In this document: positions 1 through 64,000 of the stretch, one piece after another
How positions within the stretch are numbered: position 1 is the stretch's first letter
How the letters are laid out: every line of letters begins with the position of its first letter
Program-made: the position numbers and the translations under genes
NCBI GenBank assembly: GCA_016214995.1
Contig: JACRML010000058.1
Span: 4,194-68,193, forward strand
DNA: 64,000 bases
Direction: 5' to 3'
Origin: Deltaproteobacteria bacterium
Lineage (GTDB): Bacteria > Desulfobacterota > GWC2-55-46 > UBA9637
The notes under the pieces: model-generated
Seen by the model: the letters and a program-made list of their open reading frames with translations, nothing else
What the model was told of the DNA's origin: nothing
The model's database searches: none

Positions 1-762
1 TTCTCTTATAAAAGACGAATGCGGCATAATTTCAAGGGTTAGGGCAATGGGGCTCTTAGTGTAAGGATTTATTAAAGATATGGCACCGTGGATATTGGCG
101 GAAAATTCTTTGTTGTCCAACCACAGATTTTTGACTTTTATTTTGCAATCTTTTAATTCAGCAGAAAAGGTTGCCTTTGCCTCTTCCCCAAAAGGAATAG
201 AGAAACCTGATATTTTAAACTTCCCAATATCTATATCTTTTCCTTCCATAGTAACAGTCCCGTAGGGACATTCCCCTTGCTGAAATGTTATCTTTATCTT
301 GCCGTTAAATCTTGCGGTTATGGCAGGAGCAGCTGATTCAGGATTAAGGGATGATATGGTTCCTGCATCTATGTTGTTTGCCCAAAGGTTTACATCAGTG
401 TTTTTACCTTTCAGCAGAATATCTCCGCTCAGGCTGCTCTGCCCCTTATTTCCTGCTACAACAATCTTGACCCTGCCCATGAAAAGATAGATTGGATTAA
501 ACTTAACTTGCAGTCTGTCCAGACTGAGGACGGGCTTCTCAAACAGCTCATGAGCAAACGACACCTGCCTCATCTCAATCCCAATGGGCGGTAATAATAG
601 CTTTTTAAATTCTTTTTCTGTGAAAACAAAACCAGTGGTCTCCTGCAGCTCTTTCTTTATTGCATCCTTTATAAAATCTTCAGGAATGGTTAATATCAAT
701 CCATAAAAGAATACAATAATTCCTGCTGCTGCCAGCGAAATAATCTTTATGTATTTCTTCAC
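1..762 (-). CDS. gspN: Type II secretion protein N-like; 3' end of the gene runs off the window start
   Basis: Minus-strand frame open from GTG at 760-762 (AAAGGA about 8 nt upstream) to position 1. It is absent from the ORF track because no stop lies in the window. It has an N-terminal TM helix (KKYIKIISLAAAGIIVFFYGLIL) and lies directly after gspM in a gspC-M cluster. Confidence 0.5.
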   Translation of the reverse strand, partial: MKKYIKIISLAAAGIIVFFYGLILTIPEDFIKDAIKKELQETTGFVFTEKEFKKLLLPPIGIEMRQVSFAHELFEKPVLSLDRLQVKFNPIYLFMGRVKIVVAGNKGQSSLSGDILLKGKNTDVNLWANNIDAGTISSLNPESAAPAITARFNGKIKITFQQGECPYGTVTMEGKDIDIGKFKISGFSIPFGEEAKATFSAELKDCKIKVKNLWLDNKEFSANIHGAISLINPYTKSPIALTLEIMPHSSFIRE

Positions 763-796
763 CTGTAAATCCTTTCACACCTCAGGCAGCTAACCA

Positions 797-900
797 GTAG
801 AAACAGACCTTTAGGTCTGTTACCCCCCCCCAAAAAATGCAACTGCATTTTGGGGGGGTATAAACGGGCTATCAAAACAGATCTGAAGACCTGCTTCCAC
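797..900. repeat. REPIN-like doublet of GTAG/GTGG-headed REP units flanking a G/C-clamped palindrome
   Basis: 797-822 reads GTAGAAACAGACCTTTAGGTCTGTTA. 875-900 is the reverse-oriented relative (GTGGAAGCAGGTCTTCAGATCTGTTT). Between them, 823-857 reads C9-AAAAAATGCAACTGCATTTT-G7, a near-perfect palindrome. Confidence 0.8.
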
Positions 901-933
901 AGCTCGTGATTTTTGGTAGAATTTTTCCCAATT

Positions 934-1491
934 TTATGGTGTCTTTTTTGTCAGGAAGATAATATGCATGGCTATATCTAATAGCGCTGGATTATCAAAA
1001 CGGGCATCTATGGAAATGCTTTTTATCAAAAGCAGGTTCTTATGATTCTCTATCTTATAGAGCAGGTTTACAAGCTGGTTGAGATTTATCCCGTTTACCT
1101 TTACCTCAACTCCGTTCTTCACATAACCCTCTTCTATTTTTTCCTCAACGGGTTTAAAAGATGAAATCTTGTCCTTGATGCCTATACCCCTGCCGATTTC
1201 CTGTATAATAGCGCCTGTTGACCCCTCTGTTTGCGGGGCATATATTTTCTTTTCAATTGTCTCCATCCCCGCCTTTTTCTTAAGCTTCAGATACTCTTCC
1301 CTGACATTATTAAATCTAATCAACTCCTGCTTCTTTAAAGACACCATTTTCTCTACGCTGCCTACCCATTTAACCGCTGCAACAACAGATATAATCAGCG
1401 CAAATACCACTGCTAATCCAGTCAGATAAAATGCAGTCTTATCGCGAAAATCATCAGCTATTTTTCCAATATTCATTGTTGTACGCCTCAA
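934..1491 (-). CDS. gspM: Type II secretion protein M-like
   Basis: 185-aa ORF with one N-terminal TM helix (FYLTGLAVVFALIISVVAAV) followed by a soluble domain. It sits between gspL and gspN. The call rests on size, topology and context only. Confidence 0.5.
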   Translation of the reverse strand: MRRTTMNIGKIADDFRDKTAFYLTGLAVVFALIISVVAAVKWVGSVEKMVSLKKQELIRFNNVREEYLKLKKKAGMETIEKKIYAPQTEGSTGAIIQEIGRGIGIKDKISSFKPVEEKIEEGYVKNGVEVKVNGINLNQLVNLLYKIENHKNLLLIKSISIDARFDNPALLDIAMHIIFLTKKTP

Positions 1492-1513
1492 AAAAGGATA
1501 TGCAAAAGATTAG

Positions 1514-1608
1514 CCCAAAAAATGCACTGGCATTTTCATCCCCCTTTGTGAGCCTATGGCTCGTGAGGGTTTGCCTCGAAAAATTAAAAGCAACTGCATT
1601 TTTCGGGG
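1514..1608. repeat. Two degenerate copies of the AAAATGCA-NN-TGCATTTT palindrome family plus a GAGCC/GGCTC hairpin
   Basis: The sequence reads CCCAAAAAATGCACTGGCATTTTCATCCCC, then CGAAAAATTAAAAGCAACTGCATTTTTCGGGG. It occupies the gspL-gspM intergenic region. Confidence 0.6.
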
Positions 1609-2940
1609 TTAAATGCCTTTATGAATAATTGAGAAGCTGAACGTAACCCCGCCTCCCGGCTTTGTTTTGATATCTGTCAGAGAGACTTCCTGCAAATAAG
1701 AAGCCTTCGCAATCGCATCCTTAAAACCGCCGGCTGCTTCAAACGAATCCGCTTCTCCCTTTGCAATTATCCTTCCCTCTTCCATGTGAATCTTATACAG
1801 TCTTATCCGTACGTGCTTATCAATACCTTTTGCCAACTCCTTCATTACCTCAAGCACAGGCATACCATCGGCAAAAACCTGATTTTCTTTTTTAAGCCCC
1901 TTTAGTTTGGCCTCAAGTTGATATAACGAGTCCACCACATTCGGCTCCCCTGGAAAGAGTCCGAGATAGCCTGCCTTCAACTCTTTCTCTATTTGAACAA
2001 GCTTGCTGCTAAACATCCTGTGCTTCAGATATGCGTTAGCCCCCCACAGGCAAAGCAAGATTGCGGCAAGAATTGCAGCCGCAACCATTCCTCTCTTGGC
2101 TGCGCGGACATCTTTTGCATAGGCGAACTCCCCTTTTCTGAAGTTTATAGTTTGCTTCAGGCCTTCTTCTTTAAGATATGCTGCCAATGCAATGATGCCT
2201 GTCCTTTCCGGATATTCATTTAACATTTGTCCCCAGTTCCGACTGGCTAACGGCAGCAATACATTCTCTTTGCCAGAAACAATATCTGATTTGTCACTTG
2301 CATTGCCGATGCTGTATATCTTTTCTACCTCTATCCCTTCAGTAAAAAGATTTGCGATGGCAAGCTTCAAATCCAGAGCATCTCTTAACTCGCTGAAGAG
2401 ATAAGGCTTCCCGTCTTTAGACACTACGACAGATTCTCTATCAATCAATGCTACTGCAGTGCCGTTGGCAGAAATGTCTTCTAAAAGTTTATGCTTTGAA
2501 AAAATGGCGGAGCCAATCCATGACGGGTCAACATCGGCCTTTTTCAAGATATCCAGATAGTACTGCAAGGTTTTTTTTCCCACAGATACTGCAAGAATCC
2601 TCTGCTCCCCAACAGGCATTGCCTCTATAAACATGTCATCTGTCTTTTCAGGAAGCAGTTCGCTGAGTTCAAACGACAGAACCTCTTTTACCTTTTTATC
2701 ATAAAAGGGCAGGGCAACGACTCTCATACTCACTTGACTGACAGGTATGCCTGCCATAATCATTGTAAAATCTTCATAGCCTTTTCCCCTGATATCCCGC
2801 AAAAGAGAAGAAAGCGCCATGCCAGCATCTCCGTCAATTTGAGAAGTAAAGAATGCCTCTGGTTCTACTTTTTTGGATGAAAATATTCCAGCGTTGACGG
2901 ATTCTCTGCCGAAATCCAGGATCAGAATATGCCTTGCCAT
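1609..2940 (-). CDS. gspL: Type II secretion protein L (PilM/GspL-type)
   Basis: 443 aa. It has an actin-like ATPase-fold N-terminus (ILILDFGRESVNAGIF), one central TM helix (VAAAILAAILLCLWGANAYL) and a periplasmic C-domain. Its start overlaps the gspK stop as TAATG. Confidence 0.7.
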   Translation of the reverse strand: MARHILILDFGRESVNAGIFSSKKVEPEAFFTSQIDGDAGMALSSLLRDIRGKGYEDFTMIMAGIPVSQVSMRVVALPFYDKKVKEVLSFELSELLPEKTDDMFIEAMPVGEQRILAVSVGKKTLQYYLDILKKADVDPSWIGSAIFSKHKLLEDISANGTAVALIDRESVVVSKDGKPYLFSELRDALDLKLAIANLFTEGIEVEKIYSIGNASDKSDIVSGKENVLLPLASRNWGQMLNEYPERTGIIALAAYLKEEGLKQTINFRKGEFAYAKDVRAAKRGMVAAAILAAILLCLWGANAYLKHRMFSSKLVQIEKELKAGYLGLFPGEPNVVDSLYQLEAKLKGLKKENQVFADGMPVLEVMKELAKGIDKHVRIRLYKIHMEEGRIIAKGEADSFEAAGGFKDAIAKASYLQEVSLTDIKTKPGGGVTFSFSIIHKGI

Positions 2941-3899
2941 TACCTCTCTCTCCAGAATAAAATCTTATGAGCCTGACCTGTCTGAACCACTGCCTCTACC
3001 TCCCTGAGAGTCCCTCCCACATCTGCCTTTGAGAATATCCTGAAAATATTGCTTTTTACAACAATCTTACCCTGAAGGCTGAAACCTATTGTCTCAAAAC
3101 CGGCCACCTTTCTTATGTCTGCAGTATCCTTGAAAGGATTTTCTCTTCTATAATCTAGGACCCTCTGCGCCATATCTTCAGTAATATCATCATGCATAGA
3201 CATTATAACCTCTTTTGGGGCAGTATTTATATTTATGGAGCCGTCAGTATATGTGGTTACAAAAGGAGTAAGTCTTTTATAAGTTGTTGCTGAATAGCCT
3301 TTTATCAATAACAATTCCTCAATGCTGTCCATCGGGCTGTTTTTTGCCGCATATGCAGAAGATAATCTCTGATAGTAATTATAGGTTTCTCCGCCCCCAG
3401 GCCTTATTTCATCATTAATATCTATCCAGTCTGCGGTAGTGTCTGATAGTTCTTTTCCCAATCCAAGATTTTCTAAAAGCCTTGAATAGATATTATAATA
3501 TTCGGTATTGGTTTCGCCATTACTATATACAATAGCGTTAAGAGACACCTTACCATGCTCATCTTCAGCCTTTACGACAAGCGCCTTATTCCCTTCTGCA
3601 AATACCTTGTAGGAGTTTTCTTCATTTAATGCGGTATACGACATGTTCTTCATTATAGCATCTAATCCCATGCCTGCAAATTCTACCCCCCCCTCGGCCA
3701 GAAGGCTTGCCCTCTGTGCGTCTCTGTAAGAGTTGGTCATTGATATGTGGATATGCACGGCGTAGACAATCTCCACTATAACAGCTACAAGGATGGCAGT
3801 TATCAAAAGGGTTATTACAAGGGCAAGACCTTGCTCCTGCTTTGCCCTTGTTGCAGGATAAAAGCTGCAAACAGATTTGACAAACCTTGTTTTTTCCAC
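2940..3899 (-). CDS. gspK: Type II secretion minor pseudopilin K
   Basis: It has the N-terminal hydrophobic segment QGLALVITLLITAILVAVIV and an ININTAPKEV motif typical of GspK. The ORF is open up to a TTG at 3950, but that extension lies inside a repeat palindrome. I place the start at the GTG at 3897-3899; the start is uncertain. Confidence 0.7.
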   Translation of the reverse strand: MEKTRFVKSVCSFYPATRAKQEQGLALVITLLITAILVAVIVEIVYAVHIHISMTNSYRDAQRASLLAEGGVEFAGMGLDAIMKNMSYTALNEENSYKVFAEGNKALVVKAEDEHGKVSLNAIVYSNGETNTEYYNIYSRLLENLGLGKELSDTTADWIDINDEIRPGGGETYNYYQRLSSAYAAKNSPMDSIEELLLIKGYSATTYKRLTPFVTTYTDGSININTAPKEVIMSMHDDITEDMAQRVLDYRRENPFKDTADIRKVAGFETIGFSLQGKIVVKSNIFRIFSKADVGGTLREVEAVVQTGQAHKILFWRER

Positions 3900-3909
3900 C
3901 TGAAAATGT

Positions 3910-4030
3910 AAATTCCAAATCTCAAATCCCAGGTTCCAAATAATATTCAATAACCAAAAATCAAAAAGCTGATTGTTGCGATTTGGTTATTGGAATTTAT
4001 TTGGTTACTGGTGTTTGGTAATCGGAATTT
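3910..4030. repeat. Imperfect 120-bp palindrome built of TTCCAAA/AACCAAA short-period units
   Basis: The left arm (AAATTCC...CCAAATAATATTCAATAACCAAAAATC) matches the reverse complement of the right arm (GATTTGGTTATTGGAATTTATTTGG...GGAATTT). It lies in the gspK-gspJ junction. Confidence 0.7.
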
Positions 4031-4041
4031 TTATCCTCCCT

Positions 4042-4698
4042 CTACCTTATTCTCGTTCTGACAATTGTTGAAAACTCCCTTACCTCACCCCTGTCTTTAA
4101 CGGCAATTACAACCCTCACAGCCTCAGGGAGTTTCTTTTCAAGGGAACTGTCCCATGTCTTTGCCCAATCCTTTCCGTTAAAATAGCTAACCTCAAAGCC
4201 TTCCACACCTTCAACAACCTCGGCACTGAGTCCATCTTTTCCGTCTCCGGTATATGGATTCCATGTCTTCTTATATAGCGTCAAAACCTCATCTGTATTT
4301 TCTTGAACAGAATACTGTACGGCTAAGAGGTCGCTGACCGGGTAGCCGCCCCGTATGAGAGGATATGTAAAGGCAGTAAATAGAACTTCACTAAAAGGTT
4401 TATTGTAGCTACCCTTTTTCCCACCGGCAAAGATGGTTCTGGAATTATTGTCTTTAAAAAAAGAGGACTGGATTTCCAGAGAAAAGATATCCAAAAACCG
4501 CCTGATTTCCCTCGTCCGCTCCAGTTCATTTTCTATCTTTTCCTGACTGCTCAGTACTGAAAAAAAACTTCCATAAAGGGCTGTGAGTACCACAGACATT
4601 ATTGAAACAGCAATCAGTAGTTCTAATAAAGTAAAACCATTATTAGCGGAATTTGAAATTTGAAATTTGAAATTTGAAATTTTATTTTTTAGTCTCAT
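4042..4698 (-). CDS. gspJ: Type II secretion minor pseudopilin J
   Basis: It carries the prepilin motif NNG|FTLLELLIAVSIMSVVL. Two ATG candidates exist, at 4722 and 4698. Either way the leader (21 or 29 aa) contains the heptamer-array peptide ISNFKFQISN. Confidence 0.65.
   Translation of the reverse strand: MRLKNKISNFKFQISNSANNGFTLLELLIAVSIMSVVLTALYGSFFSVLSSQEKIENELERTREIRRFLDIFSLEIQSSFFKDNNSRTIFAGGKKGSYNKPFSEVLFTAFTYPLIRGGYPVSDLLAVQYSVQENTDEVLTLYKKTWNPYTGDGKDGLSAEVVEGVEGFEVSYFNGKDWAKTWDSSLEKKLPEAVRVVIAVKDRGEVREFSTIVRTRIR
4651..4683. repeat. (ATTTGAA)n heptamer tandem array, about 4.5 units
   Basis: Reads ATTTGAAATTTGAAATTTGAAATTTGAAATTT. The same array recurs at 34501-34533. Confidence 0.9.
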
Positions 4699-5092
4699 AT
4701 GTTTCCAGGGTAATCCTTTCATCCCTTCCCCATGATACAGAAAGGTATACCTTTTTAAGGCCGCTTATCTGTGTATCTTCTGCATCATACTTCCATCGGA
4801 AATTTTCAAATTTAGGCGCAAAATCCCCTTCCTTGTCCTGAAGAATGCCGCCTGTCTTCATCTCCTCCAGTTTTTCCCTTGCCAGCATGGTCGCAATGGT
4901 CATGTCCCTGTCCCTTTCTATAATGCTTAAATGATAATTGAGGCTGCCTAAAATCGTTATAATCACTCCGGATAAAAGCGCAAGCGACACCATTATCTCC
5001 AGCAATGTAAAACCTTTTTCGGATTTCGGATCTGCCTGCGAAGTTATGACCCGAAAAATGCATTTAGTTTTTATTTTTCGGGTCAAACGCAA
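4682..5092 (-). CDS. gspI: Type II secretion minor pseudopilin I
   Basis: It carries the prepilin motif SEKG|FTLLEIMVSLALLSGVI. The ORF is open to the ATG at 5263 (83-aa leader) and reads through a structured insert. The nearest alternative starts are TTG at 5092 and 5086. The start is uncertain. Confidence 0.6.
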   Translation of the reverse strand: MRLTRKIKTKCIFRVITSQADPKSEKGFTLLEIMVSLALLSGVIITILGSLNYHLSIIERDRDMTIATMLAREKLEEMKTGGILQDKEGDFAPKFENFRWKYDAEDTQISGLKKVYLSVSWGRDERITLETYETKK

Positions 5093-5230
5093 GATTTGAG
5101 CCAAAGACAAGGAAAAGCTGGCTGGACAAAACGGAGCATACTGTTTTAAGTATGTGAGTATTTGGACAGTTAGCTTTGACGCAGTATTTGGCCAAAGATT
5201 GCGTTTGTAAGAAAATGTTATTGCATTTTC
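5048..5230. repeat. Structured insert between gspH and gspI
   Basis: Three elements are present. A hairpin GACCCGAAAAATGCA...TTTTTCGGGTC lies at 5048-5084. An inverted repeat pairs AAACGCAAGATTTGAGCCAAAG (5085-5106) with TTTGGCCAAAGATTGCGTTT (5187-5206). A palindrome GAAAATGTTATTGCATTTTC lies at 5211-5230. Confidence 0.7.
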
Positions 5231-5255
5231 TGGGATGATGCTCTGTATAAAATTT

Positions 5256-5816
5256 CTAAACATATCCCTTCAAAACCTTTACCTTGCCTGAATAGGGGTT
5301 ATAGCCAATTGTCAATAATCGCTGTCCCATTTTCAGATGAATGACAAAAGGTTCAGCCCCAACAATGGGGTTGAATACAACCGCCGCTTCTCCCTCGTTT
5401 ATACGTCCCAAGCTTGAAATGACAACATCTTCCATCTCCACCGATTTCTTCAGGGACAATCCTCTTAAAAGGGGCTCCTGCGATTTATTAAACTCAATCC
5501 CGTCTATAGAGGTTTCTATTTTAAACAACTCCTTTTCAGGATAGAACCAAACCCTGTAATATATTTTTTTTGCAGAGGCAGATTCCTCCAGATAACGCAG
5601 CAGGCCGGCCACGCGTCTGGCCTCTGCGTTAAGGGTATAATCTTCAAAGAAATGGATTTTTGGAAAAACGACAAGAAGGACCGTGCCAAGTATAGCTATT
5701 ACTGACAGAAGTTCTAAAAGGGTGAATCCTGTTTTTGAGTGTGAAAGCTGTAGAAACAGGCCTTTAGACCTGTTAATTCTTAAAATGTAGAAACAGGCCT
5801 TCAGGTCTGTTAACAT
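5256..5816 (-). CDS. gspH: Type II secretion minor pseudopilin H
   Basis: It carries the prepilin motif SKTG|FTLLELLSVIAILGTVLL. The closest canonical start upstream of the motif is the ATG at 5816 (the ORF is open to 5858). The resulting leader of about 34 aa is encoded by two REP units. Confidence 0.65.
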   Translation of the reverse strand: MLTDLKACFYILRINRSKGLFLQLSHSKTGFTLLELLSVIAILGTVLLVVFPKIHFFEDYTLNAEARRVAGLLRYLEESASAKKIYYRVWFYPEKELFKIETSIDGIEFNKSQEPLLRGLSLKKSVEMEDVVISSLGRINEGEAAVVFNPIVGAEPFVIHLKMGQRLLTIGYNPYSGKVKVLKGYV

Positions 5817-5840
5817 GGCTAAAGCTATGTTTCTACATTT
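5750..5840. repeat. Three GTAG-headed REP units (two direct, one inverted)
   Basis: 5750-5776 reads GTAGAAACAGGCCTTTAGACCTGTTAA. 5787-5813 reads GTAGAAACAGGCCTTCAGGTCTGTTAA. 5814-5840 is a reverse-oriented variant, GTAGAAACATAGCTTTAGCCATGTT. Confidence 0.85.
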
Positions 5841-5894
5841 TCTTGTAAATATGTTCATATAATTCTATCGTAGGCAATTTCCAGCGTGAACTGT

Positions 5895-6362
5895 TTATTC
5901 AATATCCCAATTGCCGATATCTGCATCAAACTTTTCTCCGCCCCTTATGCCGTCTGCGCCGTAAGAAAAAAGGTCATAATCGCCGTGAAGACCTGGAGAT
6001 ATATAAACATATTCTTTCCCCCAGGGGTCTAACGGCACCTTTCTCTTTTCAAGATAACCGCCGTCCCTCCAGCTTTTTGGGATAATGCCAGCCGCAGGTT
6101 TCTCCACCAATGCCATCAGCCCCTGCTCTGTGGACGGATACTGTCCGTTGTCCAGCTTATACATCTTGATTGCGATTTCCAGATTCTTAATCTGCACCTT
6201 TGCCTCTGTAACCTTCGCCTCATCTGCTCTGCCAAGTATTCTCGGTCCGATAATGGCGGCCAGTATACCGAGGATGACAATAACTACCATAAGTTCAATG
6301 AGAGTAAAGCCCCTGCGGCTTTTAATATCAAAATTAAGATATTTGCATCTTAAATCCCGCAT
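5895..6362 (-). CDS. gspG: Type II secretion major pseudopilin G
   Basis: It has the prepilin motif RRG|FTLIELMVVIVILGILAAII. The conserved GspG body is present (KVQIKNLEIAIKMYKLDNGQYPSTEQGL...DPWGKEYVYISPG...SYGADG). Confidence 0.9.
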   Translation of the reverse strand: MRDLRCKYLNFDIKSRRGFTLIELMVVIVILGILAAIIGPRILGRADEAKVTEAKVQIKNLEIAIKMYKLDNGQYPSTEQGLMALVEKPAAGIIPKSWRDGGYLEKRKVPLDPWGKEYVYISPGLHGDYDLFSYGADGIRGGEKFDADIGNWDIE

Positions 6363-6469
6363 TATTTTTAAACCTCCTTTTCTACACTTACTTATTGCCT
6401 TTATAGTGAATAACTTAAATAAGTTGACATGGTATTAAGAAATCTTAAATTCTAACCCGGACAAGCCGG

Positions 6470-6617
6470 AAATGACAAATGTTAAAGCTCAAAGTTCAAA
6501 TGAAATCCAAATTTCAAATTACTAAATTTTTGACATTGGGATTTTGACATTCATTTGACATTTGGATTTTGAAATTTGAACTTTATTTGTAATTTGGATT
6601 TTGTCATTTGACATTTC
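6470..6617. repeat. A/T-rich short-period arrays (TTTGACA/TTTGAAA units) in both orientations
   Basis: GAAATGACAAATG, AGTTCAAATG and AAATCCAAATT recur as reverse complements on the right side. TTTGACAT repeats three times in the centre. It lies in the gspG-gspF intergenic region. Confidence 0.65.
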
Positions 6618-6677
6618 TTGAAAATCTTTTCCATTTTACGCAAAATTTCATTTGTAAGATATTGTAGTATAACAGGA

Positions 6678-7892
6678 TTATCTCACTATCTGGTTCAGTT
6701 CAAATATAGGGAGAAGGATTGCCAACACCATAAAACCAACAATCAAACCCATTGCCAATATCAGGAAAGGCTCCAATAAAGAAAGGGTTCTTGCAACTGC
6801 TGTTTCAAAATCCTTTTCGTATGCGCTTGCGGCAGAAAGAAGCAGGATGTCCAGTTTTCCGCTCTTCTCGCCTATTGCGACCATATGCGTCAAAAGGCCG
6901 GGGATAAGGACGGAGCCCTTCAGACTCCCTGAAAGCGGTGCGCCTTCCGTAACATCTGCTATAGCTTTATTTAAAACATCTTCAAATGCCGCATGGCCTA
7001 AAGCCCTTTTGGTCATATTCATTGCCTTGAGAATAGGGACGCCGCTTTCCAGAAGGCTTCCGAGTGTTCTTGCAAAACTGGCGATGTAAAACTTGCCCAA
7101 AACTTCTCCGACCAATGGAAGCCTTAAGACAGCCCTGTCCTTAAATGCCTTAACTGACGGTCTTTTTACAAGCCGGCTAAACCCCAAAATGGATGCCACT
7201 GTAACTGCAATCATAATAGGCCAGTAGTTTCTGAAAAAATCTGCGACCGTAAGAAGAATTACCGTAATTAGCGGCATCGCCTGTTTAGTGTCTTCAAATA
7301 TCTTTGTTATCTTAGGGATTACGAATATAAAAAGAAATGACAAGACACCGAAACCCACTATGGTCATTATGGCTGGATAAATAAGGGCTGTCTTTATCTG
7401 CGCCTGAATCTTTGCACTTGACTCCAGATATTCCGCAAGCCTTTTAAGGACATTATCAAGAGTACCGCTTGCCTCTCCTGCCTCTACCATCCTCCGATAT
7501 ACATCCGGAAATATCTCAGGATGCTCGTCCATTGCTCCGGACAGGGAACTTCCCTCGGATATTCGCTCTCTTACCCTGATGACGGCATCTCTTAAATATC
7601 TGTTCTCCTCTTCACCTATTAGAACCGATAATGCGTCAGAAAGGGCGGCGCCTGATGCGAGAAGTGTTGAAAGGTGGGTAGTTGCTGCGGCAAGTTCGGG
7701 TAATGAGGTGCGGCGGCTCAGCAATCTTAAGATTGCAAACCGCTCAGATTTTTTAGTTGGCGCGGATATTTCTTTTGGATACAGGCCATCCTTCTTAAGC
7801 ATCTGGAGGGCGTTTTTGTTGCTTATGGCCTCAACCTCTCCGGATACCTCTTTGCCAGCAGCATTATAGGCCTTGTATTGGAAGATCGGCAT
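6678..7892 (-). CDS. gspF: Type II secretion inner-membrane platform protein F
   Basis: 404 aa. It has the typical N-terminus MPIFQYKAYNAAGKEVSGEVEA, two GspF repeats and three TM segments. Confidence 0.9.
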   Translation of the reverse strand: MPIFQYKAYNAAGKEVSGEVEAISNKNALQMLKKDGLYPKEISAPTKKSERFAILRLLSRRTSLPELAAATTHLSTLLASGAALSDALSVLIGEEENRYLRDAVIRVRERISEGSSLSGAMDEHPEIFPDVYRRMVEAGEASGTLDNVLKRLAEYLESSAKIQAQIKTALIYPAIMTIVGFGVLSFLFIFVIPKITKIFEDTKQAMPLITVILLTVADFFRNYWPIMIAVTVASILGFSRLVKRPSVKAFKDRAVLRLPLVGEVLGKFYIASFARTLGSLLESGVPILKAMNMTKRALGHAAFEDVLNKAIADVTEGAPLSGSLKGSVLIPGLLTHMVAIGEKSGKLDILLLSAASAYEKDFETAVARTLSLLEPFLILAMGLIVGFMVLAILLPIFELNQIVR

Positions 7893-7910
7893 AAATTTCG
7901 TGCGCTAATT

Positions 7911-7967
7911 GCAGAAACATAGCTTTAGCTATATTGGTTTTAACAGGCCTACATGCCTGTTTCTGCA
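7911..7967. repeat. Inverted pair of REP type-1 units
   Basis: GCAGAAACATAGCTTTAGCTATATTGG is followed by TTAACAGGCCTACATGCCTGTTTCTGC, which is the reverse orientation. It lies in the gspF-gspE intergenic region. Confidence 0.8.
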
Positions 7968-8169
7968 ATTCTAACAGTTTGTTGAAAAACTCAACAAACT
8001 CTGATTGCACAGATAAAAGATTAGATTTCACAGATTAAAACCCATTGAAATATCTGTGTAATCGTTTTTCCTAATCTGTGTAATCAAGGCTGTTGATGCC
8101 TTTTTCAACAGCCTGCTAAATAGTTAATCGTGGAAACACGGTTTCAGCCGTGTCATTTCAGTCTGCAAT

Positions 8170-9726
8170 TCAATCTATCTGCGTTACCCTCAATACCTCT
8201 TCAAGGCTTGTAACACCTGTGGCTGCCTTCTCAAGGCCATCTTCTCTTATGGTTTTCATGCCGCCGGCGACAGCGTATTCCTTTACGGTAGTTGAGTCAG
8301 GATTTTTCAACAGCAATGTCCTCAGAGACTGGTCTATTTGCATGAATTCAAATATGCCTATTCTGCCCTGATAGCCTGTCTTAAAGCATCTGCCGCACCC
8401 TCTTGCCCTCCATAATTTCTTTAAATTATATCTTTGAAGCATGGCAATTTCCTGCTCGGTTGGCGCATACTCTTCTTTGCAATCAGGGCATAATACGCGC
8501 ATAAGCCTCTGGGCAATCACAGCGGATAAAGAAGAAGACAACAAGAACGGTTCTATCCCCATGTCCACAAGTCTTGTTACCGCAGTCGGGGCATCATTTG
8601 TGTGAAGCGTTGACAGCACGAGATGGCCTGTCAGAGACGCCTGAATCGCCATCTTTGCAGTTTCCATGTCTCTTATCTCTCCAACCATGATAATGTCGGG
8701 GTCCTGTCTTAAAATGGAGCGGAGGCCGTTTGCAAAGTTTAAATTAATCTTTGGGTTTACCTGTATCTGGCCGATGCCGTTCAGCTGATACTCTATCGGA
8801 TCTTCGATAGTGATAATATTCCGCTCATTTGAGTTTATCCTGTTGAGTGCGGCGTAAAGAGTGGTGGTTTTTCCTGAACCGGTCGGGCCTGTGACAAGTA
8901 TAATTCCATGATTTTGCAGAAGCAGGGATTCAAGCACTTTAACCTGTTTGGCTTGAAGCCCTATATCTTCAAGGCCGATGAGCCCCCCTTTCCTGTCGAG
9001 GAGCCTTAAAACAGCCCTTTCTCCGAAGGCGGTCGGCACAGTGGCTACCCTGACATCAATATCCTTTCCTGCGACAAGCAATCTTATTCTGCCATCCTGC
9101 GGCAGCCTCTTTTCAGCAATATCCATATTCGCCATAATCTTTACCCTGGATATCAGCGCATCCTGTATTATCTTTGGCGGGGCAATAACCGGATAAAGTA
9201 CTCCGTCTATTCTGAAGCGGACATCTACGCGCCGTTCAAAAGGCTCAATATGTACGTCGCTTGCCTTCTCCTTTACAGCCTGAAACAAGAGCGAGTTTAA
9301 TAGTTTTATTACAGGCGCCTCATCTGTCAGGTCCAGAAGATCTTTAGGCTCTTCCCATTGTTGGGCAATGGCTTCGAGGCTTTCACCGCTTAATTCCTCC
9401 ACCACATCCTGAGCAGAACCTGAAATCCTTTCATAAAATCTGTGGATTGCGTTCAGAATCTGCTGTGGGGGCGATAGTACAGGCCATACATGGACAGAAA
9501 GCATTCTTTCAACATCATCCAGCGCAAACATATCCTTTGGAGCGGACAGGGCCACCAGCAGCCTTTTTTCCTCCATTTTTAAAGGGAATATCATGTTGGC
9601 CTTTACAAAGGGCAAGGGCAGCTTTTCTAAAAAAGCCGGGTCAACGTCGCTGTCTTCAATAGTTTCTTTGTAGGGAAGGCCGAATCTTGCCGAAATAGCG
9701 GCAATATCTATATCCGATTTGTTCAT
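8170..9726 (-). CDS. gspE: Type II secretion ATPase E
   Basis: 518 aa. It has a Walker A motif (GPTGSGKTTT), Asp/His boxes, and a tetracysteine motif (CPDC...CGRC). Confidence 0.92.
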   Translation of the reverse strand: MNKSDIDIAAISARFGLPYKETIEDSDVDPAFLEKLPLPFVKANMIFPLKMEEKRLLVALSAPKDMFALDDVERMLSVHVWPVLSPPQQILNAIHRFYERISGSAQDVVEELSGESLEAIAQQWEEPKDLLDLTDEAPVIKLLNSLLFQAVKEKASDVHIEPFERRVDVRFRIDGVLYPVIAPPKIIQDALISRVKIMANMDIAEKRLPQDGRIRLLVAGKDIDVRVATVPTAFGERAVLRLLDRKGGLIGLEDIGLQAKQVKVLESLLLQNHGIILVTGPTGSGKTTTLYAALNRINSNERNIITIEDPIEYQLNGIGQIQVNPKINLNFANGLRSILRQDPDIIMVGEIRDMETAKMAIQASLTGHLVLSTLHTNDAPTAVTRLVDMGIEPFLLSSSLSAVIAQRLMRVLCPDCKEEYAPTEQEIAMLQRYNLKKLWRARGCGRCFKTGYQGRIGIFEFMQIDQSLRTLLLKNPDSTTVKEYAVAGGMKTIREDGLEKAATGVTSLEEVLRVTQID

Positions 9727-9729
9727 TTG

Positions 9730-11751
9730 TCAGGTTCCGGGGTTCTCGTTTGGTTTGTCTGGAGCATCGCCGTTTTTATCACCGGTCTCTTCCTTTTTTT
9801 CCGGAGGGGCGTCCTTAAATATTTTTTCCCTTTCATTTTTTAAGTCGTCAAGACCGCCGAAATCATTTACTATAGTCGGCGTCAGATAAATAAGGAGATT
9901 TGTCTTTTGCTTATTCGTTGAAGAATATTTAAAGAGCCATCCGAGAAGCGGAATATCTCCAAGAAGAGGCACCTTTGTCACACTCTTTATCTCCTTATCC
10001 TGTATAAGCCCGCCAATAACTATAGTCTGCCTGTTCCTTACAACCACAGATGTCTTTGCGGACCGTTTTGTAGTTATGGCAAGGCCTTCGCTTGCAGTGG
10101 TCGGGGCAACGGCGGATATCTCCTGATAGATGTCTAATTTAACATAGTCTCCAGCGCTTACCTGCGGCTTGATTCTAAGTGTAATACCGATGTCTTTTCT
10201 TTCTATGGATTGGAGAATTGGCTGATTTGTTGTAGTGGCCTCTCTTTCGAGCTTGCTTAAAAATGGCACATTCTCACCGACTACAATCTCCGCTTCTTTA
10301 TTATCGCTTGTCAGTATATGAGGCGTGGAAAGGACATTTATAGTATCCCTGAATTCAGAAAGGCCAAAGAGTGCGGCAAAACCAGGAGCGGTCAGGTTAA
10401 AGCTGGAACCGTCCGGTCTTGTTACAGGCACCGAAATAAAATTGCCAACACCTCCGATGGTCAGGCCTGCCATGCCGCTTATTATCTTCTGGATGGATGA
10501 TGAATCAACAGTCCCCACACCGCCGATTGCTACCGGTTCACCCTTTTGGGTAGCGGAGACCCGCCACTTGACGCCAAGATCAATGGCCTTGTTTATGGAT
10601 ACCTCTGTTATCATTGCCTCCACAAAAACCTGCCTTGGCCGCATGTCAAGTTTTTTGATAATCTGCACAAGATTTTGATAATCCGCCGGCGAAGCCATAA
10701 TAATCAGCGAATTTGTCGCCTTGTCCGGAGTTATACTTATCCTGCCGCTAAATTCAGATGATGCCTGCTGTCCCGGAGGAGTTACGGGGGGGGCGCCGGG
10801 GCCAGTGGTTTGTCTGGTAATACCTTCCAAAACCTTAGAGGTATCGGTTGCATCGGCATTTTCCAGGTAATACACATTAATCCTTGAGCTTGTTTCAGGC
10901 GGAGGAACATCCAGAAGGGATATGAACCTTTTATATTCTTCCTTTTCATCCGGTGAACCAAAGAGGATAATGGCATTTAACCTTGTATCAGTTACGAATC
11001 TCAAGCTATCCTGGCCTGCCTGCGGCGCTGCTCCTGTTTTTGGTTGAACCCACTTCTTTCCAATTCCTTGTTTTAATATATGAGACAATGTTTCCACCTG
11101 GGCGTATTTCAGATATATTATCTCATGAGGATAGGTTATCTGCTCTACATCCATAAGTTTTACAATATCCAGAATCTTTTCAATATTCTGCATAGTGTCA
11201 AGGATGAGAATCGCATTTCCTGAGCCAAAGGCTGATAAATAGCCGTCTCTGGACACTAATGGTTGGAGGATTGGCAGTACCTCCTGAATCGGGATGAATG
11301 CAAGGGTGATGAGCCTTGCAATATATGATTCATTAACAACAGGTTTTTCCCTGTCTTTAAATACCCCTATGGAACTTTGCTTGACCATTGAAGATGGGAT
11401 GATTTTGTAGGCTGCGCCGGTTTCTATAACAGTAAAACCCTTTAACTCCAGAACAGAGGTAAAGAGATTAAATGCCTCTTCTATGCTGAACTTGGAAGGG
11501 GCGACTACGGTAATCTTCCCTCTAATGCGCTCATCATATATGAAGTTCTTGCCTGTTATCTCGCTTATGAATCTTATAACGGTGGGTAATTCCACATCCA
11601 CAAAGTTCAGGGTGATGTCCTCCTCTTTTTTCTGTTTCGCTGAGCCTTTGTCTTCGGTATGCGCTAAAACAGGTGTGAGGATATATGGAAGGATGAGGAG
11701 GCAATATAAAAACAGATAAATGGATTTTCTTTTTAACGCAGTTTTATTCAT
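9730..11751 (-). CDS. gspD: Type II secretion secretin D
   Basis: 673 aa. It has a signal peptide, N0-N3-type repeats, and a C-terminal secretin domain (VPLLGDIPLLGWLFKY). Confidence 0.9.
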   Translation of the reverse strand: MNKTALKRKSIYLFLYCLLILPYILTPVLAHTEDKGSAKQKKEEDITLNFVDVELPTVIRFISEITGKNFIYDERIRGKITVVAPSKFSIEEAFNLFTSVLELKGFTVIETGAAYKIIPSSMVKQSSIGVFKDREKPVVNESYIARLITLAFIPIQEVLPILQPLVSRDGYLSAFGSGNAILILDTMQNIEKILDIVKLMDVEQITYPHEIIYLKYAQVETLSHILKQGIGKKWVQPKTGAAPQAGQDSLRFVTDTRLNAIILFGSPDEKEEYKRFISLLDVPPPETSSRINVYYLENADATDTSKVLEGITRQTTGPGAPPVTPPGQQASSEFSGRISITPDKATNSLIIMASPADYQNLVQIIKKLDMRPRQVFVEAMITEVSINKAIDLGVKWRVSATQKGEPVAIGGVGTVDSSSIQKIISGMAGLTIGGVGNFISVPVTRPDGSSFNLTAPGFAALFGLSEFRDTINVLSTPHILTSDNKEAEIVVGENVPFLSKLEREATTTNQPILQSIERKDIGITLRIKPQVSAGDYVKLDIYQEISAVAPTTASEGLAITTKRSAKTSVVVRNRQTIVIGGLIQDKEIKSVTKVPLLGDIPLLGWLFKYSSTNKQKTNLLIYLTPTIVNDFGGLDDLKNEREKIFKDAPPEKKEETGDKNGDAPDKPNENPGT

Positions 11752-11773
11752 TGTCTGTCACCAAAATTTCAAG

Positions 11774-12685
11774 CTACCTGATTTGATATTTCATATTCAT
11801 CTTCTGGCCACCCCTTATGATATCCAGAGATATGCTGGATTCTCCCTTAAGGCCTGTCAGAAGCTGTACTCCCTTTTCAGGAGAGTCTATCTTATAATTA
11901 TTCACGCTCAAAAGGATATCACCATTTTTCAATCCAATAAGATTGAATACCCCTTCCGGCTTAATTTCACTAACGCGGAAACCAACAATTTTATCGCCTT
12001 CTTTATAAGGCAAAAGCCTGCCGTCGGTCAATATCTTGCTCATATCCTCCAGGGTTTTAGAGAGCGCCCTCTGGTCAATAAGCCATTCCTTTTCACTAAT
12101 CTTTTGAGATATTACAGGAGTCTGGCTTGCTTGATTAGGCAAAATACTATCTGTGGTTTTGCGCCCACCGTCAACAGCTTCAAGGGGCATGCTGAAAGAT
12201 ATCTTTCTGGCATCTGCAAGGATGTACGCCTTGTCTTTCTCAACCTCTTTTAAAATACCGATGTCAAATACCGGCGCATTTTTCTTAAATACCTCTTGTC
12301 TCTTTGAGCCTATTTCTTCAAATATTGCATAACTTTTTCCAAGCTGTGAAACAACTGTTCCAATAAGTGCAATTGTCCGTTCCGCAGAATTTTCCTGAGA
12401 AGGAAGAACATCTTTAGATGTCGATGTATCCAAAAAGCTAAATTTATCGGCAGGGGCAAACAGCCCGTTTTCTACTATAGGGGCATAATCGTTAAACTCC
12501 CTTTTAGGTTTAATCTCTGAACCTGTCCGGGTGTTTTTTTGCAATTCTGCTTTCTGCAGAACCGCATAGCGGGTAGTTAGATAGTTGCTGGCTAAGGACG
12601 CCAAGGAAAATAGAATACCAAGGAACAACAGCAGGTTAAGAATATTTATTGATTTTACATTCACACTTTTCACAAGAATACGCAA
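11774..12685 (-). CDS. gspC: Type II secretion protein C-like (TM helix plus C-terminal PDZ)
   Basis: 303 aa. It has an N-terminal TM helix and a C-terminal PDZ-like segment (GFRVSEIKPEGVFNLIGLKNGDILLSVNN). It is the first gene of the gsp operon. Confidence 0.6.
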   Translation of the reverse strand: MRILVKSVNVKSINILNLLLFLGILFSLASLASNYLTTRYAVLQKAELQKNTRTGSEIKPKREFNDYAPIVENGLFAPADKFSFLDTSTSKDVLPSQENSAERTIALIGTVVSQLGKSYAIFEEIGSKRQEVFKKNAPVFDIGILKEVEKDKAYILADARKISFSMPLEAVDGGRKTTDSILPNQASQTPVISQKISEKEWLIDQRALSKTLEDMSKILTDGRLLPYKEGDKIVGFRVSEIKPEGVFNLIGLKNGDILLSVNNYKIDSPEKGVQLLTGLKGESSISLDIIRGGQKMNMKYQIR

Positions 12686-12755
12686 TGATTGAAACGGCTC
12701 TATTTAAGTATAAAAGATACTATAAAATGGCATAGAAGGCAAATAGAAAGATTAA

Positions 12756-13006
12756 CCCCAAAATAGACATTGACTTTGGGGGAAACTGCCCCCGATTGAT
12801 TCTATCGGGGGCTGCCAGACGAGGCAGAGGCCATTTTTGCTACGAGCCGTATGACACCTATACGGTGAGGAGCAAAAATTGGCCGATAATTAAGTCGGGG
12901 CACCCAAGCAAAGCTTGGGGCGGGCAAATCGGCTGGCTCCATTTGCTGCGAAGCAATTGCAAGTGGAAGATTTAAAATAGCGAGGTTTTTAATCGCTATT
13001 TTACGG
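12756..13006 (+). repeat. Mosaic multi-hairpin repeat, copy A
   Basis: It shares its terminal modules with copies at 23818, 36792 and 28205(rc). These are CCCAAAA(T)AGAC..TTTGGGG, then AGCAAAAATTGGCCGATAA, then AAATCGGCTGGCTCCA, then the hairpin CCAyTTGC..GCAAGTGG, then the hairpin AAAATAGCGAG..TCGCTATTTTACGG. The internal modules differ between copies. Confidence 0.9.
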
Positions 13007-13019
13007 ATTAATCTTTATT

Positions 13020-13048
13020 TTGACAATGCGCTTATTTTGTATTATAGA
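13020..13048 (+). promoter_or_regulatory. Putative sigma-70 promoter
   Basis: TTGACA (13020-13025), a 17-nt spacer, then TATAGA (13043-13048). It lies 54 nt upstream of the ATG at 13102. Confidence 0.3.
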
Positions 13049-13101
13049 TACCTGTAAATTGTCTATACGTCGTAAGACGTATGCCAAGGGGAGTTGATTG
13101 A

Positions 13102-13905
13102 ATGCAGAAAACCCTTTTTGCCCTTTATATGCTTTTCCTATCGCTGTCATTCATTACGGCTTGCGGAAAGGATGGTTCTCATAAGGAAAAAATCGCCTCG
13201 GTTAATGATACCACAATATCTCTGGAGGAATTTCAAAAAGAGGTCTCCATACTCTCCAGGAGAAACCCCACCCTTAAGATAACACCCAATGCACTTGAAG
13301 AACATCTCAACGCCGTCATTGACAAAAAACTTTTGCTGCAGGAGGCAAGAAAACAAGGATTGACAGAGAACCCGCGGTTTGCAGAAACAATAAAAACATT
13401 CTGGGAACAGACCCTGATAAAAGAGCTTATAGACTTAAAAACCAGAGAGTGGGCGGGCAGGCTTTTCGCAACAGAAGAGGAGGTCAATAAACATTATCAA
13501 AGAATGCAGTATATGCCGACGGTAAGATTGGCAAAGGCAAAAAACAAGGAGCAGGCCGTGGCAATAAAGGAGAAGATGCTGAAAAAGCTACCAGTTGCCG
13601 GAGAAGATACAGTAGGGCCGTTGTTTATTGAAGATGTTGGGTCGAGTGCACTTCTTAATGCGTTTGACATGGATGCCGGAGAAATAATGGCATATGAAAC
13701 TGACGGCGGGTATATTGTCATATCTGTTGTAAAAAGCGAAAAGACCGAGCTCCCCACGCTTAAAGAGAGTTATGACCATATCAAGGAATATATCGTTGAA
13801 CAAAAAAAGCAGGGCATTTTGGAAGAATGGCTGAAGAATGTTAAAGGCGCTGCCAAAATACAAATCAATGCCGGTATGTTGAAAGGGCTTGCCAATGAGC
13901 AATAA
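13102..13905 (+). CDS. SurA/PrsA-like chaperone lipoprotein (SurA N-terminal-like region, degenerate parvulin part)
   Basis: It has a signal peptide with lipobox LSFITAC. It also has the helical chaperone-like motif VIDKKLLLQEARKQGL. Confidence 0.5.
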   Translation: MQKTLFALYMLFLSLSFITACGKDGSHKEKIASVNDTTISLEEFQKEVSILSRRNPTLKITPNALEEHLNAVIDKKLLLQEARKQGLTENPRFAETIKTFWEQTLIKELIDLKTREWAGRLFATEEEVNKHYQRMQYMPTVRLAKAKNKEQAVAIKEKMLKKLPVAGEDTVGPLFIEDVGSSALLNAFDMDAGEIMAYETDGGYIVISVVKSEKTELPTLKESYDHIKEYIVEQKKQGILEEWLKNVKGAAKIQINAGMLKGLANEQ

Positions 13906-14518
13906 AAAAGCCTTCAGACGCAGAAACTATTTTATTAAAAAGAAATTCCAGTTGGATTTCTCTGCCAAATTTCTCGTAATTATAGTCATAGAGGCTGTTT
14001 TGGCAATCGGACTTTTTCTGTATCTGTCAAAAGGCACTTTGACAACCGGCTACTCTGGCTCAGAGCTTAAGGTGGCCAGCACATATAATTTTTTCCTCCC
14101 CATGCTGCTTTTCTCAAATATCATAATAGTCGGCGTAACCGCCATTGCAGGCATAGTTGTCCTTGTATTTTTATCGCACAGGATAGCCGGGCCGTTATAC
14201 CGCTTTGAAAATGTTTTAAGCGAAATCGGCAGCGGCAACCTGACCTACAGATTCAAATTAAGAGAAACAGACCAGTTTGTGGAATTGGAGAACAGCATAA
14301 ATGTACTGGCCACTGCTATTGATAAAAACATGGGCGGGGTAAAATACAGGGTTGCTGAAATTTCAAGGTTTCTTGCTGAGATAAAAACTGCCGCCGCCCA
14401 AAATCCCAATGCACCTTCTAACAAAGAACTGGACCGCCTCTTACAGGAGACAGCTAAAAAACTTCTTGAACTTGAGGAGGCTGTAAATTATTTCAAAACC
14501 TCAGGCCGTGAGAGTTGA
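13889..14518 (+). CDS. Two-TM HAMP-domain membrane protein
   Basis: Two TM helices are followed by a HAMP-like segment (HRIAGPLYRFENVLSEIGSGNLTYRFKLRETDQFVELENSINVLA). It overlaps the upstream gene by 17 nt. The ATG at 13895 is an alternative start. Confidence 0.55.
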   Translation: MPMSNKKAFRRRNYFIKKKFQLDFSAKFLVIIVIEAVLAIGLFLYLSKGTLTTGYSGSELKVASTYNFFLPMLLFSNIIIVGVTAIAGIVVLVFLSHRIAGPLYRFENVLSEIGSGNLTYRFKLRETDQFVELENSINVLATAIDKNMGGVKYRVAEISRFLAEIKTAAAQNPNAPSNKELDRLLQETAKKLLELEEAVNYFKTSGRES

Positions 14519-14537
14519 GGATTTAAGGAGCGCAAAG

Positions 14538-15119
14538 TTGAGGAGCTTATCTTTTATCTCCACCCTCTGTCTCCACTCTCTTTTTTTTATTCTTTTCATC
14601 GCCTCCTGCCCGCCTTACCTTGCCGCACAAGACTTGCCCTCTGCACAAACAGGGGAGTGGGCAAATCCATACAACACGCAATATGCGAGCATATACTATT
14701 TAAACGACAGTGACCTCAACACCTTTACCCGAAGTATCGGCAAAGGATTTACATTTTTCGGCGAGAGCCAGGAAAAGAATCCTATGCTGGCAAAAAACAG
14801 GGTTGATGCTATTGTTGAAAGGGTAAGACGTCTCCTTGATATGTATCCGCCAAATCTTCATTTTAAGGTATATATTTATCCCACTTACAGGGAATTAGGA
14901 TTAAAATATCTCGGTACAGGCAATTTTGGAAAATCCCCCATAGCGTTTTACAATCACAAAACTGCGGCTATCTATATTTCGCTACCTGACATCACCGGCG
15001 GCGTCTTAGCTCATGAAATAGCCCATACTGTGATAAATTTCTTCTTTGCTGTGCCGCCGCCCACAGCCATGCAGGAGATACTTGCGCAATATGTAGACAG
15101 GCACTTGTGGGAAGAATAG
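14538..15119 (+). CDS. Putative zinc-metallopeptidase-like lipoprotein (HExxH)
   Basis: It has an HEIAH motif (GGVLAHEIAHTVINF). I place the start at TTG 14538, with AAGGAG 7 nt upstream, giving MRSLSFISTLCLHSLFFILFIASC with lipobox IASC. The ORF is open to a GTG at 14508. Confidence 0.45.
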   Translation: MRSLSFISTLCLHSLFFILFIASCPPYLAAQDLPSAQTGEWANPYNTQYASIYYLNDSDLNTFTRSIGKGFTFFGESQEKNPMLAKNRVDAIVERVRRLLDMYPPNLHFKVYIYPTYRELGLKYLGTGNFGKSPIAFYNHKTAAIYISLPDITGGVLAHEIAHTVINFFFAVPPPTAMQEILAQYVDRHLWEE

Positions 15120-15217
15120 GGAATTATAGCTAATAGCTGTTAGCTCATGGCAACTGTAATACATAACTCCTGCTGTAAAAAGGCGATTAAAAACCTATTT
15201 TTGGAATGGAATAACGA

Positions 15218-15940
15218 ATGATTTATAAGGCCATTCAAACACTCTTTTGGAAAGCCTATTTGCTCAAGGATGCTGTTTTTAAAAAAAGGCTTTACACTGA
15301 GCTAAAAAACATAACAAAATCCCTTGAAGAGGATATATTTACGAAACTTCAAACAAAGGGAATTGCAGAAGCCTCTATTGAAATAACCGGGACAGCGCTA
15401 AATATTAATCAAGATACCCGCGAAAAGCGGGGGGTGGAATATTCTATCCCTGCCTCCCAAAACGTAATAGAATTTTTCAAGGCATTGGATATATCAAAAA
15501 TAGAGATGGATGTAATTCTTGAATCCAATCATATAATGGATATCTTTAGAGACATATATGCAATGAGAAAAGAAACCTCCATTCTAACCGACGGCTATAA
15601 GGCATATTGCGCCATAACCAATTTTTTTCCGGATTCAGGCCTCCTATCAATTAAATATAACTACTGCGAGCTTGACTATTCAAAGGCAGTAAGGGGTATT
15701 AAAGAAAAAGGCAGGCTTAAGGACCACAGGGTGTTTTTCCAGAAAGCACTCCCCTACAGCATCACCGTAGGTTTGGTCGTTATGATGTTAGGGCTGGCAT
15801 ATCCATATATCCCAAGGCAGTTATCCATAGCCCTGTCAATCCTGATAGGACTCGGGGCAGGAATCGTCACCTTTCTGATATTTCAGGTATTGGGTTCTCT
15901 GGAATATGACAAAGAGTATCTGGAAAAGAGATTAAAATAG
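15218..15940 (+). CDS. Hypothetical membrane protein (soluble N-domain plus two C-terminal TM helices)
   Basis: 240-aa ORF with no recognisable motif. TM helices are ITVGLVVMMLGLAYPYI and ALSILIGLGAGIVTFLIFQVLG. Confidence 0.4.
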   Translation: MIYKAIQTLFWKAYLLKDAVFKKRLYTELKNITKSLEEDIFTKLQTKGIAEASIEITGTALNINQDTREKRGVEYSIPASQNVIEFFKALDISKIEMDVILESNHIMDIFRDIYAMRKETSILTDGYKAYCAITNFFPDSGLLSIKYNYCELDYSKAVRGIKEKGRLKDHRVFFQKALPYSITVGLVVMMLGLAYPYIPRQLSIALSILIGLGAGIVTFLIFQVLGSLEYDKEYLEKRLK

Positions 15941-16684
15941 GGACACATCCCTTTTATTCTTGACATCAAGATAAGCCAATGTTATGAAAGTTGCCATGCC
16001 AAGGATAGCAAGAATAGTAGGCTTAGGATACCCACATCATGTAATACAACGCGGGAATAACAGAGAAAAGGCCTTTCTTGACGATGAAGATTTTAAGAAG
16101 TATCTCTCCCTGCTTGAAAAATACTTATCTAATAAGGAAGTTGTATTGCAGGGTTACTGCCTCATGACTAACCACGTTCATTTGCTTTTGAAACCCCTCA
16201 AAGAACAATCGTTATACAAGATGATACAGGGGATAACCCTTTGCTACACGCAGTATTTTAACAAAAAATACAGCCGAACTGGTCGTTTGTGGGAATGCAG
16301 ATACCATTCCTGCATAGTTGATGCAGAACGGTATTTATGGGCAGTAAGCCGGTATATAGAAAGAAATCCAGTAAGGGCAAAAATGGTTGAAAACCCAGAA
16401 GACTACTGCTATTCCAGCGCAAGGTCACACATTTTGGGAGAAGCAAATCAATTAGTTGGAGAACCGTTGTTTGGTGAAAGAGAGTTATCTCAATATAAGT
16501 TATTTGTCAAACGTAAGGAAAAAGAAGAAGAACTGGAAGATATAAGAAAAAAAACAAGGTTAGGAAAGCCCCTTGGAGGTGAAACATTTTTAAGATTACT
16601 TTCAGAAAAATTAGGTCGAACACTTACATTTAGGCCAAAGGGCAGGCCAGCAAAAAAAGAGGGTGGTTAATGGGATGTGTCCCT
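15939..16684 (+). mobile_element. RAYT (IS200/IS605-superfamily Y1 transposase) unit bounded by 13-bp inverted mini-hairpins
   Basis: AGGGACACATCCC at 15939-15951 has its exact reverse complement, GGGATGTGTCCCT, at 16672-16684. Each can fold as a GGGA-CACA-TCCC hairpin. Confidence 0.7.
15984..16670 (+). CDS. REP-associated tyrosine transposase (RAYT / TnpA-REP)
   Basis: It has the HUH motif in MTNHVHLLLKP and a catalytic-Tyr region (SRYIERNPVRAKMV). N-terminal IQRGNNRE and a size of 228 aa fit RAYT. Confidence 0.8.
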   Translation: MKVAMPRIARIVGLGYPHHVIQRGNNREKAFLDDEDFKKYLSLLEKYLSNKEVVLQGYCLMTNHVHLLLKPLKEQSLYKMIQGITLCYTQYFNKKYSRTGRLWECRYHSCIVDAERYLWAVSRYIERNPVRAKMVENPEDYCYSSARSHILGEANQLVGEPLFGERELSQYKLFVKRKEKEEELEDIRKKTRLGKPLGGETFLRLLSEKLGRTLTFRPKGRPAKKEGG

Positions 16685-18007
16685 ATTTTTGATAGAGATA
16701 TCCTTAAGCTTGCGTCTCCAGTATTCTTCGGCATGCTTTCTCAAACCATATTTTATGCTGTTGACACCGCAATGCTGGGAAGGGTTGGTGTGGAGGCATT
16801 GGCAGCGGCCGGTCTCGGCTGGTTCGTTGTCTGGATATTCGGAAGCAGCCTTATGGCTGTGGAGGTGGGAACTCAAAGCCTTGTCGCAAGGAGATTTGGA
16901 GAGGGAGATTGGGAGGCATGCGGAGGGCTTCTTGACAATACCTTATTCTTCACCGTATCATTCGGACTTGTATTTTCTGTTGCAGGCTATCTCCTTGCCC
17001 CAGTGATATTTCCATACCTGTCCGATGATATAAAAATTATTCAGTATGGAATTGATTATCTGAAATACAGTTTCTTATCCATATTCTTTTTTCTCATCAT
17101 TGCCGCATTCAGGGGATTTTTTGACGGCCTTGGCCAACCGCATCTCTTTATGAAGGTTGCTATTGTCATGAATATCTCAAATATTATATTTGACTATGCC
17201 CTCATCTTTGGAAAATTTGGCTTTCCAAGACTTGAGGTAAAGGGTGCTGCCATTGCGTCGCTTATCGCCTCTTTAATAGGCGCTGCCTATTTCTTCAGCC
17301 TGAGTTTGAGAAATGGATTTGCAAGAAGATTCAGATATCTCAGTAGTTATACATTTGATCTGCCTGTTTTAAATTCTATCTTAAGGCTTGCCTTTCCTGC
17401 AATGATTAGGGTATTTTTCATAATGGCAGGGCTTACCATCTTTTTATGGATAGTAGGACGAATAGGTAAAACAGAGCTTGCGGCAAGCAACATACTCATG
17501 ACCCTTTCCTCTTTCACATTCCTCGCTGGTTATGGATTTGCAGTTGCGGCAGCTACTATGGTCAGCCAGAACCTCGGAAAAGGCAATGCGGAAGCTGCGG
17601 AAAGATACGGTTGGGAGGCTGTGAAGCTTGGACTCATATGCATGGGTTTTTTAGGAGTTATATTTATATTATTCCCAAAGATTATGCTTGAGATTTTTAC
17701 TGACCAAACTGCGGTCATAGATACCGGTAAAAACATACTTGTGCTCTTTGGGATAATACAATTTTTTGATGCTGTAAATCTTATCCTTTCCCATGCGCTT
17801 CAGGGTGCGGGCTGCACAAAGTGGGTTATGAAGGTAGAGGGGCTTGTGGTATGGCTTTTGTTTTTGCCGGCAGCATATATATTAAGTGTGGTATTGGGTT
17901 TCGGCCTTTATGGCGCATGGATAAGCATGTTTGCATATAGTTTGATTATGGCATTAAGCATGTTGTGGAAATTTAAGGCTGGCAAATGGAAAGAGGCGGA
18001 GATATAA
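16670..18007 (+). CDS. MATE family efflux transporter
   Basis: 445 aa with 12 predicted TM segments. It has the MATE N-terminal signature ILKLASPVFFGMLSQTIFYAVDTAMLGRVG. Confidence 0.85.
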   Translation: MGCVPIFDRDILKLASPVFFGMLSQTIFYAVDTAMLGRVGVEALAAAGLGWFVVWIFGSSLMAVEVGTQSLVARRFGEGDWEACGGLLDNTLFFTVSFGLVFSVAGYLLAPVIFPYLSDDIKIIQYGIDYLKYSFLSIFFFLIIAAFRGFFDGLGQPHLFMKVAIVMNISNIIFDYALIFGKFGFPRLEVKGAAIASLIASLIGAAYFFSLSLRNGFARRFRYLSSYTFDLPVLNSILRLAFPAMIRVFFIMAGLTIFLWIVGRIGKTELAASNILMTLSSFTFLAGYGFAVAAATMVSQNLGKGNAEAAERYGWEAVKLGLICMGFLGVIFILFPKIMLEIFTDQTAVIDTGKNILVLFGIIQFFDAVNLILSHALQGAGCTKWVMKVEGLVVWLLFLPAAYILSVVLGFGLYGAWISMFAYSLIMALSMLWKFKAGKWKEAEI

Positions 18008-18012
18008 AAGAA

Positions 18013-18072
18013 CAGGCAATGGGCAAGAGGCGCTAGGAAAACCTATAGCAATAGCCCCTCGCCCATAGCCTG
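18013..18072. repeat. Palindrome of GGCAAGAGG/GGCAATAGG-type short units
   Basis: CAGGCAATGGGCAAGAGGCGCTAGG pairs with the reverse complement of CCTATAGCAATAGCCCCTCGCCCATAGCCTG. It belongs to the same family as 34681-34751. Confidence 0.7.
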
Positions 18073-18081
18073 TATTTGAGG

Positions 18082-18594
18082 ATGGTTTTGGAGATTATTG
18101 TAACGCAGGGCAGTCTTTTGGATGCCGATACAGATGCTATTGTAAATGCGGCAAACAGCCTTGGCCTTATGGGTGGCGGCGTGGCAATGGTCATAAAAAA
18201 GGCGGCGGGAGATATGGTGGAAGAAGAGGCAAAAAAACTTGCCCCTATACCGGTTGGCAAGGCAATATTAACAACAGCAGGAAGTCTAAAATTCAAAAGC
18301 ATCATCCACGCACCCACAATGGAAATACCCGGTATTAGGATTGTAGCTGCAAATGTTATAAAGGCGACCAAGGCAGCGCTTAAGCTGGCGGATGAAAATG
18401 GATATTCGGCCATAGCATTTCCAGGTATGGGCACAGGCATTGGTGGTGTAAAAAAATCCGTTGCAGCCAACGCCATGATTGAGACAATAAAAGATTTTAA
18501 TGCGCAGAATCTTAAAAAGGTTATACTTATTGATATAGATAATGAGATGGTGGAGGAATGGCGGCAGGCCGCAGCAGATAAAAAGCAGATATAA
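18082..18594 (+). CDS. Macro-domain protein (ADP-ribose binding / deacetylase type)
   Basis: It reads DAIVNAANSLGLMGGGVAMVIKKAAG ... AFPGMGTGIGG. The TTG at 18076 is an alternative start. Confidence 0.75.
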   Translation: MVLEIIVTQGSLLDADTDAIVNAANSLGLMGGGVAMVIKKAAGDMVEEEAKKLAPIPVGKAILTTAGSLKFKSIIHAPTMEIPGIRIVAANVIKATKAALKLADENGYSAIAFPGMGTGIGGVKKSVAANAMIETIKDFNAQNLKKVILIDIDNEMVEEWRQAAADKKQI

Positions 18595-18678
18595 AAGTAT
18601 CAAAGTGTAATAGTGTTATAGGGACAGAAAGACATTCTCTGATTCTTTGATACCATGCCACCATGCAAAGATAATCAT

Positions 18679-20103
18679 ATGGCCCGAAATTACAGAACAG
18701 AAAGAGACCCTCTGGGCGAGAAAGATGTGCTTATAAATGCCTATTACGGCATCCAGACTGCAAGGGCTATTGAAAACTTTCCCATAAGCGGGATTACTCC
18801 GAAAAAGGAATTCATAACAGCCACAGCAATGGTAAAGAGGGCGACTGCCATTGCCAATATGACAAACGACAACCTTGATAAAAAGATTGGCAAGGCTATT
18901 GTCATGGCAGCGGATGAAATTATCAACGGAAGATTGCATAAAGAATTTATTGTGGATGTTTATCAGGCAGGCGCAGGCACATCCCATAACATGAACGCCA
19001 ATGAGGTGATTGCAAACAGGGCAATAGAGATTCTTGGCGGCAAAAAGGGAAATTACAAGCTCGTCCACCCCAACGACCATGTAAACATGTCTCAGTCAAC
19101 AAATGATACTGTGCCGACCGGCATGAGGATTGCCGGTCTGTTTATGACACACAAATTATTGGCTGAATTAAGGCTTTTGGAAAATACACTCACAGCCAAG
19201 GCAAAAGAGTTTGACGGCATTATTAAATCGGGACGGACCCATCTTCAGGATGCCGTTCCCATAAGGCTTGGGCAGGAATTTCACGCCTATGGCAAAACAA
19301 TTGCAAAGGGAATAAAAAGAATTGAAGCGGCGGAGGCCAGCTTAAAAGAACTCGGCATCGGCGCTACGGCGGCAGGCACAGGCATCAATACACATCCAAA
19401 TTACAGGAAGGAAGTTATACAGGCATTGAGGCATGTTACAGGGATAAAAGGCTTAAGACCTGCTGATGATATGCTTGAGGCAATAAACAGCATGGCTGAT
19501 TTCGTAAATCTGTCCTCGGCATTAAGAGGCCTTGCGATAGAACTTATACGGATTGCAAACGACCTGCGTCTTTTAAGCTCAGGCCCGCGAACAGGTTTTG
19601 CAGAGATAACCCTGCCTCCCGTCCAGCCGGGCTCATCCATCATGCCGGGCAAGGTAAATCCGGTTATGGCTGAGATGCTCAATATGGTCAGTTTTCAGGT
19701 TATGGGCAATGATTTGACTATTGCAATGGCGGCACAGGCAGGACAGCTTGAACTTAATGTGATGATGCCTGTGATAAACCACAATATGCTTCAGTCTCTC
19801 GAGATTCTTAAAAATAGTGTAAAAGCATTTACAGACAGGTGCGTAAAGGGCATAAAGGCAAATAAGACAAGATGCCGGGAGATGGCAGAAAAGAGCGTAG
19901 GCATTGCAACTGTTCTAAATCCGTTTGTTGGTTATCAGGCGGCAGCATCTGTTGCGAAAGAAGCAGTTGCAGGCGGGAAAACCATAAAAGAGATTGTGCT
20001 TAGAAACGGCATACTTTCTAAAAAAGAGATAGAAAAGATATTAGACACAATGGCCATGACAAGGCCAAGGGTTGTCAGAAAAAGTGACAAAGCATCAAAG
20101 TAA
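18679..20103 (+). CDS. aspA: Aspartate ammonia-lyase
   Basis: The N-terminus RTERDPLGEKDVLINAYYGIQTARAIENFPISG is AspA-like rather than fumarase-like (fumarase has LEHF). The GSSIMPGKVNP signature is present. The ATG at 18679 is preferred over the ATG at 18655, which opens the track ORF. Confidence 0.8.
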   Translation: MARNYRTERDPLGEKDVLINAYYGIQTARAIENFPISGITPKKEFITATAMVKRATAIANMTNDNLDKKIGKAIVMAADEIINGRLHKEFIVDVYQAGAGTSHNMNANEVIANRAIEILGGKKGNYKLVHPNDHVNMSQSTNDTVPTGMRIAGLFMTHKLLAELRLLENTLTAKAKEFDGIIKSGRTHLQDAVPIRLGQEFHAYGKTIAKGIKRIEAAEASLKELGIGATAAGTGINTHPNYRKEVIQALRHVTGIKGLRPADDMLEAINSMADFVNLSSALRGLAIELIRIANDLRLLSSGPRTGFAEITLPPVQPGSSIMPGKVNPVMAEMLNMVSFQVMGNDLTIAMAAQAGQLELNVMMPVINHNMLQSLEILKNSVKAFTDRCVKGIKANKTRCREMAEKSVGIATVLNPFVGYQAAASVAKEAVAGGKTIKEIVLRNGILSKKEIEKILDTMAMTRPRVVRKSDKASK

Positions 20104-20116
20104 AGGTGGGCAGAAG

Positions 20117-20205
20117 AACAGGTTAAGCAAAGACAGGTTAAGTAAAGACAGGTTGAGGAAATACTTAACCTTAGCCTCAGCCTTAGCCTAAACCTAAACT
20201 TTAAC
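20117..20205. repeat. Tandem arrays forming an imperfect palindrome downstream of aspA
   Basis: (ACAGGTTAAGYAAAG) x3 with a 15-bp period is followed by CTTAACC TTAGCC TCAGCC TTAGCC TAAACC TAAAC. It is probably a terminator-like hairpin. Confidence 0.65.
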
Positions 20206-20255
20206 ACGGCAAACTAATCAGAATAAAATTCCCTGAAATTCTATCGACGGCACAT

Positions 20256-21200
20256 ATGATGATTAAACGTTACAACTCCCTCTCTGATTTTCTAAAAAAT
20301 AAATTCGGCTGCAAGGTCTTCAAGGTCTCCTTAAATGCAGGCCTCACCTGCCCAAACAGGGACGGCACAAAAGGCAAAGGCGGATGTATTTATTGCAGCT
20401 CTGAACCGATGATGCCTTTGAATTACGATGATAAAATGGGGATACGAGAGCAGCTTTATCAGGGCATTGAATATATAAAACAAAGACATAATGCGGAAAA
20501 ATTTATAGCCTATTTCCAGATAAATACAAATACATATGCGCCTATTTCAAGCCTAAAAAAGTTTTACGAAGAAGCGTTAGACCATCCTGATGTTGTTGGT
20601 CTGGCTGTTTCAACAAGGTCTGATTGCGTGGATAATGAAGTTTTAGATTTGCTGGCAAAGCTTGCAAAAGAAAAATTCCTCTGGCTTGAAATGGGGCTTC
20701 AATCATCTCACAACAAAACCCTTGAACTAATAAACAGGTGTCATACTGCTGAGGATTTTGCCGATGCTGTAAAAATGGCTGACGAGAGAGGCATCCATGT
20801 ATGCGCCCATGTAATCCTCGGCCTTCCCGGAGAAACCAAAGAGGAGATGTTTTCAACAGCCCGCTTTCTGGCCAATCTTGATATATGGGGCATAAAACTG
20901 CATCACCTTCATATACACAAAGGCACGAAACTTGAAGAAATGTATAAGAGGCATGAAATTAAACCCCTTGGGCTCGAGGAATATTCGAATATGGTTGTAG
21001 ATTTTTTACAGGAGATTCCAGAGGATGTTATAATACACAGGCTTTGCGGCGATACAGCAAGAAGGTTTTTGATTGCCCCTGACTGGAGCGTGAATAAATT
21101 TATCATACTTGATAACATTCATAAAATCATGAAACAACGAAACACTTATCAGGGAATAAAAATGAGAGTGCATTGTGAACTGCAAACCGTTCACAGTTAA
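20256..21200 (+). CDS. Radical SAM protein, TIGR01212/YhcC-like family
   Basis: It has the N-terminal pattern KVSLNAGLTCPNRDGTKGKGGCIYCS. Length is 314 aa. Confidence 0.75.
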   Translation: MMIKRYNSLSDFLKNKFGCKVFKVSLNAGLTCPNRDGTKGKGGCIYCSSEPMMPLNYDDKMGIREQLYQGIEYIKQRHNAEKFIAYFQINTNTYAPISSLKKFYEEALDHPDVVGLAVSTRSDCVDNEVLDLLAKLAKEKFLWLEMGLQSSHNKTLELINRCHTAEDFADAVKMADERGIHVCAHVILGLPGETKEEMFSTARFLANLDIWGIKLHHLHIHKGTKLEEMYKRHEIKPLGLEEYSNMVVDFLQEIPEDVIIHRLCGDTARRFLIAPDWSVNKFIILDNIHKIMKQRNTYQGIKMRVHCELQTVHS

Positions 21201-21232
21201 CAGTTTACATATTATATCAAAGGAGGTTTTTC

Positions 21233-22303
21233 ATGTCTGATCCACGTGTAGAGAAGCTTGCAGATATTCTCATCAATTATTCGCTTAAGGTAACCAAGGG
21301 GGAACGGGTTCTGATAAACGCATCTTCAGAACTTGCAAAACCGCTTGTTCTGGAGGTGTATAAAAATGTTCTGAAGGCCGGCGGCCACCCAACGGTAAAT
21401 ATTGCATTTGAGGAGATGACAAATATCTTTTACAATCTGGCCGCAAAAGAGCAGCTTCTGGATTTTCCCAAGGCAAAGTTTTTTGAGGCAAAAGGCGTTG
21501 ACTGCGTTGTAAATATAAGGGCTGCGGCAAATAAAAAAGCTCTTTCCAATGTTGACTCAAAGGCAATCAGCATGCGTAGCAAGGTCTTGATGCCCATACA
21601 GGAAGAGATTGTCAACAGGAAGCGGTGGGTGCTTTGTAATTTTCCAACAAATGCCCTGGCACAGGAGACGGATATGTCTTTGGAGGAATATGAAGATTTT
21701 CTCTACGGCGCAACCAATATAGACTGGGAAAAGGTCAAAAAAGAGGAGATGAAACTTAAGCTGGTTCTGGATAAAGGAAAGATTGTAAGGATAGTTGGTA
21801 AGGACACGGATTTGACTATGAGCATTAAAGGGAGAAAGGCCATCCCATGTTTCGGAGAAAGGAATATGCCGGACGGCGAGGTGTTTTTGTCTCCTGTAGA
21901 AAATTCTGCTGAAGGTAAAATCTACTACGACCTGCCTGCTATATATCAGGGGAAAGAGGTTTTGGGGATTCATCTTAAATTCAAGAAAGGCAAGGTTGTT
22001 GAGGCATCGGCTGAAAAAAACGAAAAATTCCTTATTGCAATGCTGGATACAGACAAAGGGGGGCGGTATCTAGGCGAATTAGGCATTGGCACAAACTATG
22101 GCATAAGGCATTTTTCCAAGGATATTTTATTTGACGAAAAGATAGGCGGCACGGTTCATCTGGCTGTAGGCAGGTCGTATAAAGACGCCGGCGGCAAAAA
22201 TGAGTCTGCAATCCACTGGGATATGATAAAGGACTTGAGAAACGGCGGGGCGATTTATGTGGACGGAAGACTTATCCAGAAAAACGGGAGGTTTTGCTAT
22301 TAG
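21233..22303 (+). CDS. Aminopeptidase, M29 (AmpS/PepS) family
   Basis: It reads ADILINYSLKVTKGERVLI ... GELGIGTNYGI ... GGTVHLAVGRSY. Length is 356 aa. Confidence 0.8.
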   Translation: MSDPRVEKLADILINYSLKVTKGERVLINASSELAKPLVLEVYKNVLKAGGHPTVNIAFEEMTNIFYNLAAKEQLLDFPKAKFFEAKGVDCVVNIRAAANKKALSNVDSKAISMRSKVLMPIQEEIVNRKRWVLCNFPTNALAQETDMSLEEYEDFLYGATNIDWEKVKKEEMKLKLVLDKGKIVRIVGKDTDLTMSIKGRKAIPCFGERNMPDGEVFLSPVENSAEGKIYYDLPAIYQGKEVLGIHLKFKKGKVVEASAEKNEKFLIAMLDTDKGGRYLGELGIGTNYGIRHFSKDILFDEKIGGTVHLAVGRSYKDAGGKNESAIHWDMIKDLRNGGAIYVDGRLIQKNGRFCY

Positions 22304-22667
22304 TAAAATCGCCAACCTCAGTTACAGCTTTCACAATGTCCATGGGCTTAAAGGGTTTCAACAGATACTTAACTCCTGTCTCATTTAAAAACATAAATGT
22401 TTCCATATCGTCATTTCCCGTTATAAACAATACCCTCTGTTTCATGGACGGTATCTTTTCTATGAGTTTCCTATAAAATTCTATTCCGCTCATTACAGGC
22501 ATATCAATATCGCTTATTATGATGTCGTATTCCCTGCTATATGCCATCTTCAATCCTCCCGCACCATTGCTGGCAGCATCAACCTCATAACCCTCTTTGC
22601 AGAATATGATTGCAAGAAGTTCAAGGATAATATGCTCGTCATCTATTATAAGAATACGCCTTCCCAT
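22272..22667 (-). CDS. Stand-alone response-regulator receiver domain (CheY-like)
   Basis: It reads RILIIDDEHIILELL ... IIISDIDMPVMSGIEF ... LLKPF. Its convergent 3' end overlaps the aminopeptidase gene by 32 nt. Confidence 0.8.
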   Translation of the reverse strand: MGRRILIIDDEHIILELLAIIFCKEGYEVDAASNGAGGLKMAYSREYDIIISDIDMPVMSGIEFYRKLIEKIPSMKQRVLFITGNDDMETFMFLNETGVKYLLKPFKPMDIVKAVTEVGDFTNSKTSRFSG

Positions 22668-22735
22668 TATGATATTACCTCCTGCAAACAGGTTGTGATT
22701 TCAAATATTCTTTTCTTTACCCCCGACCCACCCCT

Positions 22736-22885
22736 TTATCCCCTCCCTGGAGGGGAAGGGGGTGGGTCATTGCCTTCATCGGACTTTGAGAATATAAAAC
22801 CGCAATGGGGGCATGGGTTTGGCTCATAAGGGGCTGCAGTCCATGAGTGATTCTTGCATTTTGGGCATATCATCTTTTCTGCCAT
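22736..22885 (-). CDS. 49-aa zinc-ribbon protein (below the ORF-track size cutoff)
   Basis: It translates as MAEKMICPKCKNHSWTAAPYEPNPCPHCGFIFSKSDEGNDPPPSPPGRG, with CxxC...CxxC. Its ATG lies 1 nt after the stop of the upstream ORF. The C-terminal codons lie in a REP-like hairpin (GACCCACCCC...GGGGTGGGTC). Confidence 0.4.
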   Translation of the reverse strand: MAEKMICPKCKNHSWTAAPYEPNPCPHCGFIFSKSDEGNDPPPSPPGRG

Positions 22886-22886
22886 C

Positions 22887-23198
22887 TTATTCGCCTTTTA
22901 CCGCCTTTAGCCCCGAAGGTCTCTTGAGCTTGAATTTCAGTTCGCCGTGCGGCCATTCTTCAAACTTTTCAAATGAAGCAAGTCCGTATCTTTCAAGGGA
23001 AGCCATACTTGATTTAAGCTTCCTGAGCGCCGTCAATCTCCTCCCTATCTTTTCTATTTCTCTAAAGTTTATTTTGCACGAGACATCAATATCGTCCGCG
23101 CTTGCAAGGAGCAGTATGTATAGCTTTAACTCTCCATTTGACAGGAGATGGAAAAAATTTGAGCCGCTGAGATATCGCAAGAGTTCCACCTTGTCCAT
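22887..23198 (-). CDS. Hypothetical 103-aa protein, possibly winged-helix
   Basis: The ORF is divergent from the XRE regulator and tightly coupled to the zinc-ribbon ORF. No motif was recognised. Confidence 0.4.
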   Translation of the reverse strand: MDKVELLRYLSGSNFFHLLSNGELKLYILLLASADDIDVSCKINFREIEKIGRRLTALRKLKSSMASLERYGLASFEKFEEWPHGELKFKLKRPSGLKAVKGE

Positions 23199-23373
23199 AA
23201 ATGCAGTTTCCCCTTTTTTACTCTGATAAAAACTGCCTGATTACACTCAACGAGCCGCAGAATTGGTTATCAAAATAGGATAAATAATCTAGATTGTCAA
23301 GTAAAAAAGGATAATATGAATTGGAATTCATTTGAGTTGACAATATATAAGAAAGGGGATATTTTAAGTTCCT

Positions 23374-23799
23374 ATGGCGATACAAGAAAAGATAGGTAAA
23401 AGACTGCGGGAGATAAGGTTTTCTAAAGGGCTTACCCAGAAGACTATGGCTCAAATGGCAGGGGTAGACTACACATACATAGGAAAAATAGAACGCGCTG
23501 AACAACTTCCATCCCTCGGGGTTCTTATAAAGATATCTGAAGCTCTTTCGTTGCCGCTTGACCGTTTCATTATGGATGAGTCAACCTTGAGGTTGATTAA
23601 TCTCCTGCCCGGAGAGGGTTACAGAGTCGTTCGGAAAAAAGAAATCTGGGATCTCTTGAAAGCGCTGGAAAATATCCACGAGGAAGATATCCCTCTTCTC
23701 ATAGAGATAGTCAGTGTCCTGAAAAAGCATCGGGAGAAAAGGGGGAGGCTGCCCATGGTAGCTGAACTACCTGAAGCATACAGGAAACGGAAGAAGTAA
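23374..23799 (+). CDS. XRE-family helix-turn-helix regulator with C-terminal extension
   Basis: It reads IGKRLREIRFSKGLTQKTMAQMAGVDYTYIGKIERAEQLPSLGVLIKISEAL. Confidence 0.8.
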   Translation: MAIQEKIGKRLREIRFSKGLTQKTMAQMAGVDYTYIGKIERAEQLPSLGVLIKISEALSLPLDRFIMDESTLRLINLLPGEGYRVVRKKEIWDLLKALENIHEEDIPLLIEIVSVLKKHREKRGRLPMVAELPEAYRKRKK

Positions 23800-23817
23800 G
23801 AAACCACAGATAATTTA

Positions 23818-24094
23818 CCCAAAAATAGACATTGATTTTTGGGGAAACCTGCAAGTTGCCTGCCAGACAACACACCCCTAAATCCCCTCTCGAGAGGGGA
23901 CTAAAGGGGTGTGTTATTTACGACGAGCCCTCCCCCTTTATCCCCCTCATGGAGGGGGACAGGGGAGGATACGGTGAGGAGTAAAAATTGGCCGATAACG
24001 AAGTATGGCAGGCAAATCGGCTGGCTCCACTTGCTGCGAAGCAATTGCAAGTGGAAGATGTAAAATAGCGAGTGTTTCAATCGCTATTTTACGG
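23818..24094 (+). repeat. Mosaic multi-hairpin repeat, copy B
   Basis: It has the same terminal modules as copy A. Its internal modules are AACACACCCCTAAATCCCCTCTCGAGAGGGGACTAAAGGGGTGTGTT and CCCTCCCCCTTTATCCCCCTCATGGAGGGGGACAGGGGAGG. It ends 10 nt before the ATG at 24104. Confidence 0.9.
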
Positions 24095-24103
24095 TTTAAA
24101 ACA

Positions 24104-25450
24104 ATGAATAATAGCTATGATGTTATCATAGCAGGCGCTGGACCTGCGGGCATCTTTGCAGCGCTTGAGCTCCTTTCTGCCAAAAAGAACCTCAAGATTC
24201 TTCTTTTGGAAAAAGGCGAAGATCTGCCTGACAGAAAATCTAATGATATATTTCAGGGCTGGGGCGGGGCAGGCACATTCAGCGATGGGAAGCTCAATCT
24301 TTCTACCGGTGTCGGAGGGTTTTTAAATGAATATATCGGGGAAGATGAGCTTGAATCCCTTATAGATTATGTTGACAGGATATTTTTAAAATATGGCGCA
24401 CCTGCTGAACTCCACGGCACAGACGAGGAAGAGGTAAAGAGGCTGGAGGAGATTTCTGCAAGAAACGGGCTTAAGCTTGTGCCGTTTAAGATAAGACATC
24501 TTGGCACAGACAGATGTTTCTCGCTTTTAAAAAATTTAAGGGAAGAGGTAAATGCAAAAATTGATATTCAATTCAACGCCGAGGCAGTTGAGATATGTAA
24601 GCAAGACCATAAAGCGGCCGGCGTCAAAACCAGCGATGGCAGAGAGTTTCTTGGAGATTTTGTAATCCTTGCCCCGGGCAGAAGCGGCTCCCACTGGCTG
24701 AGCGAAGAATCAAAAAGGCTCGGCCTTTCCACAGGCAATAACCCTGTTGATATCGGCGTAAGGGTTGAGGTGGCTGCCTCCATCATGAGACCGATAACAG
24801 ATGTGATGCACGAGGCAAAACTTTTATTTTACTCCAAACGGTTTGACGATTTGGTAAGGACATTCTGCATGAACCCTTACGGCGTTGTGGTAAAAGAAAA
24901 ACACAAAGACTTCTGCACAGTGAACGGCCACAGCTTTTCTACAAAAAAGACCAATAATACAAACTTTGCAATTCTTGCCTCTACAACATTTACAGAGCCA
25001 TTCCATGAACCGATCGCCTACGGCCAGTATATTGCAAAACTCGTCAATCTCCTCGGCGAAGGCATTATCGTTCAGAGACTCGGAGACCTGCTGCAAGGCA
25101 GAAGGTCTACTCCTGACAGGATAAAAAAGGGGAGCGTTAAGCCAACATTGGCAGATGCGACACCCGGCGACCTTTCCTTTGCAATCCCATACCGATATAT
25201 AGCAGATATACTTGAAATGCTGGAGGCGCTGGATAAGGTTGCACCCGGCGTATATTCTACATCTACCCTCCTCTATGGCGCAGAGGTAAAATTCTATTCA
25301 ATGAGGCTCAAGCTTACAAACAATCTTGAAACAGAGATTAAAAACCTGTTTGCAGCAGGCGACGGCGCAGGAATCACAAGAGGCATTATCCATGCAGCAG
25401 TGTCCGGGGTGGTGGCGGCGAGGGAGATTCTGAAAAGAATTGGAAAATGA
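24104..25450 (+). CDS. FAD-dependent oxidoreductase (COG2509-like)
   Basis: It has the dinucleotide-binding motif YDVIIAGAGPAGIFAALEL and FSDGKLN. The track ORF starts at 24005, but those 33 codons are translated repeat sequence. Confidence 0.75.
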   Translation: MNNSYDVIIAGAGPAGIFAALELLSAKKNLKILLLEKGEDLPDRKSNDIFQGWGGAGTFSDGKLNLSTGVGGFLNEYIGEDELESLIDYVDRIFLKYGAPAELHGTDEEEVKRLEEISARNGLKLVPFKIRHLGTDRCFSLLKNLREEVNAKIDIQFNAEAVEICKQDHKAAGVKTSDGREFLGDFVILAPGRSGSHWLSEESKRLGLSTGNNPVDIGVRVEVAASIMRPITDVMHEAKLLFYSKRFDDLVRTFCMNPYGVVVKEKHKDFCTVNGHSFSTKKTNNTNFAILASTTFTEPFHEPIAYGQYIAKLVNLLGEGIIVQRLGDLLQGRRSTPDRIKKGSVKPTLADATPGDLSFAIPYRYIADILEMLEALDKVAPGVYSTSTLLYGAEVKFYSMRLKLTNNLETEIKNLFAAGDGAGITRGIIHAAVSGVVAAREILKRIGK

Positions 25451-25553
25451 GCAACTGATTGAAGATATATGGCTATTGCTTGACTTGTGCCATGCAATTA
25501 GAGAAAACTTGTTAAATATATAGTTAGCCCGCTTCAGATGTTTCAAATATGCA

Positions 25554-26111
25554 ATGAGAGCCACTGACCCCATACGCACCAAGTTCCGCGAAGCCAAATA
25601 CCATTTGGAACGACTCACAGACATCGAGAAGATGAAGGAGTTTTACCCGACGGTAAATGCCTTTCTATCTGCTGCTCGAAGCGTCCTGTCGGTGGCGTGT
25701 CACGAATTGGGCTGGAAAGAAAGACTTTCTTGCTATCGTACAGGGTTTACGACAAATCAGGAAGGCGAACGCAAGCAATACGATGCATGGTTTGAATCAT
25801 CAACTGAGGCAAAGGCGGTTCTTGATCATCCACTTGCTAAAGAGCGGCACGTCGTCATTCACCGCAGTGGTCGAGCTGGTTTCTTCCATGTCCCGAAACC
25901 AATCGGTGGTTTGGCAATCGCCGAGGGAGATGCCCATGGTCCGGGTCTCGTTATTCGTAGAGGACGTGCAACACTTCCTCTCGAAGACAGCAATCTCTTC
26001 TTCTATGAAGACCCCTGTGGCACAAGGCATGGCGCAGTCGCATATTGCATGGAGTATTTCCAACTGATCGAAGCGTTCTTTCGCGAGGTGAAGCAACCAC
26101 CATGGCGATAA
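25554..26111 (+). CDS. Hypothetical protein (185 aa) on a compositionally atypical, cassette-like segment
   Basis: It is the longest coherent ORF in a G+C-richer stretch where 4-5 frames are open simultaneously. No motif was recognised. It is followed 14 nt later by an attC-like palindrome. Confidence 0.5.
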   Translation: MRATDPIRTKFREAKYHLERLTDIEKMKEFYPTVNAFLSAARSVLSVACHELGWKERLSCYRTGFTTNQEGERKQYDAWFESSTEAKAVLDHPLAKERHVVIHRSGRAGFFHVPKPIGGLAIAEGDAHGPGLVIRRGRATLPLEDSNLFFYEDPCGTRHGAVAYCMEYFQLIEAFFREVKQPPWR

Positions 26112-26124
26112 TCTGAGAAAGCGG

Positions 26125-34680: not shown

Positions 34681-34751
34681 CAGGTTATGGGCAATAGGCT
34701 ATAGGCCTTCCGATGTCTTTCCTATTACCTATTGCCCTTGCCTATTGCCTG
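34681..34751. repeat. Palindrome of GGCAATAGG-type units between surA-like and pdxA
   Basis: CAGGTTATGGGCAATAGGCTATAGGCC pairs with CCTATTACCTATTGCCCTTGCCTATTGCCTG. Confidence 0.7.
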
Positions 34752-34755
34752 TTTT

Positions 34756-35727
34756 TTACAGTCTCACCTCTATATATGCCTTTTTCATTACTTCTTCCAG
34801 CCAAAGTTTGTATCTTTCATCTATAACCTTCTGAAAGATGGTATTCCTAATCTCATCCTCAACCTCTGAAAGAGGCCTTGCCGCCGCCCCCTGCTTATCT
34901 ATCAGCTGTATTATGTGAAATCCTGTAGAGGTTTTGATTACATTGCTTATCTCGCCAGTCTTTAATCCAGTTGCAGCCCGCTCTATTGCTGCATCCATCT
35001 CACCTGCTTTAATATAGCCAAGGTCGCCGCCTTCTTTTGCATTAGGCCCTTGCGAATACTCCTTCGCAAGCCTTACAAAATCTTCTCCACCCCGGGCTGC
35101 GGCAAGGATATTATCTGCCTTCTTCTCTATATCTTTTCTTTTATCCTGTTCACTGGAGAGCAGTGATATTATTCGCAGCCTATGCGTTACGGGGCCAGAG
35201 AATTTACCCTGATTCTGCCTGTAATAGGCTTCTATATCTTCATTAGATATTTTTGCATTTGAGCGAAATTCTTTGTTTATAAACTTTACCTGCCTGATTT
35301 GGTCCTTAAGCTGCTCCCGGTATTCCTTGAAGGTAAGGCCGTTTCTTGCCAGAGCGCTTAAAAGTTCTTGCTGGCTTACATTGTTTTGCCTTTTTACATC
35401 TTCAATAGCATTGTCTATCTCTTTTTCGCTGATGGTGATTCCTGCTTTATTTGACGCCTGCTCAACTAATTTTTTCTCAATAAGCTGATCCAACACCTTG
35501 CTCTTTGTCTCTATAATCTTTTTCCGCTTATCTTTATCATTGCCCTTTATATCTTCCAAGCCAGCAGTGGCAACATTCAATTCAGACAGGGTAATAGCGC
35601 TGTCGTTTACAACAGCCACAACCCTGTCTACAATCTCAGCGTGAGCAGGGAAAGACAGTAAGCAGTAAGCAGTAAGCAGCAGCAATTTAAATCGTAAATC
35701 GTAAATCGTAAATCGTAAATCAATCAC
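34756..35727 (-). CDS. surA: SurA-like periplasmic chaperone / parvulin PPIase
   Basis: It has a SurA N-domain and a parvulin motif (GGDLGYIKAGEM...STGFHIIQL). Its signal peptide is encoded by heptamer arrays. Confidence 0.75.
   Translation of the reverse strand: MIDLRFTIYDLRFKLLLLTAYCLLSFPAHAEIVDRVVAVVNDSAITLSELNVATAGLEDIKGNDKDKRKKIIETKSKVLDQLIEKKLVEQASNKAGITISEKEIDNAIEDVKRQNNVSQQELLSALARNGLTFKEYREQLKDQIRQVKFINKEFRSNAKISNEDIEAYYRQNQGKFSGPVTHRLRIISLLSSEQDKRKDIEKKADNILAAARGGEDFVRLAKEYSQGPNAKEGGDLGYIKAGEMDAAIERAATGLKTGEISNVIKTSTGFHIIQLIDKQGAAARPLSEVEDEIRNTIFQKVIDERYKLWLEEVMKKAYIEVRL
35656..35721. repeat. Two adjacent heptamer arrays, (CAGTAAG)3 and (AAATCGT)4-5
   Basis: It reads CAGTAAGCAGTAAGCAGTAAGCAGCAGC...AAATCGTAAATCGTAAATCGTAAATCGTAAATC. 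It covers the first ~24 codons of the surA-like gene. Confidence 0.9.
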
Positions 35728-36767
35728 AACAACTCCTCCTTAACCTCTATCCTTGCCCTTTGTTTTAATTCTTGCATCCATACCTGAAATTCTGCATCGC
35801 TTTTTTCTTTTTTCAGCTTATTTATTATCTGGTTTTTTACCTCTGAAAATTTCAGATCCTTTGCACCTCTTTTCTCTTCAACCCTGAAAATATGATAACC
35901 ATACGCAGTTTTTACAACCTGACTCAGCTTGTTTACAGGGAGAGAAAATACTACATCCTCAAACTCCTTTGGCATAATGCCTTTGCTAAAAAAACCCAGG
36001 TCTCCGCCCTTTTTGCCCTCGGGGCCTAAAGAAACCTCTTCAGCTAGTTTTGCGAAATTTTCTCCTTTTTTTAATCTTTCCCTTATTTGATTGGCCTCAT
36101 CTTCCGTCTTCACTACAATCATCAGCGCCCTTATCTGCTCCTCAACTTTATAATCCGCTATATGCTCTTTATAATATTTTCTGGCATCATTTTCTTTCAC
36201 GGTAAGCTTAGAGGTAATAGCCTTATCTATAACCTTCTTAATCAATAATTTCTTTTTAAGCTCTTCCTTCCATTTTTCCATGCTTCCGTACCTGCTCAGA
36301 ATAGTTGGTTCAAACGCATCTCCGGCGTATTCTCTTTTAATTTCTTCCAGTTCTCGTGAAAGTTCGTCAGCATCAACATTCAATGCCACCTTCTTTGCCT
36401 CTTCTAAAAGCAACTCTTCTTCAAGAAATTGATTAACAAGGGCCATCTTAAGATTTCGCAGCTCTTCATCTTTTATCTCTGCGGCTGCTTCGTCTTCTAT
36501 AAATAACTTTTTAAAGGTATCCTGAAATTCTCCGCGTGTAATTTCCCTGTCATTTATTTTTATGATAATCTCACTGACAGACGGAAGGCTTTTTTCTTCT
36601 TCCTTCTTTTTACAACCTGCAGTGAGCAGGAAAAAAAGAGACAAGAGGCAGAAGGCAAGAGGCAAGAGGCGAAATCTTATTTTGCTTCTGACTTCTTGTT
36701 TCCGGCTTCTTGCTTCCGATTTTTGTTTCTCCGTCATCTGTTTTCTCTCATTTATTTTGTATTTCAA
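35724..36767 (-). CDS. Parvulin-type PPIase lipoprotein (PrsA/PpiD-like)
   Basis: It has a lipoprotein-type signal ending LLTAGC. It has the parvulin motif GGDLGFFSKGIMPKEFE...AYGYHIFRV. Confidence 0.75.
   Translation of the reverse strand: MKYKINERKQMTEKQKSEARSRKQEVRSKIRFRLLPLAFCLLSLFFLLTAGCKKKEEEKSLPSVSEIIIKINDREITRGEFQDTFKKLFIEDEAAAEIKDEELRNLKMALVNQFLEEELLLEEAKKVALNVDADELSRELEEIKREYAGDAFEPTILSRYGSMEKWKEELKKKLLIKKVIDKAITSKLTVKENDARKYYKEHIADYKVEEQIRALMIVVKTEDEANQIRERLKKGENFAKLAEEVSLGPEGKKGGDLGFFSKGIMPKEFEDVVFSLPVNKLSQVVKTAYGYHIFRVEEKRGAKDLKFSEVKNQIINKLKKEKSDAEFQVWMQELKQRARIEVKEELL
36637..36717. repeat. Purine-arm / pyrimidine-arm heptamer palindrome (GCAAGAG / CTTCTTG units)
   Basis: AGAGACAAGAGGCAGAAGGCAAGAGGCAAGAGGC faces TTGCTTCTGACTTCTTGTTTCCGGCTTCTTGCTTCC. 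It belongs to the same family as 58541-58629. Confidence 0.85.
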
Positions 36768-36791
36768 ATTTTTATTAAACAGTTCATAGTG

Positions 36792-37040
36792 CCCAAAAAT
36801 AGACTTTGCTTTTTGGGTAAACCTGCAAGTTGACTGCCAGACAACACACCCCTAAATCCCCTCTCGAGAGGGGACTAAAGGGGTGTGTTATTTGCGACGA
36901 GCCGTATATCACCAATACGGTGAGGAGCAAAAATGTGCCGATAACAAAGTATGGCAGCCAAATCGGCTGGCTCCACTCACTGCGAAGCAATTGCAAGTGG
37001 AAGATGTAAAATAGCGAGGTTTAAAATCGCTATTTTACGG
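36792..37040 (+). repeat. Mosaic multi-hairpin repeat, copy C
   Basis: It is near-identical to copy B across the AACACACCCCT...AGGGGTGTGTT module and the 3' modules. The track ORF 36951-37139 is translated repeat. Confidence 0.9.
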
Positions 37041-37055
37041 ATAGGCAAAATACTA

Positions 37056-40000
37056 TCACCCTTCTGCCAATTGTTTCAATATATATCTTGTTTCATCCCA
37101 GATTTCTCTGTCCTTTTCCAAAAGGATGATAAATTTTGAATCCGGTGTAAGTCTGAACCTTTTGGGGTTCTTTTTTGCAAGCGCCAGCAGCCTTTGCGGC
37201 TCCACAATGGTATCATTTGAAAATGTTATATAAATATAATTCCCTTTTTGAGATAGCTCGGCTATCCTTAGTTTTTTAAGCAAAAATTTTATTCCCATTA
37301 TTTTAAACAGATTGCCTGCCAGTTCGGGGATATCACCAAATCTATCCTTTATCTCTTCTCTCAGTTTACTTACATCTTCCTCAGAAATGACAGAGGCAAT
37401 CCTTTTGTAGATATTGAGCCTTTGCCTTTCATCAGGGATATATCCTTCCGGTATATATGCAGATACTTTGAGACTTATCTCCGGCTCAATCTCCTTTTCC
37501 ATGTTTTCGCCCTTTAACTCTTTTATGGCATCCTCTAAAAGCTGCGTATACAGCTCAAAACCAACCTCTGCAATCTGGCCTGATTGTTTTGCTCCGAGGA
37601 GTTCCCCTGCGCCTCTTATCTCTAAATCATAAGCAGCAAGCCTGAAACCAGCGCCAAGGTCTGAGAGCTCCTGAAGCACCTTCAGCCTTTTCTTTGCATC
37701 TTCTGTTAATATTAATTCGGGCGGTGTCAAAAGATAGGCATATGCCCGGTGACTGCTCCTGCCAACCCTTCCGCGCAGTTGATATATTTCCGCAAGACCA
37801 AATCTATCTGCCCTGTTTATCAATATTGTATTTGCCGATGGGATATCAAGGCCTGATTCTATGATGGATGTAGAAAGCAATATGTCATATTCTTTATTTA
37901 TAAAATCAGCCATTATCTTTTCCAATTCCTTTTCATGCATCTGGCCATGAGCAACTCCAGCCCGTGCCTCCGGGACAATTCTCTTGAGATAATCGGCCAT
38001 TGCCGCTATACTCTGCACCCTGTTGTGAACAAAGAATATCTGGCCGCCTCTGGCAATCTCTCTTCTTATTGCATCCTTTATCAAGTCGTCATCAAACTTT
38101 GCCACAACAGTCTTTATTGCAAGCCTGTCTTCAGGAGGTGTATTTATTATACTCAAATCTCTTATGCCTGCCAGAGACATATGAAGGGTTCTTGGAATAG
38201 GTGTTGCCGTTAATGTAAGGACATCTACCTGCTTTTTCATTTGTTTCAACCTCTCCTTGTGGCTCACCCCGAATCTGTGTTCTTCATCTACAATAATGAG
38301 GCCGAGGTCTTTAAATACAACATCCTTTTGCAAAAGCCTGTGCGTGCCTATGATTATGTCCACCTCTCCGCTGGCAAGTTTTTTCAAGGTTTCTCGCTGC
38401 TCTTTAGGGTTTCTAAAACGGCTTAAAACATCTATCGTTGCAGGATATGAAGCAAACCGGTTTTTAAATGTGAGATGGTGCTGCTGGGCAAGCACCGTGG
38501 TCGGCACAAGCATGGCCACCTGTTTGTTGTCCAACACAGCCTTGAATGCGCCCCGCATGGCAACCTCTGTCTTTCCATAACCAACATCGCCGCAGACAAG
38601 CCTGTCCATGGGTTTTGGCTCTTCCATGTCTTTCAGCACATCTTCAATGGCATTGACCTGGTCTGGGGTCTCATCATATTCAAAGGATGCCTCAAACTCT
38701 GAAAACAGCCTTTCACCCTTGGAAAAAGAAAAACCCTCACCCACTTTTCTATGTGCATAAAGTTCCAGAAGTCCCTTTGCCATCTCCTCAACAGCCTGTT
38801 TAACCTTACTTTTTGTTTTCTCCCATTTTGTAGAACCGAGCTTGTCTATCTCCGGCCTTTTACCTTCTACACCGTGATATTTGCCTACAAGATTTACTCT
38901 TTGGACAGGCAGATATAATTTGTCTCCACCCTGATACTCCAAAATAAGAAAATCATTTTCTATAACCTGCCCCGAACCCTGTCCTAATCTCATTTCATGG
39001 ATTGATTCAAAATCCTCTATCTTAAGCCGCTTAAGCCCTTTATAGAGTCCAATGCCATGGATAGAATGCACAATAAAATCTCCGGCATTCAAGTCTTCAA
39101 GTTGGGTGAGAAATGCTTCTATCTTACTGGAGGGCGGCACACGTCTCTTGACCCTTTGCCCAAAAATCTCCTCCTCTGTAATGATAGCAAGCTTAATAGC
39201 AGGAAAGCGGAAGCCAGAACTTAGGTCGCCTCTGACGATAGCGATGCGAGATGTGGAATATGTGATTATCCCACACCCTACATCCCACATCTCACATCCG
39301 AGATCATATCCTTCCAACAACTCTTTTAATCTTTCTGCCTGGCCATGTGTATGACAAACAAGGAATATGTTCCACCCAAGGTCATGCCATCCCTTTATCT
39401 TATCTGCAAGGGGCTTGAGGAGTTCATCTTTTCTTATTGCAATGTCCTGCCTTGTATCAAGATTGGACTCGGTGGGAAGCTCAAAACCTTCAGCATGCGG
39501 TTGGTGCGCCCCGACAACAACTATGCCCATTTTATCAAACGCAGATTTAAATTCACTTATGGACACATAAAGTTCTTCTGGTTTAACAAAGAATTGCCGT
39601 TTTTGCTCAAGGTTTGTTTTCCCATCCGATATCTCACTTTCAAATCTTTTAACTGCTTCCTCTATCTCGTTTTGATTATCAAAAAAGAGAAGACAATCGT
39701 CCGGAAGATAATCAAATAACGTATCCAGTTTGTTGTAAAAAAGAGGTGATAAAAAATCAATGCCAGAAAAGATAATGCCATCCCGTACCCTGTCTGAAAT
39801 GGATTCTCTTATATCTTTGGGAAGTTCCAATTCCTCAGCCCTTTGCCTGAGTTTTTCTTTGGCCAGTTCCATGCCTTCTTGCGAGAAAATAATCTCCCTT
39901 GCAGGCAGAATTATAGTTTCATTCATTATCTCCTTAGACCGTTGAGTTGCAATATCAAAGGTTCTCATGGCCTCAACTTCGTCTCCAAAGAATTCAATCC

Positions 40001-40637
40001 TTATCGGAGCAGAATATGACGGTGGGAATATGTCCAGTATCCCACCGACAATCCTCATTTCACCTCTTTCCTCAACCATTGCCGCTCTTGAGTAGCCCAT
40101 TTGCGAAAGCCTTTTCAAAACCTCATCTCTGTTCATCTCTTTACCAACTTCACACCGTATAACCCCATTTACTCCCTCTTTTGCAAAGGGAGACGAAGGG
40201 GGGGTTAATACGCTTTTAGGCATTACCTTCTGTAAAATGGCTGAAGATGTTGTAACGATTATGTGGTGAGATGTTTGGGTGAGTTTGTAGAGAATATTGA
40301 TCCTGGCAGCGATTATGTCAGGATGCGGGGACTGCGCCTCAAAAGGCAGAATCTCCCATGATGGATAGAAAAACGCAGTATTGCTACCAAGGAAAAAATT
40401 TATATCCTTAGTGAAATTTTCTGCCTCTTCCTGGGTTGGAGATATTATTAAAACCGATTTGAGATTTCGGTGCGCCTGCGAAAGCGGGTCATGAGATTTA
40501 TAAAGGGAGGCAATAAGAAAAGCTTTTGACGAGCCCAAAAGACCAGAAAGGGCAAACCGCTCCCCTGGCTTTAGACAAGAGATGCTCTCTAATGCCTTGT
40601 AAAAGGTATTGGTTTTGGTAGGATAGACTGCTGTCAT
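37056..40637 (-). CDS. mfd: Transcription-repair coupling factor
   Basis: 1193 aa. It has a UvrB-homology N-terminal region. Superfamily-2 helicase motifs are present (GDVGYGKTEVAMRGA, DEEHRFG, TATPIPRT), as is a TRG motif region. Confidence 0.92.
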   Translation of the reverse strand: MTAVYPTKTNTFYKALESISCLKPGERFALSGLLGSSKAFLIASLYKSHDPLSQAHRNLKSVLIISPTQEEAENFTKDINFFLGSNTAFFYPSWEILPFEAQSPHPDIIAARINILYKLTQTSHHIIVTTSSAILQKVMPKSVLTPPSSPFAKEGVNGVIRCEVGKEMNRDEVLKRLSQMGYSRAAMVEERGEMRIVGGILDIFPPSYSAPIRIEFFGDEVEAMRTFDIATQRSKEIMNETIILPAREIIFSQEGMELAKEKLRQRAEELELPKDIRESISDRVRDGIIFSGIDFLSPLFYNKLDTLFDYLPDDCLLFFDNQNEIEEAVKRFESEISDGKTNLEQKRQFFVKPEELYVSISEFKSAFDKMGIVVVGAHQPHAEGFELPTESNLDTRQDIAIRKDELLKPLADKIKGWHDLGWNIFLVCHTHGQAERLKELLEGYDLGCEMWDVGCGIITYSTSRIAIVRGDLSSGFRFPAIKLAIITEEEIFGQRVKRRVPPSSKIEAFLTQLEDLNAGDFIVHSIHGIGLYKGLKRLKIEDFESIHEMRLGQGSGQVIENDFLILEYQGGDKLYLPVQRVNLVGKYHGVEGKRPEIDKLGSTKWEKTKSKVKQAVEEMAKGLLELYAHRKVGEGFSFSKGERLFSEFEASFEYDETPDQVNAIEDVLKDMEEPKPMDRLVCGDVGYGKTEVAMRGAFKAVLDNKQVAMLVPTTVLAQQHHLTFKNRFASYPATIDVLSRFRNPKEQRETLKKLASGEVDIIIGTHRLLQKDVVFKDLGLIIVDEEHRFGVSHKERLKQMKKQVDVLTLTATPIPRTLHMSLAGIRDLSIINTPPEDRLAIKTVVAKFDDDLIKDAIRREIARGGQIFFVHNRVQSIAAMADYLKRIVPEARAGVAHGQMHEKELEKIMADFINKEYDILLSTSIIESGLDIPSANTILINRADRFGLAEIYQLRGRVGRSSHRAYAYLLTPPELILTEDAKKRLKVLQELSDLGAGFRLAAYDLEIRGAGELLGAKQSGQIAEVGFELYTQLLEDAIKELKGENMEKEIEPEISLKVSAYIPEGYIPDERQRLNIYKRIASVISEEDVSKLREEIKDRFGDIPELAGNLFKIMGIKFLLKKLRIAELSQKGNYIYITFSNDTIVEPQRLLALAKKNPKRFRLTPDSKFIILLEKDREIWDETRYILKQLAEG
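39243..39305. repeat. Intragenic palindromic short-period array inside mfd
   Basis: GAGATGTGGAATATGTGATTATCCCACACCCTACATCCCACATCTC is self-complementary. It encodes the peptide LGCEMWDVGCGIITYSTSRI. Confidence 0.7.
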
Positions 40638-40785
40638 TAAACAAATTTTATAGTATCATAAATCTCTCCGCTCTCACAAATAAAAGGTGGTAAAGTAAAG
40701 AGGTAAAGCTCAAAAATTTTATTGACTTCTAATAGCATATTATGTAACTTATGAACCCTGATTTTAGCAAAGGAGGAATACTACA

Positions 40786-42720
40786 ATGGGTAAAAATATT
40801 ACACAGAAGATATTAGAGGCTCATCTCGTGTCCGGTACAATGGCCCAGGGTAACGAGATAGCCATAAAGATTGACCAGACCCTTACTCAGGACGCTACCG
40901 GCACCATGGCCTATCTGCAGTTTGAGGCAATGGGTGTGCCGAGGGTCAAGACAAAGCTTTCAGTAAGCTATGTTGACCACAATACACTCCAGTACGGCGG
41001 TTTTGAAAATGCAGATGACCACAGATTTTTGCAGACTATTGCTGCAAAACACGGCATCTATTTTTCAAGGCCGGGCAATGGTATATGCCATCAGGTTCAT
41101 CTTGAAAGATTCGGTGTGCCCGGACAGACCATGCTTGGCTCGGACAGCCATACGCCCACGTGCGGCGGTCTCGGCATGATGGCAATTGGTGCAGGCGGAC
41201 TTGATGTAGCGGTTGCTATGGGCGGGGGGTCGTTTAATCTCTCTTATCCAAAGGTTGTGCTGGTAAATCTTAAAGGTAAACTCAAACCGTGGGTCTCTGC
41301 AAAGGATGTAATCCTTGAACTCCTCAGAAAGATGACCGTAAAGGGTGGTGTGGGCAAGGTGATTGAATACGGCGGCGAAGGCGTACAAAGCCTTTCTGTG
41401 CCGGAAAGGGCTACCATTACCAACATGGGAGCAGAGCTTGGCGCAACAACGTCCATATTTCCAAGTGATGAGATAACAAAGGAATTTTTAAAGGCACAGA
41501 CCAGGGAAAAAGACTGGCAAGAGCTTGTTGCCGATGCTGATGCAAAATATGATGAAACCATTGAAATAAATTTGAGCAAGCTGGAACCCATGATTGCAAA
41601 ACCGCACAGCCCTGACGCTGTGTGCAAGGTTTCAGATGTTGAAGGCATGAAGGTTGATCAGGTCTGCATCGGAAGCTGTACCAACTCTTCATTCAGGGAT
41701 TTGATGCTTGTTGCCGATATATTCAAGAAGGGGAATTTCAAGGTCAATCCCAATATAAGCATGACAATCTCTCCCGGCTCAAAGCAGGTTCTGGAGATGA
41801 TTACATTAAACAAAGGGCTTGCGAGCCTGATTGAGGCTGGTGCAAGAATCCTTGAGGCAACATGCGGGCCTTGCATAGGCAACGGCCAATCACCGCCGTC
41901 AAAGGGCGTTTCTCTCAGGACATTCAATAGAAATTTTGAAGGCAGGAGCGGAACAAAGGACGGACAGGTCTATCTTTGCAGCCCTGAGGTCGCGGCGGCT
42001 GCGGCTATCTATGGTGTAATCACCGACCCAAGAAAGCTTGGCAAATATCCAAAGGTTAAGATGCCAAAGGAATTTAGGGTGGACGACTCAATGGTAATTC
42101 CGCCGGCAAAAGACCCCTCAAAAGTAGAAATATTGAGAGGACCAAACATAAAGGCATTGCCGGTAGCAACTAAGATTCAGACAGTAGTAAGCGGCAGCAC
42201 TTTGATAAAGCTTGGCGATAACATTACCACAGACCATATCACGCCCGCAGGCACATGGCTGAAATACAGGAGCAATGTGCCAAAGTATTCCGAGTCAGTT
42301 TTTTCAGCCATTGATGTCCAGTTCCATGAAAAGGCAAAGGCCTCCAACGGAGGATTTGTTATTGCCGGAGAAAACTATGGCCAGGGTTCTTCAAGGGAAC
42401 ATGCGGCGCTTTGCCCCATGTATCTCGGTATAAAAGGGATTATTGCAAAGAGCTTTGCCAGAATACACAAGGATAACCTTGTAAACTTCGGCATCCTGCC
42501 GCTGACCTTTGCAAGCCCTGCTGATTATGATGCAATAGATCAAGGCGATAAGCTGGAAATAAACGACCTTGCAAACCAACTAAAGGCAGGGGATTCATTA
42601 ACCATAAAAAATATTACAAAGGGCAATGAGATAAAGGTAAAACACGGATTCAGCACAAGACAGGTTGATATAATCCTCGCCGGCGGACTGCTGAACTTTA
42701 CCAAGGGACAGGCAGCATAA
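40786..42720 (+). CDS. Aconitate hydratase (short, Aquifex-type putative aconitase family)
   Basis: 644 aa. It reads ITQKILEAHLV...IDQTLTQDATGTM, has Fe-S ligand regions (GSDSHT, CIGSCTNSS, CGPCIG), and a swivel domain (GENYGQGSSREHAA). Confidence 0.85.
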   Translation: MGKNITQKILEAHLVSGTMAQGNEIAIKIDQTLTQDATGTMAYLQFEAMGVPRVKTKLSVSYVDHNTLQYGGFENADDHRFLQTIAAKHGIYFSRPGNGICHQVHLERFGVPGQTMLGSDSHTPTCGGLGMMAIGAGGLDVAVAMGGGSFNLSYPKVVLVNLKGKLKPWVSAKDVILELLRKMTVKGGVGKVIEYGGEGVQSLSVPERATITNMGAELGATTSIFPSDEITKEFLKAQTREKDWQELVADADAKYDETIEINLSKLEPMIAKPHSPDAVCKVSDVEGMKVDQVCIGSCTNSSFRDLMLVADIFKKGNFKVNPNISMTISPGSKQVLEMITLNKGLASLIEAGARILEATCGPCIGNGQSPPSKGVSLRTFNRNFEGRSGTKDGQVYLCSPEVAAAAAIYGVITDPRKLGKYPKVKMPKEFRVDDSMVIPPAKDPSKVEILRGPNIKALPVATKIQTVVSGSTLIKLGDNITTDHITPAGTWLKYRSNVPKYSESVFSAIDVQFHEKAKASNGGFVIAGENYGQGSSREHAALCPMYLGIKGIIAKSFARIHKDNLVNFGILPLTFASPADYDAIDQGDKLEINDLANQLKAGDSLTIKNITKGNEIKVKHGFSTRQVDIILAGGLLNFTKGQAA

Positions 42721-42755
42721 AACCAGTGAACAATAAGTATAGAACAGTTAAAGGC

Positions 42756-42793
42756 AAAAAACCCTTACCGCTGAAATGCGGTGAGGGTTTTTC
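42756..42793 (+). terminator. Rho-independent terminator after the aconitase gene
   Basis: An 11-bp stem ACCCTTACCGC/GCGGTGAGGGT (one G-U pair) carries the loop TGAAAT. The 3'-most stem base opens a T5 run, and an A5 run precedes the stem, so it is potentially bidirectional. Confidence 0.7.
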
Positions 42794-42846
42794 ACTTTAA
42801 AATAAATTGAAGATTGGAAGATGAAAATTTTAAATGTACAGAAATT

Positions 42847-42900
42847 GTAGTTTGCCGATTCATCGGCGGTTTTAAAGCGCCCCATGAATGGGGCAACTAC
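42847..42900. repeat. REPIN-like doublet of GTAG-headed REPs (type 2)
   Basis: It reads GTAGTTTGCCGATTCATCGGCGG...GCGCCCCATGAATGGGGCAACTAC. Both strands start with GTAGTT(T)GCC, and each half is a small hairpin. Confidence 0.8.
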
Positions 42901-42903
42901 ATT

Positions 42904-43668
42904 TTAATGGCTGTCCCTTTTCAAAAACCTCCACACCCCATCCACTTTTTTATAGATAAGAAAATCGCCGGGGCTAAACCAACTGCTCGGGCTTTTGCTG
43001 CTCCTGACCAGCGCAGGCTCATCTTGAGATTCAAGGGGATATGAATAAAGCCCTAATTCCTGCACAAGAAGCATCAGGCTTTGCCCTTTTTCTTTCCAGC
43101 TAAAGGTCTTTTCATAAATATAGACAATAAAGGTGTAAGATTTCCAGTCATCGCCTATCCACTCATAAAGGGTCTTGCTATCCTTTCTGCTTAGCCTTAT
43201 GCAGCCGTGAGATTTCTTCTGGCCGAGAAATTTCTCATAACCTGCAAATTTTCCTGTGGCTTCAAGGCTATGAATTCCTTTTTCAACGCCCGGCTCAATC
43301 CCGATCCAATTCAACATCTTGATATTTTCATCTTTTGACCATTTCCTGAAGGGCATCAATTCTACAATCTTATGAAACCCCGGCAATGTTTCAGTCTTTT
43401 CCCATCCTTCTTCATCTATGCCAGGTTCTCCGGTAGATACAAGGCTTTCCATAAACATACGGCCTCTTTCATCGTATGCTCTCAGAGTCTGGGTGGATTT
43501 GTCTATTTCAATGTGCTTCTTCTCCGGAGTAAAAATCATGGCCTTGCCCTCTGTAACAAGATAGATATTTACTCCCAGTCTTTTTATTGGTTCAGTTCTG
43601 GAAAGCCTGACAGCGACAGCATCTTCGCTGCCAAATACCGATTGAGAAAGGCAAATTAAAAAAGGCAA
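42904..43668 (-). CDS. L,D-transpeptidase (YkuD) family protein
   Basis: The catalytic motif SHGCIRLSRKD is present. The TTG start is uncertain: the frame stays open upstream and encodes KKLVSLLPFLICLSQSVFG, a possible signal peptide. Confidence 0.7.
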   Translation of the reverse strand: MPFLICLSQSVFGSEDAVAVRLSRTEPIKRLGVNIYLVTEGKAMIFTPEKKHIEIDKSTQTLRAYDERGRMFMESLVSTGEPGIDEEGWEKTETLPGFHKIVELMPFRKWSKDENIKMLNWIGIEPGVEKGIHSLEATGKFAGYEKFLGQKKSHGCIRLSRKDSKTLYEWIGDDWKSYTFIVYIYEKTFSWKEKGQSLMLLVQELGLYSYPLESQDEPALVRSSKSPSSWFSPGDFLIYKKVDGVWRFLKRDSH

Positions 43669-43694
43669 GAGAGAAACCAGCTTCTTAAAATCAT

Positions 43695-44384
43695 CTATTG
43701 TTCCAATACAGATAGTCGTAGATATTTTTTTACCATCTTCGGGACCCTGTCCATATCACAAAACGGCAACTCTCCAAGGATAGGGATATTGGTAAGCCTT
43801 TTTAACTCTGTTTGATTTGTAGAAAGGGTTTCATCGGTTGCGAGGGCTGGGTAATTAATGATAATACCCTTAACCTCTATGCCGATGGACTGGGCATATT
43901 TAACCGTCAATAATGTATGATTTATTGTGCCGAGTTTTGATGCGGCAATGACTATAAGCGGGAGATTGAGGAATTTCACAAGGTCTGCCGAAGTCTCTGT
44001 ATCATTCAGAGGCGTCAGCAATCCGCCTGCACCTTCCACAAGCATTAATCTATGCAGAGATGCAAGCGTACCATAGCATTCCTTAATTTTATTTAAGTCT
44101 ATATTTTTGCCTTCAAGCCTTGACGCAACGCTTGGGGCAAGAGGCGCTTTGAAGCGATATGGATTTATCGAATCAAGTTCATCGCTGACTTCTGCTGCCT
44201 TCTTGAGAAATAAGGCATCCTGAGGCTCAAGCTCTCTGCCCTTTTCAGCGCATCCTGTTTCAACAGGCTTCATTACACCAACATTTACTCCCTTTTCCTT
44301 CAATACTGCTGCAATACCAGCGGTAACAAATGTCTTGCCTACGCCGGTGTCAGTGCCTGTAATGAAATAGCCTCTGGTTTGCAT
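43695..44384 (-). CDS. bioD: Dethiobiotin synthetase
   Basis: It has the P-loop YFITGTDTGVGKTFVTAG and EGAGG. The ATG at 44384 is preferred over 44420. Confidence 0.85.
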   Translation of the reverse strand: MQTRGYFITGTDTGVGKTFVTAGIAAVLKEKGVNVGVMKPVETGCAEKGRELEPQDALFLKKAAEVSDELDSINPYRFKAPLAPSVASRLEGKNIDLNKIKECYGTLASLHRLMLVEGAGGLLTPLNDTETSADLVKFLNLPLIVIAASKLGTINHTLLTVKYAQSIGIEVKGIIINYPALATDETLSTNQTELKRLTNIPILGELPFCDMDRVPKMVKKYLRLSVLEQ

Positions 44385-44475
44385 AAGCCAAATGGTAGCA
44401 GAATAAAAAAATACAGTCAATTGACGAAATATTGTTTTAGGGGTAAAATTTATATAAAATGAAGTAGCAGTTCAG

Positions 44476-44546
44476 GTAGCTTGCCGATTTATCAACCTCC
44501 CCCTGTCCCCCTCATAGAGGGGGAGCGCCCATAAATGGGCAACTAC
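44476..44546. repeat. REPIN-like doublet (type 2) with an inserted CCCCCTCATAGAGGGGG hairpin
   Basis: It reads GTAGCTTGCCGATTTATCAACC..CCCCCTCATAGAGGGGGAGCGCCCATAAATGGGCAACTAC. Confidence 0.8.
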
Positions 44547-44563
44547 ATAAGAGGAGGCAAATT

Positions 44564-45112
44564 ATGAAAAAGGTTTTAATGCCTTTGGCGCCAGGCTTTG
44601 AAGAAATAGAGGCGCTTGCTGTTGTGGATATATTAAGGAGGGCAGGAGTGGAGATAACAATGGCAGGAACGGCTGATAATCCTATTGAAGGGAGAAACAG
44701 GATAAAGGTTTTGGCAGATGCATCTCTGGAATCTGTCAAAGAACAGGACTTTGATATGATTGTCCTGCCGGGCGGCGCGGTTGGCACAGAAAATCTCAAA
44801 AAGGATATGCGGGTAAAAGAAATCGTAGAAAGGCTTTATAAAAAAGGCAGGTTCATTACCGCCATCTGCGCCGCGCCCACAGTGCTTTCTGCCATCGGCA
44901 TTACTGCCGGTAAAACCATTACAAGCCATCCTACGGTAAGAGCAAAATTGGAAAAAGAAAAAATCTCAGACCAAAGGGTTGTGGTTGACGGCAACATCAT
45001 TACCAGCCAGGGGCCGGGCACGGCCATAGAATTTGCATTTAAACTGGTAGAGGTTTTACTGGGGAGAGAAAAGGTTGCGGAAGTAAACAAAGGCGTGCTG
45101 GCGAAGATTTAA
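44564..45112 (+). CDS. DJ-1/PfpI family protein
   Basis: It has the nucleophile elbow ITAICAAP and reads MIVLPGG...VVDGNIITSQGPGTAIEFA. Confidence 0.85.
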   Translation: MKKVLMPLAPGFEEIEALAVVDILRRAGVEITMAGTADNPIEGRNRIKVLADASLESVKEQDFDMIVLPGGAVGTENLKKDMRVKEIVERLYKKGRFITAICAAPTVLSAIGITAGKTITSHPTVRAKLEKEKISDQRVVVDGNIITSQGPGTAIEFAFKLVEVLLGREKVAEVNKGVLAKI

Positions 45113-45164
45113 CTGCCACTTCCAACTAATCCTTAAGGGCAACTCAAGGCTTCATTACTGACTT

Positions 45165-45555
45165 TTATACCCTGACAACCTCCAACCCCTCAACACTCTC
45201 AAAATGCGCATCGGCAGTGATTATTGGAAGATTGTTTTCAATACAGACTGCCGCCTATCCATAGGTCATTTTCAGGGATTGGGCGCCCTTTTTGTTTTAG
45301 CTGTAATCTGATCGCAGAATATGGGTCAGCTGTCTTTCTTGTAATATTCAGGATGCGGCAGGTATCTATGAACTCATTGTAAGTTTTTAGGTTCTCTTTT
45401 GGACGGCCTGAATTTTTAGCGGCAAATAACAGTTCTGCAGTAACCGGCACAGGCAGATATATCATTGAGTTACGTGAAAGGAGATTTGTAACAACATTAT
45501 CATTTTTAAACAGCCGTATTACGATATTTGTATCAAGGCTAATCTTTCCATTCAT
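45165..45555 (-). pseudogene. vapC: PIN-domain toxin vapC with a +1 frameshift
   Basis: Frame 1 reads ISLDTNIVIRLF...ENDLWIGGSLY and then stops at 45238. The next frame continues VCIENNLPIITADAHFESVEGLEVVRV to a stop at 45165. Removing one G from GGCGG (45251-45255) restores WIAAVCIENN. Confidence 0.65.
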
Positions 45556-45769
45556 CAGGATTAACCTTCTCAAACTCATCGTCTACTGTCTTCATCATCT
45601 GATTTGCCTCTTCTTCTTTTAATATGCCGGCAAACCTTAAAATTGGATGAATGACTTTCTTTTCTATGCTGAGAGTCAATTCTACTTCTGCATTTTCCTC
45701 AATATCGTCTATCGGCTCCAAAGGCCTCAATATTCCATGTTCATAGACTGCATGCAATGTCTTAACCAT
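45539..45769 (-). CDS. Antitoxin, AF2212/DUF104-like (VapB-type partner)
   Basis: The N-terminus is LHAVYEHGILRPLEPIDDIEENAEVELTL. Its 3' end overlaps the vapC start by 17 nt. Confidence 0.65.
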   Translation of the reverse strand: MVKTLHAVYEHGILRPLEPIDDIEENAEVELTLSIEKKVIHPILRFAGILKEEEANQMMKTVDDEFEKVNPDEWKD

Positions 45770-45788
45770 TGTTGCCTCCTTTTGGAAG

Positions 45789-45797
45789 ATTATATCA
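45789..45797 (-). promoter_or_regulatory. Putative extended -10 promoter element for the antitoxin-toxin pair
   Basis: The minus strand reads TGATATAAT, followed by AAGGAGG and the ATG at 45769. The -35 (TTGTTT, 16-nt spacing) is weak. Confidence 0.35.
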
Positions 45798-45837
45798 AAA
45801 AACCTGCTTCAAACAAGATGTTTGTTTTGTTTTTTCA

Positions 45838-47211
45838 TTAATCAACAAGGTATCCTCCTGTGACAGTCTGGATACTTCTGCAAACTACCCCCACAATTCT
45901 TTTAATGTCTTCTTTTGTTATGCTCAACGGCGGCATTATTACAATAGTGTCGCCGAGCGGTCTTATAATAAGACCATGTTTTCTTGTCTCCACGCAAACT
46001 TTATAGCCGACCCTTTCTTCCGTCTGAAAAGGCTCTTTTGTTCTTTTATTCCTGACCAACTCTATGCCGACAATAAGCCCCTTCTGCCGCACATCGCCCA
46101 CATGGGGCAGGGCTTTAAAACCTTCCAACAACCCAGATAATAATACAATCTTCGGTTTAAGTTTTTGTATGGTTCTTTCTTTTTTAAATATGTTTAGATT
46201 GGCTATAGCTGCCGCGCATCCCAATGGATTGCCTGTATAGGTATGTCCGTGGAAAAATGTTTTAAATTCTTCGTATTTACCAAGAAATGCCTTGTAAATC
46301 TTGTTTGTCGTAAGCGTTGCTGCAAGCGGCAGATAACCTCCGGTTATGCCCTTTGCAAGACAGAGAAAATCAGGGGGGACATTTTCATGCTCGCACGCAA
46401 AGAGTTTTCCGGTTCTTCCAAAACCCGTTGCAACCTCATCGGCAATGAGCAAGATATTATATTTTGTGCAGAGCCTTCTTACCTCTTTTAAAAACCCAGG
46501 GGGTGAGACAATCATACCCGCAGCCCCTTGCACAATTGGCTCAATGATGCACGCCGCTATTTCTCTGTGATATTTTTTTAAAATCTCCTCAAACTTTTTT
46601 ATGCAGGCAATCTTGCATGACGGATATTTCTTGTCTATCGGGCATCTGTAACAATACGGATAATATGCCTTGTATGTTGGAAATAACAGCGGTTTGTATT
46701 TTTCTACAAACACATCAATCTCGCCGACACTCATTGAGCCGAATGTATCGCCGTGATATGCGCCAGTGAAGGCAACAAACTTGGTTCGGGAGTTTGAGTT
46801 CAGAGTTTGGCGTTGCCTCCAGTACTGAAACGCCATTTTCAAAGCTATCTCCACAGCAGTAGAGCCGTTGTCCGAATAAAAGACCTTTGTCAAACCCTTT
46901 GGCGCAATCTTTACAAGTTTTTCGGCTAATTCAATTGAAGGCGCATTGCCAAGCCCCAAAAGTGTTGAGTGGCTTATTTTATCAACCTGTTTTTTTATCG
47001 CATCATTTATTTCTTTTTTCCTGTGGCCGTGCACATTGACCCATAGAGATGAAGTCCCGTCAAAATATTTTTTGCCATAGGTGTCAATAAGATAATTCCC
47101 CTTGCCCGTTTCAATGATGATAGGTGTTTCCCTTTCCCATTCCCTCATCTGCGTGAACGGATGCCAGAGGTGTTTTTTGTCAATGGTGTCAAGCCTTTTA
47201 TTTTTCCGCAT
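45838..47211 (-). CDS. bioA: Adenosylmethionine-8-amino-7-oxononanoate aminotransferase
   Basis: It reads HLWHPFTQM and has class-III aminotransferase motifs (LIADEVATGFGRTGKLFA). The ATG at 47211 is preferred over 47259. Confidence 0.88.
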   Translation of the reverse strand: MRKNKRLDTIDKKHLWHPFTQMREWERETPIIIETGKGNYLIDTYGKKYFDGTSSLWVNVHGHRKKEINDAIKKQVDKISHSTLLGLGNAPSIELAEKLVKIAPKGLTKVFYSDNGSTAVEIALKMAFQYWRQRQTLNSNSRTKFVAFTGAYHGDTFGSMSVGEIDVFVEKYKPLLFPTYKAYYPYCYRCPIDKKYPSCKIACIKKFEEILKKYHREIAACIIEPIVQGAAGMIVSPPGFLKEVRRLCTKYNILLIADEVATGFGRTGKLFACEHENVPPDFLCLAKGITGGYLPLAATLTTNKIYKAFLGKYEEFKTFFHGHTYTGNPLGCAAAIANLNIFKKERTIQKLKPKIVLLSGLLEGFKALPHVGDVRQKGLIVGIELVRNKRTKEPFQTEERVGYKVCVETRKHGLIIRPLGDTIVIMPPLSITKEDIKRIVGVVCRSIQTVTGGYLVD

Positions 47212-48073
47212 GGACAAACATAACCTCATAAGTGGCATAGACATAGTTGCAGGTTGCAAGTTGCAAGTCTTGAGTCTTGAATCTATCTTTATAGATTTCT
47301 GCCATTGTCTTTAACAAAGAGCCTCTGCCAAGACTTTTATCACCATCTTTGAATGGATTGCCTGCGCCAATGGATTTCATGGTTTTTAACAATGCCCACA
47401 TATCAGGATAGGTCTTCATCATCTTCGTTGTTTCAATGGATATGTTTTTAAAGCCCACACTTTCAAGAACGGATTGGATGGCCTTCTTTTCTGAAAAATC
47501 CATAAATGGCGGCAGGCCATTTTTATTAAATTTGGCCAATGTCTTGGCATAACAATACCTTAATTCCTTCAATGTCTCTGGCCCAAGGGTAGAAAACATG
47601 AATATGCCGCCGGGTCTCAAAATCCGGTGCGCCTCTTTAAAAGACCCTTCTAAATTGCCAATCCACTGGTATGTAAGATTTGAAGCTGCGATATCAAAGG
47701 TATCATTCTTGCAAGGTAATATTTCTCCGTCAGTGGTTATAAGATGTATTTTTTTATCCCTTGCAACTTGTAACTTGCAACTCGCAACTTTGAGCATATC
47801 ATGGCTGATATCACAGCCGAATATATCTGCATCCGGAAATTTATCTGCAAGACCGTATGAAAGAAAGCCTGTGCCGCAACCGATGTCAATAATAGTGGTG
47901 AGTGATGAGTGGTGAGTGTTAAGTGGTAAGACAAAACTATTCAATAGTTCATCTGCTACTTCTTTTTGGAAAAGAGCAATGGTGTCGTACTTGATTGCGG
48001 CTTTTGAGAACGATGCTCGTATCTTGTCTTTTAATTGCCGACCCCTGAATGCTGGTTGCTGATAGCTGCTCAT
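47198..48073 (-). CDS. bioC: Malonyl-ACP O-methyltransferase
   Basis: It has the SAM-binding motif IIDIGCGTGFLS and a BioC-like N-terminus (IRASFSKAAIKYD). It sits inside the bio operon. It carries three heptamer arrays. Confidence 0.8.
   Translation of the reverse strand: MSSYQQPAFRGRQLKDKIRASFSKAAIKYDTIALFQKEVADELLNSFVLPLNTHHSSLTTIIDIGCGTGFLSYGLADKFPDADIFGCDISHDMLKVASCKLQVARDKKIHLITTDGEILPCKNDTFDIAASNLTYQWIGNLEGSFKEAHRILRPGGIFMFSTLGPETLKELRYCYAKTLAKFNKNGLPPFMDFSEKKAIQSVLESVGFKNISIETTKMMKTYPDMWALLKTMKSIGAGNPFKDGDKSLGRGSLLKTMAEIYKDRFKTQDLQLATCNYVYATYEVMFVHAEK
47246..47280. repeat. Heptamer array (GTTGCAA/GTCTTGA units) in the bioC 3' region
   Basis: It reads GTTGCAGGTTGCAAGTTGCAAGTCTTGAGTCTTGA. 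It encodes KTQDLQLATCN. Confidence 0.85.
47759..47789. repeat. Heptamer array (CTTGCAA units) inside bioC
   Basis: It reads CTTGCAACTTGTAACTTGCAACTCGCAACTT. It encodes VASCKLQVAR. Confidence 0.85.
47896..47930. repeat. Heptamer array (GGTGAGT units) inside bioC
   Basis: It reads GGTGAGTGATGAGTGGTGAGTGTTAAGTGGTAAG. It encodes LPLNTHHSSLT directly N-terminal to the SAM-binding loop. Confidence 0.85.
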
Positions 48074-48951
48074 AATGTCTCTATGAAACCTTTTACAATT
48101 TTGTTGAACTCTTTCGGCCTTGTCAAAAACGGGGCATGGCCTGCGTCTTTGAATATCTCAAGCCTTGCATCAGGCAGATTCTTAGCAAGATACCTTCCGG
48201 TATCAACAGGGCAGACATTATCTTTTTCGCCGTGCATGATAAGAGCAGGAATCTTTATATCAGGAATAATATCCTTTAAATCAATTGCCAAAAGCGCCTC
48301 AAGGGATGTAACAGCGCTATCACAAAAGGGTTTCGTGCGAGGTTTTTTATAAAGCTCTATAAACCATCTTGCGTCAGGGCTTAAAAGTTCATCCTCTGTA
48401 AAATTCAATGGATAAAACCTCTCCATTGTTCCTGCAAAGTTCTTCTTCATATCCTTGAGCATCCGTTTTGCCACACCTGCAGATTGCCCAAATAGAAAAT
48501 CTCTTTTTGCAGTAAAACATGGCGATACTCCGATGAGCACTAGTCCTTTAAAGCAGCCGGGCATTTTTGCTGCTACTTCTAAAAGGGTCTGACCGCCCAG
48601 AGACCAGCCGATGCCGATAAAACCAGTGAACTGTGAATCGTGAACTGTAAACTGTAAAAGCTTTTCAACGGCAGGCTTAAGTGTTGGTTCAAACCATACA
48701 TCTGTTTCGCCGTGTCCGGGAAGGTCTATGGTAATGACCTGATGATTTTTTGAAAATTCTTCTAACTGATATTTCCATACCCTTGAATCTGTTGCCCAGC
48801 CGTGGAGGAAGAGAAGTGCGGAATCGGGGAAAGAGCGACAGGGAGAATCGGAGAAAGAAAGAATTCTCTGTTTCCCCGTTTCCCCGTTTCCCCGTTTCTC
48901 TATTTCCCGCTGTCGCTCTTTAATTTCTGTAGCTTTAAGCAAAATTAGCAA
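48070..48951 (-). CDS. bioH: Pimeloyl-ACP methyl ester esterase (alpha/beta hydrolase, BioH-like)
   Basis: It has LLFLHGWATDS and the nucleophile elbow GIGWSLGG. It lies between bioF and bioC. An N-terminal extension of about 45 aa contains a 100-bp palindrome. Confidence 0.65.
   Translation of the reverse strand: MLILLKATEIKERQREIEKRGNGETGKQRILSFSDSPCRSFPDSALLFLHGWATDSRVWKYQLEEFSKNHQVITIDLPGHGETDVWFEPTLKPAVEKLLQFTVHDSQFTGFIGIGWSLGGQTLLEVAAKMPGCFKGLVLIGVSPCFTAKRDFLFGQSAGVAKRMLKDMKKNFAGTMERFYPLNFTEDELLSPDARWFIELYKKPRTKPFCDSAVTSLEALLAIDLKDIIPDIKIPALIMHGEKDNVCPVDTGRYLAKNLPDARLEIFKDAGHAPFLTRPKEFNKIVKGFIETL
48626..48658. repeat. Heptamer array (GTGAACT units) inside bioH
   Basis: It reads GTGAACTGTGAATCGTGAACTGTAAACTGTAAA. 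It encodes LQFTVHDSQFT just before GWSLGG. Confidence 0.85.
48821..48921. repeat. Imperfect 100-bp palindrome centred on GAATTC, containing (GTTTCCC)4
   Basis: AAAGAGCGACAG (48830-48841) pairs with CTGTCGCTCTTT (48910-48921). The right arm reads GTTTCCCCGTTTCCCCGTTTCCCCGTTTCTC. It is read in frame as part of the bioH N-terminus. Confidence 0.8.
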
Positions 48952-50137
48952 CCGTTTCCTTTATGGTTTCCAGTGCATATTCCAAATCGTCCCATGAGTG
49001 GTTTGCCATCAGGGTAATTCTCAGCCTGCTTGTATTGTCTGGAACTGTTGGCGGTCTTATGGCCTGAACAAATATCCCTTTATCCAGAAGGTTCTTGCTT
49101 ATCTGAACTGCCTTGTCAGCCTTGCCAATCAATACGGGAATAATCTGTGTTTCTGAATTCATAATATCAAGGCCTGCGTTTTTAAGGCCGTCCCTAAAGA
49201 ACTTAACCCTATCCCATAAATTCTGTCTTAACTGCGGTTCATTTTCTATTATATCTATTGCAGCAATGCTCGCTGCGCATACAGACGGAGGAAGGCTTGT
49301 GGTATAGATAAAAGAGCGGGCTTTATTTATGAGATAGTCTATAAGTTTTTTACTGCCCGCTGCATAAGCTCCGAAACAGCCCAGCGCCTTTCCGAGTGTT
49401 CCCATCTGGATTATGCTTGTCCCGTTATGTCTTAAAACGGGATTTGGATTATCTATGCCAAAATGCTCTAATGTTCCTTTGCCATTGCTGCCAAGAACCC
49501 CTGTTGCATGGGCATCGTCAACCATGAGCATACAACCATATCTATCTGCCAGTTCTGAAAGTTCTTTTAAGGGGGCGATGTCTCCGTCCATGCTGAAAAT
49601 GCCGTCGGTAATGATGAGTTTGGAGTTTGGAGTTCGGAGTTCGGAGTTCTTTTTCAGGAGACCTTCCAGCGCATTTACATCGCCATGTGGATACCGCTTA
49701 ACCTCTGCCCTGCTCAGGATGCAGGCATCCACAATTGAGGCATGGTTTAATTTATCTGAAAATATTAAATCGCCTCTGCCAGCAAGGGCTGTAATAATTC
49801 CGATATTTGCATGATAGCCTGAATTGAATACAAGTGCTGCCTCTGTGCCTTTGAATCTGGCAAGCCTTTGTTCAAGCTCATTATGAGGCTCCATATTGCC
49901 TGATACAAGTCTTGATGCGCCAGAGCCAAAACCATATTTTTCAATGGCCAAGATTGCAGCCTCTTTTATTTTTGGATGGTTGGCAAGTCCGAGATAGTTG
50001 TTAGAGCAGAGGAGGATAACATCTTTACCATCTATATTTACCCTCGGCTCCTGCTTTCTTTCTATAAGACGCAGATTGCGATAGAGACCGGCATTTTTGA
50101 GCCGAGATAGTTCTTTGTCTATAAGATTTGTCAACAT
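48935..50137 (-). CDS. bioF: 8-amino-7-oxononanoate synthase
   Basis: It has PLP-enzyme motifs (TDGIFSMDGDIAPL, DDAHATGVLG, GTLGKALG). Length is 400 aa. Confidence 0.9.
   Translation of the reverse strand: MLTNLIDKELSRLKNAGLYRNLRLIERKQEPRVNIDGKDVILLCSNNYLGLANHPKIKEAAILAIEKYGFGSGASRLVSGNMEPHNELEQRLARFKGTEAALVFNSGYHANIGIITALAGRGDLIFSDKLNHASIVDACILSRAEVKRYPHGDVNALEGLLKKNSELRTPNSKLIITDGIFSMDGDIAPLKELSELADRYGCMLMVDDAHATGVLGSNGKGTLEHFGIDNPNPVLRHNGTSIIQMGTLGKALGCFGAYAAGSKKLIDYLINKARSFIYTTSLPPSVCAASIAAIDIIENEPQLRQNLWDRVKFFRDGLKNAGLDIMNSETQIIPVLIGKADKAVQISKNLLDKGIFVQAIRPPTVPDNTSRLRITLMANHSWDDLEYALETIKETVANFA
49627..49660. repeat. Heptamer array (GAGTTTG/GAGTTCG units) inside bioF
   Basis: It reads GAGTTTGGAGTTTGGAGTTCGGAGTTCGGAGTTC. 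It encodes NSELRTPNSK just before the TDGIFSMDGD motif. Confidence 0.85.
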
Positions 50138-50214
50138 TGTAGAAAAGTGTTAAAGTGTCAAAATATCGGAGTAAAACTTTGACTCTACGACACTTTGATG
50201 CTCTGATACTTCTT

Positions 50215-51198
50215 CTATCTTTTTGGCGTCAACCCCAAATCCTTCACCATCTGTAAATCCTCTTCCGGCGGTCTCCCCAGAGTTGTGAGATAATTCCCGA
50301 TCATCATGCCATTTGCGCCTGCTGCAAATATCAGACATTGCATGTCTCTGAGATTAGCCTGTCTTCCGCCGCAGATGACGATATCCTTTGCCGGAAGCAT
50401 AAAACGAAAAAGTGCAATTATTTTGAGGCATTCTATTGGGGTTAAATTGTTTGCATTTTCCAGAGGTGTCCCCGGCCTTGGATTTAAGAAATTTATGGGA
50501 ATGGAATCAACATCCAGCCCCCGAAGGGTCGTTGCCAGTTCTACCCTCTGTTCTCGTGATTCGCCGAGGCCAAACACTCCGCCGCAGCATGTATAAAGCC
50601 CAAGCCTTTTGGCTGTTCTTACGGTGTTGACATCTTCTTCATAATCATGGGTTGTGCATATATTGGGGAAAAAGCTTCTGGCTGTTTCAAGATTGTGGTG
50701 GTAGCTTTGAAGGCCTGCGTCTTTTAGTTTCTGCAGGGTTTCGGCATTCATAATGCCAAGAGAGGCGCATCTTTCCACAGGCATTTCATTTTTCATGTTT
50801 TTAAGCGCCTCAATAAGTACAGCAACATCACTGTCTTTATTGACTGATGTGCCGCTGGTTACAATAGAAAACTCCCTTGCGCCGTTCAGTGAAGCAGCCT
50901 TTGCTGTCTCAACAATCTTTTGAGGCTCTGTCATTGGATATGTCTTAACGCCTGTATCATAATGAACAGACTGGCTGCAAAAGGTGCAGTTCTCTGCACA
51001 AAGCCCGCTCTTTGCATTTATTATGGAGCAGAGATTTACCTCATTGCCTTTGAAAAACTTGCGAACCTTTTCGCTGGAGGCAAGGATATCAAAGAAGTGG
51101 CTAACCGGCAGATTTATCAGCTCACACCCTTCATCATAGGAAAGGCCTTCTCCTTTCAGGGCCTTCTCCTCAAACCGCTTTATAGTTGCTCTAATCAT
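50215..51198 (-). CDS. bioB: Biotin synthase
   Basis: It has the radical-SAM motif CAENCTFCSQS and reads YHHNLET. ATG 51198 or 51216 is preferred; the track ORF extends to 51432 across the divergent promoter region. Confidence 0.88.
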   Translation of the reverse strand: MIRATIKRFEEKALKGEGLSYDEGCELINLPVSHFFDILASSEKVRKFFKGNEVNLCSIINAKSGLCAENCTFCSQSVHYDTGVKTYPMTEPQKIVETAKAASLNGAREFSIVTSGTSVNKDSDVAVLIEALKNMKNEMPVERCASLGIMNAETLQKLKDAGLQSYHHNLETARSFFPNICTTHDYEEDVNTVRTAKRLGLYTCCGGVFGLGESREQRVELATTLRGLDVDSIPINFLNPRPGTPLENANNLTPIECLKIIALFRFMLPAKDIVICGGRQANLRDMQCLIFAAGANGMMIGNYLTTLGRPPEEDLQMVKDLGLTPKR

Positions 51199-51228
51199 AG
51201 CGAATTTTAATAACATACGGCCGAAGGT

Positions 51229-51263
51229 ATTGTCAACCAATATAAGTATATATGGTTGACAAT
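51229..51263. promoter_or_regulatory. BirA-type bio operator (bioO)
   Basis: It is a perfect palindrome, ATTGTCAACC-N15-GGTTGACAAT. It resembles the known TGTAAACC-N14-16-GGTTTACA BirA site architecture. It lies immediately upstream of bioB, and an extra half-site GGTTGACA lies at 51270. Confidence 0.65.
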
Positions 51264-51301
51264 GTGGGTGGTTGACATTTTTATTATAATATCTTACGCT
51301 T

Positions 51302-52897
51302 TTGAACATGGAAGTAAAATCAGACTTTCTTGTCATAGGAAGCGGGATAGCAGGCCTAAGTTTTGCGCTAAAGGCTGCAAAATTTGGAACTGTCTCTCTG
51401 GTTACAAAACGGGAAGAACGGGAATCCGCCACCTTCTATGCCCAGGGAGGCATAGCATCAGTTCTTAGCGCCGAGGATAGTTTTGAAGCCCATATAAAGG
51501 ATACTATAAAGGCAGGCGCCGGCCTGTGTCATCCCGCTATTGTTGAAATGGTGGTAAAAGACGGCCCAAGCCGGACATTAGAGCTGATGGAACTCGGCGC
51601 GCATTTTACCAAAAGGGTGGTAAATAACGTAGAAGAGTTAGACCTTGGAAAAGAAGGCGGCCATTCAAAGCGGCGGATAGTTCATGCAAAAGATATGACA
51701 GGTCAGGAGATAGAGGAAGCGCTTTTAAAAGCCGCTAAAGCCGAGAAAAATATCACCATCTATGAAAATCACATTGCAATAGATCTGATAACCCATTCCA
51801 AATTCGTGGAAAAGCTGAACGGCGATACCTGCTGGGGCGCTTATATACTGAATAAAAAGAGCGGCGATGTCCACACATTTTTAGCCAAGGGCACAATCCT
51901 TGCCACCGGCGGGGCAGGAAAGGTTTATCTGTTTACCAGCAATCCCGATATTGCAACAGGAGACGGCATTGCAATGGCACGCAGGGCAGGCGCAAGCATA
52001 GCGAATATGGAATTCATTCAATTCCACCCGACCTGCCTGTATCATTCCAAAGCCAAAAGCTTTCTAATTTCTGAGGCAGTAAGAGGCGAAGGCGGCATCT
52101 TAAGGCTAAAAGACGGGACACCATTCATGGCAAATTATCATCCTATGAAAGATCTGGCCCCGCGGGATATTGTTGCGCGGGCTATTGACTTTGAGCTTAA
52201 AAAAAGCGGCGCCGACTGCGTTTATCTGGACATAACACATAAAGACCCTGCATTTATAAAAACACGATTCCCAAACCTATATGAAAAGTGCCTTTGCTTT
52301 GGTTTTGATATGACAAAAGAACCTATCCCGGTGGTTCCTGCTGCGCATTATATCTGCGGAGGGGTTTTGACAAATGATTGCGGCGAAAGTTCAATTAAAA
52401 GGCTCTTTGCCATCGGTGAAACGGCCTGCACAGGTCTGCATGGAGCCAACCGCCTGGCATCCAACTCACTTTTGGAAGCGATTGTTTTTGCAAACAGGAC
52501 GTGCATCAAGGCAAAAGAGCTTGCTGCCAAAGATGCCGCAATTCCAGGAATACCGGCATGGCAGACAGGTGGAGCAGTCAACAGCGACGAGGCTGTTATC
52601 ATCTCGCAAAACTGGGATGAGGTAAGGCGGTTTATGTGGAATTATGTCGGCATAGCCCGTTCAAATAAAAGGTTAGACAGGGCGCACAGACGGATAGAAA
52701 ATCTCAAAGCCGAAATAAACGAATATTACTGGAATTTTACTGTAACAAGCGACCTCCTTGAGCTGAGAAATATTGCTACAGTAGCAGAGCTTATTATAAA
52801 ATGTGCTATGATGAGAAAGGAGAGCCGGGGTCTTCATTATAATATAGACTACCCGGAAACAGACGACAAAAATTGGAAAAGGGATACAATTATATGA
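51302..52897 (+). CDS. nadB: L-aspartate oxidase
   Basis: It has the FAD motif [16 protein letters not shown] and reads YAQGGIA and HPTCL...RGEGG. Length is 531 aa. Confidence 0.9.
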
Positions 52898-53307
52898 AGA
52901 CATTTACAGAATATCTCTACATGGAAACCAAGAAAAAGAGAGAATATATCAATGTTACAGATAAAGTAGAAGATATTGTAAAAAAGAGCGGCATTGAAGA
53001 CGGGATGGCGCTTGTGTCTGCCATGCATATAACCGCAGGGGTTTATGTAAATGACGCAGAATCAGGGCTTATTCAGGATATAGATGATTGGCTTCAGAGG
53101 CTCGCCCCGGAGGGGCTGGACTACAGACATCATAGAACAGGTGAGACCAATGGTGATGCACATTTGAAGAATCTGCTTATCGGTCATCAGATAATTATTC
53201 CCGTAACAAAAGGGCGGCTTGATTTGGGCCCCTGGCAGCAGGTCTATTATGCAGAATTTGACGGTCAGAGGAAAAAAAGGGTAGTTGTGAAGGTGATGGG
53301 GAAATAG
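52894..53307 (+). CDS. yjbQ: YjbQ/UPF0047 family protein (secondary thiamine-phosphate synthase type)
   Basis: It reads [11 protein letters not shown]...[20 protein letters not shown]...DGDAHLK. Its ATG overlaps the nadB TGA as ATGA. Confidence 0.75.
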
Positions 53308-53477
53308 TAAATACAGTAGGCAGTATGCAGTAAGGAGTATGCAGTAAAAAAACAGAAGATGATAGGTTGAGAAATTGAGAAGTTAAGAATTTTCACCCTC
53401 TTGTCGTTTCAGTTTCTTATCCTCTTAACTTCTTTTCCTCTTTTCTGCCTACTGCTTACTGTCTACTGCCTACTTTT
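53308..53477. terminator. Nested 170-bp palindrome of two heptamer families between convergent genes
   Basis: The outer arms are CAGTAGG CAGTATG CAGTAAG GAGTATG CAGTAAA, facing CTGCCTA CTGCTTA CTGTCTA CTGCCTA. The inner arms are GGTTGAGAAATTGAGAAGTTAAGAA, facing TTCTTATCCTCTTAACTTCTTTTCCTC. The right arm ends in TTTTT. Confidence 0.6.
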
Positions 53478-53482
53478 TAAGA

Positions 53483-53716
53483 TTATTCAACCACGACATT
53501 GGTAAGGGTTTTCCTTACCCCTGCCACTCCCTGAATTTTCTTTATTACAACATCGCCCAAGACCCTGAAATTTGATGCAGTTACATAAGCAATAACATCA
53601 TAAGGGCCTGTTACGGCATGTGCCTCCCTTACGCCGCCTATATTGCTTATCTTATCTGCCGCTGACATTGACTTACCGTGTTCACATTCTATAAAGACAT
53701 AGGCTGAAACCGACAT
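53483..53716 (-). CDS. Stand-alone Lrp/AsnC-type ligand-binding (RAM) domain protein
   Basis: 77 aa. It reads AYVFIECEHGK...VREAHAVTGPYDVIAYV. Confidence 0.65.
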   Translation of the reverse strand: MSVSAYVFIECEHGKSMSAADKISNIGGVREAHAVTGPYDVIAYVTASNFRVLGDVVIKKIQGVAGVRKTLTNVVVE

Positions 53717-53732
53717 TATATCCTCCCGTTAT

Positions 53733-53770
53733 CCCAAAAAATGCAGTTTTCGCATCATACTGCATTCTGT
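53733..53770. repeat. Degenerate member of the AAAATGCA..TGCATT family
   Basis: It reads CCCAAAAAATGCAGTTTTCGCATCATACTGCATTCTG. Confidence 0.45.
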
Positions 53771-54050
53771 GAATATCTAGTCAGGAATATATTGTAAGTC
53801 TATATCAAACCTTATCGGTTGTCAATTATTTTACCACTTCCGGTAAAACCAATTTAGAAACATTTCCAAATTGGCTAAATAGGACATTATCATTTTGACG
53901 TTACACCCTGTTATAAAATATCCTTTTATAAAGCAACAGGGTAAAGGAAAAATTGATGTTATTTGGCGGGATAAAAACCAGACATGTAAGCAGCGCAGAA
54001 ACATATGGTGTGCCCATTGCTCTGCAATGGGCCAGACATTTTAAGCTGAA

Positions 54051-54905
54051 CTAATTCTCTAAATTTGCCAACATCTTAAGTTTCTTTATATTCTTAAGCT
54101 TTGTTACAGCCTCTTTTTCTATCTGCCGTACCCTTTCTCTGCTTACACAAAGCCTGTCTCCTATCTCCTGCAGAGTTAGGGAGGGTTCTTTCATCATCCT
54201 GTTTTCTATGACATATCGTTCTTTCTTGTTCAGAGTTGAAAGGGCATTTAATATCTCGTCCTTCACAACGTTTTGTTCCTGAACAGCCAGGGCAGCATCC
54301 TCCGGGTTAAGTGACGTATCGGGAAGCATATCAAGATATGTAGTTCCTTCCTCTCCCTGATTGGTCGAAACTTGATTATCCAACGATAGGTCGCGATATT
54401 CGGCATCCTCTCCCTTTTCCCAGTCACCTGTCACCAGATTCCCGGCGCCAGTTTCAAACCTTGCGTCTGATGACTTGTGACTTGTGTCTTGTAACTTGCG
54501 ACTCTCAAGCCGATAAAAAAGTTTCTTTTTAAGGGCAGCAACACCTTTATTAACAAGATTCCAATTCTTTAGTATAAACGCCTGAATATGAGACCTTATC
54601 CACCAAACTGCATAAGTGATAAGACGGCAGCCTTTGAAAGGGTCGAATTTCTTTACCGCCTTCATAAGCCCGATATTCCCCTCTTGTATAAGGTCAGCCA
54701 GCCTGAACCCATACTCCCTGTACTCCATTGCAATCTTCACAACAAATCTTAGATTTGAGGTTATAAGCTTATGGGCAGCATCAAGGTTGTTTTGTTTTCT
54801 GAAACGGACAGCAAGCTCAAACTCCTCTTTCATTGATAGAAGCGGGAACCTGTTTGCCTGAATAAGATATGATTGAATAGAATTTAATAGTACAATCTGT
54901 GTCAT
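54051..54905 (-). CDS. rpoH: RpoH-like (sigma-32 type) RNA polymerase sigma factor
   Basis: It reads LRFVVKIAMEYREYGFRLADLIQEGNIGLMKAVKKFDP and YAVWWIRSHIQAFILKNW. It has an RpoH-box-like LKKKLFYRLE, and region 4.2 reads LQEIGDRLCVSRERVRQIEKEA. Confidence 0.75.
   Translation of the reverse strand: MTQIVLLNSIQSYLIQANRFPLLSMKEEFELAVRFRKQNNLDAAHKLITSNLRFVVKIAMEYREYGFRLADLIQEGNIGLMKAVKKFDPFKGCRLITYAVWWIRSHIQAFILKNWNLVNKGVAALKKKLFYRLESRKLQDTSHKSSDARFETGAGNLVTGDWEKGEDAEYRDLSLDNQVSTNQGEEGTTYLDMLPDTSLNPEDAALAVQEQNVVKDEILNALSTLNKKERYVIENRMMKEPSLTLQEIGDRLCVSRERVRQIEKEAVTKLKNIKKLKMLANLEN
54460..54504. repeat. Heptamer array (CTTGTGA units) inside the rpoH-like gene
   Basis: It reads CTTGCGTCTGATGACTTGTGACTTGTGTCTTGTAACTTGCGACTC. 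It encodes ESRKLQDTSHKSSDAR in the region 2-3 linker. Confidence 0.85.
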
Positions 54906-55078
54906 AATTCACACCCACTCTCAAAAAATATGAGGATAAGGTAACCAGCTAAACCTTATCATCAGTCAAAATTGAACTGAATATTGGCAAATCTTTTCAG
55001 GGGTTCTAAACATGATATGAATGAGCTAAGCAGAGAGATGGGTGGGGCAGAGGCATTGCTTTGTTCTGCCCCTCTCCT

Positions 55079-55477
<399 letters not shown>

Positions 55478-55520
55478 TCATGTTTTTACAGTTCACCGCT
55501 CACAGTTTACTGTATATAAT

Positions 55521-56231
55521 TTAATGCGCTTCTTCCAATGCACTTCCAATATACATCATGCTGAGCAAGGAAAATATAAATGCCTGAATAAATGCCACAA
55601 GCACGCCAAGGGCAGTGGAAAGTGCCAGCAGCGGATAGGCCAGATGCATGAGCAAAAGCAGCACGCCAACAATAAGTTCATGTCCCATAATATTTCCAAA
55701 AAGACGCAAAGACAAGGAAACAGGCCTGACCAAATGGCTGATAGTTTCCACAAATATCATCAGTGGGGTCATAACTATCATGAGAATAAAGGGAAGCCCT
55801 CCAATTGGTCCTATAAAATGTTTTAAGTATTTAAAGCCATGTTCCTTTATACCTATTACATGGGTAGCTATAAACACAATTACAGCAAGACCAGCCGTGG
55901 TATTAAGATTTGCTGTGGGCGGAAGCAGACCCGGTATCAAACCTAAAATATTTGAAATAAGGATATATATGCCGAATGTTGCAATAAAAGGAAAATATTT
56001 CTTGCCGTGATGCCCCATGGTCTCTTCTACCAAATTCTTAATACCTTCGACAAAAAGTTCCGCAATACTTTGGACAACACCATTGGGGACTAATTGCAAT
56101 CTCCTTGAAACAAAATAACTAAACAGGCCAAGGCACAGAATAATATAGAGCATTATAGCAGTATGCGCCGGCAAATTAAACAAAGGGAGTATAATCTCTG
56201 GGTGCATATCAGACCAATTCCTTTTTTGCAA
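55521..56231 (-). CDS. atpB: F-type ATP synthase Fo subunit a
   Basis: 236 aa. It has the conserved Arg region SLSLRLFGNIMGHE and five TM segments. Confidence 0.85.
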   Translation of the reverse strand: MQKRNWSDMHPEIILPLFNLPAHTAIMLYIILCLGLFSYFVSRRLQLVPNGVVQSIAELFVEGIKNLVEETMGHHGKKYFPFIATFGIYILISNILGLIPGLLPPTANLNTTAGLAVIVFIATHVIGIKEHGFKYLKHFIGPIGGLPFILMIVMTPLMIFVETISHLVRPVSLSLRLFGNIMGHELIVGVLLLLMHLAYPLLALSTALGVLVAFIQAFIFSLLSMMYIGSALEEAH

Positions 56232-56610
56232 AATATATGGTGGATGCCATTGTAGCTGACATTATTATGCTGAAACCAATTATAAGCCCTACAGGGTTTG
56301 CGAGATTTTTTGAAACCAATACACCCACAACAAAGATTGTTGCAAAAAACCTTATATAATATCGTTTCATAATAAACAGATGTGCCTTGTCTGGCTTGAA
56401 TAAAAAACCGTTTTTTACAGTCCTTGCCATTATCGAAAGATTTATTATGCCGATGGCAGTTCCAATGAAAACACTTACAGCCGCAAAAACAGAAGCTGCC
56501 ATTGCACTGACAATAAAAGCAACTGCCGAGACAATTAAATTCCCCAATCCAACCTTCATAAATATTGGATAGAGCGCATTGAAATTAACCGTAATAGGTT
56601 TAGAAACCAT
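56209..56610 (-). CDS. atpI: ATP synthase subunit I-like membrane protein
   Basis: 133 aa with four TM segments. It is placed between the atpZ-like gene and atpB. The call rests on context. Confidence 0.5.
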   Translation of the reverse strand: MVSKPITVNFNALYPIFMKVGLGNLIVSAVAFIVSAMAASVFAAVSVFIGTAIGIINLSIMARTVKNGFLFKPDKAHLFIMKRYYIRFFATIFVVGVLVSKNLANPVGLIIGFSIIMSATMASTIYFAKKELV

Positions 56611-56818
56611 ATTTTTTTATCAATACATAGATATTTCTAAAACCGGCTGCTATGCCAATGAGCAGAAATACTATGGTAAACCATGGTTTTGTAGAAAATA
56701 CTCTGTCCAGATAAACGCCTATATAGAGACCTACAAAGGTAGCAACTACCAGGGATGTGCCGATAGACGACATCCATAACATCCTTTTAAGGAGACCTCT
56801 ATTGTTATCTTCACCCAT
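56600..56818 (-). CDS. atpZ: AtpZ/AtpI-family small membrane protein
   Basis: 72 aa with two TM segments. It reads MSSIGTSLVVATFVGLYIGVYLD...LLIGIAAGFRN. Confidence 0.6.
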   Translation of the reverse strand: MGEDNNRGLLKRMLWMSSIGTSLVVATFVGLYIGVYLDRVFSTKPWFTIVFLLIGIAAGFRNIYVLIKKYGF

Positions 56819-56925
56819 GGCTACCTTAAAAAGTATTTATTTCTATCACGTATTAAAATTTAAGTCAATATTTTTTTGCCTTTTTTGCCTTTTGTGAGAA
56901 AATTTAAGGCAGAGACTTCTGTGGG

Positions 56926-56953
56926 CCCCAAAAATGCAACTGCATTTGGGGGG
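56926..56953. repeat. CCCC-AAAAATGCAACTGCATTT-GGGGGG palindrome
   Basis: It belongs to the same family as 823-857. It lies upstream of the atpZ-like gene. Confidence 0.8.
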
Positions 56954-57000
56954 ATTGAGAATTTTATCAGCCTCAACCTTAATCTTGTTTTTTCTGCCTT

Positions 57001-58647
57001 TCATCTTAATAATTGTGTAACTTTCTTTTGACCGCCCACATCTTCAAACGGGAAATCCTTCCTATAAGGCACAACAGCAAGGCTTATATTGCCTATTTCT
57101 TTTATCTTGGTTAAAAGCCCTATCACTTCCTGATCTGGCAGGGGTTGCGACGTGTTCCAATCAATTGTCTGAAATTTCATCAGAACCTTTTGCGGCTCAC
57201 CGACCAGCCTGACCGCCTCGCTGGTCATATTTTGTATCAGGCTCTGTATCTCATAAGGTTCTTTTTTTAACTCATCATGCATCTGTCGATGATAGGCCAT
57301 TACCGCATAATAATCAAACCACTGCTTTACAGCCTCATCAAGGCTCTGGGAAAGCCATGCCATTGCGTAAGGAGGGTTTGAGATACTCTCATACATCAGA
57401 TTTATTACAAATTTTGCATTCGGGTTTTTCTTTTTTACAACTGCTTTAATTCTCATTGCAACCTGAAGCAGCCTTTTATTTTTCCACGCTGCCCATCTCC
57501 AGAACTCCGGAGCATATTGAGGGTTCAAGGGTTCAAGGGTTACAGAGTTCAAATTCTGCCCCATGTTATTATAAAGTTCAGCCGGTATAAGCCTCTTGTC
57601 GTTGTCCTTTTTATAAAACGCATCACTGTAAGAACCAAAACCTTCATTATGCTTTAAAACAAGGTCATCCTGAAAAAGTACGCCATCGATAGGATATTCC
57701 GCAAGGTCATTAAAGAGTTTTTCCAGATGATAAACAGCCGCTTCGTTAAAAAGGTCAAGTCCTTTGCAGGAAACAATATTTTTTGTATGAAAGTCGTACG
57801 CCTTGCAGCCAAGGTCTTTTCTATGTTCCAGGCCATAGTCAGCATATCTCGTTGTCATCCACGCAAATACCTTTAATCCTTTTTTATGCGCCATATCAAG
57901 AACAGTCCCAAGTATATCCTCAACTACCGGAGATTCTTTTGTTTTAAAATAGACCCCAACCTTGCTCCTCGGTTTTATAAATTGATAAAATCTATCTTCC
58001 TTATTATGGAAAACCCTTAAAATAATAGTATCTATGCCTGCCCCCTTTAACCTATCCAGTTCCTTATCAACTTCCTTATAGTTTTTCCCTTCAAACAAGG
58101 CAATCTGAACAGTCCGTAATGGTGACGAAAAACCTAGAGGTTGAGAGGTTAAGAGGTTGGATTGAACCTTTACTACCGGAAGTTTAGGCGCAGCAACAAA
58201 CTCTGCCTCTCCCTGCTTAAAACCTGCGGGGACATGTTTCAATTTCGCTTTAGCAATTTCCAATTTTAAAGATGCTTCTCTTTTAAACTCATTATCGGGA
58301 AAGTTCTTAATAAGCTGCTGCCATTGACCAACAGCCTCTTGATACATGGATGCATTGAGACACGCATCACCAATCATGTATTGGGCATGAGGAATAATCT
58401 GGCTACCCGGAAAATAATCTATTACCCTGCCGAACTCCCTGGCAGCAACCGTATAATGGCCCTGTTTATAAAGAAACATGGCGTAGTTGAACTGGTCTTT
58501 GTCTGTGAGGAAGGGACGATTCCCCTGAGCGTTTAGGGAAGATGCAAGAAGCAAGAGGCAAGAGGCAAGAGATAAGAGGTAAGAGACAAGATTTTTTTCT
58601 TGCTTCTTGCTTCGGACTTCTTGCTTCTTATTTCTAAAACAACACAT
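57001..58647 (-). CDS. Exported TPR/YbgF-like plus glycoside-hydrolase-like (PgaB C-terminal-like) protein
   Basis: Its signal peptide ends SLNA|QG. A TPR-like segment reads YAMFLYKQGHYTVAAREFGRVIDYFPGS. A TIM-barrel-like region reads IDTIILRVFHN...KGLKVFAWMTTRY. The functional call is weak. Confidence 0.4.
   Translation of the reverse strand: MCCFRNKKQEVRSKKQEKNLVSYLLSLASCLLLLASSLNAQGNRPFLTDKDQFNYAMFLYKQGHYTVAAREFGRVIDYFPGSQIIPHAQYMIGDACLNASMYQEAVGQWQQLIKNFPDNEFKREASLKLEIAKAKLKHVPAGFKQGEAEFVAAPKLPVVKVQSNLLTSQPLGFSSPLRTVQIALFEGKNYKEVDKELDRLKGAGIDTIILRVFHNKEDRFYQFIKPRSKVGVYFKTKESPVVEDILGTVLDMAHKKGLKVFAWMTTRYADYGLEHRKDLGCKAYDFHTKNIVSCKGLDLFNEAAVYHLEKLFNDLAEYPIDGVLFQDDLVLKHNEGFGSYSDAFYKKDNDKRLIPAELYNNMGQNLNSVTLEPLNPQYAPEFWRWAAWKNKRLLQVAMRIKAVVKKKNPNAKFVINLMYESISNPPYAMAWLSQSLDEAVKQWFDYYAVMAYHRQMHDELKKEPYEIQSLIQNMTSEAVRLVGEPQKVLMKFQTIDWNTSQPLPDQEVIGLLTKIKEIGNISLAVVPYRKDFPFEDVGGQKKVTQLLR
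57520..57556. repeat. Heptamer array (GGGTTCA units), intragenic
   Basis: It reads GAGGGTTCAAGGGTTCAAGGGTTACAGAGTTCAAATTC. It encodes NSVTLEPLNPQ. Confidence 0.85.
58133..58168. repeat. Heptamer array (GAGGTTR units), intragenic
   Basis: It reads CCTAGAGGTTGAGAGGTTAAGAGGTTGGATTGAACC. It encodes QSNLLTSQPLG. Confidence 0.85.
58541..58629. repeat. Purine-arm / pyrimidine-arm heptamer palindrome (GCAAGAR / CTTCTTG units)
   Basis: GATGCAAGAAGCAAGAGGCAAGAGGCAAGAGATAAGAGGTAAGAGACAAG, then ATTTTTT, faces TCTTGCTTCTTGCTTCGGACTTCTTGCTTCTT. It covers codons 7-36 of the 57001-58647 gene. Confidence 0.9.
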
Positions 58648-59989
58648 CCATCATCTCCTTAACCGATTTTACCCCAATCATCTCAAGCTTACCTTTGCCT
58701 TTTATCTTCGATAGATTATCCTTTGGCAGGATGCACTTATCAAAGCCCAATTTCTCCGCCTCGTTTATGCGTGGCTCTACCTGGCTTATACCTCTCACTT
58801 CGCCTGCCAGTCCCACTTCTCCGAACACCACAGTCTTCTGCGGTATGGCTTTGTCAAGAAAATTTGAGGCAAGCGAGGCTATAATGCCGAGGTCTATGGC
58901 AGGCTCTTCAAGTCTTATGCCGCCGGTTACCTTGAGGAATATGTCGTGGTTTTGAATGTTAAGCCCGCCTTTCTTTTCCAGCACTGCGGTAAGCAGAGCA
59001 ACCCTGTTGTAGTCTATTCCAACTACCGTTCTTTTGGGAATACCGAATATGGTGGGGCAGACCAAGGATTGAATCTCCACCAGAATCGGTCTTGTGCCTT
59101 CAAGGCTTGATACCACAACAGAACCGGAGGCATTCTGCGGCCTTTCTGCAAGGAACAGGGCGGATGGATTAGCAACCTCTTCAAGCCCCTTATCATGCAT
59201 CTCAAATACCCCTATTTCCATGACAGAGCCGTAGCGATTTTTTACAGCCCGGAGTATTCTAAACTGATGTCCCCTTTCGCCCTCAAAATAAAGAACAGTA
59301 TCTACCATATGTTCAAGCACCCTGGGCCCAGCGATAGAACCGTCCTTGGTCACATGCCCTACCAGAAAAAGTGGCATATCCATGCCCTTTGCATTAAATA
59401 TCAACTGAGATGATGTCTCCCGAACCTGGCTTACACTGCCAGGCGATGATTCAAGCGCCTGTGTATAAATGGTTTGGATGGAATCTATGATAAGAATCTC
59501 CGGCTTAAGTCTCTTTACGCTATCCAGTATCCTCTCCAGGGTATTCTCTGCATATATGAAGAGGTTTTCTGATGTTACGCCAAGTCTTTCACCCCTTATC
59601 TTTGTCTGCTTTGGAGACTCTTCGCCAGAAACATATAAAACCTTTTCTCCATTGCCAGCAAGCATCGCCATAGCCTGAAGCAGTAATGTTGATTTGCCAA
59701 TACCCGGATCTCCGCCTATAAGTATTGCAGAACCCAAAACAATTCCACCGCCAAGAACCCTGTCCAACTCCCCGATGCCTGTTTTAAACCTGTCCTCCTC
59801 TTTTACCTCAAGGGTTGTGATGGGCTGCGGCGAAGAACCTCCTTCAAAGACCTGAAGCCCCCTCCTCTCCTCAAATGCCTTTTCCTCAACAAAGGAATTC
59901 CATTGATTGCAGTCAGGACATTTGCCCAACCACTTTGGCAATTGATAGCCGCAGGATTGGCAGGTATATATGGTTCTGGTTTTAGCCAT
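58634..59989 (-). CDS. radA: DNA repair protein RadA/Sms
   Basis: It has a zinc-finger (CQSCGYQLPKWLGKCPDC), a Walker A motif (GGDPGIGKSTL), KNRYG, and a Lon-like C-domain. The ATG at 59989 is preferred over 60049. Confidence 0.9.
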   Translation of the reverse strand: MAKTRTIYTCQSCGYQLPKWLGKCPDCNQWNSFVEEKAFEERRGLQVFEGGSSPQPITTLEVKEEDRFKTGIGELDRVLGGGIVLGSAILIGGDPGIGKSTLLLQAMAMLAGNGEKVLYVSGEESPKQTKIRGERLGVTSENLFIYAENTLERILDSVKRLKPEILIIDSIQTIYTQALESSPGSVSQVRETSSQLIFNAKGMDMPLFLVGHVTKDGSIAGPRVLEHMVDTVLYFEGERGHQFRILRAVKNRYGSVMEIGVFEMHDKGLEEVANPSALFLAERPQNASGSVVVSSLEGTRPILVEIQSLVCPTIFGIPKRTVVGIDYNRVALLTAVLEKKGGLNIQNHDIFLKVTGGIRLEEPAIDLGIIASLASNFLDKAIPQKTVVFGEVGLAGEVRGISQVEPRINEAEKLGFDKCILPKDNLSKIKGKGKLEMIGVKSVKEMMDVLF

Positions 59990-60007
59990 AGTATCAAGAC
60001 TCAAACT

Positions 60008-60074
60008 ACAGTGAATGGTATTTAGTGAATAGTAGTCGGCCGGCAGCAACTATTCACTGTTCACTATTTACTGT
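60008..60074. repeat. Palindrome of AGTGAAT/ATTCACT heptamer units
   Basis: ACAGTGAATGGTATTTAGTGAATAGTAGTCGGCC faces GGCAGCAACTATTCACTGTTCACTATTTACTGT. It lies in the divergent radA / HEAT-gene intergenic region. Confidence 0.8.
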
Positions 60075-60138
60075 TTTAATCATTTCTACAATTGACAATT
60101 AACCCTTTTCTGTTATTATAAAGGCAGTTTATTTCCTT

Positions 60139-61638
60139 ATGTCTGTCTCCTTAACAACTGAAATCATCCTAATAGAATTTTCCAAGACTGTCAAGGCTAT
60201 TGCCTTCTATCCCGAAGGGCATCCCAACCGTGAAGCAGTCGTGGAAAAAACCTTTAACCTCTTACAAGAGTTCATAAAGGAGAAGGGTAATATCAAAGTA
60301 GCCATAGAGCGCGCCGGCTTTCTGGAAGGAAAGATTCCCATATGCAGGAACCATAACCCTGTACAGGGGTTGGCAAAAGAACTATTTCTCAAAAGGGTGC
60401 GAGAGATTACATTTACAGAGGATGCAACGCTTAAGGAATGGAAGGACTTGACTTCAATTCTGAGTATGGATGCTGATAGCTTTAAAAAGGGAGGCGGCCT
60501 TGAGAAAATGCTGGTAGTTAAGGAGATTAAGGGCATCCAGCTCAATGAAATGAAATATGACGACATCCGGAAAAAGGTAATTGAAATTGAAGAAGCTAAA
60601 AAGGAGATGGAGATAGGGAAAGAAGAGGAAGCGGCAGAAGCAGAAATAGCGGAGGAAGGAGAAGAAGGGAAAAAAGAAGACGAGGTTATCCATAGCATAG
60701 AAGAGCAGCTTAAGGCCATCGAAGAAAAAAAAGAAACGCTTGAGATTTTGTTAGATAAGTTGGAAAAGGAAGAGGACACTGTTAGTTATAATGCCCTTGC
60801 ACAAAAAATAGCGGAAAAGATAAAACCAATGTATGAAGAATGCAATTGGGAAGGACTTTTCCCTGCCCTTGTAGTATTTGCCGCCCATTCTAATCCTGAA
60901 AGTCCGCGCCATCCTGAGCAAAAGACTATTGCATCTGACAGACTAAGGGAATTACTCCATAATTATATGATAGATTATCTGATAACAAGGCTTTGCAACC
61001 GCCGCGAGGAGAGACGTCAAGAGATTCAGGAGATGCTGCGCTTGTTAGGTGAGGAGGCAATGAAACAGCTGCTCACCAAACTTATTAATACAGAGGAGGC
61101 TCACACCAGACGTCAGATATTCAATATACTCACCATATTTGGTAAGATGGTAAGGATAGAAGCAGAAAAACAACTTGATGACGAAAGGTGGTTTGTGGTA
61201 AGGCAGATGGTATCGCTTCTGGGAGAAATAGGCTCACCACACTCTTTAGATGCTATAAAAAAGGCATTTGGTCATAGAGATGATAGAGTAAAAAAGGAGG
61301 TTTTGAAGACCATCGGCAAGATACAATCCAATGAAAGCGTTGTTTTCCTTTTGCAAAAGCTCGATGTGAGCAATACTTCAATCAAGATGCAGGCCGTCAT
61401 ATCACTCGGTACTCTGAAGGCTGCAAATGCTGTAGAACCATTAGGACATTTGGCATTAAAAAGAAGTTTTTCTGATGAAAATATAGAAATCAGAAAAGAG
61501 GCGGTAAGGTCACTCGGTATGATCGGCGGCGACAATGCAGCAGCCATTCTTAAAAAAGTGCTAAAGAAGCAATTTTTTTGGGGAAGAAAGCAAAACGACG
61601 AGATTCGGTCTGTTGCTGCGATAACGCAAGAGGAATGA
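60139..61638 (+). CDS. HEAT-repeat protein with N-terminal domain shared with the adjacent HD-GYP protein
   Basis: It has C-terminal HEAT/PBS-lyase-type repeats (RQMVSLLGEIGSPHSLDAIKKAF, VKKEVLKTIGKI, IRKEAVRSLGMIG). The centre is an E/K-rich coil. Confidence 0.6.
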   Translation: MSVSLTTEIILIEFSKTVKAIAFYPEGHPNREAVVEKTFNLLQEFIKEKGNIKVAIERAGFLEGKIPICRNHNPVQGLAKELFLKRVREITFTEDATLKEWKDLTSILSMDADSFKKGGGLEKMLVVKEIKGIQLNEMKYDDIRKKVIEIEEAKKEMEIGKEEEAAEAEIAEEGEEGKKEDEVIHSIEEQLKAIEEKKETLEILLDKLEKEEDTVSYNALAQKIAEKIKPMYEECNWEGLFPALVVFAAHSNPESPRHPEQKTIASDRLRELLHNYMIDYLITRLCNRREERRQEIQEMLRLLGEEAMKQLLTKLINTEEAHTRRQIFNILTIFGKMVRIEAEKQLDDERWFVVRQMVSLLGEIGSPHSLDAIKKAFGHRDDRVKKEVLKTIGKIQSNESVVFLLQKLDVSNTSIKMQAVISLGTLKAANAVEPLGHLALKRSFSDENIEIRKEAVRSLGMIGGDNAAAILKKVLKKQFFWGRKQNDEIRSVAAITQEE

Positions 61639-61708
61639 GGAAACAGAAAAAGAGTTTTTCTAATTTCTAATTCCTAATTTCTGATTTTGAAATGGAGCGA
61701 ATCAACAT

Positions 61709-63058
61709 ATGCCAGATATAGAGATTGAAAACATAGATATCATACTCAAAAATATCAACAGCGGGATAAAAGGCAAAAAGCTTTACCCTGTCGGACATCC
61801 TGCAATTGCCGCTTCTATGACCAAGGCATACCAAACCTTGTCAGAACTCCTTAAAACAAATAATAAGATATTTGTCGGTATGGCAAAGGATGTTATGGTT
61901 TTTGAGGAAATACCTCTTATGGATGCCGAAAAAAACCTCGGAGAACTTATTCACCAGATAAATCAGCGAGAGATTGAGGGCATAATCTTTGAAAAAGGCC
62001 TCATACAGAAAGAGTTCTTTAGTTTTATAGATGTCCTGTCTGAAGAAAATGCCTTAAAAGGCAAAGAGCTTCAGAATATGCTGGCATCCAAAAATATTTT
62101 ACATATCACTGTCAAGTCAATCTCAAAACGGAATATATTAGAGGTATATAACGATGCGGTAAATATAGTTAAAGAGACCATGAATGAGATACGGATGGGC
62201 AAGGTGCCACAGAGCAAAGAGATAATACGGCTAACGGATGAAATGACAGAATTGGTGCTGACAAACAGAGACGCCATGATGGGACTGACCATGATAAAAA
62301 ACTATGACAATTATCTGTTTAACCATTCTGTCAATGTAAGTATCCTTTCCATTGCCCTTGCCCAGAGCATGAACTATCCAAAAGCTGACATCCATACTGT
62401 TGGTATCGGCGGTATGTTGCATGATGTTGGGAAAACGGGGGTTGCAGAAGATATTATCAGAAAACCGGCCGGGCTCTCCGGTGAAGAATGGGAAACAGTA
62501 AAACAACACCCTGTGCTGGGTTCAAAGATTACAGAAAAGATGGACGGTCTGGCAAGACTTGTCGGCCGCATTGTATATGAGCATCATATACGATACGACC
62601 ATTCAGGCTATCCGCATACTGAATCAACACTGCACCCGCTCGGCATGATAGTGACCATTGCTGATGCGTATGATGCCCTGACAACACTCAGGGTTTATCA
62701 GAGACCGTACCATCCTGTGGAGGCAGTAAAGGTGATGAACAACCTTTCAGGTAAACACTTTGACCCAAATACATTAAAAACATTTATGTCCATGCTTGGC
62801 TTCTACCCAATAGGGACGGTTGTAAGGCTTTCCACCAACAACATCGGCATAGTTACAAAGCTAAACCCTGCCAACAATCTCTCCCCTACGGTTAAAATCG
62901 TATTTGGAGAAGATGGGAAACAAATGGATAAGCCTTATGAGATAGATTTGTCTAAAGCCAGCGGCACACCTGCCATTGTAGCTTCAATTGATCCATTGAC
63001 AAAGGGGTTTGATATAGGGCAGTTTTTTGAAGAAGAGGCTAAAACCTTGACTCTATAA
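61709..63058 (+). CDS. HD-GYP domain phosphodiesterase (c-di-GMP type)
   Basis: It reads HSVNVSILSIALA, GGMLHDVGK and HHIRYDHSGYP. Confidence 0.8.
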   Translation: MPDIEIENIDIILKNINSGIKGKKLYPVGHPAIAASMTKAYQTLSELLKTNNKIFVGMAKDVMVFEEIPLMDAEKNLGELIHQINQREIEGIIFEKGLIQKEFFSFIDVLSEENALKGKELQNMLASKNILHITVKSISKRNILEVYNDAVNIVKETMNEIRMGKVPQSKEIIRLTDEMTELVLTNRDAMMGLTMIKNYDNYLFNHSVNVSILSIALAQSMNYPKADIHTVGIGGMLHDVGKTGVAEDIIRKPAGLSGEEWETVKQHPVLGSKITEKMDGLARLVGRIVYEHHIRYDHSGYPHTESTLHPLGMIVTIADAYDALTTLRVYQRPYHPVEAVKVMNNLSGKHFDPNTLKTFMSMLGFYPIGTVVRLSTNNIGIVTKLNPANNLSPTVKIVFGEDGKQMDKPYEIDLSKASGTPAIVASIDPLTKGFDIGQFFEEEAKTLTL

Positions 63059-63143
63059 CTACATAGGTAGCATGAAAGTGTCTGAGAGTCAGGGTATCGA
63101 GGACTCAAAATTCTTACTTTGATACCCTGACACTTTGAGTCTA

Positions 63144-63166
63144 CAAAAAAATGTAACTGCATTTCT
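63144..63166. repeat. Degenerate AAAATG(C/T)A-AC-TGCATTT palindrome
   Basis: It reads CAAAAAAATGTAACTGCATTTCT. It lies between the convergent HD-GYP and epimerase genes. Confidence 0.5.
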
Positions 63167-63170
63167 TAGG

Positions 63171-64000
63171 TTAAATAACAGGTTTGTCTCTGAAATAATC
63201 CACTGTCTTTCTAATTCCATGCTCCAGAGAAACTTGCGGCGACCAGCCAAGTATTTTGTTTGCCTTTGTAAAATTAATCACGCTTCTTTTTTGTTCTCCA
63301 CTTTTATGAGGCCCATATTTTTCCTTAAATCCAGCACCTGTACTATTAACAAGTTCTTTAAATAATTGTTTTATAGTAGTCTCTTTGCCGGTGCCTATAT
63401 TAAAAATAGTTGGGAGTTGAGAGTTATGGGTTGAGAGTTGAGATAAGGCCAATACATTGGCCTTGGCCACATCTCCCACATATACAAAATCTCTGGTTTG
63501 CATTCCATCACCGTTTATCACAGGCTGTTCACCTCTAAGAAGTTTCTGAGCAAAAATCGCCACAACCCCTGCCTCACCATGAGGAGCTTGCCTTGGCCCG
63601 TAGACATTAGCATACCTCAAGATAGTAGAATTCAAGCCGTATACCTGACCATAGAAAAAAAGATAATGCTCAACAGATAGTTTCGCTGCGCCGTATGGGC
63701 TTAAAGGATTTGTAGGGTGGGATTCTGTAGCGGGAAATTCTTCCTGCTCCCCATATATTGCTCCGCCTGTAGAGGCAAATATAATCTTTTTTACGCCATA
63801 TTGAATACAGTTTTGCAGCAGGTTGAGCGAACCTAATATATTGACCCTGGCGTCAAGTACCGGATTTGCCACTGATTTTCGCACATCTATCTGCGCAGCA
63901 TGATGGTTTACGACATCAAATCTGCATTCCTTGAATATATCCCTTACACCTTCATCGCATATGTCAGCCTTGAAAAGTTTGGCCTTGGGACCGATATTCT
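63171..64000 (-). CDS. NAD-dependent epimerase/dehydratase (GalE-like); 5' end lies beyond the window
   Basis: It has the catalytic motif SPYGAAKLSVEHY and reads YANVYGPRQ. The frame remains open upstream of the first in-window Met (63884) to the window edge (..FDVVNHHAAQIDVRKSV). Confidence 0.8.
   Translation of the reverse strand, partial: NIGPKAKLFKADICDEGVRDIFKECRFDVVNHHAAQIDVRKSVANPVLDARVNILGSLNLLQNCIQYGVKKIIFASTGGAIYGEQEEFPATESHPTNPLSPYGAAKLSVEHYLFFYGQVYGLNSTILRYANVYGPRQAPHGEAGVVAIFAQKLLRGEQPVINGDGMQTRDFVYVGDVAKANVLALSQLSTHNSQLPTIFNIGTGKETTIKQLFKELVNSTGAGFKEKYGPHKSGEQKRSVINFTKANKILGWSPQVSLEHGIRKTVDYFRDKPVI
63409..63447. repeat. Heptamer array (GAGTTGR units) inside the epimerase gene
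   Basis: It reads GTTGGGAGTTGAGAGTTATGGGTTGAGAGTTGAGATAAG. It encodes LSQLSTHNSQLPT. Confidence 0.85.

Follow-up and report, generated by a model that had tools for sequence, protein, structure and literature searches.

A probable MITE family with a folded core shared by sister families, inserted between genes of an uncultivated bacterium

Four copies of a multi-hairpin block lie in a 64,000-nt stretch of DNA (the window) from an uncultivated sulfate-reducer-like bacterium, and raise the question of what such a block is and how it came to its sites. The first-pass annotation described it as a mosaic of ordered hairpin modules and proposed that it is either a mobile element that is non-autonomous or a family of structured RNAs (5' leader or sRNA). 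We conclude, with a probability of roughly 0.8, that the block, here called fam1, is a MITE inserted between genes and mobilised in trans, with a folded rod that is conserved across sister families. The element is otherwise of an ordinary kind. What is unusual is its 122-nt folded core, which is common to the sister families and absent from RNA catalogues. The copies have exactly the coordinates and strands first given for them, they align end to end with a mean column identity of 74%, and a profile search of the window returned exactly these four:

12756..13006, plus strand: probable fam1 MITE, copy 1, 251 nt
12751..12755 (left) and 13007-13011 (right): target-site duplication ATTAA of copy 1
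23818..24094, plus strand: probable fam1 MITE, copy 2, 277 nt
36792..37040, plus strand: probable fam1 MITE, copy 3, 249 nt, with modules a and e
28205..28422, minus strand: probable fam1 MITE, copy 4, 218 nt, with module a

In its canonical form fam1 is 183-185 nt long. Terminal hairpins at the 5' and 3' ends each hold one of the terminal repeats, and a 122-nt rod (P1-P4) lies between them. Compared with a 185-nt canonical element, the copies in the window are enlarged, older derivatives, with extra hairpin modules inserted or replacing parts of the rod. The list of modules proposed as common to all copies holds in part: all four contain the GGTGAGGAG-AAAAAT segment as well as the 5' hairpin and, at the 3' end, the AAAATAGCGAG..TCGCTATTTTACGG hairpin, but AAATCGGCTGGCTCCA and the CCACTTGC..GCAAGTGG hairpin occur in three and are missing from 28205-28422 in the alignment. 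The proposed swapping of modules between copies is borne out, as AACACACCCCT..AGGGGTGTGTT substitutes 16 nt of canonical sequence in three copies and GCCCCCGAT..ATCGGGGGC is found in the first. Copy 1 (5' hairpin ~12756-12782, 3' hairpin ~12973-13004) has a second added hairpin, CGGGGCACCC..GGGGCGGG, and the 3' strand of its P1 is replaced by the CCACTTGC..GCAAGTGG module; its core at 12810-12905 scores 56.5 bits. Copy 2 (5' hairpin 23818-23844, 3' hairpin 24060-24092) carries module a (AACACACCCCT..GGGGTGTGTT) at 23869-23915, module b (CTCCCCC..GGGGAGG) at 23930-23968 in place of the apex hairpin, and module e at 24020-24059. The nearest to canonical of the window copies is copy 4 (188 bits). 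Replacement modules disrupt P1 or P3 in three of the four copies, so an intact rod is unnecessary for the persistence of a copy. Modules a, b, d, e and f were also considered as independent mobile palindromes and rejected as such, since BLAST places them only inside MITE copies.

The genes next to the window copies are unrelated (SurA-like, FAD oxidoreductase, ECF sigma and mfd). Copy 1 occupies a divergent intergenic region, with the SurA_N gene (13102) starting 95 nt downstream. Copy 2 begins 18 nt after the stop codon of an HTH gene and ends 9 nt before the ATG of the FAD-oxidoreductase gene (24104), and a small ORF starting at 28138 begins 66 nt beyond the 3' end of copy 4; the distances to the next start first given for these copies (96, 10 and 67 nt) therefore hold roughly. 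Copy 3 is antisense to both of its neighbours, mfd (stop at 37056) and a PPIase gene (start at 36767). The elements also intrude on gene calls. The ECF sigma-factor ORF (28412..29155) takes its stop codon from copy 4's own TAG (28412-28414), an ATG at 24005 inside copy 2 is in frame with the FAD-oxidoreductase gene and produces a false N-terminal extension, and the peptides MAGKSAGSTCCEAIASGRCKIA and MAAKSAGSTHCEAIASGRCKIA, correctly noted at the outset as false ORFs, are readable in copies 2 and 3.

Direct repeats flank the window copies with varying fidelity. In addition to the ATTAA of copy 1, copy 2 lies between TTTA at 23814-23817 and 24095-24098, copy 4 between GAAGT (28423-28427) and GAAGA (28200-28204), a 4/5 match, and copy 3 between a degenerate pair, ATAGTG (36786-36791) and ATAGGC (37041-37046). 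The first-pass annotation had overlooked the 4-6-bp target-site duplications, as well as the terminal inverted repeats, the canonical 185-nt form and a fifth related element at 5050-5234.

The recurrence goes beyond chance: one 17-mer of the element retrieved ~55 further copies from one MAG clade. The set of full fam1 copies numbers 51, the 4 window copies plus 47 from ~10 related MAGs of groundwater origin that carry the label 'Deltaproteobacteria' or Thermodesulfobacteriota. In 27 of these 51 copies an exact direct repeat of 5 or 6 bp abuts both ends, compared with 0.4% of mismatched flank pairs used as a control (binomial p ~1e-43). The flanks of many more copies agree at 4/5 bases, and about one quarter of the copies have no recognisable duplication. 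There is no conserved left-flank motif at fam1 sites, the flanking repeats being variable 4-6-mers. The ends of the element are imperfect inverted repeats, 5'-CCCAAAAATAG... and ...CTATTTTACGG-3' (also paired as CCCAAAAATAG / CCGTAAAATAG), and are weak: CCCAAAAATAGAC and the reverse complement of the 3' end, CCGTAAAATAGCG, match at 9/13 positions. Fam1 has no transposase coding capacity, and only short mechanical ORFs cross the copies. Insertions are intergenic and often lie a few bases from a stop or start codon within operons. The first 18 nt hold stop codons in two of the three frames, and a downstream ribosome-binding site can be kept by the duplicated target.

Insertion polymorphism, which had been suggested as a check, is found between related genomes as filled and empty orthologous sites. 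The filled site in locus L050 reads GAGTAGTT, then the MITE, then AGTTTTCCATG, and the empty counterpart in L021 reads GAGTAGTTTTCGATG; at a reciprocal site L021 is filled and L050 empty. The window site near 22300, orthologous to that of a copy in L008 (2678-2861), is empty. A second copy in L008 (1044-1226) and window copy 2 have the same orthologous gene downstream, with different duplications (CAGA and TTTA, respectively) and different distances to the ATG. An exact-protein look-up in Logan returned only two ~1.2 kb contigs with proteins identical to those of the window, both of which end inside repeats. No match was found in 72,556 plasmids searched by BLAST with a canonical fam1 copy and the L122 element, or in viral contigs scanned for the apex motif.

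The target-site duplications, terminal inverted repeats, dispersal over several genomes and filled and empty sites strongly support the first of the two original alternatives, a non-autonomous mobile element. Simple segmental duplication, named in the first-pass annotation as an explanation that would count against it, is ruled out by the unrelated flanks. We also weighed whether the copies are chromosomal structured RNA genes (sRNAs or 5' leaders) spread by duplication, with no transposon. Such genes would account for the strong fold and covarying helices described below and for the three of four window copies that point at a downstream start codon. They would not be expected to show variable target-site duplications, terminal inverted repeats and filled and empty orthologous sites, which already contradict them, nor unrelated flanking genes, 15 of 49 copies in the wrong orientation, a fam3 copy within a coding region and the lack of an Rfam match. 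We regard this explanation as highly improbable. A structured RNA family was thus wrongly posed as an alternative to mobility, but its covarying helices, strand-specific fold and orientation bias at the 3' end are real.

The element would be a non-coding DNA transposon, 183-185 nt in canonical form, moved by a transposase encoded elsewhere. Insertion duplicates 5-6 bp of target. From the duplications and inverted repeats only, we infer that the mobilising enzyme may be a DDE-type transposase acting in trans with 4-6-bp staggered cuts. The IS1380 family, with CC ends and duplications of 4-5 bp, is a candidate lead. Within ~1.1 Mb of MAG and metagenome fragments, fam1 end pairs 0.1-6 kb apart were MITE-sized only, as were relaxed CCnnAAAATAG pairs with duplications and the end pairs of the sister family fam2; matching ends 0.6-6 kb apart, with or without duplications, were not found there, nor was an autonomous parent. 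An all-vs-all comparison of ORFs >=150 aa from the collected loci yielded one multi-copy protein, a sigma-54-dependent response regulator, and no transposase.

Two other kinds of palindromic element bear on this point. The hairpins at either end, the ~120-nt structured scaffold between them and the 3' end abutting the flank could describe a transposase-less derivative of the palindrome-associated IS200/IS605 type, in which a TnpB/IscB guide (omega) RNA scaffold reads into the flank. Given that variable 4-6-mers are repeated on both sides, that the ends are inverted repeats, that tnpA, tnpB and iscB were not seen beside any copy and that the Rfam transposon-associated RNA families are unmatched, the chance of this is very slight. 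The second is the BIME-type mosaic to which the block had been likened. BIMEs are clusters of ~35-bp REP palindromes in alternating orientation, mobilised by RAYT without target-site duplications. A REP/BIME-like mosaic moved by a RAYT transposase, or a mere cluster of transcription terminators, would explain the mosaic hairpin modules and the intergenic location, and REP-like GTAG hairpins do occur elsewhere in the window. The likeness fails, however, because fam1 is a single 185-nt unit with duplications and a fixed module order rather than clustered REP palindromes, and its variable modules are confined to the element, none being free. A scan of copy 2 and its flanks detected no promoter- or terminator-like site inside the element, the single terminator-like site (24114-24132, minus strand) lying downstream of it. 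We consider a mosaic or terminator origin to be next to negligible.

The fam1 rod is also present in at least three sister families (fam2, fam3 and fam4) and in an unrelated high-GC foldback element. Between families, the helices are altered compensatorily and the GA-rich internal loops are kept, whereas the terminal hairpins are different. The window contains a fam3 element and several related pieces:

5050..5234, plus strand: probable fam3 MITE, 185 nt, same three-part architecture as fam1
1514..1609, minus strand: short fam3-like element, ~96 nt
829..856, no strand assigned: solo palindrome CCCAAAAAATGCAACTGCATTTTGGGGG of two inverted terminal repeats, a match to the 3' terminal hairpin of fam3
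26276-26303, 56926-56953 and 63143-63170: similar solo palindromes

The fam3 element consists of a 5' hairpin (5050-5082), a rod (5085-5207) and a 3' hairpin (5210-5234), with terminal inverted repeats CCCGAAAAATGCA and CCCAGAAAATGCA and the target-site duplication ATGA at 5046-5049 and 5235-5238. It lies 27 nt inside a pseudopilin-like gene (4682..5263, minus strand), where the insertion of 189 nt, or 63 codons, leaves the frame open. The short element at 1514-1609 has fam3-type 5' and 3' terminal hairpins and a truncated core (CACGAGCC-ATA-GGCTCAC). Duplications of 4-5 bp and terminal repeats matching at 14/16 positions characterise fam3. Fam2 is 184 nt long, its terminal repeats (CCCAAAATCCGATTT / CCCAAATCCCGATTT) match at 13/15 positions ungapped, and its exact 5-bp duplications are TTGGG, GTTAG, CATCT, TTTAT, TCCAC and AACAA. 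One chimera has a fam2 body under a fam1 5' hairpin, so termini and core are separable. Since one rod occurs in families with different terminal hairpins, the termini behave as the module for mobility, and the rod behaves as a core that is conserved.

A covariance model trained on fam1 only and then applied to the other families scored fam2 at 82 bits, the window fam3 rod (5085-5206) at 45.3 bits on the plus strand and 12.2 bits on the minus strand, L122 at 37 bits and fam4 (L041) at 28 bits; alignments made with such a model lean toward it, the element is palindromic and the copies are related. Threaded on the 43 fam1 pairs, fam2 has 25 pairs the same, 14 changed on both sides and 2 broken. 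The corresponding numbers are 17, 21 and 4 for fam3, and 14, 25 and 3 for L122.

In the rod, GA-rich internal loops (AGAC-RA-GG / C-GMA-GUAU, and GAC-GAG / UGA-GGAG) part P1-P4, and the apex hairpin is closed in all families by an invariant G.U pair, which on the other strand is an A.C mismatch. The canonical copy folds at -90.3 kcal/mol compared with -42.3 for shuffles (z = -11.6). Across 46 copies, 93.5% of cells are paired, and nine pairs (68 cells) show two-sided changes. The observed covariation score was reached by 0 of 500 shuffles, a significance that is overstated by the kinship of the copies. In the variable pairs there are 54 G.U cells versus 42 A.C cells, 24 of the latter coming from two misaligned columns. 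The plus-strand fold is the stabler one in 36 of 38 cores (fam1 25/26, fam2 5/6, fam3 6/6), and core length is constant at 121-123 nt in the three families. The secondary structure is thus conserved with compensatory changes on one strand; the first-pass annotation had named a lack of covariation as grounds for dropping its proposal, and the helices do covary. Based on crude gene calls, a same-strand gene lies downstream of the 3' end in 34 of 49 copies and not in the other 15 (p = 0.009). Restricted to co-directional contexts, the counts are 19 against 8 (p = 0.05).

The Rfam search that had been proposed gave no family: Rfam 15, which includes group II intron domains, self-cleaving ribozymes, HEARO and 6S, had no hits at gathering level in the whole window. 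In permissive searches of copy 2, canonical fam1, fam2, L122 and L114, every match stayed below threshold, and most were to generic families of hairpin shape, largely microRNA precursors. Several known structures were compared by eye and rejected, namely group II intron domain V (GAGCCGUAU..AUACGGU; short stem, no bulge, wrong basal pairs, no Rfam support), a hammerhead core (UGANGA; wrong strand order, C3 missing), attC sites (unfit R boxes) and IHF sites (consensus unmatched).

Because of the strand asymmetry and the orientation bias, the rod is most likely a conserved single-stranded module of the plus strand that functions in RNA. It probably folds on its own when co-transcribed with host operons, and as a module for protein binding or for processing/stability it may make insertions in the sense orientation tolerable. 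Only tentatively do we go further and propose an undescribed, widespread structured RNA module with its own function, carried inside MITE families with interchangeable termini and inside unrelated high-GC foldback elements. This module would be made up of P1-P4, GA-rich loops including (GAC)n / (GAG)n tandem G.A pairs, and the G.U-closed apex. It might bind a protein, for which a transposase cofactor, an RNase and a global regulator are candidates, or it might act in cis on processing or against polarity; either role would let the transposon live in operons.

It is also possible, if somewhat doubtful, that the rod reflects a constraint on DNA, as subterminal inverted repeats that bind a transposase or a host bending protein, in a MITE without RNA function. 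Its arms would then co-evolve with the bound protein or be homogenised by arm-to-arm conversion, and this is reason enough for many MITEs to form long hairpins (PMC3184786, PMC10969869). Consistent with this, the halves of the rod are mutually inverted repeats, minus-strand matches of both the profile and the covariance model are significant, and copies in the window persist with P1 and P3 disrupted. In addition, the arms of a palindromic transposon could covary at the DNA level, and the kinship of the copies inflates the shuffle statistics. However, the non-complementary internal loops are kept while the helices change on both sides; if inverted repeats carried shared binding sites, the reverse would be expected. 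A DNA-level constraint also sits poorly with an invariant apex G.U that would be A.C on the other strand, with the greater stability of the plus strand, with the constant core length in three families, with the separation of termini from core in the chimera and with an orientation biased relative to transcription.

Recognition of fam1 and fam3 accounts for four odd intergenic blocks and an apparent 63-codon insertion in a pseudopilin gene in the window, and also for false ORF starts, the borrowed stop codon of an ECF sigma-factor gene and two Logan contigs that end in repeats. Masking of the element is advisable when genomes of groundwater Thermodesulfobacteriota or 'Deltaproteobacteria' are annotated. 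The four families, the chimera, the solo hairpins and the high-GC relative form a natural series in which mobility parts and folded core are separable. If the core works as RNA, this would be a transposon with a dedicated structured RNA that sits between or inside operon genes with little damage, and the core, absent from Rfam, would count as a new RNA motif of bacteria in which tandem G.A pairs recur. If it works as DNA, it shows the layout in which a transposase family binds. Were the tentative proposal of an RNA module with its own function true, the rod would correspond, in bacteria, to the 'core domains' of eukaryotic SINE superfamilies.

MITEs are non-coding, multi-copy elements of <500 bp whose transcripts are predicted to form very stable stem-loops (PMC3184786, PMC10969869). 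The present families share with Correia/NEMIS, ERIC, RUP, Nezha and Chunjie the small size, terminal inverted repeats, target-site duplications, intergenic AT-rich sites and filled/empty polymorphism. Chunjie, whose host Geobacter uraniireducens is a deltaproteobacterium, measures 178-235 bp, with inverted repeats of 21 bp and duplications of 9 bp, and reportedly sits inside an operon without disrupting it (PMC3184786). The repeats of the present families are shorter (~11-15 bp), as are the duplications (4-6 bp). Unlike bacterial MITEs with one terminal-repeat hairpin, they have three folding units, two repeat-holding hairpins and a separate rod, and the rod is kept across families with differing termini.

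The multi-hairpin fold invites comparison with bcr1, a group A repeat of the Bacillus cereus group, which is ~155 bp long, has 5-bp direct repeats and differs in distribution between strains; it is transcribed, compensatory changes keep its 'cruciform-like' multi-hairpin RNA, and its transposase is not known (PMC3184786). Fam1 has no sequence kinship with bcr1 and belongs to another host phylum, and whereas transcription of bcr1 is shown, fam1 is known here from DNA sequence alone. Bcr1 duplicates a specific TTTAT target, while the duplicated target of fam1 varies. The bcr1 work is reportedly that of Okstad 2004, Klevan 2007 and Kristoffersen 2011. IS200/IS605 elements with their omega-RNA likewise have hairpins at both ends, an internal structured segment and a strand-specific fold. 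Their insertion point is on the 3' side of a fixed tetra- or pentanucleotide and no target-site duplication is made, in contrast to fam1, which has variable duplications and inverted repeats and in whose flanks TnpA/TnpB were not found.

The CORE-SINE and V-SINE superfamilies consist of families with a common central domain and differing ends that determine mobility. The rod families resemble them in combining a conserved core with differing ends, and the resemblance is an analogy only: CORE-SINEs and V-SINEs arise by retrotransposition of RNA polymerase III transcripts and have LINE-derived tails, whereas the families described here consist of DNA elements that have inverted repeats and whose duplications are short and of fixed length.

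The four copies of a mosaic multi-hairpin repeat that the first-pass annotation had reported, as a mobile element or a structured RNA, lie where and in the orientation it placed them. They can be aligned end to end, and a profile search of the 64-kb window with their family (fam1) matches these four copies and no others.

Copies of fam1 in the window, with neighbouring genes and the sequences flanking the two ends
12756-13006 (+): copy 1; genes for a PDZ protein and a SurA-like protein; ATTAA / ATTAA
23818-24094 (+): copy 2; genes for an HTH regulator and an FAD oxidoreductase; TTTA / TTTA
28205-28422 (-): copy 4; ECF sigma factor gene and a small membrane ORF; GAAGT / GAAGA
36792-37040 (+): copy 3; PPIase gene and mfd; ATAGTG / ATAGGC (decayed)

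Simple segmental duplication, which the annotation had set against its own proposal, is excluded because the housekeeping genes flanking the four copies are unrelated. Its suspicion of mobility was right: this is a genuine repeat family, a MITE. The modules it listed are present, their internal exchange and loss among copies is real, and the peptide-like false ORFs can be read in copies 2 and 3. Two annotation traps were also found. Inside copy 2, the ATG at 24005 shares the frame of the FAD-oxidoreductase gene (true start 24104) and produces a false 33-codon N-terminal extension (24005-24103). In copy 4, the first 11 nt provide the ECF sigma-factor ORF with its stop codon (28412-28414).

Scanning one genome per species with the invariant 17-mer ACGGTGAGGAGNAAAAAT returned at least 98 stretches, and about 55 among the matches listed are fam1 copies. 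The MAGs that carry these are all named 'Deltaproteobacteria bacterium' or Thermodesulfobacteriota (among the matches listed, RIFCSPHIGHO2_02_FULL_43_33, GWC2_42_11, GWF2_42_12, five NC_groundwater bins, H32-bin127_2, MFD12058 and SMAG_U7962); the window's own genome is absent among the matches listed in this one-genome-per-species scan. Syntenic pieces of the RIFCSPHIGHO2 MAG are 81-88% identical to the window. The canonical element, 183-185 nt long, accounts for most fam1 copies, and those in the window are derived from it by enlargement (218-277 nt).

For a test of flanking duplications, 51 full-length fam1 copies were collected with their flanks. An exact direct repeat abuts both ends in 27 of them, 5 bp long in 18/51 and 6 bp long in 9/51, and many others match at 4/5 positions; in the control, 0.4% of mismatched left-right flank pairs share an exact 5-mer (binomial p ~1e-43). 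What is repeated varies between copies (ATTAA, ACATG, GGGGT, ATGAGG and others) and is therefore a target-site duplication rather than element sequence. The ends of the element itself are imperfect inverted repeats, CCCAAAAATAGAC and, as reverse complement, CCGTAAAATAGCG. Orthologous sites are found both filled and empty in loci from related MAGs and metagenome contigs (L-numbers). In L050 the element stands between ...GAGTAGTT and AGTTTTCCATG, within an 8-nt spacer separating two operon genes, and L021 has the uninterrupted GAGTAGTTTTCGATG. Reciprocally, a copy about 200 nt away in L021 corresponds to an empty site in L050, and one L008 copy to an empty window site near 22300. The FAD-oxidoreductase gene downstream of copy 2 has its ortholog downstream of another L008 copy; the two copies have different duplications (TTTA versus CAGA) and distances to the ATG (9 versus 18 nt), and are probably independent insertions. 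Short-read contigs encoding proteins identical to window proteins have their termini inside these repeats. On these features the element qualifies as a bacterial MITE as defined in the literature (PMC3184786; PMC10969869).

No transposase was found by searches for paired element ends and ORF comparison across ~1.1 Mb of fragmentary MAG and metagenome sequence. Inverted repeats together with short duplications of fixed length are the signature of DDE transposases making staggered cuts, and because fam1 has both we infer that such an enzyme, supplied in trans, moves the element; with its CC ends and 4-5-bp duplications, the IS1380 family is one candidate. Neither IS200/IS605-type nor RAYT-type enzymes duplicate their target, and an IS200/IS605 palindrome-associated element was rejected since fam1 has duplications.

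By crude ORF calls, all 51 copies are intergenic, many of them 0-20 nt from a stop or start codon. With TAG at element positions 9-11 and TGA at 16-18, the element is therefore able to end a clipped upstream ORF. In right flanks, the duplicated target at the start is often rich in purines and Shine-Dalgarno-like (ACGG followed by AGGTAAGCAAATG is an example), and its duplication would keep the downstream ribosome-binding site intact. Counted on the same crude ORF calls, the 3' end points toward a same-strand downstream gene in 34/49 cases (p = 0.009), and co-directional gene pairs alone give 19 sense versus 8 antisense (p = 0.05). Copy 2 contains no promoter- or terminator-like site.

Folded as RNA, the canonical copy L065:713-897 reaches -90.3 kcal/mol (shuffled sequences, -42.3 +/- 4.2; z = -11.6), in three units: a 5' terminal hairpin, a 122-nt rod of four helices and a 3' terminal hairpin.

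Helices of the canonical fam1 fold
5' terminal hairpin: CCCAAAAAU/AUUUUUGGG
Rod P1: AAACCUGC/GCAGGUUU
Rod P2: UUGCCUGCCA/UGGCAGGCAA
Rod P3: CGGACAAUUUUUAC/GUAAAAAUUGUCCG
Rod P4: GCCGUAU/AUACGGU
3' terminal hairpin: GUAAAAUAGCGA/UCGCUAUUUUAC

Counted on 46 copies, which are mutually related and one of which supplied the structure, 93.5% of cells are paired, compared with 35-46% in control structures whose partners were slid by 1-3 columns. Changes on both sides affect nine pairs and 68 cells (for example P1 CG<->UA and UA<->GC; P2 CG<->GC; P3 CG<->AU and GC<->AU). The helices covary, a point that the first-pass annotation had proposed to check: 0/500 shuffles of these related copies attain the covariation score, or the fraction of paired cells, seen in the real alignment. 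Stems are maintained and loops are variable; variable pairs include 54 G.U cells versus 42 A.C cells, 24 of the latter from two columns misaligned in sub-lineages. Derived copies carry extra hairpin modules (a, b, d, e and f) found only within element copies, none occurring as a free repeat, which are inserted at or substituted for particular rod parts. Module a replaces 16 nt including the P3 5' strand, module b the apex and module e the P1 3' strand. The rod is therefore damaged in three window copies, which still fold strongly and look like older, decaying or remodelled copies.

The three-unit architecture with its conserved 122-nt structured core, the rod, is new, and the core is common to at least four families with different termini (the fourth, fam4, known from its core alone) and to one high-GC element. 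A diverged partial copy in L073, followed by a metagenome scan with AGCCATACN{6,10}GTATGGTGAGGAG, led to fam2, which is 184 nt long, has good inverted repeats (CCCAAAATCCGATTT / CCCAAATCCCGATTT) and exact 5-bp duplications (TTGGG, GTTAG, CATCT, TTTAT, TCCAC, AACAA), and folds into three units as in fam1 (-91.4 kcal/mol, z = -12.6). Recognised from a conserved block recurring near fam1 copies, fam3 is ~185 nt long with inverted repeats CCCGAAAAATGCA / CCCAAAAAATGCA and 4-5-bp duplications (TTAA, TAAA, ATGA), and is multi-copy (three in one MAG). The window holds a full copy.

5050-5234 (+): full fam3 copy, target-site duplication ATGA

This copy lies inside a pseudopilin-like ORF (4682..5263, -), 27 nt past the start codon and with the prepilin motif KGFTLLE downstream. 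Copy and duplication amount to 189 nt, or 63 codons, in an open reading frame, and the predicted protein therefore gains a 63-residue leader-peptide insertion.

Scores against a covariance model built from 14 fam1 cores and no other family, and fate of 43 fam1 pairs on threading (unchanged, both sides changed, broken), the threaded alignments being fitted to the model and so biased toward its structure
fam2: 64-82 bits; 25, 14, 2
fam3: window core 5085-5206 (+), 45.3 bits, E = 1e-10 over the whole window, and 12.2 bits on the - strand; 17, 21, 4
High-GC element L122: 37.4 bits; 14, 25, 3
fam4 (L041): 27.6 bits

Constant across families are the core length (121-123 nt), the P1 ends AAAC...GUUU, the G.U pair closing the apex hairpin and two internal loops, AGAC-RA-GG opposite C-GMA-GUAU and GAC-GAG opposite UGA-GGAG; in predicted folds the second would be built of tandem G.A pairs, with C-G pairs in alternation. 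The + strand has the more stable fold in 25/26 fam1, 5/6 fam2 and 6/6 fam3 cores. The conserved non-complementary loops, covarying helices, constant length, invariant G.U pair, strand asymmetry and orientation bias favour constraint on the core as one single strand, most simply the transcript. Given that the element is a palindrome and its copies are mutually related, co-evolution of the two arms at the DNA level may also account for this pattern. Our best guess is that the core folds autonomously, as a putative protein-binding or processing/stability module that would make sense-strand operon insertions tolerable.

In a chimera (L103 2261-2463 (-) / L115), a fam1-type 5' hairpin is followed by the body and 3' end of fam2, and the AACAA duplication is intact; the termini thus behave as modules that can be separated from the core. 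A fam2 copy directly adjoins a fam1 copy in L099 (11256-11498 and downstream), L106 and L108. The more diverged fam4 core (L041 3321-3444 (+), -55.8 kcal/mol) is from the same MAG clade. Orthologous fam3 cores at L075 6260-6382 and L091 7369-7491, 90% identical to the window copy, have lost or degenerate terminal hairpins and may be immobilised copies retaining the core alone. The high-GC metagenome contigs L122 (565-730 (-)) and L114 (1022-1117 (+)) also have the apex motif ACGACGAGCC-AUAC..GUAU-GGUGAGGAG. In L122 the whole core matches the fam1 model, and it caps a perfect foldback of 32 bp between the stop of a GGDEF gene and the next ATG (flanks TAG/CTAG), which suggests the same core in a different transposon shell.

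The window holds further repeats. A 96-nt element at 1514-1609 (-) has fam3-type terminal hairpins and a truncated core, and solo palindromes CCCAAAAAATGCAnnTGCATTTTTTGGG (829-856, 26276-26303, 56926-56953, 63143-63170) equal the fam3 3' terminal hairpin, that is, two inverted terminal repeats back to back; both may be minimal elements or remnants. REP-like hairpins (TGTAGAAACAGGCCTTTAGACCTGTTAA) preceded by GTAG (796-823, 5749-5776, 5786-5841), one with an inverted partner in the style of a REPIN doublet, are a repeat family distinct from the MITEs. Heptanucleotide tandem repeats (AGGCAAG, AAGAGGC, CAGTATG, TGAAATT, TAAATCG and others) abound in intergenic DNA (58535-58629, 36636-36729, 53314-53474, 35656-35721, 4650-4682, 34493-34533 and others); the arrays are often paired and complementary, with the potential for a long hairpin, and resemble cyanobacterial STRR heptamers. 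Between genes of the pseudopilin cluster, at 3910-4030 and 6469-6617, there are imperfect inverted repeats, AT-rich and long, with arms of 57-58 nt that are 72-75% complementary.

An Rfam search, also proposed in the annotation, returned no family matching any of the MITE families searched, and the element is not a known ribozyme or riboswitch. Nothing similar was found in a plasmid collection (BLAST with the canonical fam1 copy and L122) or in viral contigs (apex-motif scan). The likeness to BIMEs seen at first does not hold; the element is not a BIME/REP. It is a MITE, an already known kind, and its significance would be greater if the core proves a functional RNA. Among described elements it comes nearest to bacterial MITEs as a whole. 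In function the best counterpart is bcr1, from the Bacillus cereus group, which is ~155 bp long, has 5-bp direct repeats, is transcribed and shows compensatory changes preserving a multi-hairpin RNA (PMC3184786). A parallel in Geobacter is Chunjie, which is also reported to lie within an operon but differs in its 21-bp repeats and 9-bp duplications (PMC3184786; PMC10969869).

Follow-up and report, generated by a model that had tools for sequence, protein, structure and literature searches.

A Y1 transposase gene between its own terminal inverted repeats at an operon junction of a deltaproteobacterium: a likely TIRtron

Between two genes of a Deltaproteobacteria bacterium (GCA_016214995.1, JACRML010000058.1:4194-68193), in a stretch of 64,000 nucleotides that was analysed as a whole and is here called the window, lies a gene for a Y1/HUH transposase framed by a perfect inverted repeat of 18 bp, AAAATAGGGACACATCCC (20/21 overall; Table 1). 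This pair is the top-scoring inverted repeat across positions 15000-18000. The original prediction had described perfect inverted repeats of 13 bp, and these 13 bp, AGGGACACATCCC at 15939-15951 with its reverse complement at 16672-16684, are indeed the window's only two matches when up to two mismatches are allowed, but they form part of the longer repeat. The close fit of the repeats to the neighbouring genes was also seen correctly: the TAG stop of the upstream gene (15938-15940) sits within the left arm, and the right arm, which itself begins at 16672, provides the last letter (G) of the start codon, and codons 2-5, of a MATE transporter gene, whose start region extends over 16670-16684. 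Ahead of the MATE start, a Shine-Dalgarno-like sequence, GAGGGTGG (16659-16666), lies in the 3' end of the transposase gene, the TAA stop of which occupies 16668-16670.

Table 1. Features of the locus, in positions of the window
Feature	Position	Strand	Basis or remark
Upstream membrane-protein gene, 240 aa	15218..15940	+	No family match
Left terminal inverted repeat, AAAATAGGGACACATCCC	15934..15951	+	Core GGGACACATCCC at 15940-15951; contains the final codon(s) and TAG of the upstream gene
Predicted sigma-70-type promoter	15960..15988	+	TTGACA 15960-15965, 17 nt spacer, TATGAA 15983-15988
Putative TIRYT gene, 224 aa	15996..16670	+	Pfam Y1_Tnp, alignment, PDB profile matches, Foldseek, tree
Right terminal inverted repeat (GGGATGTGTCCCTATTTT on the + strand)	16672..16689	-	Begins 1 nt past the TIRYT stop
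MATE efflux transporter gene	16670..18007	+	Start overlaps the TIRYT stop (TAATG)

The description of the two flanks as mini-hairpins fared less well. Each arm could form a stem of 4-5 bp with a 4-nt loop, but the fold would have little stability (-2.9 to -4.5 kcal/mol as DNA, z -2.3 to -3.1). That an arm can fold is incidental: the arms of other paralogues are non-palindromic, and what the family conserves is an inverted repeat with a GGGAC head. The left arm is followed by a T-run that a scanner flagged as terminator-like.

The transposase reading frame (15984-16670) scores 60.5 bits against Pfam Y1_Tnp, where the cut-off is 23, and contains the HUH motif, as HVH, at 16173-16181, the catalytic tyrosine of a YIERNP motif at 16353-16355, and a YSS motif after the tyrosine. 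The length of 228 aa originally given holds in so far as the frame is open from ATG 15984, but the true start is probably ATG 15996 (MPRIAR..., 224 aa), because nearly all homologues begin at MPRIAR; ATG 15984 overlaps the predicted -10 box. In an alignment of the window protein with 27 homologues that are 58-74% identical, the predicted catalytic residues H60, H62 and Y120 are invariant (27-28 homologues), and little or no variation is seen in the YSS motif and in a block near the C-terminus, IR..T..G.PLG...F...FRPKGRP. The C-terminal extension, which is conserved, closes with the AT-hook-like FRPKGRP; its domain has no significant match in Pfam, and one homologue gives a sub-threshold match to AT_hook (15.4 bits, cut-off 17.4).

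Structural comparisons point to the same group of enzymes. The single sequence retrieved nothing from the PDB, and only a profile of the alignment gave matches, the best being, weakly (E 0.003-0.05), IS200-type transposases and E. coli TnpA_REP (2EC2, 4ER8), with the window HUH and tyrosine aligned to the HMH and YIYINP motifs of 4ER8. An AlphaFold model of mediocre quality (pLDDT 73.5) has 4ER8 as its top Foldseek match (probability 0.99, E 0.017). The 4ER8 structure is TnpA_REP bound to a REP hairpin. As had been proposed, the protein belongs to the RAYT lineage of Y1/HUH enzymes, but it is not a classical RAYT: against NCBIfam REP_Tyr_transpos it scores 64.6 bits, below the cut-off of 80, and it falls in a clade separate from E. 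coli RayT, with which blastp finds no match.

The assembly that contains the window (G000; 1.98 Mb in 99 contigs, 82.5% complete) encodes at least 12 Y1 paralogues, which are of two kinds by length, by score against the RAYT model and in the tree. Proteins of the short kind, 153-205 aa (on contigs C28, C20 and C64, and two on C74), score 110-193 bits against REP_Tyr_transpos, and their genes are flanked by hairpin repeats, which are GTAG-headed at C20 and C64; the C64 protein groups with E. coli RayT (45% identity, 96/100 support). The long kind, made up of the window protein (224 aa, as against 153-205 aa for the REP-flanked paralogues) and those on C9, C45, C50, C90 and C91, forms a clade of its own (97/96 support) that also takes in every sampled homologue from other phyla. 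Three of the long-kind genes have inverted repeats of their own with GGGG(A/T)C heads, GGGGACGGTTCTA at C45, GGGGTCAGACTTA at C50 and GGGGTCAGGTCT at C90, and these repeats adjoin a promoter at one side and overlap or follow the stop codon at the other; the C91 gene is truncated and stops about 250 nt short of its right arm, and the C9 gene looks decayed. The count of paralogues and flanks and the phylogenetic classing that were suggested alongside the original prediction therefore separate short, REP-flanked enzymes from a long, TIR-flanked clade that stands apart from E. coli RayT.

A census of the flanking sequence, suggested in the same place, found the 12-mer core GGGACACATCCC at four sites in the 1.98 Mb assembly, namely the two arms and two further sites, and unrelated to the GTAG families. 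One of the further sites is a gene-less intergenic doublet at about C51:8409-8478, the arms of which, GGGGACA[AC]ACATCCC and GGGATGTGTCCCC, are inverted and lie about 27 nt apart. The doublet folds into one long hairpin (-19.4 kcal/mol, z -5.2), its head GGGGACAC agrees with GGGGWSAS at 8/8 positions, and it is, by analogy, the equivalent of a REPIN. Only one relative, G002 (94% DNA identity), has the pirin gene that neighbours the doublet, and it carries unrelated DNA downstream of that gene; a precise empty site for the doublet was not found. The other site is a 20/21 match inside the cbiG coding sequence on C32, and the same 12-mer is also present in cbiG of relative G001. The arm of the C50 type has nine copies in the genome at no more than one mismatch, among them a four-copy repeat of about 90 bp, and occurs as a doublet on C62 (-21.7 kcal/mol, z -8.0). 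No second copy of the window gene was found in G000.

The window also contains two GTAG-headed REP families, and it is highly improbable that the enzyme is a classical RAYT partnered with such a genomic REP/REPIN family, the flanking 13-mers being incidental. The score of 64.6 bits, which together with the presence of GTAG families would favour such a partnership, is below the cut-off and below the range of the REP-flanked paralogues; the clade is separate from that of E. coli RayT; GTAG units are absent from the 300 bp around the gene; its flanks, as originally reported, fit neither of the two GTAG families; and protein and flanking repeat are conserved together in several phyla. The likeness to a classical RAYT or REPtron (E. 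coli RayT = YafM, PDB 4ER8) extends to the Y1/HUH fold, the HUH motif, the tyrosine in YIxxNP, the position of the gene between cognate inverted repeats, and gene-less inverted doublets that fold like REPINs. The window arms, however, have neither a GTAG head nor a stable REP hairpin, their repeat has four copies here as against tens to hundreds, inheritance of the gene at the locus is not vertical, and the protein is 60-70 residues longer. The GTAG families very probably belong to other, classical RAYT systems and would not be substrates of this enzyme, to which they should not be assigned when the genome is annotated. Assignment of the two families to one of the RAYT paralogues was considered and rejected, as none of the Y1 genes in the 82.5%-complete assembly is flanked by them.

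Which repeat family, if any, such an enzyme acts on was treated as open in the original prediction, but the literature has addressed the question. Di Nocera, De Gregorio and Rocco (2013, BMC Genomics 14:522, PMC3733652) described RAYT-like genes that are flanked by terminal inverted repeats (TIRs) and not by GTAG REPs, and introduced for them the names TIRYT and TIRtron. In the sections of that paper that deal with these units, many TIRs, not all, share GGGGWSAS, lie at a fixed distance from the gene and form small repeat families, and the function of TIRYTs is called untested by the authors themselves. Quentin, Siguier, Chandler and Fichant (2018, BMC Genomics 19:475, PMC6006769) placed 20/26 TIRYTs in TnpA_REP subclass 2.1, which has no REPs and is marked by C-terminal extensions, DnaA_C/HTH-like in one subgroup, and by a serine motif after the tyrosine. 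A full-text literature search found the term TIRYT or TIRtron in no work besides these two, one of which also exists as a preprint.

The locus is very likely a TIRtron, that is, an inserted unit consisting of a TIRYT gene, two TIRs of its own and a predicted internal promoter, with an enzyme that would act on its own arms. It shares with the units of the 2013 paper, as the relevant sections describe them, a Y1/HUH RAYT-like gene longer than those of RAYTs, TIRs that are unrelated to GTAG REPs and keep a fixed distance to the gene, a 3' end that is often overlapped, small families of solo and dimer repeats, and co-existence with REPtrons. The head of the window arm, (A)GGGACAC or AGGGACAC, is of the GGGGWSAS type but agrees with that motif at 7/8 positions, where the C51 doublet agrees at all eight. 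The locus differs from those descriptions in being embedded in an operon junction at which the repeats give a stop and a start codon. With TnpA_REP subclass 2.1 it has in common the absence of nearby REPs, the conserved C-terminal extension and the serine motif after the tyrosine (YSS). The Bac_DnaA_C and HTH_23 signals described for subgroup 2.1.2 are seen in the sister paralogues C50 and C90, as weak, sub-threshold matches, and the window protein itself would, by the published description only, belong to subgroup 2.1.1.

Y1_Tnp enzymes also drive IS200/IS605 elements, and an ordinary element of this kind, mobilized by single-strand 'peel and paste' through subterminal hairpins, would account for the catalytic domain superfamily (shared with the TnpA of IS608 and ISDra2), for the small hairpin possible in each arm, and for the lack of a target-site duplication, seen also in a pair of related units (L014 and L015) discussed below. 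The ends of the window unit are, however, true inverted repeats and not like-oriented subterminal hairpins, so that one strand does not carry two like hairpins, and the arms of sister subfamilies are non-palindromic. The window protein gives no match to the IS200 equivalog (NCBIfam transpos_IS200, NF033573), and copy number is low, with no multiple identical copies in G000. An ordinary IS200/IS605 element is accordingly a scarcely credible description, and a TIRtron remains the favoured one.

The arrangement recurs in other genomes. Eighty loci with relatives of the window protein (36-71% identity) were taken from genomes of many phyla, among them Nitrospirota, Desulfobacterota, Planctomycetota, Omnitrophota, Acidobacteriota and Proteobacteria, and 78 were usable. 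Flanking inverted repeats with a score of 12 or more are present in 60/78 loci as compared to 1/234 shuffles, and non-cognate pairs of upstream and downstream flanks, which share the family motif, reach this score in 14/300 cases. The motif GGGWSRS occurs in 53 of the 60 repeat-bearing loci (strict GGGGWSAS in 17) and mostly starts 51-61 nt ahead of the start codon, 56 nt at the window locus, and in most family loci the right arm overlaps or adjoins the stop codon. It is mainly this family-wide recurrence that places the arrangement in the window beyond chance.

The repeat is more constant than the enzyme. The core GGGACACATCC is identical in nineteen related loci (8 of the 80-locus set, 4 copies in genomes G002, G005 and G008, and 7 metagenome loci, the nearest database homologues among them); their proteins are just 51-74% identical and their neighbouring genes unrelated. 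The distance of the GGGACACATCCC core to the start codon is the same in homologous loci. Conservation of the 12-bp core thus far exceeds that of the gene, and GGGACACATCCC accompanies the protein lineage from phylum to phylum, with a patchy distribution in which the pairing of protein and repeat is kept. Among 13 related genomes, 11 contain the GGGACACATCCC 12-mer, in up to 15 copies (G001), as against a single occurrence in total of a reversed control, and G001 carries in addition an internally deleted unit whose arms enclose only the last codons of the gene.

Two other features were considered as general properties of the family and set aside. Right arms are not general donors of start codons, since the start of an ORF of 100 aa or more falls within 8/56 arms and within 12/56 control windows, and the fusion of the MATE gene to the right arm is a one-off. 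Tandem 'stutter' repeats at the outer ends were rejected as a family signature, being present at 2/117 flanks of the 80-locus set and 1/240 controls; as such, stutter repeats at outer repeat ends occur in several relatives.

A second regularity of these loci lies between the left arm and the gene. At the window locus, TTGACA stands directly inside the left arm, and the predicted promoter, which matches 10/12 consensus positions in a purpose-made scan, has a -10 box that ends 7 nt ahead of ATG 15996; a stock scanner missed it, the final base of this box being A. In 33/77 loci, as compared to 1/77 shuffles, a sigma-70-like promoter (at least 9/12) ends 5-8 nt ahead of the start codon, and a Shine-Dalgarno-like sequence is found in just 11/77. 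This layout predicts a leaderless or near-leaderless TIRYT mRNA, and a protein bound to the left arm would be in a position to repress the promoter. The conserved promoter layout and its predicted leaderless mRNA, together with a single core that is constant across phyla, are additions to what the 2013 sections describe.

The history of the window copy can be read from related genomes. In G004, of the same genus, and in G007 and G009, the upstream gene is adjacent to the MATE gene with no Y1 gene between them, the upstream stop and MATE start overlapping as ATGA in G004, and G001, also of the same genus, has the same junction without a Y1 gene and with a decayed MATE gene. Because the flanking genes are joined directly, without an insert, in these four relatives, the window copy is an insertion: a unit of about 15934-16689 has entered a formerly translationally coupled (ATGA) junction. 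No full-length orthologue above 57% identity was found in 12 related genomes, which argues against vertical descent. To the left of the element, homology between the DNA of G000 and G004 reaches as far as ...AGAGATTA, and to its right it begins again at AGAGA(T/C)ATCC; at the position of the element, G000 lacks 44 bp of the G004 junction. With these 44 bp gone and no target duplication at the window insertion, the event is not reconstructable base by base.

The loss of junction DNA at the position of the element has left its mark on both neighbours. The upstream protein lacks the 3-4 terminal residues of its G004, G001 and G008 counterparts and is shorter than most relatives examined, and the MATE protein begins with MGCVPIFD in place of the MTALLKGPLS of its closest relative; the junction DNA lost accounts for both. 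Expression of the MATE transporter is now probably coupled to the element, because its ATG overlaps the TIRYT stop (TAATG) behind GAGGGTGG; the element supplies the start codon of the MATE gene and probably its transcription too.

The loci L014 and L015 carry near-identical units, with 3-4 differing positions over about 745 bp and different flanks, although both come from one Nitrospirota metagenome bin and could represent two strains. The sequence that they share runs from ATAATTAGGGAC to GTCCCTATTTTT and is bounded by the repeats, and no target duplication is present. Two homologues, P0112 and P0066, were looked up by exact sequence to see whether one protein stands in more than one gene context; the neighbours were constant throughout the 20 and 24 contigs found, and each homologue has one context. 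These fixed contexts point to very low mobility. Movement of the whole unit is probably rare, and the evidence for this is new here.

Such fixity would also be expected of a domesticated, immobile host gene, the repeats of which serve as operator or terminator sites and not as ends cut to move DNA. In addition to the single contexts of the two homologues, G000 has no duplicate, the left arm adjoins a conserved promoter and then the terminator-like T-run, and Bertels 2017 argues that RAYTs in general act like housekeeping genes. Against this stand the empty orthologous junction in four relatives with no full-length orthologue above 57%, near-identical units in two contexts with identity ending at the repeats, the gene-less doublets and the internally deleted copy, the invariant HUH and tyrosine, and a distribution that is patchy across phyla yet keeps protein and repeat together. 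An immobile host gene is therefore an unlikely, though not negligible, account of the locus, and an inserted TIRtron that seldom moves is preferred.

How such a unit might work can be outlined from its parts. The enzyme would recognise the GGGAC-headed arms and nick and rejoin single-stranded DNA there by means of the HUH motif and Tyr120. The full-text literature search found no biochemical or transposition report on any TIRYT. The enzyme would rarely move the whole unit, and may produce or move arm doublets, with the C-terminal extension and its GRP motif possibly aiding binding to A/T-rich borders. Synthesis would proceed from a leaderless mRNA made at the promoter that adjoins the left arm, and protein bound to that arm could repress its own production. 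After insertion, the junction appears to have been remodelled such that the repeats give a stop to one neighbour (TAG, left arm) and a start to the other (ATG, right arm).

A more far-reaching proposal, for now tentative and somewhat doubtful, is that TIRtrons are a true but very slow family of insertion sequences with a Y1/HUH enzyme and real TIRs, in which the left repeat serves also as an operator beside a conserved promoter for a leaderless mRNA, and GGGACACATCCC has stayed fixed as the enzyme diverged to about 50% identity in several phyla. If this were so, the window copy would show an element settling in a translationally coupled gene pair with both neighbours surviving, since its repeats give stop and start codons and its 3' end the ribosome-binding site. 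The locus and its relatives offer a compact test system of about 750 bp, comprising a 12-bp core as candidate substrate, a natural empty site in relatives, a natural hairpin doublet and a predicted leaderless promoter. With such a system it can be asked whether a Y1/HUH enzyme works on true inverted repeats, and how REPs and REPINs may have originated from units of this kind. TIRYTs are a very large group that has been almost ignored, and one search alone returned more than 5,000 close homologues of the window TIRYT.

Beyond the TIRtron of the window, which comprises a TIRYT gene (a long RAYT-like Y1/HUH transposase) and its own terminal inverted repeats, a match to the right arm, aatGGGATGTGTCCCTATTaT, lies within the cbiG gene of the same genome, where it is read in frame as part of the CbiG protein (..LKKWDVSLLSV..); the estimated chance expectation for such a match is ~6e-5 per genome. 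Because the identical 12-mer, the core of the window arms, occupies the same position in cbiG of the relative G001, sequence comparison indicates that the 12-mer in cbiG is old.

A gene-less repeat of ~90 bp opens with aggcggtGGGGTCAGACTTAACAATTGACATATTTTCCGCATTGA, which combines the TIR head of the C50 type with a TTGACA box; it may stem from a different TIRtron, as a solo-arm derivative. The C91 paralogue (C91:17687-18601), probably a C90-type pseudogene, has been cut down to 216 aa, with its right arm ~250 nt beyond the stop. Within this bacterial family, the outermost bases of an arm and its adjoining flank are commonly duplicated as short tandem repeats of 9-13 bp, for example TAATTACTC in four copies and CTTACGTTTCTTC in three; no enrichment of such repeats was found across the 80-locus set of related loci from many phyla.

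Location of arm-related and GTAG-headed repeats
Feature	Location	Remarks
Right-arm match	C32:7047-7067 (outside window)	cbiG, C32:6269-7348; 20/21 positions
~90-bp repeat	C6:11664-11760, C80:4060-4160, C92:5085-5182, C98:4445-4544	four copies, window genome
Arm-end tandem repeats	L089 (G002:C9), L103 (G001:C120), L097, L092	relatives
Arm-end tandem repeats	C90:43990-44080, C51:122-175	window genome
GTAG-headed families	797-900, 5750-5840, 7911-7967; 42847-42900, 44476-44546	window

Of the two GTAG-headed families in the window, GTAGAAACAGnCC... has 3 pattern matches in the genome and GTAGTTKSCC... has 34; no Y1 gene in the assembly (82.5% complete) has either family within 300 bp. The RayT-like gene on contig C64 is flanked by a third family, GTAGGGTGGGC, present in 32 copies.

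The motif FRPKGRP(R/K)K, kept at the family's C-terminus (window 16632-16655), resembles an AT-hook, and Pfam AT_hook gives a sub-threshold match in one homologue. A/T-rich runs border the repeat arms.

Between the window genome and same-genus G004, the MATE protein (16670-18007) is 92% identical, whereas the adjoining upstream membrane protein (15218-15940) is only 72% identical; the insertion point of the window TIRtron thus separates unevenly diverged neighbours.

What the first reader, a model, noticed from the sequence alone, without database searches (positions are those of the whole stretch)
47246..49660. Short-period (mostly 7-bp) tandem arrays inserted in frame inside conserved enzymes
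Arrays of 4-6 degenerate heptamers occur within coding sequence without breaking the frame.

Host genes and encoded peptides:
- bioC, three arrays: LPLNTHHSSLT, VASCKLQVAR, KTQDLQLATCN
- bioH: LQFTVHDSQFT
- bioF: NSELRTPNSK, next to the SMDGD motif
- the rpoH-like gene: ESRKLQDTSHKSSDAR
- pdxA, mfd, and the 57001-58647 gene (two arrays)
- the GalE-like epimerase: LSQLSTHNSQLPT

The unit families (GTTGCAA, GGTGAGT, GTGAACT, GAGTTYG, GGGTTCA, GAGGTTR, CAGTAAG, GCAAGAG) recur in intergenic regions, mostly as paired arms.

Established knowledge: heptanucleotide STRR arrays are known from cyanobacteria, mostly in intergenic regions. I am not aware of a description of this in-frame, multi-family pattern in housekeeping enzymes, and nothing else here looks cyanobacterial.

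Inference: a lineage-specific repeat-spreading process tolerated at surface loops and linkers, possibly with length polymorphism.
Basis: partly seen in the sequence, partly recalled or inferred. Interest (0 to 1): 0.72.

Follow-up and report, generated by a model that had tools for sequence, protein, structure and literature searches.

The report
In-frame heptamer repeat arrays in genes
A groundwater bacterium carries short runs of 7-base repeats inside ordinary enzyme genes, where they encode loops, linkers and signal peptides and change length only in three-unit (21-base) steps; repeats of this kind are known, but this behaviour has apparently not been described.

Summary
The window holds about 30 arrays of 4-5 degenerate heptamers (a few octamers), against none in shuffled sequence. 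All the quoted peptides are present and in frame.

"Inserted" is only partly right. In bioH and at bioC sites 1-2 the array replaces native residues with no length change against the nearest array-free orthologue. bioF gains 2-4 residues. Only bioC site 3 is a clear insertion.

Every bioF, bioH and bioC site I compared is a conserved slot. Most related groundwater MAGs carry an array at the same position, often with a different unit that has changed in all copies together. Across 66 BioC homologues, slot lengths fall in classes 7 residues (21 nt, 3 units) apart, while control regions never vary.

Arrays sit at helix-to-strand loops, linkers and leader peptides. Inverted array pairs encode whole signal peptides or form intergenic hairpins.

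My best reading is slippage-prone heptanucleotide repeats, filtered by reading frame and by tolerance of the encoded peptide, with alleles shuffled by recombination. How they first arise is unresolved.

There are precedents: Geobacter metallireducens four-heptamer elements within genes, NeuO, STRR and TAACTGA repeats. I rate this a new variant of a known kind, of moderate interest.

The parts
49616..49649 (-). bioF array. The sense unit is AACTCCR, 4 units plus 5 nt, encoding NSELRTPNSK. It lies between helix ..LEGLLKK and strand LIITDG, before the SMDGD motif.
   Evidence: It is 3 residues longer than Thermus BioF/KBL 8s1y. The same slot holds CACCCCT in L001, CACTCAT in L002, CACTCGC/AACTCAC in L004 and the period-8 unit CACCAATT in L003.
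48620..48658 (-). bioH array. The sense unit is TCACAGT, encoding LQFTVHDSQFT, immediately before the GWSLGG nucleophile elbow.
   Evidence: There is no length change against the nearest outgroup L005, and it is 5 residues longer than E. coli BioH 1m33. The slot holds ATCCCAC in L082, L089 and L090, CCACTGT in L002 and AACTCCN in L004.
47894..47927 (-). bioC site 1 array. The sense unit is CTCACCA, encoding LPLNTHHSSLT, before strand beta-1 (IIDIGCG).
   Evidence: In the AF2 model these are residues 49-59, a helix end plus a loop. The slot holds CATTGCC, CCCACAT or CTTGCAA in relatives.
47760..47790 (-). bioC site 2 array. The sense unit is AAGTTGC, encoding VASCKLQVAR. It is the inverted complement of site 3b.
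   Evidence: I3/I5. In the AF2 model these are residues 96-105, the end of a helix. Length classes are 27 and 34/35 residues.
47245..47284 (-). bioC site 3 compound array. The sense sequence is (AGAYTCA)2.7 followed by (CTTGCAA)3.4, encoding KTQDLQLATCN. It is a true insertion and is 21 nt shorter than in L081, L086, L089 and L003.
   Evidence: In the AF2 model it is loop 266-276, with pLDDT below 50 at 269-274. Length classes are 23/30/37/44 and 27/34/41 residues. The 3a unit equals the NeuO unit AAGACTC.
48830..48921 (-). Imperfect long hairpin at the bioF/bioH junction. One arm is (GTTTCCCC)3.6 on the + strand. It is probably translated as an N-terminal extension of BioH.
   Evidence: I4. 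Fold energy is -39.4 kcal/mol with z = -3.3. By position, the 7-mer arrays at L082:24 and L082:52 (AACCCCG and ACCGCTG families) look like its counterpart. I did not check this.
39243..39301 (-). mfd array (the + strand reads ATCCCAC x4.6) with a short adjacent inverted partner. It encodes ..GCEMWDVGCGI.. in a linker.
   Evidence: It is 3 residues longer than E. coli Mfd 2eyq.
34493..34533 (-). pdxA array (the + strand reads TGAAATT x6), encoding ISNFKFQISNLNI in a variable region.
   Evidence: There is no net insertion against 2hi1.
34721..34750 (.). Intergenic array (CCTATTG x4.4) between the surA-like gene and pdxA.
35651..35726 (-). Two adjacent arrays (CAGTAAG and TAAATCG on the + strand) that encode the N-terminus and signal peptide of the SurA-like protein: IDLRFTIYDLRFKLLLLTAYCLLSFPAHA.
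36636..36729 (-). Inverted array pair encoding a lipoprotein signal peptide of a PPIase: KQKSEARSRKQEVRSK..LLPLAFCLLSLFFLLTAGC.
58535..58629 (-). Inverted array pair (AGGCAAG / TTCTTGC on the + strand) forming a hairpin and encoding the signal peptide of the PgaB/GHL13-like protein: KKQEVRSKKQEKN-LVSYLLSLASCLLLLASSLNA.
   Evidence: I2. Fold energy is -33.3 kcal/mol with z = -5.9.
57520..57552 (-). Period-8 array (AGGGTTCA x4.1) inside the PgaB/GHL13-like gene.
58136..58159 (-). Period-8 array (AGAGGTTG x3) inside the same gene.
54459..54506 (-). rpoH array encoding ESRKLQDTSHKSSDAR, just after the RpoH-box-like KKKLFYRL.
63408..63443 (-). Array in the GalE-like epimerase (sense unit CTCAACT), encoding LSQLSTHNSQLPT between helix ..ANVLAL and strand IFNIGTG.
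4650..4682 (-). Array (AATTTGA x4.7 on the + strand) in the prepilin leader of a GspJ-like pseudopilin: MRLKNKISNFKFQISNSANNG|FTLLE.
53314..53474 (.). Intergenic compound hairpin between the convergent yjbQ and rpoH genes, built as A(7-mer) B(8-mer) loop B' A' followed by a T-run.
   Evidence: (I1). Orthologous spacers in L086, L087, L003 and L002 hold ordinary small hairpins instead.
60008..60075 (.). Hairpin of inverted arrays at the radA 5' end / intergenic region.
   Evidence: I7. Fold energy is -29.3 kcal/mol with z = -5.7.
6488..6616 (.). Intergenic inverted arrays of the AATTTGA family.
21168..21209 (.). Short hairpin of the GTGAACT family at a gene end, the same unit family as the bioH array.
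55459..55513 (.). Short hairpin of the GTGAACT family upstream of a minus-strand gene.
61657..61687 (.). Intergenic array (TTTCTAA x4.4).

Best explanation
These are heptanucleotide simple-sequence-repeat arrays, typically 4-5 units or about 30-34 nt. They are the same general kind as cyanobacterial STRRs, Beggiatoaceae TAACTGA repeats and the four-heptamer elements of Geobacter metallireducens.

**How I think it works (inferred)**
- Arrays are resized and homogenised by replication slippage or out-of-register recombination between units. A change in one unit, even a 1-nt indel that turns period 7 into period 8, spreads to all units.
- Inside genes, selection acts as a filter. An array survives only where its translation is tolerated, where the sense strand carries no stop codon, and where net length stays a multiple of 3.
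- Unit number therefore changes in steps of three units (21 nt, 7 residues).
- Alleles of each slot are shuffled among related populations by homologous recombination.
- Intergenic arrays occur as inverted pairs that form long hairpins.
- At gene 5' ends the purine-rich arm happens to encode a K/R-rich n-region and its complement an L/S/C/A-rich h-region. The pair can therefore serve as a signal peptide.

**What is shown and what is not**
- Shown: the statistical excess of period-7 arrays, slot conservation, concerted unit change, 21-nt length classes, placement in loops and leaders, mosaic recombination tracts, and hairpin potential.
- Inferred: slippage as the molecular cause, and neutrality of the coding arrays.
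- Unresolved: how an array first arises, and why the size is so sharply 4-5 units.
For: - **Excess of period 7.**. Period 7 is the commonest TRF period over all loci, with 255 of 951 rows.
- **Sharp size mode.** 84 of 139 in-group arrays have 4.0-5.0 units, and 66 of 139 span 30-34 nt.
- **Concerted change at a fixed slot.** The bioF slot holds 4 units plus 5 nt in the window, L001, L002 and L004, but the unit is AACTCCR, CACCCCT, CACTCAT or CACTCGC. L003 has the period-8 unit CACCAATT. bioH and bioC behave the same way.
- **Length classes 7 residues apart.**
  - In 66 BioC homologues, site 3 has 23, 30, 37 or 44 residues in 33 sequences and 27, 34 or 41 in 17.
  - Two control regions have a single length in all 66.
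  - Residue identity at i,i+7 is 0.205, against 0.03-0.07 at other lags.
  - At the DNA level the window is exactly 21 nt shorter than L081, L086, L089 and L003 at site 3.
  - P0027 has 7 residues more than P0013 at site 1.
  - The Nitrospinota lipoprotein signal peptide is 41 residues in L006 and 34 in L062.
- **Tolerant positions.** Alignments to PDB structures and orthologues and the AF2 model of BioC.
- **Leader and signal peptides.**
- **Mosaic tracts.** These explain why arrays are either near-identical or unrelated between genomes.
- **Both orientations of one unit family are used in coding slots.** GAACTCC gives NSELRTP, and its complement GGAGTTY gives FGVWSSELGV. This argues against selection on one particular peptide.
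Against: - Simple slippage does not predict a sharp mode at 4-5 units, and intergenic arrays show that mode too.
- The same unit families recur at unrelated loci of one genome far more often than chance allows. Examples are AATTTGA at 4650, 6553 and 34493, and ATCCCAC in three slots of the L082/L089 lineages. This suggests copying between loci or insertion of ready-made modules.
- Some slots switch to an unrelated unit family between close relatives. bioC site 3 in L082 and L084 is an example.
- Single-unit slippage in a housekeeping gene passes through frameshifted intermediates. Expansion from 1.7 to 4.7 units cannot happen in one slip.
- No read-level data were available to see slippage variants directly.
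Confidence: 0.6

Rival explanations
1. The arrays are small dispersed or mobile modules. They would insert either as single units of about 33 nt or as hairpin pairs (REP/MITE-like, with arrays as arms), and the coding copies would be in-frame survivors.
For: - Size is characteristic, about 30-34 nt, which is close to 11 codons.
- Unit families recur within a genome at unrelated loci.
- Inverted pairs are common.
- There is presence/absence polymorphism. The 53314-53474 hairpin is replaced by ordinary hairpins in L086, L087, L003 and L002.
- An array-coded signal peptide in L006 and L062 corresponds to a conventional one in L008.
- Slots switch to unrelated families.
- A5/T5 runs lie next to array ends 2.2 times more often than at random positions.
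Against: - I saw no conserved termini, target-site duplications or associated transposase in the window, though I did not search for them systematically.
- Net length change against array-free orthologues is 0 to 4 residues at bioH, bioF and bioC sites 1-2, not 11.
- Copies of one family differ in unit variants and in unit number.
- Sharing of families across phyla is only weakly above chance: 6 observed against 2.5 expected, P about 0.03.
- The 21-nt stepwise length classes are what slippage predicts.
Confidence: 0.2
2. The arrays are functional cis-elements. They would be binding sites for a nucleoid-associated or global regulator protein, or an RNA-binding factor, as was proposed for the Geobacter metallireducens elements. 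Hairpin pairs would act in termination or mRNA stability.
For: - The 4-5-unit size is constant across many unit families and phyla.
- Arrays pair on opposite strands.
- Intergenic pairs fold far better than shuffled sequence (z -5.7 to -5.9) and sit at gene ends with T-runs.
- Some arrays are more similar between genomes than their flanks are.
- This was the interpretation given in PMC2700814.
Against: - Dozens of unrelated unit sequences occur in both orientations, so a single sequence-specific binder is unlikely.
- Slots accept unrelated units, or palindromic elements instead.
- The high between-genome identity lies within longer recombination tracts of 35-240 nt that also cover ordinary coding sequence.
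- No Rfam family matches.
- The orthologous spacer works with ordinary hairpins in relatives.
Confidence: 0.12
3. The arrays are contingency (phase-variation) loci. Gain or loss of one unit would switch genes such as bioC, bioH and bioF off and on within the population.
For: - Heptanucleotide repeats in a coding region that are in frame only at multiples of three units are how NeuO phase variation works. That mechanism is from my own knowledge; only lists NeuO papers.
- bioC site 3a uses the same unit, AAGACTC.
- Several arrays per gene would raise the frameshift rate.
Against: - The hosts are housekeeping enzymes, a sigma factor and a repair protein, not surface or host-interaction genes.
- Tracts are short, at 4-5 imperfect units.
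- All full-length homologues seen are in frame.
- No out-of-frame alleles were identified, but read-level data were not available.
Confidence: 0.05
4. The arrays are assembly or sequencing artefacts.
For: None found.
Against: The same slots carry arrays in many independent assemblies from NCBI, JGI, ENA and Logan. Reading frames are intact, and variation is concerted and follows the degree of relatedness.
Confidence: 0.01

Closest known systems
Geobacter metallireducens multicopy tandem-repeat elements: Gmet_H4## (four tandem heptanucleotides, GGACCGG) and class 1-3 paired sites (3-5 tandem 7-9-mers). Aklujkar et al. 2009, PMC2700814.
   Same: - They have 3-5 tandem units of 7-9 nt and fall into several unit families.
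[quoted passage not shown]
- Sites are paired on opposite strands at variable distance.
- They are present in one species and absent from a close relative.
   Different: - The unit sequences differ. GGACCGG is absent here, and CTTCTGA/CTCCTGA occur only in related loci.
- That paper interprets the elements as regulator-binding sites or regulatory RNAs.
- In the passages I read it does not analyse reading frame, orthologous slots, 21-nt steps or the encoded peptides.
Cyanobacterial STRR sequences, and heptanucleotide long SSRs in prokaryotes generally (Mrazek et al. 2007, as summarised in PMC4679880 and PMC4692102).
   Same: Both are tandem heptanucleotides with several unit families per genome. 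They are abundant and attributed to polymerase slippage.
   Different: - The STRR1-3 units are not present here.
- The host is a groundwater "Deltaproteobacteria" MAG, not a cyanobacterium.
- Roughly 60% of the arrays listed under parts are in coding sequence, whereas STRR-type repeats are reported as mainly intergenic.
GGGAATC / GGGGAYT heptamer repeats of Xanthomonas and Nostoc (Rehm et al. 2015, PMC4692102).
   Same: Those repeats show a clear preference for about four units, some occur as inverted repeats, and most are transcribed.
   Different: Those units are G-rich. [quoted passage not shown] Most units here have no G-tracts, and many arrays are coding.
TAACTGA direct repeats of marine Beggiatoaceae (MacGregor 2015, PMC4679880).
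   Same: They are heptamer direct repeats present in hundreds of sets per genome. A few lie in ORFs, mostly at protein termini, and tolerance depends on stop codons in the unit.
   Different: That system has a single dominant unit that carries stops in all three forward frames. It is therefore essentially intergenic, in 5' UTRs. Here many stop-free units lie inside conserved enzymes.
NeuO O-acetyltransferase heptanucleotide VNTR (AAGACTC) of E. coli K1 prophage CUS-3. Papers are listed; the details are from my own knowledge.
   Same: It is a coding-region heptanucleotide repeat that is in frame only at multiples of three units, with each triplet adding a heptad. The unit is the same as at bioC site 3a (peptide KTQD..).
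   Different: NeuO is a single phase-variable locus at the 5' end of a surface-modification gene, with many units. Here there are many short arrays in housekeeping genes and no evidence of on/off switching.

Membership tests
Heptanucleotide simple sequence repeats (long SSRs) | Head-to-tail copies of a 5-11-nt unit, more frequent than chance | tested here: met
   There are 14-16 arrays at lag 7 against 0-0.05 in shuffles, and other non-harmonic lags give 0-4.
Heptanucleotide simple sequence repeats (long SSRs) | Unit number varies between relatives, the signature of slippage | tested here: met
   Length classes are 7 residues (21 nt) apart at BioC sites 1-3. The window differs from L081 by 21 nt, and L006 from L062 by 21 nt.
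Cyanobacterial STRR | Unit is STRR1 CCCCAGT, STRR2 TTGGTCA or STRR3 CAACAGT | tested here: not met
   No window array matches. There are only 1-mismatch neighbours in other loci.
Cyanobacterial STRR | Host is a (heterocystous) cyanobacterium | tested here: not met
   The window's BioC is MBI5048610.1 from a "Deltaproteobacteria bacterium" MAG. The nearest loci are groundwater Deltaproteobacteria/Thermodesulfobacteriota MAGs.
Cyanobacterial STRR | Predominantly intergenic | tested here: not met
   About 19 of about 31 arrays lie in coding sequence. This is my tally of the arrays listed under parts.
Geobacter metallireducens tandem-heptanucleotide elements | 3-5 tandem units of 7-9 nt | tested here: met
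   The mode is 4.0-5.0 units. Period-8 arrays are also present.
Geobacter metallireducens tandem-heptanucleotide elements | [quoted passage not shown] | tested here: met
   bioC has three slots, the PgaB-like gene has four arrays, and intergenic copies are present.
Geobacter metallireducens tandem-heptanucleotide elements | Sites paired on opposite strands at variable distance | tested here: met
   Inverted pairs are 15-497 nt apart.
Geobacter metallireducens tandem-heptanucleotide elements | Same consensus units (GGACCGG, MTYCTGA, GTTGCTYN, TCTCCGTS) | tested here: not met
   GGACCGG is absent. CTTCTGA and CTCCTGA are found only in L003, L081, L060 and L067, not in the window. I did not search for the 8- and 9-nt consensuses GTTGCTYN and TCTCCGTS.
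Geobacter metallireducens tandem-heptanucleotide elements | Tens of BLAST-alignable copies of one family per genome | not testable with these tools
   Only 64 kb of this genome is available. At most three loci share a unit (AATTTGA).
Phase-variable coding heptanucleotide VNTR (NeuO type) | In frame only when unit number changes by multiples of three | tested here: met
   Length classes differ by 7 residues.
Phase-variable coding heptanucleotide VNTR (NeuO type) | Out-of-frame (off) alleles coexist in the population | not testable with these tools
   No read-level data are available. All full-length homologues are in frame.
Phase-variable coding heptanucleotide VNTR (NeuO type) | Located in a surface or host-interaction gene | tested here: not met
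   The hosts are bioC, bioH, bioF, pdxA, mfd, rpoH and an epimerase.
REP/MITE-like palindromic mobile elements | Inverted arms able to form a hairpin | tested here: met
   (z -3.3 to -5.9).
REP/MITE-like palindromic mobile elements | Conserved termini, target-site duplication, or an associated transposase (e.g. RAYT) | tested here: inconclusive
   Nothing of the kind was seen in the alignments of array-bearing and array-free alleles. No systematic search was possible, and no transposase appeared among the window genes I annotated.

The most novel reading that the evidence does not exclude
The arrays are products of an active process that spans several lineages and is not ordinary slippage. Candidates are a selfish hairpin or array element, or a templated repair or recombination activity that overwrites stretches of about 33 nt with period-7 sequence. 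Such a process would repeatedly rewrite tolerant parts of genes and supply ready-made N-terminal signal and leader peptides, making it a generator of protein-sequence novelty in uncultivated groundwater bacteria.
Probability: 0.15. Interest if true: 0.8.

Novelty: new variant of a known kind. Interest (0 to 1): 0.55.

Why it matters
- **A repeat class treated as non-coding is living in genes.** Heptanucleotide repeats are usually regarded as intergenic or regulatory, yet here they persist inside conserved enzymes for long evolutionary times. They mark which protein segments tolerate almost any sequence.
- **Frame selection is visible.** Slippage is quantised into 21-nt steps.
- **Inverted repeats can encode an export signal.** A purine-rich arm and its complement together encode a working-looking signal peptide: the basic n-region from one arm and the hydrophobic h-region from the other. 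This suggests a simple route by which export signals and loops can be created or replaced.
- **Practical consequences.** Such arrays will mislead gene callers, signal-peptide predictors and orthologue alignments in groundwater MAGs. They also offer natural markers for strain typing.

Tried and rejected
1. **Purifying selection on array sequence.** Arrays looked more conserved than their flanks: 0.9-1.0 identity against 0.77-0.87. A sliding-window scan showed that the relatives are mosaics of 35-240-nt tracts at 94-100% identity, and these also cover ordinary coding sequence. I dropped the inference.
2. **A shared cross-phylum repertoire of units, implying horizontal mobility.** The overlap is 6 families against 2.5 expected, P about 0.03. 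This is too weak to build on.
3. **A common recognition motif in the units.** I found only mild enrichment of TCA/CAA/ACT/CAG and depletion of TA-containing triplets. Avoidance of stop codons and of TA dinucleotides explains this.
4. **G-quadruplex as the reason for about four units.** That was the explanation given for Xanthomonas. Most units here have no G or C tracts.
5. **Insertion of ready-made 33-nt modules.** Net length changes at bioF, bioH and bioC do not equal 11 codons.
6. **Locating the source contig.** Exact-sequence look-ups for BioF and BioC returned nothing. A cluster look-up gave accession MBI5048610.1.
7. **Searches that returned nothing useful.**
   - The PDB search for the sigma factor at E 1e-45 found nothing.
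   - The consensus terminator scan cannot see long-stem hairpins and was uninformative.
   - Rfam and tRNA scans were empty.
   - The first literature search was swamped by unrelated strR hits.

Full report

Yes.
- Tandem Repeats Finder lists about 25 period-7 and about 7 period-8 arrays in the 64-kb window.
- A strict lag test (at least 17 of 21 matches) finds 14 arrays at lag 7. Lags 4-6, 8-13 and 15 give 0-2, and shuffles give none. Lag 14, the harmonic of 7, gives 9.
- A looser test gives 16 arrays against 0.05 in shuffles.
- Exact runs of at least 10 matches number 9 at lag 7, against 0-2 at lags 2-6, 8-13 and 15. Lag 14 gives 10.

The three genes in the flagged interval are a BioF-type aminotransferase (48935-50137, minus strand), a BioH-type alpha/beta hydrolase (48070-48951) and a BioC-type methyltransferase (47198-48073). 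They lie in a biotin cluster with bioA, bioB and bioD.

The other hosts are PdxA, Mfd, an RpoH-family sigma factor, a PgaB/GHL13-like protein and a GalE-like epimerase.

**2. Where does the window come from?**

The window's BioC is identical to MBI5048610.1 from a "Deltaproteobacteria bacterium" MAG. The nearest BioF loci are groundwater Deltaproteobacteria/Thermodesulfobacteriota MAGs at 72-78% identity (L001-L004). A metagenome scan with BioC added 11 related contigs at 55-87% identity (L081-L091). Nothing about the window is cyanobacterial.

**3. Insertion or replacement?**

I aligned each host protein with in-group and outgroup orthologues and with solved structures.
- **bioF.** The array occupies 10 residues where outgroups have 6-8. 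It is 3 residues longer than Thermus 8s1y.
- **bioH and bioC sites 1-2.** Neither differs in length from the nearest array-free orthologue, L005. bioH is 5 residues longer than E. coli BioH 1m33. bioC sites 1-2 are about 4-5 residues longer than more distant homologues.
- **pdxA.** There is no net insertion.
- **mfd.** It gains 3 residues.
- **bioC site 3.** This is a clear insertion: 23 residues in array-free homologues, against 30 to 44 with arrays.

"Inserted" is therefore only partly right. In most places the periodic DNA has replaced native sequence.

**4. Conserved slots with changing content**

At the nucleotide level, most in-group genomes carry an array at each of the bioF, bioH and bioC sites, at exactly the orthologous position and usually with the same total length. 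The exceptions are:
- bioC site 1 in L003, where the sequence is degenerate.
- bioC site 2 in L004, where the periodicity is weak.
- The bioF slot in L090, which holds a palindrome.

The unit often differs, and it differs in all copies of the array at once.
- **bioF slot.** The unit is AACTCCR in the window, CACCCCT in L001, CACTCAT in L002 and CACTCGC/AACTCAC in L004. L003 has the period-8 unit CACCAATT.
- **bioH slot.** The unit is TCACAGT in the window, CCACTGT in L002, AACTCCN in L004 and ATCCCAC in L082, L089 and L090.

A parallel change in all four units, including a change of period, cannot come from independent point mutation. It requires homogenisation within the array or wholesale replacement.

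Some slots hold unrelated families in fairly close relatives. bioC site 3, for example, is [AGATTCA][CTTGCAA] in most genomes but [GGAGTTY][ATCCYAC] in L082 and L084.

The same families turn up in different slots and in both orientations. GAACTCC encodes NSELRTP in BioF. Its complement encodes FGVWSSELGV in BioC.

**5. Length polymorphism in 21-nt steps**

I examined 66 BioC homologues.
- Two control regions have a single length in every sequence.
- Site 3 has 23, 30, 37 or 44 residues in 33 sequences, and 27, 34 or 41 in 17.
- Site 2 has 27 or 34/35 residues.
- Site 1 includes a pair that differs by one FGFRISD heptad.
- Residue identity at i,i+7 within site 3 is 0.205, against 0.03-0.07 at lags 5, 6, 8 and 9.

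At the DNA level the window is exactly three units (21 nt) shorter at site 3 than L081, L086, L089 and L003. Contracted alleles such as P0022 and P0029 keep one or two units of each sub-array.

In unrelated Nitrospinota, one lipoprotein has a signal peptide of 41 residues in L006 and 34 in L062, three CTCATTG units fewer. In L008 it is 20 residues and has no arrays.

**6. Where the arrays sit in proteins**

- In BioF, BioH, BioC site 1 and the epimerase, the array lies between the end of a helix and the start of a beta-strand in a Rossmann-like or alpha/beta fold.
- An AlphaFold model of BioC (mean pLDDT 81) gives the following:
  - Site 1 is a helix end plus a loop (residues 49-59).
  - Site 2 is a helix end (residues 96-105).
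  - Site 3 is a loop (residues 266-276), with pLDDT below 50 at 269-274.
- In Mfd and RpoH the arrays are in linkers.

- KKQEVRSKKQEKN-LVSYLLSLASCLLLLASSLNA at 58535-58629.
- KQKSEARSRKQEVRSK...LLPLAFCLLSLFFLLTAGC, with a lipobox, at 36636-36729.
- ...LLLLTAYCLLSFPAHA at 35651-35726.

One further array lies in a prepilin leader just before G|FTLLE. The purine-rich arm gives the basic n-region, and its complement gives the hydrophobic h-region.

**7. Intergenic arrays**

Intergenic arrays come as inverted pairs that fold far better than shuffled sequence, with z of -5.7 to -5.9. The largest, at 53314-53474, is a nested A-B-loop-B'-A' structure followed by a T-run, between convergent genes. The orthologous spacers of L086, L087, L003 and L002 hold ordinary small hairpins, so array hairpins are gained and lost.

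**8. General properties**

- Period 7 is the commonest TRF period in all fetched loci, with 255 of 951 rows.
- In-group arrays are sharply peaked at 4.0-5.0 units, or 30-34 nt.
- Similar arrays occur in Nitrospinota, Nitrospirota, Thermodesulfovibrionia and a Pseudomonadota MAG.
- Units show only mild compositional bias.
- A5/T5 runs flank arrays about twice as often as expected.

**9. A false lead**

Arrays seemed more conserved between genomes than their flanks. The relatives turned out to be mosaics of short near-identical tracts that also cover ordinary coding sequence. The pattern reflects recombination among related populations, not selection on the arrays.

**10. Explanation**

The best-supported account is that these are slippage-prone heptanucleotide repeats.
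- They are homogenised within each array.
- In genes they are filtered by reading frame (hence the three-unit steps), by absence of stop codons and by tolerance of the encoded peptide.
- Slot alleles are shuffled by recombination.
- Some arrays have been taken over as signal peptides or hairpins.

Three features are not explained by simple slippage:
- the sharp 4-5-unit size, which intergenic arrays share;
- the recurrence of one unit family at unrelated loci within a genome;
- the switches to unrelated families.

These keep a mobile or dispersed-module model alive at about 0.2. A regulator-binding or RNA role, as proposed for Geobacter, is less likely, because the units are so diverse and interchangeable. 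Phase variation and assembly artefact are unlikely.

**11. Comparison with what is known**

- **Heptanucleotide SSRs in general.** They are the commonest long SSR in many prokaryotes (Mrazek 2007, as cited in PMC4679880 and PMC4692102).
- **Xanthomonas and Nostoc GGGAATC-type repeats.** They prefer four units but are under-represented in coding sequence.
- **Beggiatoaceae TAACTGA repeats.** They are essentially intergenic.
[quoted passage not shown] It also describes classes of 3-5 tandem 7-9-mers paired on opposite strands. This is the closest precedent.
- **NeuO.** Its AAGACTC repeat is in frame only at multiples of three units (my own knowledge; papers listed). bioC site 3a uses the same unit.

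None of the canonical STRR, TAACTGA, GGGAATC or GGACCGG units occurs in the window.

**12. Novelty and verdict**

The kind of element is known. Three things appear undescribed, as far as the searched library shows:
- several conserved in-frame slots in housekeeping enzymes, with concerted turnover of the unit;
- quantised 21-nt length classes;
- signal and leader peptides built from inverted arrays.

I rate it a new variant of a known kind, with interest 0.55.

Noticed in passing
window 49415-49441 (bioF, minus strand): There is a 27-nt in-frame insert with a small palindrome (CCCGTT-TTAAGACAT-AACGGG), encoding PVLRHNGTS. It is shared with the distant L090/L091 but absent from L001-L004, L084, L086 and L089. 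It occurs once in the window and is not a heptamer array.
   Followed up: partly
window 40155-40200 (mfd, minus strand); also L057 and L062 (BioF slot) and L090 (BioC site 1): An in-frame palindromic element encodes PPSSPFAKEGVNG, an 11-residue insert against E. coli Mfd. Similar "PP..KGG" palindromes occupy the same protein slots in other MAGs that heptamer arrays occupy here. The slots therefore accept more than one kind of small repeat.
   Followed up: partly
L006 10880-11000, L062 14235-14330, L008 4290-4360: One Nitrospinota lipoprotein has three forms of signal peptide. In L006 it is array-encoded and 41 residues long. In L062 it is three heptamer units shorter, at 34 residues. In L008 it is a conventional 20-residue peptide with no arrays.
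   Followed up: yes
window 47198-50137 compared with L003, L004, L081, L084, L086 and L090: The related genomes are fine-scale mosaics. Tracts of 35-240 nt at 94-100% identity sit in a 70-85% background. One example is 48807-48988 against L004, which is 69% identical overall. This indicates frequent recombination among these groundwater populations.
   Followed up: partly
window 26592-27653 (minus strand): The gene matches the mercury-methylation corrinoid protein HgcA (NF040863, E 6e-120). I did not check for a neighbouring hgcB.
   Followed up: no
all loci, ends of period-7 arrays: Runs of at least 5 A or 5 T lie within 12 nt of an array boundary in 41 of 148 distinct arrays. Random positions give 18.7 +/- 4. 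The cause is unknown; terminator tails, lysine codons or a target preference are candidates.
   Followed up: partly
protein P0040 (BioC homologue): This allele is deleted from the site-1 array (..LPLTT) directly to ..DGEILP, which removes the GCGTG SAM-binding motif. It looks like recombination between an array and a similar downstream sequence, or a chimeric assembly.
   Followed up: no
window 48864-48908, 57520-57552, 58136-58159, 53367-53442; L003 4660-4690: Period-8 arrays coexist with the heptamers and can occupy the same slot. The bioF slot in L003 is (CACCAATT)3, which suggests that a 1-nt indel in one unit was homogenised across the whole array.
   Followed up: partly
window 47266-47284 (bioC site 3a): The unit AAGACTC and its peptide (KTQD..) are identical to the phase-variable heptanucleotide repeat of the E. 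coli K1 prophage gene neuO. This is probably coincidence, but it may hint that some heptamers are especially prone to slippage or especially well tolerated.
   Followed up: no

Follow-up and report, generated by a model that had tools for sequence, protein, structure and literature searches.

Two arrays of heptanucleotide repeats, one purine-rich and one pyrimidine-rich, lie between the start codon and the predicted cleavage site of the gene for a 548-aa TPR/GHL13 protein (the target) in the 64,000-nt stretch of DNA analysed here, referred to as the window. Such arrays are very probably translated, forming the n- and h-regions of predicted Sec (SPase I) and lipoprotein (SPase II) signal peptides. 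The start and the cleavage motif bordering the arrays are conserved, the reading frame is maintained while array alleles turn over, and the arrays are both clade-specific and enriched in signal-peptide DNA; the actual export and cleavage of the proteins, as well as the mutational process, are inferred. The core interpretation of the original prediction, that palindromic heptamer arrays encode signal peptides of exported proteins, is supported, and the prediction as a whole is partly supported.

Anatomy of the arrays and their predicted peptides

In the target gene, TRF resolves AGGCAAG ×8.1 at 58535–58591 and TTCTTGC ×4.7 at 58597–58629, both imperfect (76–82% match), and the 37-nt arms of an inverted repeat (58539–58575 and 58593–58629) are 78% complementary, which confirms the palindromic purine/pyrimidine heptamer arrays placed at 58541–58629 by the original prediction. 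The self-identity of the signal-peptide DNA is 0.65 at period 7 vs 0.23–0.38 at other periods. The translation of the ORF 57001..58647(-), starting MCCFRNKKQEVRSKKQEKNLVSYLLSLASCLLLLASSLNA|QG, is identical to the one from which the two arms had been read as n-region and h-region. The radA stop codon, TAG, is situated at 58634–58636, and the remaining features are collected in the table below.

Coordinates of the target gene, its two arrays and the three further cases
Feature	Position	Strand	Basis and details
Mature TPR + GHL13/GHL10 (PgaB-C-terminal-like) protein	57001..58527	(-)	Pfam
Shine-Dalgarno AAGGAG of target	58655..58660	(-)	Sequence reading; 7 nt 5' of ATG, within radA 3' end
ATG of target	58645..58647	(-)	Overlaps radA end; M-x-C/F-F-R/K start kept in orthologues
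Purine-rich array, sense AAGAAGC-like, ~4.7 copies	58597..58629	(-)	TRF, inverted-repeat arm, translation; n-region KKQEVRSKKQE
A-run loop GAAAAAAAT separating arms	58591..58598	(-)	Encodes E-K-N directly before h-region
Pyrimidine-rich array, sense CTCTTGC-like, ~8 copies	58539..58590	(-)	TRF, inverted repeat, translation; h-region LVSYLLSLASCLLLLAS
Non-repeat c-region (S)SLNA	58528..58538	(-)	Predicted signal peptidase I cut after 58528; predicted mature start QGNRPFLTDKDQ
Parvulin/SurA_N lipoprotein signal peptide (predicted)	36612..36737	(-)	ATG 36737, purine array 36682–36716, pyrimidine array 36636–36670, lipobox LTAG|C
SurA-like signal peptide (predicted)	35638..35727	(-)	GTG 35727 overlaps parvulin stop, preceded by SD AAGGAGG
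SurA-like arrays	35688–35721; 35656–35679	(-)	GATTTAC ×4.9; CTTACTG ×3.4; then PAHA|EIVDRVVAVVN
HExxH lipoprotein, no heptamer array	14508..14600	(+)	Upstream-gene stop 14516–14518, SD AAGGAG 14525–14530, TTG 14538

The first 19 residues of the target contain seven Lys/Arg and two Glu (net charge +5), resulting in a positively charged n-region, and are followed by an uncharged, Leu-rich h-region of 19 residues (LVSYLLSLASCLLLLASSL) with a peak 11-residue hydropathy of 2.66. The cleavage motif L-N-A|Q carries small/neutral residues at -3 and -1. Ahead of the mature part, the only other in-frame start codon, a TTG, is nine codons away from the cleavage site, and no usable downstream start exists, in agreement with the original prediction. 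No RR occurs in the N-termini of the target, the parvulin and the SurA-like protein, and a Tat signal (S/T-R-R-x-F-L-K) is rejected for all three on this ground. Export of the target protein is expected by homology, its distant orthologues bearing ordinary signal peptides.

Translation of the target would begin at the conserved SD-ATG overlapping the radA stop. A 7-nt unit would then be read through all three frames in turn, giving a peptide with a 7-residue period, and every base of the unit would be the middle base of exactly one codon, so that the A count would set the hydrophilic residues and the T count the hydrophobic ones. Sense and antisense codons have complementary hydropathy, a middle-base A on one being opposed by U on the other. 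This property of the genetic code, which is not a genetic element, explains how an A-rich array and its reverse complement yield first a hydrophilic and then a hydrophobic peptide. In the target, the purine arm AAGAAGC would supply K-K-Q-E-x-R-S, the A-run loop Lys, and the complementary pyrimidine arm CTCTTGC a Leu/Ala/Ser/Cys stretch, after which the conserved non-repeat c-region (xxA|Q or, in lipoproteins, a lipobox) would close the array-built signal peptide. The purine-array unit of the target lacks stop codons in all six frames, both target arms are stop-free in every frame, and no unit that contributes to a signal peptide contains a stop in the sense orientation.

Four genes had been proposed to carry such arrays. 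In three of them, arrays lie between a conserved SD/start codon and a conserved signal-peptidase or lipobox site, and the fourth case fails. In the parvulin lipoprotein (36636–36716), the array units are complementary at 6/7 positions and translate as proposed. The lipobox LL-T-A-G-C (36612–36626, with the Cys codon at 36612–36614) is located after an uncharged h-region; its form L(F/T)AG|C is kept in the orthologues L005, L007 and L019, and the distant relatives have ordinary lipoboxes. In the SurA-like gene (35656–35721), the arrays are real and perfect (100% identity; TAAATCG ×4.9 and CAGTAAG ×3.4 on the + strand), but they are neither mutual complements (3/7) nor purine/pyrimidine, and they are not palindromic. 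Its n-region has a net charge of only +1, and its c-region A-H-A|E carries small/neutral residues at -3/-1; SurA orthologues keep xHA|E(I/V)(V/I)DR(I/V)VAVVN across the cleavage site. In the HExxH lipoprotein, the region 14508–14600 shows no period-7 signal (self-identity 0.38 vs 0.45 at period 3), and TRF reports nothing but a 13-mer ×1.9. What had been read as GAGTTGAGG units consists of the terminal part of the upstream gene together with the AAGGAG Shine-Dalgarno, and the protein likely starts at TTG 14538 with what would be an ordinary lipoprotein signal peptide, MRSLSFISTLCLHSLFFILFIASC.

At 19–45 residues, the n-regions are longer than usual, and some n-arm peptides, such as TVTSYQL and WSVAGGQ, have no net positive charge; hence, part of an array may be a passenger with no function.

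Array alleles between conserved ends

In the target gene, the two borders of the arrays are conserved. Nearly every sequenced orthologue keeps the SD-ATG block GTTAAGGAGATGATGGATG, for which the divergent L033/L035 has GTCAGGGAGGCGATGGATG; the block persists even where an insertion of ~880 nt parts radA from the target gene, and is duplicated and retained in loci where radA no longer adjoins the target gene. At the other end, the cleavage motif xxA|Q(E/G) and the mature N-terminus are conserved in all target orthologues; the conserved stretch reads xxA|QESRPFLTDKDQ, with V/T-x-A|Q-E in orthologues where the window has L-N-A|Q. The slot between these ends holds at least 10 different alleles in orthologues of 63–80% identity. 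SurA and the parvulin lipoprotein show similar behaviour. Allele length is a multiple of 3 in every sequenced target allele except that of L033, which starts at a new ATG; of 7 independent families of alleles, 6 keep the frame (p=0.007), as do ~17/18 when protein-only alleles are included (p=1e-7). In GC-richer relatives (45–55% amino-acid identity), ordinary signal peptides occupy the same place with essentially no period-7 arrays, as seen for the target, SurA and parvulin genes. The comparison of orthologous signal peptides, which the original prediction had proposed as a check, hence finds a frame that stays open across many array alleles between conserved ends. Related species differ in the repeats that occupy a given site, so simple repeat DNA would repeatedly become working-looking targeting peptides.

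These borders also bear on the explanation that the arrays are non-coding intercistronic hairpins after radA (REP-like, terminator-like or mRNA-stabilising), with the long ORF an artefact and the protein starting downstream. Similar palindromic arrays at 53314–53474, which is followed by a T-run, at 60008–60074 in the radA 5'UTR and at 6469–6617 are clearly non-coding, the target folds significantly better than shuffles, and open frames come cheaply because no stop codon can occur in a purine or a pyrimidine unit. However, such hairpins would leave unexplained the conserved SD-ATG 5' of the arrays, the conserved cleavage motif directly after them and the length of nearly every allele in multiples of 3; moreover, no downstream start leaves a signal peptide, which all distant relatives have. 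A scan of 58200–59000 finds no terminator-like site (GC-rich stem plus U-run), the promoter scan of the same segment gives a single match at chance level, and Rfam at gathering thresholds matches no family anywhere in the window. A terminator at this position would silence the target gene, because the latter overlaps radA. The non-coding explanation is thus very improbable, and an intrinsic-terminator identity of the target is rejected, the hairpin being located within an ORF that overlaps radA and no terminator-like site being found.

Another explanation regards the arrays as contingency loci, in which slipped-strand mispairing of the 7-nt units switches an exported protein on and off, as in opa (PMC3745409), and the coding of a signal peptide is secondary. 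The unit is not divisible by 3 and lies inside the 5' coding region between start and cleavage site; some tracts are perfect (the 4.9 copies of SurA; arm 2 of L003), relatives differ by whole units (5 vs 2 copies), and the homogenised units of the arrays imply that slippage is frequent. The variation observed points the other way. Across 16 contigs from independent assemblies, forming 6 allele groups, arrays are identical within each group, with no copy-number or frameshift variant among them. The only copy-number difference seen preserves the frame: SurA has five GATTTAC copies in the window and L005 and two in L008, so that 3 whole units, or 21 nt, separate them, as slippage under selection for frame would give. 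In addition, the tracts are short (4–8 copies) and mostly imperfect, with those of SurA perfect but limited to 3.4 and 4.9 copies; housekeeping genes are involved (SurA, a periplasmic PPIase and a PgaB-like hydrolase); and the arrays are equally abundant in cytoplasmic enzymes, where switching would be lethal. Two apparently truncated N-termini were considered as out-of-frame "off" variants and rejected: the contig of P0003 is cut inside the array with its frame intact, and that of P0005 is short and rearranged or chimeric at the repeat. Explained by these contig problems, neither supports phase variation, and switching by slippage appears quite improbable. An assembly artefact is likewise rejected as the source of the arrays, because identical alleles recur across independent assemblies.

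Outside the target family, the array-free signal peptide of GspD was followed through its orthologues for arrays gained elsewhere in the clade. The majority of these have ordinary signal peptides, and one of them, P0129 (SIFCLLSSVFCLLI), seems to be built of arrays. A word-index search for the same N-terminus with the 42-aa signal peptide returned no candidates, and HMMER against 1.8 billion representatives gave 0 matches at E<=0.001 with this short and compositionally biased query.

Hairpin folding and the distribution of period-7 arrays

The window allele forms a strong predicted mRNA hairpin (MFE -40.5 kcal/mol, z -3.2, 0/200 shuffles), and the signal-peptide segment alone reaches z -5.9. 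The G of the AUG marks the beginning of the outer stem, whose 5' flank contains the radA stop, and the core stem begins a few codons past the AUG, leaving the SD in a loop. Such a hairpin (about -36 to -40 kcal/mol) just past the AUG would normally depress initiation. Among the orthologous alleles, L028 folds even more strongly (z -7.8), L002, L003 and L033 reach about -2, and L001 (+0.6), L029 (+0.7) and L031 (-0.6) show no hairpin propensity; folding is weak in the parvulin region (z -1.5) and in that of SurA (z -1.7). Hence, the hairpin around the start codon anticipated by the original prediction is predicted for the target, but only in some alleles, and does not extend convincingly to the other genes.

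The strong folds, together with the position of the outer stem relative to the AUG and the radA stop, favour an RNA-level function, in which a large hairpin by the start codon tunes translation (for example by coupling to termination at the radA stop) or protects the mRNA, the peptide being incidental. Such a function is very improbable given the alleles and genes with little or no fold, the non-complementary arms of SurA (3/7) and the G-U pairs, which favour neither strand consistently. The changes in arm 2 are also in the opposite direction, reducing complementarity and increasing hydrophobicity. L028 and L003 have arm 1 in common, and arm 2 of L003, homogenised to TTCACTG, is more hydrophobic and less complementary than that of L028 (z -2.0 vs -7.8); between the window and L040, the h-region differs by Y→F, S→F and A→V. 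Both comparisons suggest that selection acts on the peptide rather than on the hairpin.

Period-7 arrays are widespread in the window, where TRF reports 26 rows, whereas 30 dinucleotide shuffles give 1.8 on average and 6 at most. The host clade comprises uncultured low-GC (41–46%) groundwater Deltaproteobacteria, whose genomes are rich in heptanucleotide arrays of 30–35 nt: 25 low-GC loci carry 4–12 arrays per 10 kb, and most GC-richer relatives carry none. The 102 arrays comprise 56 distinct canonical units, none of which dominates, and the commonest occurs in 7 arrays. Beyond signal peptides, arrays occur in 5'UTRs, in palindromes between genes and in the loops of cytoplasmic enzymes; the 25 window arrays divide into 8 intergenic/5'UTR, 7 in signal or leader peptides and 10 in CDS bodies. 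In statistics that cover a single 64-kb window and a few gene families, arrays are ~19-fold enriched in Sec signal-peptide DNA (783 nt, 1.2% of the window), which contains 6/25 arrays (p=5e-7; by locus p=0.002), and N-terminal CDS arrays occur in 3/9 exported vs 0/42 cytoplasmic proteins (Fisher p=0.004). The overlap between arrays and signal peptides expected by the original prediction thus exists at the scale of the window, but the arrays are not signal-peptide-specific. Only about a third of the window signal peptides are array-built and most window arrays lie outside signal peptides, so the association reflects tolerance and selection, not specificity.

In palindromic array pairs, the purine/A-rich arm almost always comes first, in non-coding DNA as well, so either orientation reads hydrophilic and then hydrophobic. 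This polarity lends support to the proposal that such arrays are an intrinsic generator of signal-peptide-like N-termini, but the purine-rich, charged first arm it assumed is not general, n-arm units often being not purine-rich or not positively charged.

With the arrays read as signal-peptide coding DNA, slippage-type concerted evolution would continually rewrite them, and unit composition and total length, as a multiple of 3, would be filtered by selection. Arrays at gene 5' boundaries would be retained because a signal peptide needs only a coarse pattern of charge followed by hydrophobicity. Tentatively, and with less likelihood, the arrays of this clade might instead be written by an active process dedicated to this task, which would be templated by hairpins or mediated by an enzyme and would differ from ordinary slippage. 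It would place arrays of ~30–35 nt, typically purine/A-first palindromes, at gene boundaries and, with length kept constant, in enzyme loops. Signal peptides might then be made or swapped as cassettes, with alleles possibly exchanged between lineages; the cassettes would be ready-made, because the palindrome encodes charge followed by hydrophobicity whichever way it is read.

Comparison with known repeats

Intergenic palindromes of the REP/BIME type, like the bidirectional intrinsic terminators composed of A-tract, stem and T-tract, occupy gene ends, A-rich on the 5' side and T-rich on the 3' side. The present arrays resemble them in being palindromic, situated at gene ends and A-rich 5'/T-rich 3', and the T-run following 53314–53474 adds to the likeness. 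However, REPs are neither built of tandem heptamers nor translated, and the target differs from terminators in lying inside an ORF and in having no GC-rich stem with a U-run. To our knowledge, the use of a DNA palindrome as n-region plus h-region has no earlier description. A literature search returned papers on heptamer repeats and opa, and nothing on palindromic heptamer arrays encoding signal peptides.

In Neisseria opa, CTCTT pentamer repeats lie within the coding sequence of the leader peptide (PMC3745409). Like the present arrays, they are a short, pyrimidine-rich tandem repeat in the signal-peptide coding region, translated as the hydrophobic part, with a unit that is not a multiple of 3 and a copy number that sets the frame of the mature protein. 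In opa, however, the pentamers form long perfect tracts, with demonstrated high-frequency on/off switching of the surface adhesins of a pathogen (PMC3745409), whereas the present arrays consist of heptamers of many sequences in short, often imperfect tracts, frequently have an inverted purine partner encoding the n-region, and belong to housekeeping periplasmic proteins of free-living bacteria with no out-of-frame variants seen.

Heptanucleotide repeats are also found as the STRR of cyanobacteria and as TAACTGA repeats in Beggiatoaceae, cyanobacteria and Bacteroidetes (MacGregor 2015, PMC4679880). These share with the present arrays a genome-wide spread of few-copy 7-nt tandem arrays, clustered at gene boundaries, often abutting start codons and occasionally within ORFs near protein ends, and a patchy, lineage-specific distribution. 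TAACTGA is a single dominant unit, which contains stops when read forward; nearly all of its arrays are direct and lie between genes, and a single indirect repeat and no signal-peptide role are reported (PMC4679880). In contrast, the present set of 56 units in 102 arrays includes many inverted pairs with fixed purine-first polarity, is not predominantly intergenic, and is routinely translated, in signal peptides and enzyme loops. The arrays are related in kind to repeat-encoded leader peptides, of which opa CTCTT is an example, and to STRR-like heptamer repeats.

The target would thus be a natural example of a functional-looking targeting peptide arising from non-genic simple-sequence DNA, in which a heptamer array is frame-independent and its palindrome supplies the n-h architecture through the complementary hydropathy of the genetic code. 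Furthermore, signal peptides of essential periplasmic proteins would turn over by cassette-like replacement, not by point mutation. The arrays also point to a lineage-specific generation of repeats that rewrites loops of cytoplasmic enzymes as well; if slippage is frequent, contingency-locus behaviour would extend to free-living groundwater bacteria. For annotators, the repeat-filled 5' ends in these MAGs should be regarded as real coding sequence. Assemblies of these MAGs break at such 5' ends (L038), and gene callers sometimes choose internal starts there (P0003, P0019).

Heptamer arrays encode the predicted signal peptide of the target gene

The target gene, situated 3' of radA, encodes a 548-aa protein in which TPR repeats are combined with a GHL13/GHL10 (PgaB-C-terminal-like) domain. 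Its 5' end, on the minus (sense) strand, reads ...GTTAAGGAGATGATGG ATG TGT TGT TTT AGA AAT, followed by the first array (AAGAAGC AAGAAGT CCGAAGC AAGAAGC AAGAA), the loop AAAAATC, the second array (TTGTCTC TTACCTC TTATCTC TTGCCTC TTGCCTC TTGCTTC TTGCATC TT) and CC CTA AAC GCT ↓ CAG GGG (arrows, predicted cleavage sites). The two blocks form inverted repeats with arms of 37 nt and a complementarity of 78%. The tandem-repeat finder (TRF) yields 26 period-7 rows in the window versus a mean of 1.8 (max 6) in dinucleotide shuffles, and the signal-peptide DNA has a period-7 self-identity of 0.65 versus about 0.3 at other periods; hence, the array of the original prediction is real and far above chance, and its proposed translation was reproduced exactly. 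The predicted N-terminus comprises a 19-residue charged n-region (net +5) and a 19-residue uncharged, Leu-rich hydrophobic h-region, ending in SLNA↓QG. As had been claimed, no downstream start would leave a signal peptide: the only alternative in-frame start before the mature protein is a TTG nine codons ahead of the cleavage site, and the next ATG is codon 56, past any signal peptide.

Coordinates of the genes and arrays in the window
Feature	Position	Strand	Detail
Target gene	57001..58647	-	
Target start ATG	58647	-	overlaps radA end; AAGGAG upstream, 7-nt spacer
radA stop TAG	58634-58636		
Target array	58535-58591		AGGCAAG x8.1 (TRF)
Target array	58597-58629		TTCTTGC x4.7 (TRF)
Octamer array within target gene	57520-57552		
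SurA-like gene	34756..35727		GTG 35727 overlaps parvulin stop; AAGGAGG upstream
Parvulin lipoprotein start ATG	36737		
HExxH lipoprotein, supposed array	14508-14600		TTG 14538
GspJ-like pseudopilin	4042..4722	-	
GspJ-like leader array	4650-4682		TCAAATT x4.7
PdxA	33675..34694	-	array 34493-34533
BioC-like methyltransferase arrays	47760-47790, 47894-47927		translated
BioF-like array	49616-49649		translated
Sigma-70 array	54471-54503		translated
Epimerase array	63408-63443		translated
Mfd array	39268-39299		translated
Nested palindrome	53314-53474		
Start-abutting or 5'UTR arrays	60008-60074, 47245-47284, 6469-6617, 3910-4030, 48810-48921		palindromes or direct arrays
IS200-like Y1 transposase homologue	15984..16670	+	228 aa

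Allele turnover, polarity and hairpins

The closest target proteins (63–80% identity) derive from uncultured groundwater Deltaproteobacteria/Thermodesulfobacteriota MAGs and metagenomes. Their N-termini open with a shared M-x-C/F-F-R/K and finish with a shared xxA↓QE(S/N)RPFLTDKDQ, and the stretch separating these motifs consists of 7-residue periodic peptides that differ among the orthologues; distant orthologues (≤53% identity) possess ordinary 30–33-residue signal peptides. In the DNA of 20 loci, the Shine–Dalgarno (SD)–ATG block GTTAAGGAGATGATGGATG is kept in almost every complete locus, the exceptions being L033 and L035 (divergent version), L038 (cut) and L039 (rearranged). At least ten alleles occupy the interval that separates the radA stop from the c-region, the cleavage part. 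Allele length from the conserved ATG is a multiple of 3 in all sequenced alleles but one, L033, in which a new ATG has been gained; among independent allele families, 6/7 keep the frame (p=0.007), as do about 17/18 alleles when protein-only ones are also counted (p=1e-7). Judged from these comparisons, the pattern fits a translated sequence selected for frame and coarse physico-chemical character, unlike an untranslated spacer. The conserved SD–ATG, the maintained frame, and the failure to find either a usable alternative start or a terminator signature speak against reading the arrays as a non-coding hairpin.

Target alleles of the window and orthologous loci (L numbers), with z scores of RNA folding
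Locus	First arm	Second arm	z
Window	AAGAAGC	CTCTTGC	-3.2 (-40.5 kcal/mol; 0/200 shuffles); signal-peptide segment alone -5.9
L040	AAGAAGC	CTCTTGC	
L001	AAGATTC	AACTTTC	about 0
L032, L038	AAGATTC / AGTTTCA	CTTGCAA	
L002	CAGTTAC	ACTGTTC	about -2
L003	GTGGTCA	CTGTTCA	about -2
L028	GTGGTCA	CTGACCA	-7.8
L029	degenerate		about 0
L031	AGTCAGG	TTACTGC	about 0
L033			about -2
L041	GGGTCAA	CCCTTGC	

The orthologous protein P0002 (L040), whose mature protein is 72% identical, has the window's allele, and P0001 (L001; 80%) has another; L040 and the window share 89% DNA identity over a 200-column alignment that runs from the end of radA across the signal peptide into the first codons of the mature protein. 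This discordance between allele type and mature-protein identity suggests recombination of a 5' cassette, or chimeric contigs. Metagenome contigs break or rearrange within the arrays (L038 1–133; L039 1–240), and heptamer arrays disrupt short-read assemblies, so that some proteins in public sets have N-termini that are cut short or incorrect (P0003, P0005). An insertion of ~880 nt separates the radA stop from the target gene in L003 (2190–3130), L004, L027, L029, L030 and L036; in L003 and L029 the SD–ATG block is duplicated. Since the block TTAAGGAGATGATGGATGT..TTTTAGAAGTCAG is present at both insertion ends, the SD, start codon and initial repeat units stay attached to the downstream gene.

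The purine/A-rich arm lies 5' and the pyrimidine/T-rich arm 3' in 16/17 adjacent array pairs with ≥5/7 unit complementarity; non-coding, non-signal-peptide pairs give about 11/12 by hand tally (one marginal, some possibly orthologous), and an earlier count that was tested gave 10/11 (p=0.006). As an inverted repeat is identical from both strands, this polarity is intrinsic, and a purine-first palindrome in an ORF, whichever its orientation, encodes hydrophilic and then hydrophobic residues. Loops between the arms are often A-runs, read as Lys just ahead of the h-region.

The predicted mRNA hairpin around the start codon is strong in the window allele but disappears in L001, L029 and L031; the parvulin and SurA regions fold with z of -1.5 and -1.7, respectively. 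L028 and L003 have arm 1 and the loop in common. In L028, arm 2 mirrors arm 1 unit for unit, whereas in L003 it is homogenised to TTCACTG x4, more hydrophobic (LLFTVHCSLFTVV vs LLITGHCSLTTVV in L028) and less complementary. Given this contrast and the variation in strength among alleles, the hairpin appears to mark recently born alleles rather than to be a conserved requirement, and such variation argues against arrays acting primarily at the RNA level.

Along an array, successive copies of a heptamer pass through all three frames and yield a 7-residue periodic peptide from any entry frame, each base of the unit being the middle base of one codon, such that the A count sets the hydrophilic and the T count the hydrophobic residues. 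Thus, AAGAAGC gives KKQEARS and its complement LLASCFL, in agreement with the proposal that an array plus its inverted copy encodes a charged and then a hydrophobic peptide. Pure purine or pure pyrimidine units contain no stop in any of six frames. The alleles keep their start and cleavage motifs and their frame, and within each array the units are homogenised. Arrays may originate at gene boundaries via a clade-specific slippage-like process, and would be kept in exported-protein genes because the n- and h-regions need only charge and hydrophobicity, with selection probably screening unit composition and a total length divisible by 3. Translation of the target may be coupled to radA translation ending at the overlapping stop, which would open the hairpin base.

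Arrays in other exported proteins and across the window

In the parvulin lipoprotein, the expected purine array and its 6/7 complement do lead up to LLTAG↓C. The h-region of L019 and L007 is built from TGTATTC x5 instead, L007 has a second nested palindrome within an N-terminus of 58 residues, and the lipobox is kept in every relative compared. In the SurA-like gene, the arrays encode the signal peptide as proposed but form no complementary pair, with a unit match of only 3/7. The predicted N-terminus is VIDLRFTIYDLRFKLLLLTAYCLLSFPAHA↓EIVDRVVAVVN, and its mature start coincides with the start of the Pfam SurA_N match at residue 33. The start with its SD is retained in relatives, as is xHA↓E(I/V)xDR(I/V)VAVVN, while the arrays vary: GATTTAC x5 in the window and L005, x2 in L008 (3 units fewer, in frame), AATTTCA x6 in L019, AGTTTCA x7 plus CTTGCAT x4 in L006, and ACTGGCC in L007. 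GC-richer relatives have plain signal peptides. The HExxH lipoprotein, also proposed to bear a heptamer array, lacks a period-7 signal there. What was read as purine units is the stop-codon region of the preceding gene plus an AAGGAG SD, 7 nt ahead of the TTG, from which a normal lipoprotein signal peptide is predicted.

The GspJ-like array (KISNFKFQISN) precedes the G↓FTLLE cleavage/methylation site; hence, arrays also build a cleaved N-terminal leader of another class. Another array-bearing exported protein is the SLT/LysM protein of L003, and GspD orthologues have mostly ordinary signal peptides (exception, P0129). Only about a third of the signal peptides in the window are array-built.

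Period-7 arrays number 4–12 per 10 kb in 25/25 low-GC (41–47%) loci and are absent in most GC-richer relatives; 102 arrays comprise 56 canonical units, typically in 4–5 copies or 30–35 nt. Among 25 window arrays, six lie in three Sec/lipoprotein signal peptides, one in the GspJ-like prepilin leader, eight in intergenic DNA or directly beside the start codon of a cytoplasmic gene (radA, bioA), and ten in CDS bodies (PdxA, BioC, BioF, a sigma-70 factor, an epimerase, Mfd). The signal-peptide DNA of nine Sec-type exported proteins makes up 1.2% of the window and holds 24% of arrays (p=5e-7; by locus p=0.002), and N-terminal-CDS arrays occur in 3/9 exported versus 0/42 cytoplasmic proteins (p=0.004), statistics that rest on one window and few gene families. 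Signal peptides are thus the most array-dense compartment, though not the sole one. Arrays end at the start codon in cytoplasmic genes, whereas they continue to the cleavage site in exported-protein genes.

Arrays in enzymes and non-coding DNA, and known systems

In cytoplasmic PdxA, the array encodes 13 residues (LISNFKFQISNLN) and replaces, at the same length, the LAKKLRLKxxSxx segment of GC-richer relatives, which is the ancestral state. Six low-GC orthologues (window; L005–L008, L019) carry differing but related units (AATTTCA, AAATTCA, AAATTCG, AATTTCC, GCAAATT) at precisely this position, indicating that substitutions are homogenised across all copies. Heptamer or octamer arrays in conserved cytoplasmic or mature-protein sequence are unusual, the unit length not being a multiple of three.

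The CTCTT repeat within the leader-peptide coding sequence of Neisseria opa genes is the nearest functional analogue of the signal-peptide arrays (PMC3745409). Given the size of the unit and the signs of slippage, an opa-like phase switch is plausible, but it is unlikely as the main role: the tracts are short and imperfect, the functions are housekeeping, 16 contigs are invariant, and arrays also occur within essential enzymes. The nearest structural analogues, the heptanucleotide repeats of cyanobacteria and TAACTGA of Beggiatoaceae, are mostly intergenic with one unit dominant and have no described signal-peptide role (PMC4679880). In the literature searched, no description of palindromic heptamer arrays encoding signal peptides was found.

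Similar to the TAACTGA repeats, which sit just 5' of start codons, array palindromes or direct arrays in the window adjoin the start codon or 5'UTR of radA, bioA, gspG, gspK and the gene that follows bioF, which are cytoplasmic or T2SS genes; in every case the purine/A-rich arm comes first. The nested palindrome, flanked by convergent genes, has outer heptamer arms CAGTAGG/CCTACTG and inner octamer arms TTGAGAAA/TCTTATCC, arm 1 being followed by an A-run and arm 2 by a T-run; it looks like an array-made, oversized bidirectional terminator. IS200-like Y1 (HUH) transposases are of the kind associated with REP-type palindromes, and the window contains a solitary homologue (Pfam PF01797, E 2e-16).
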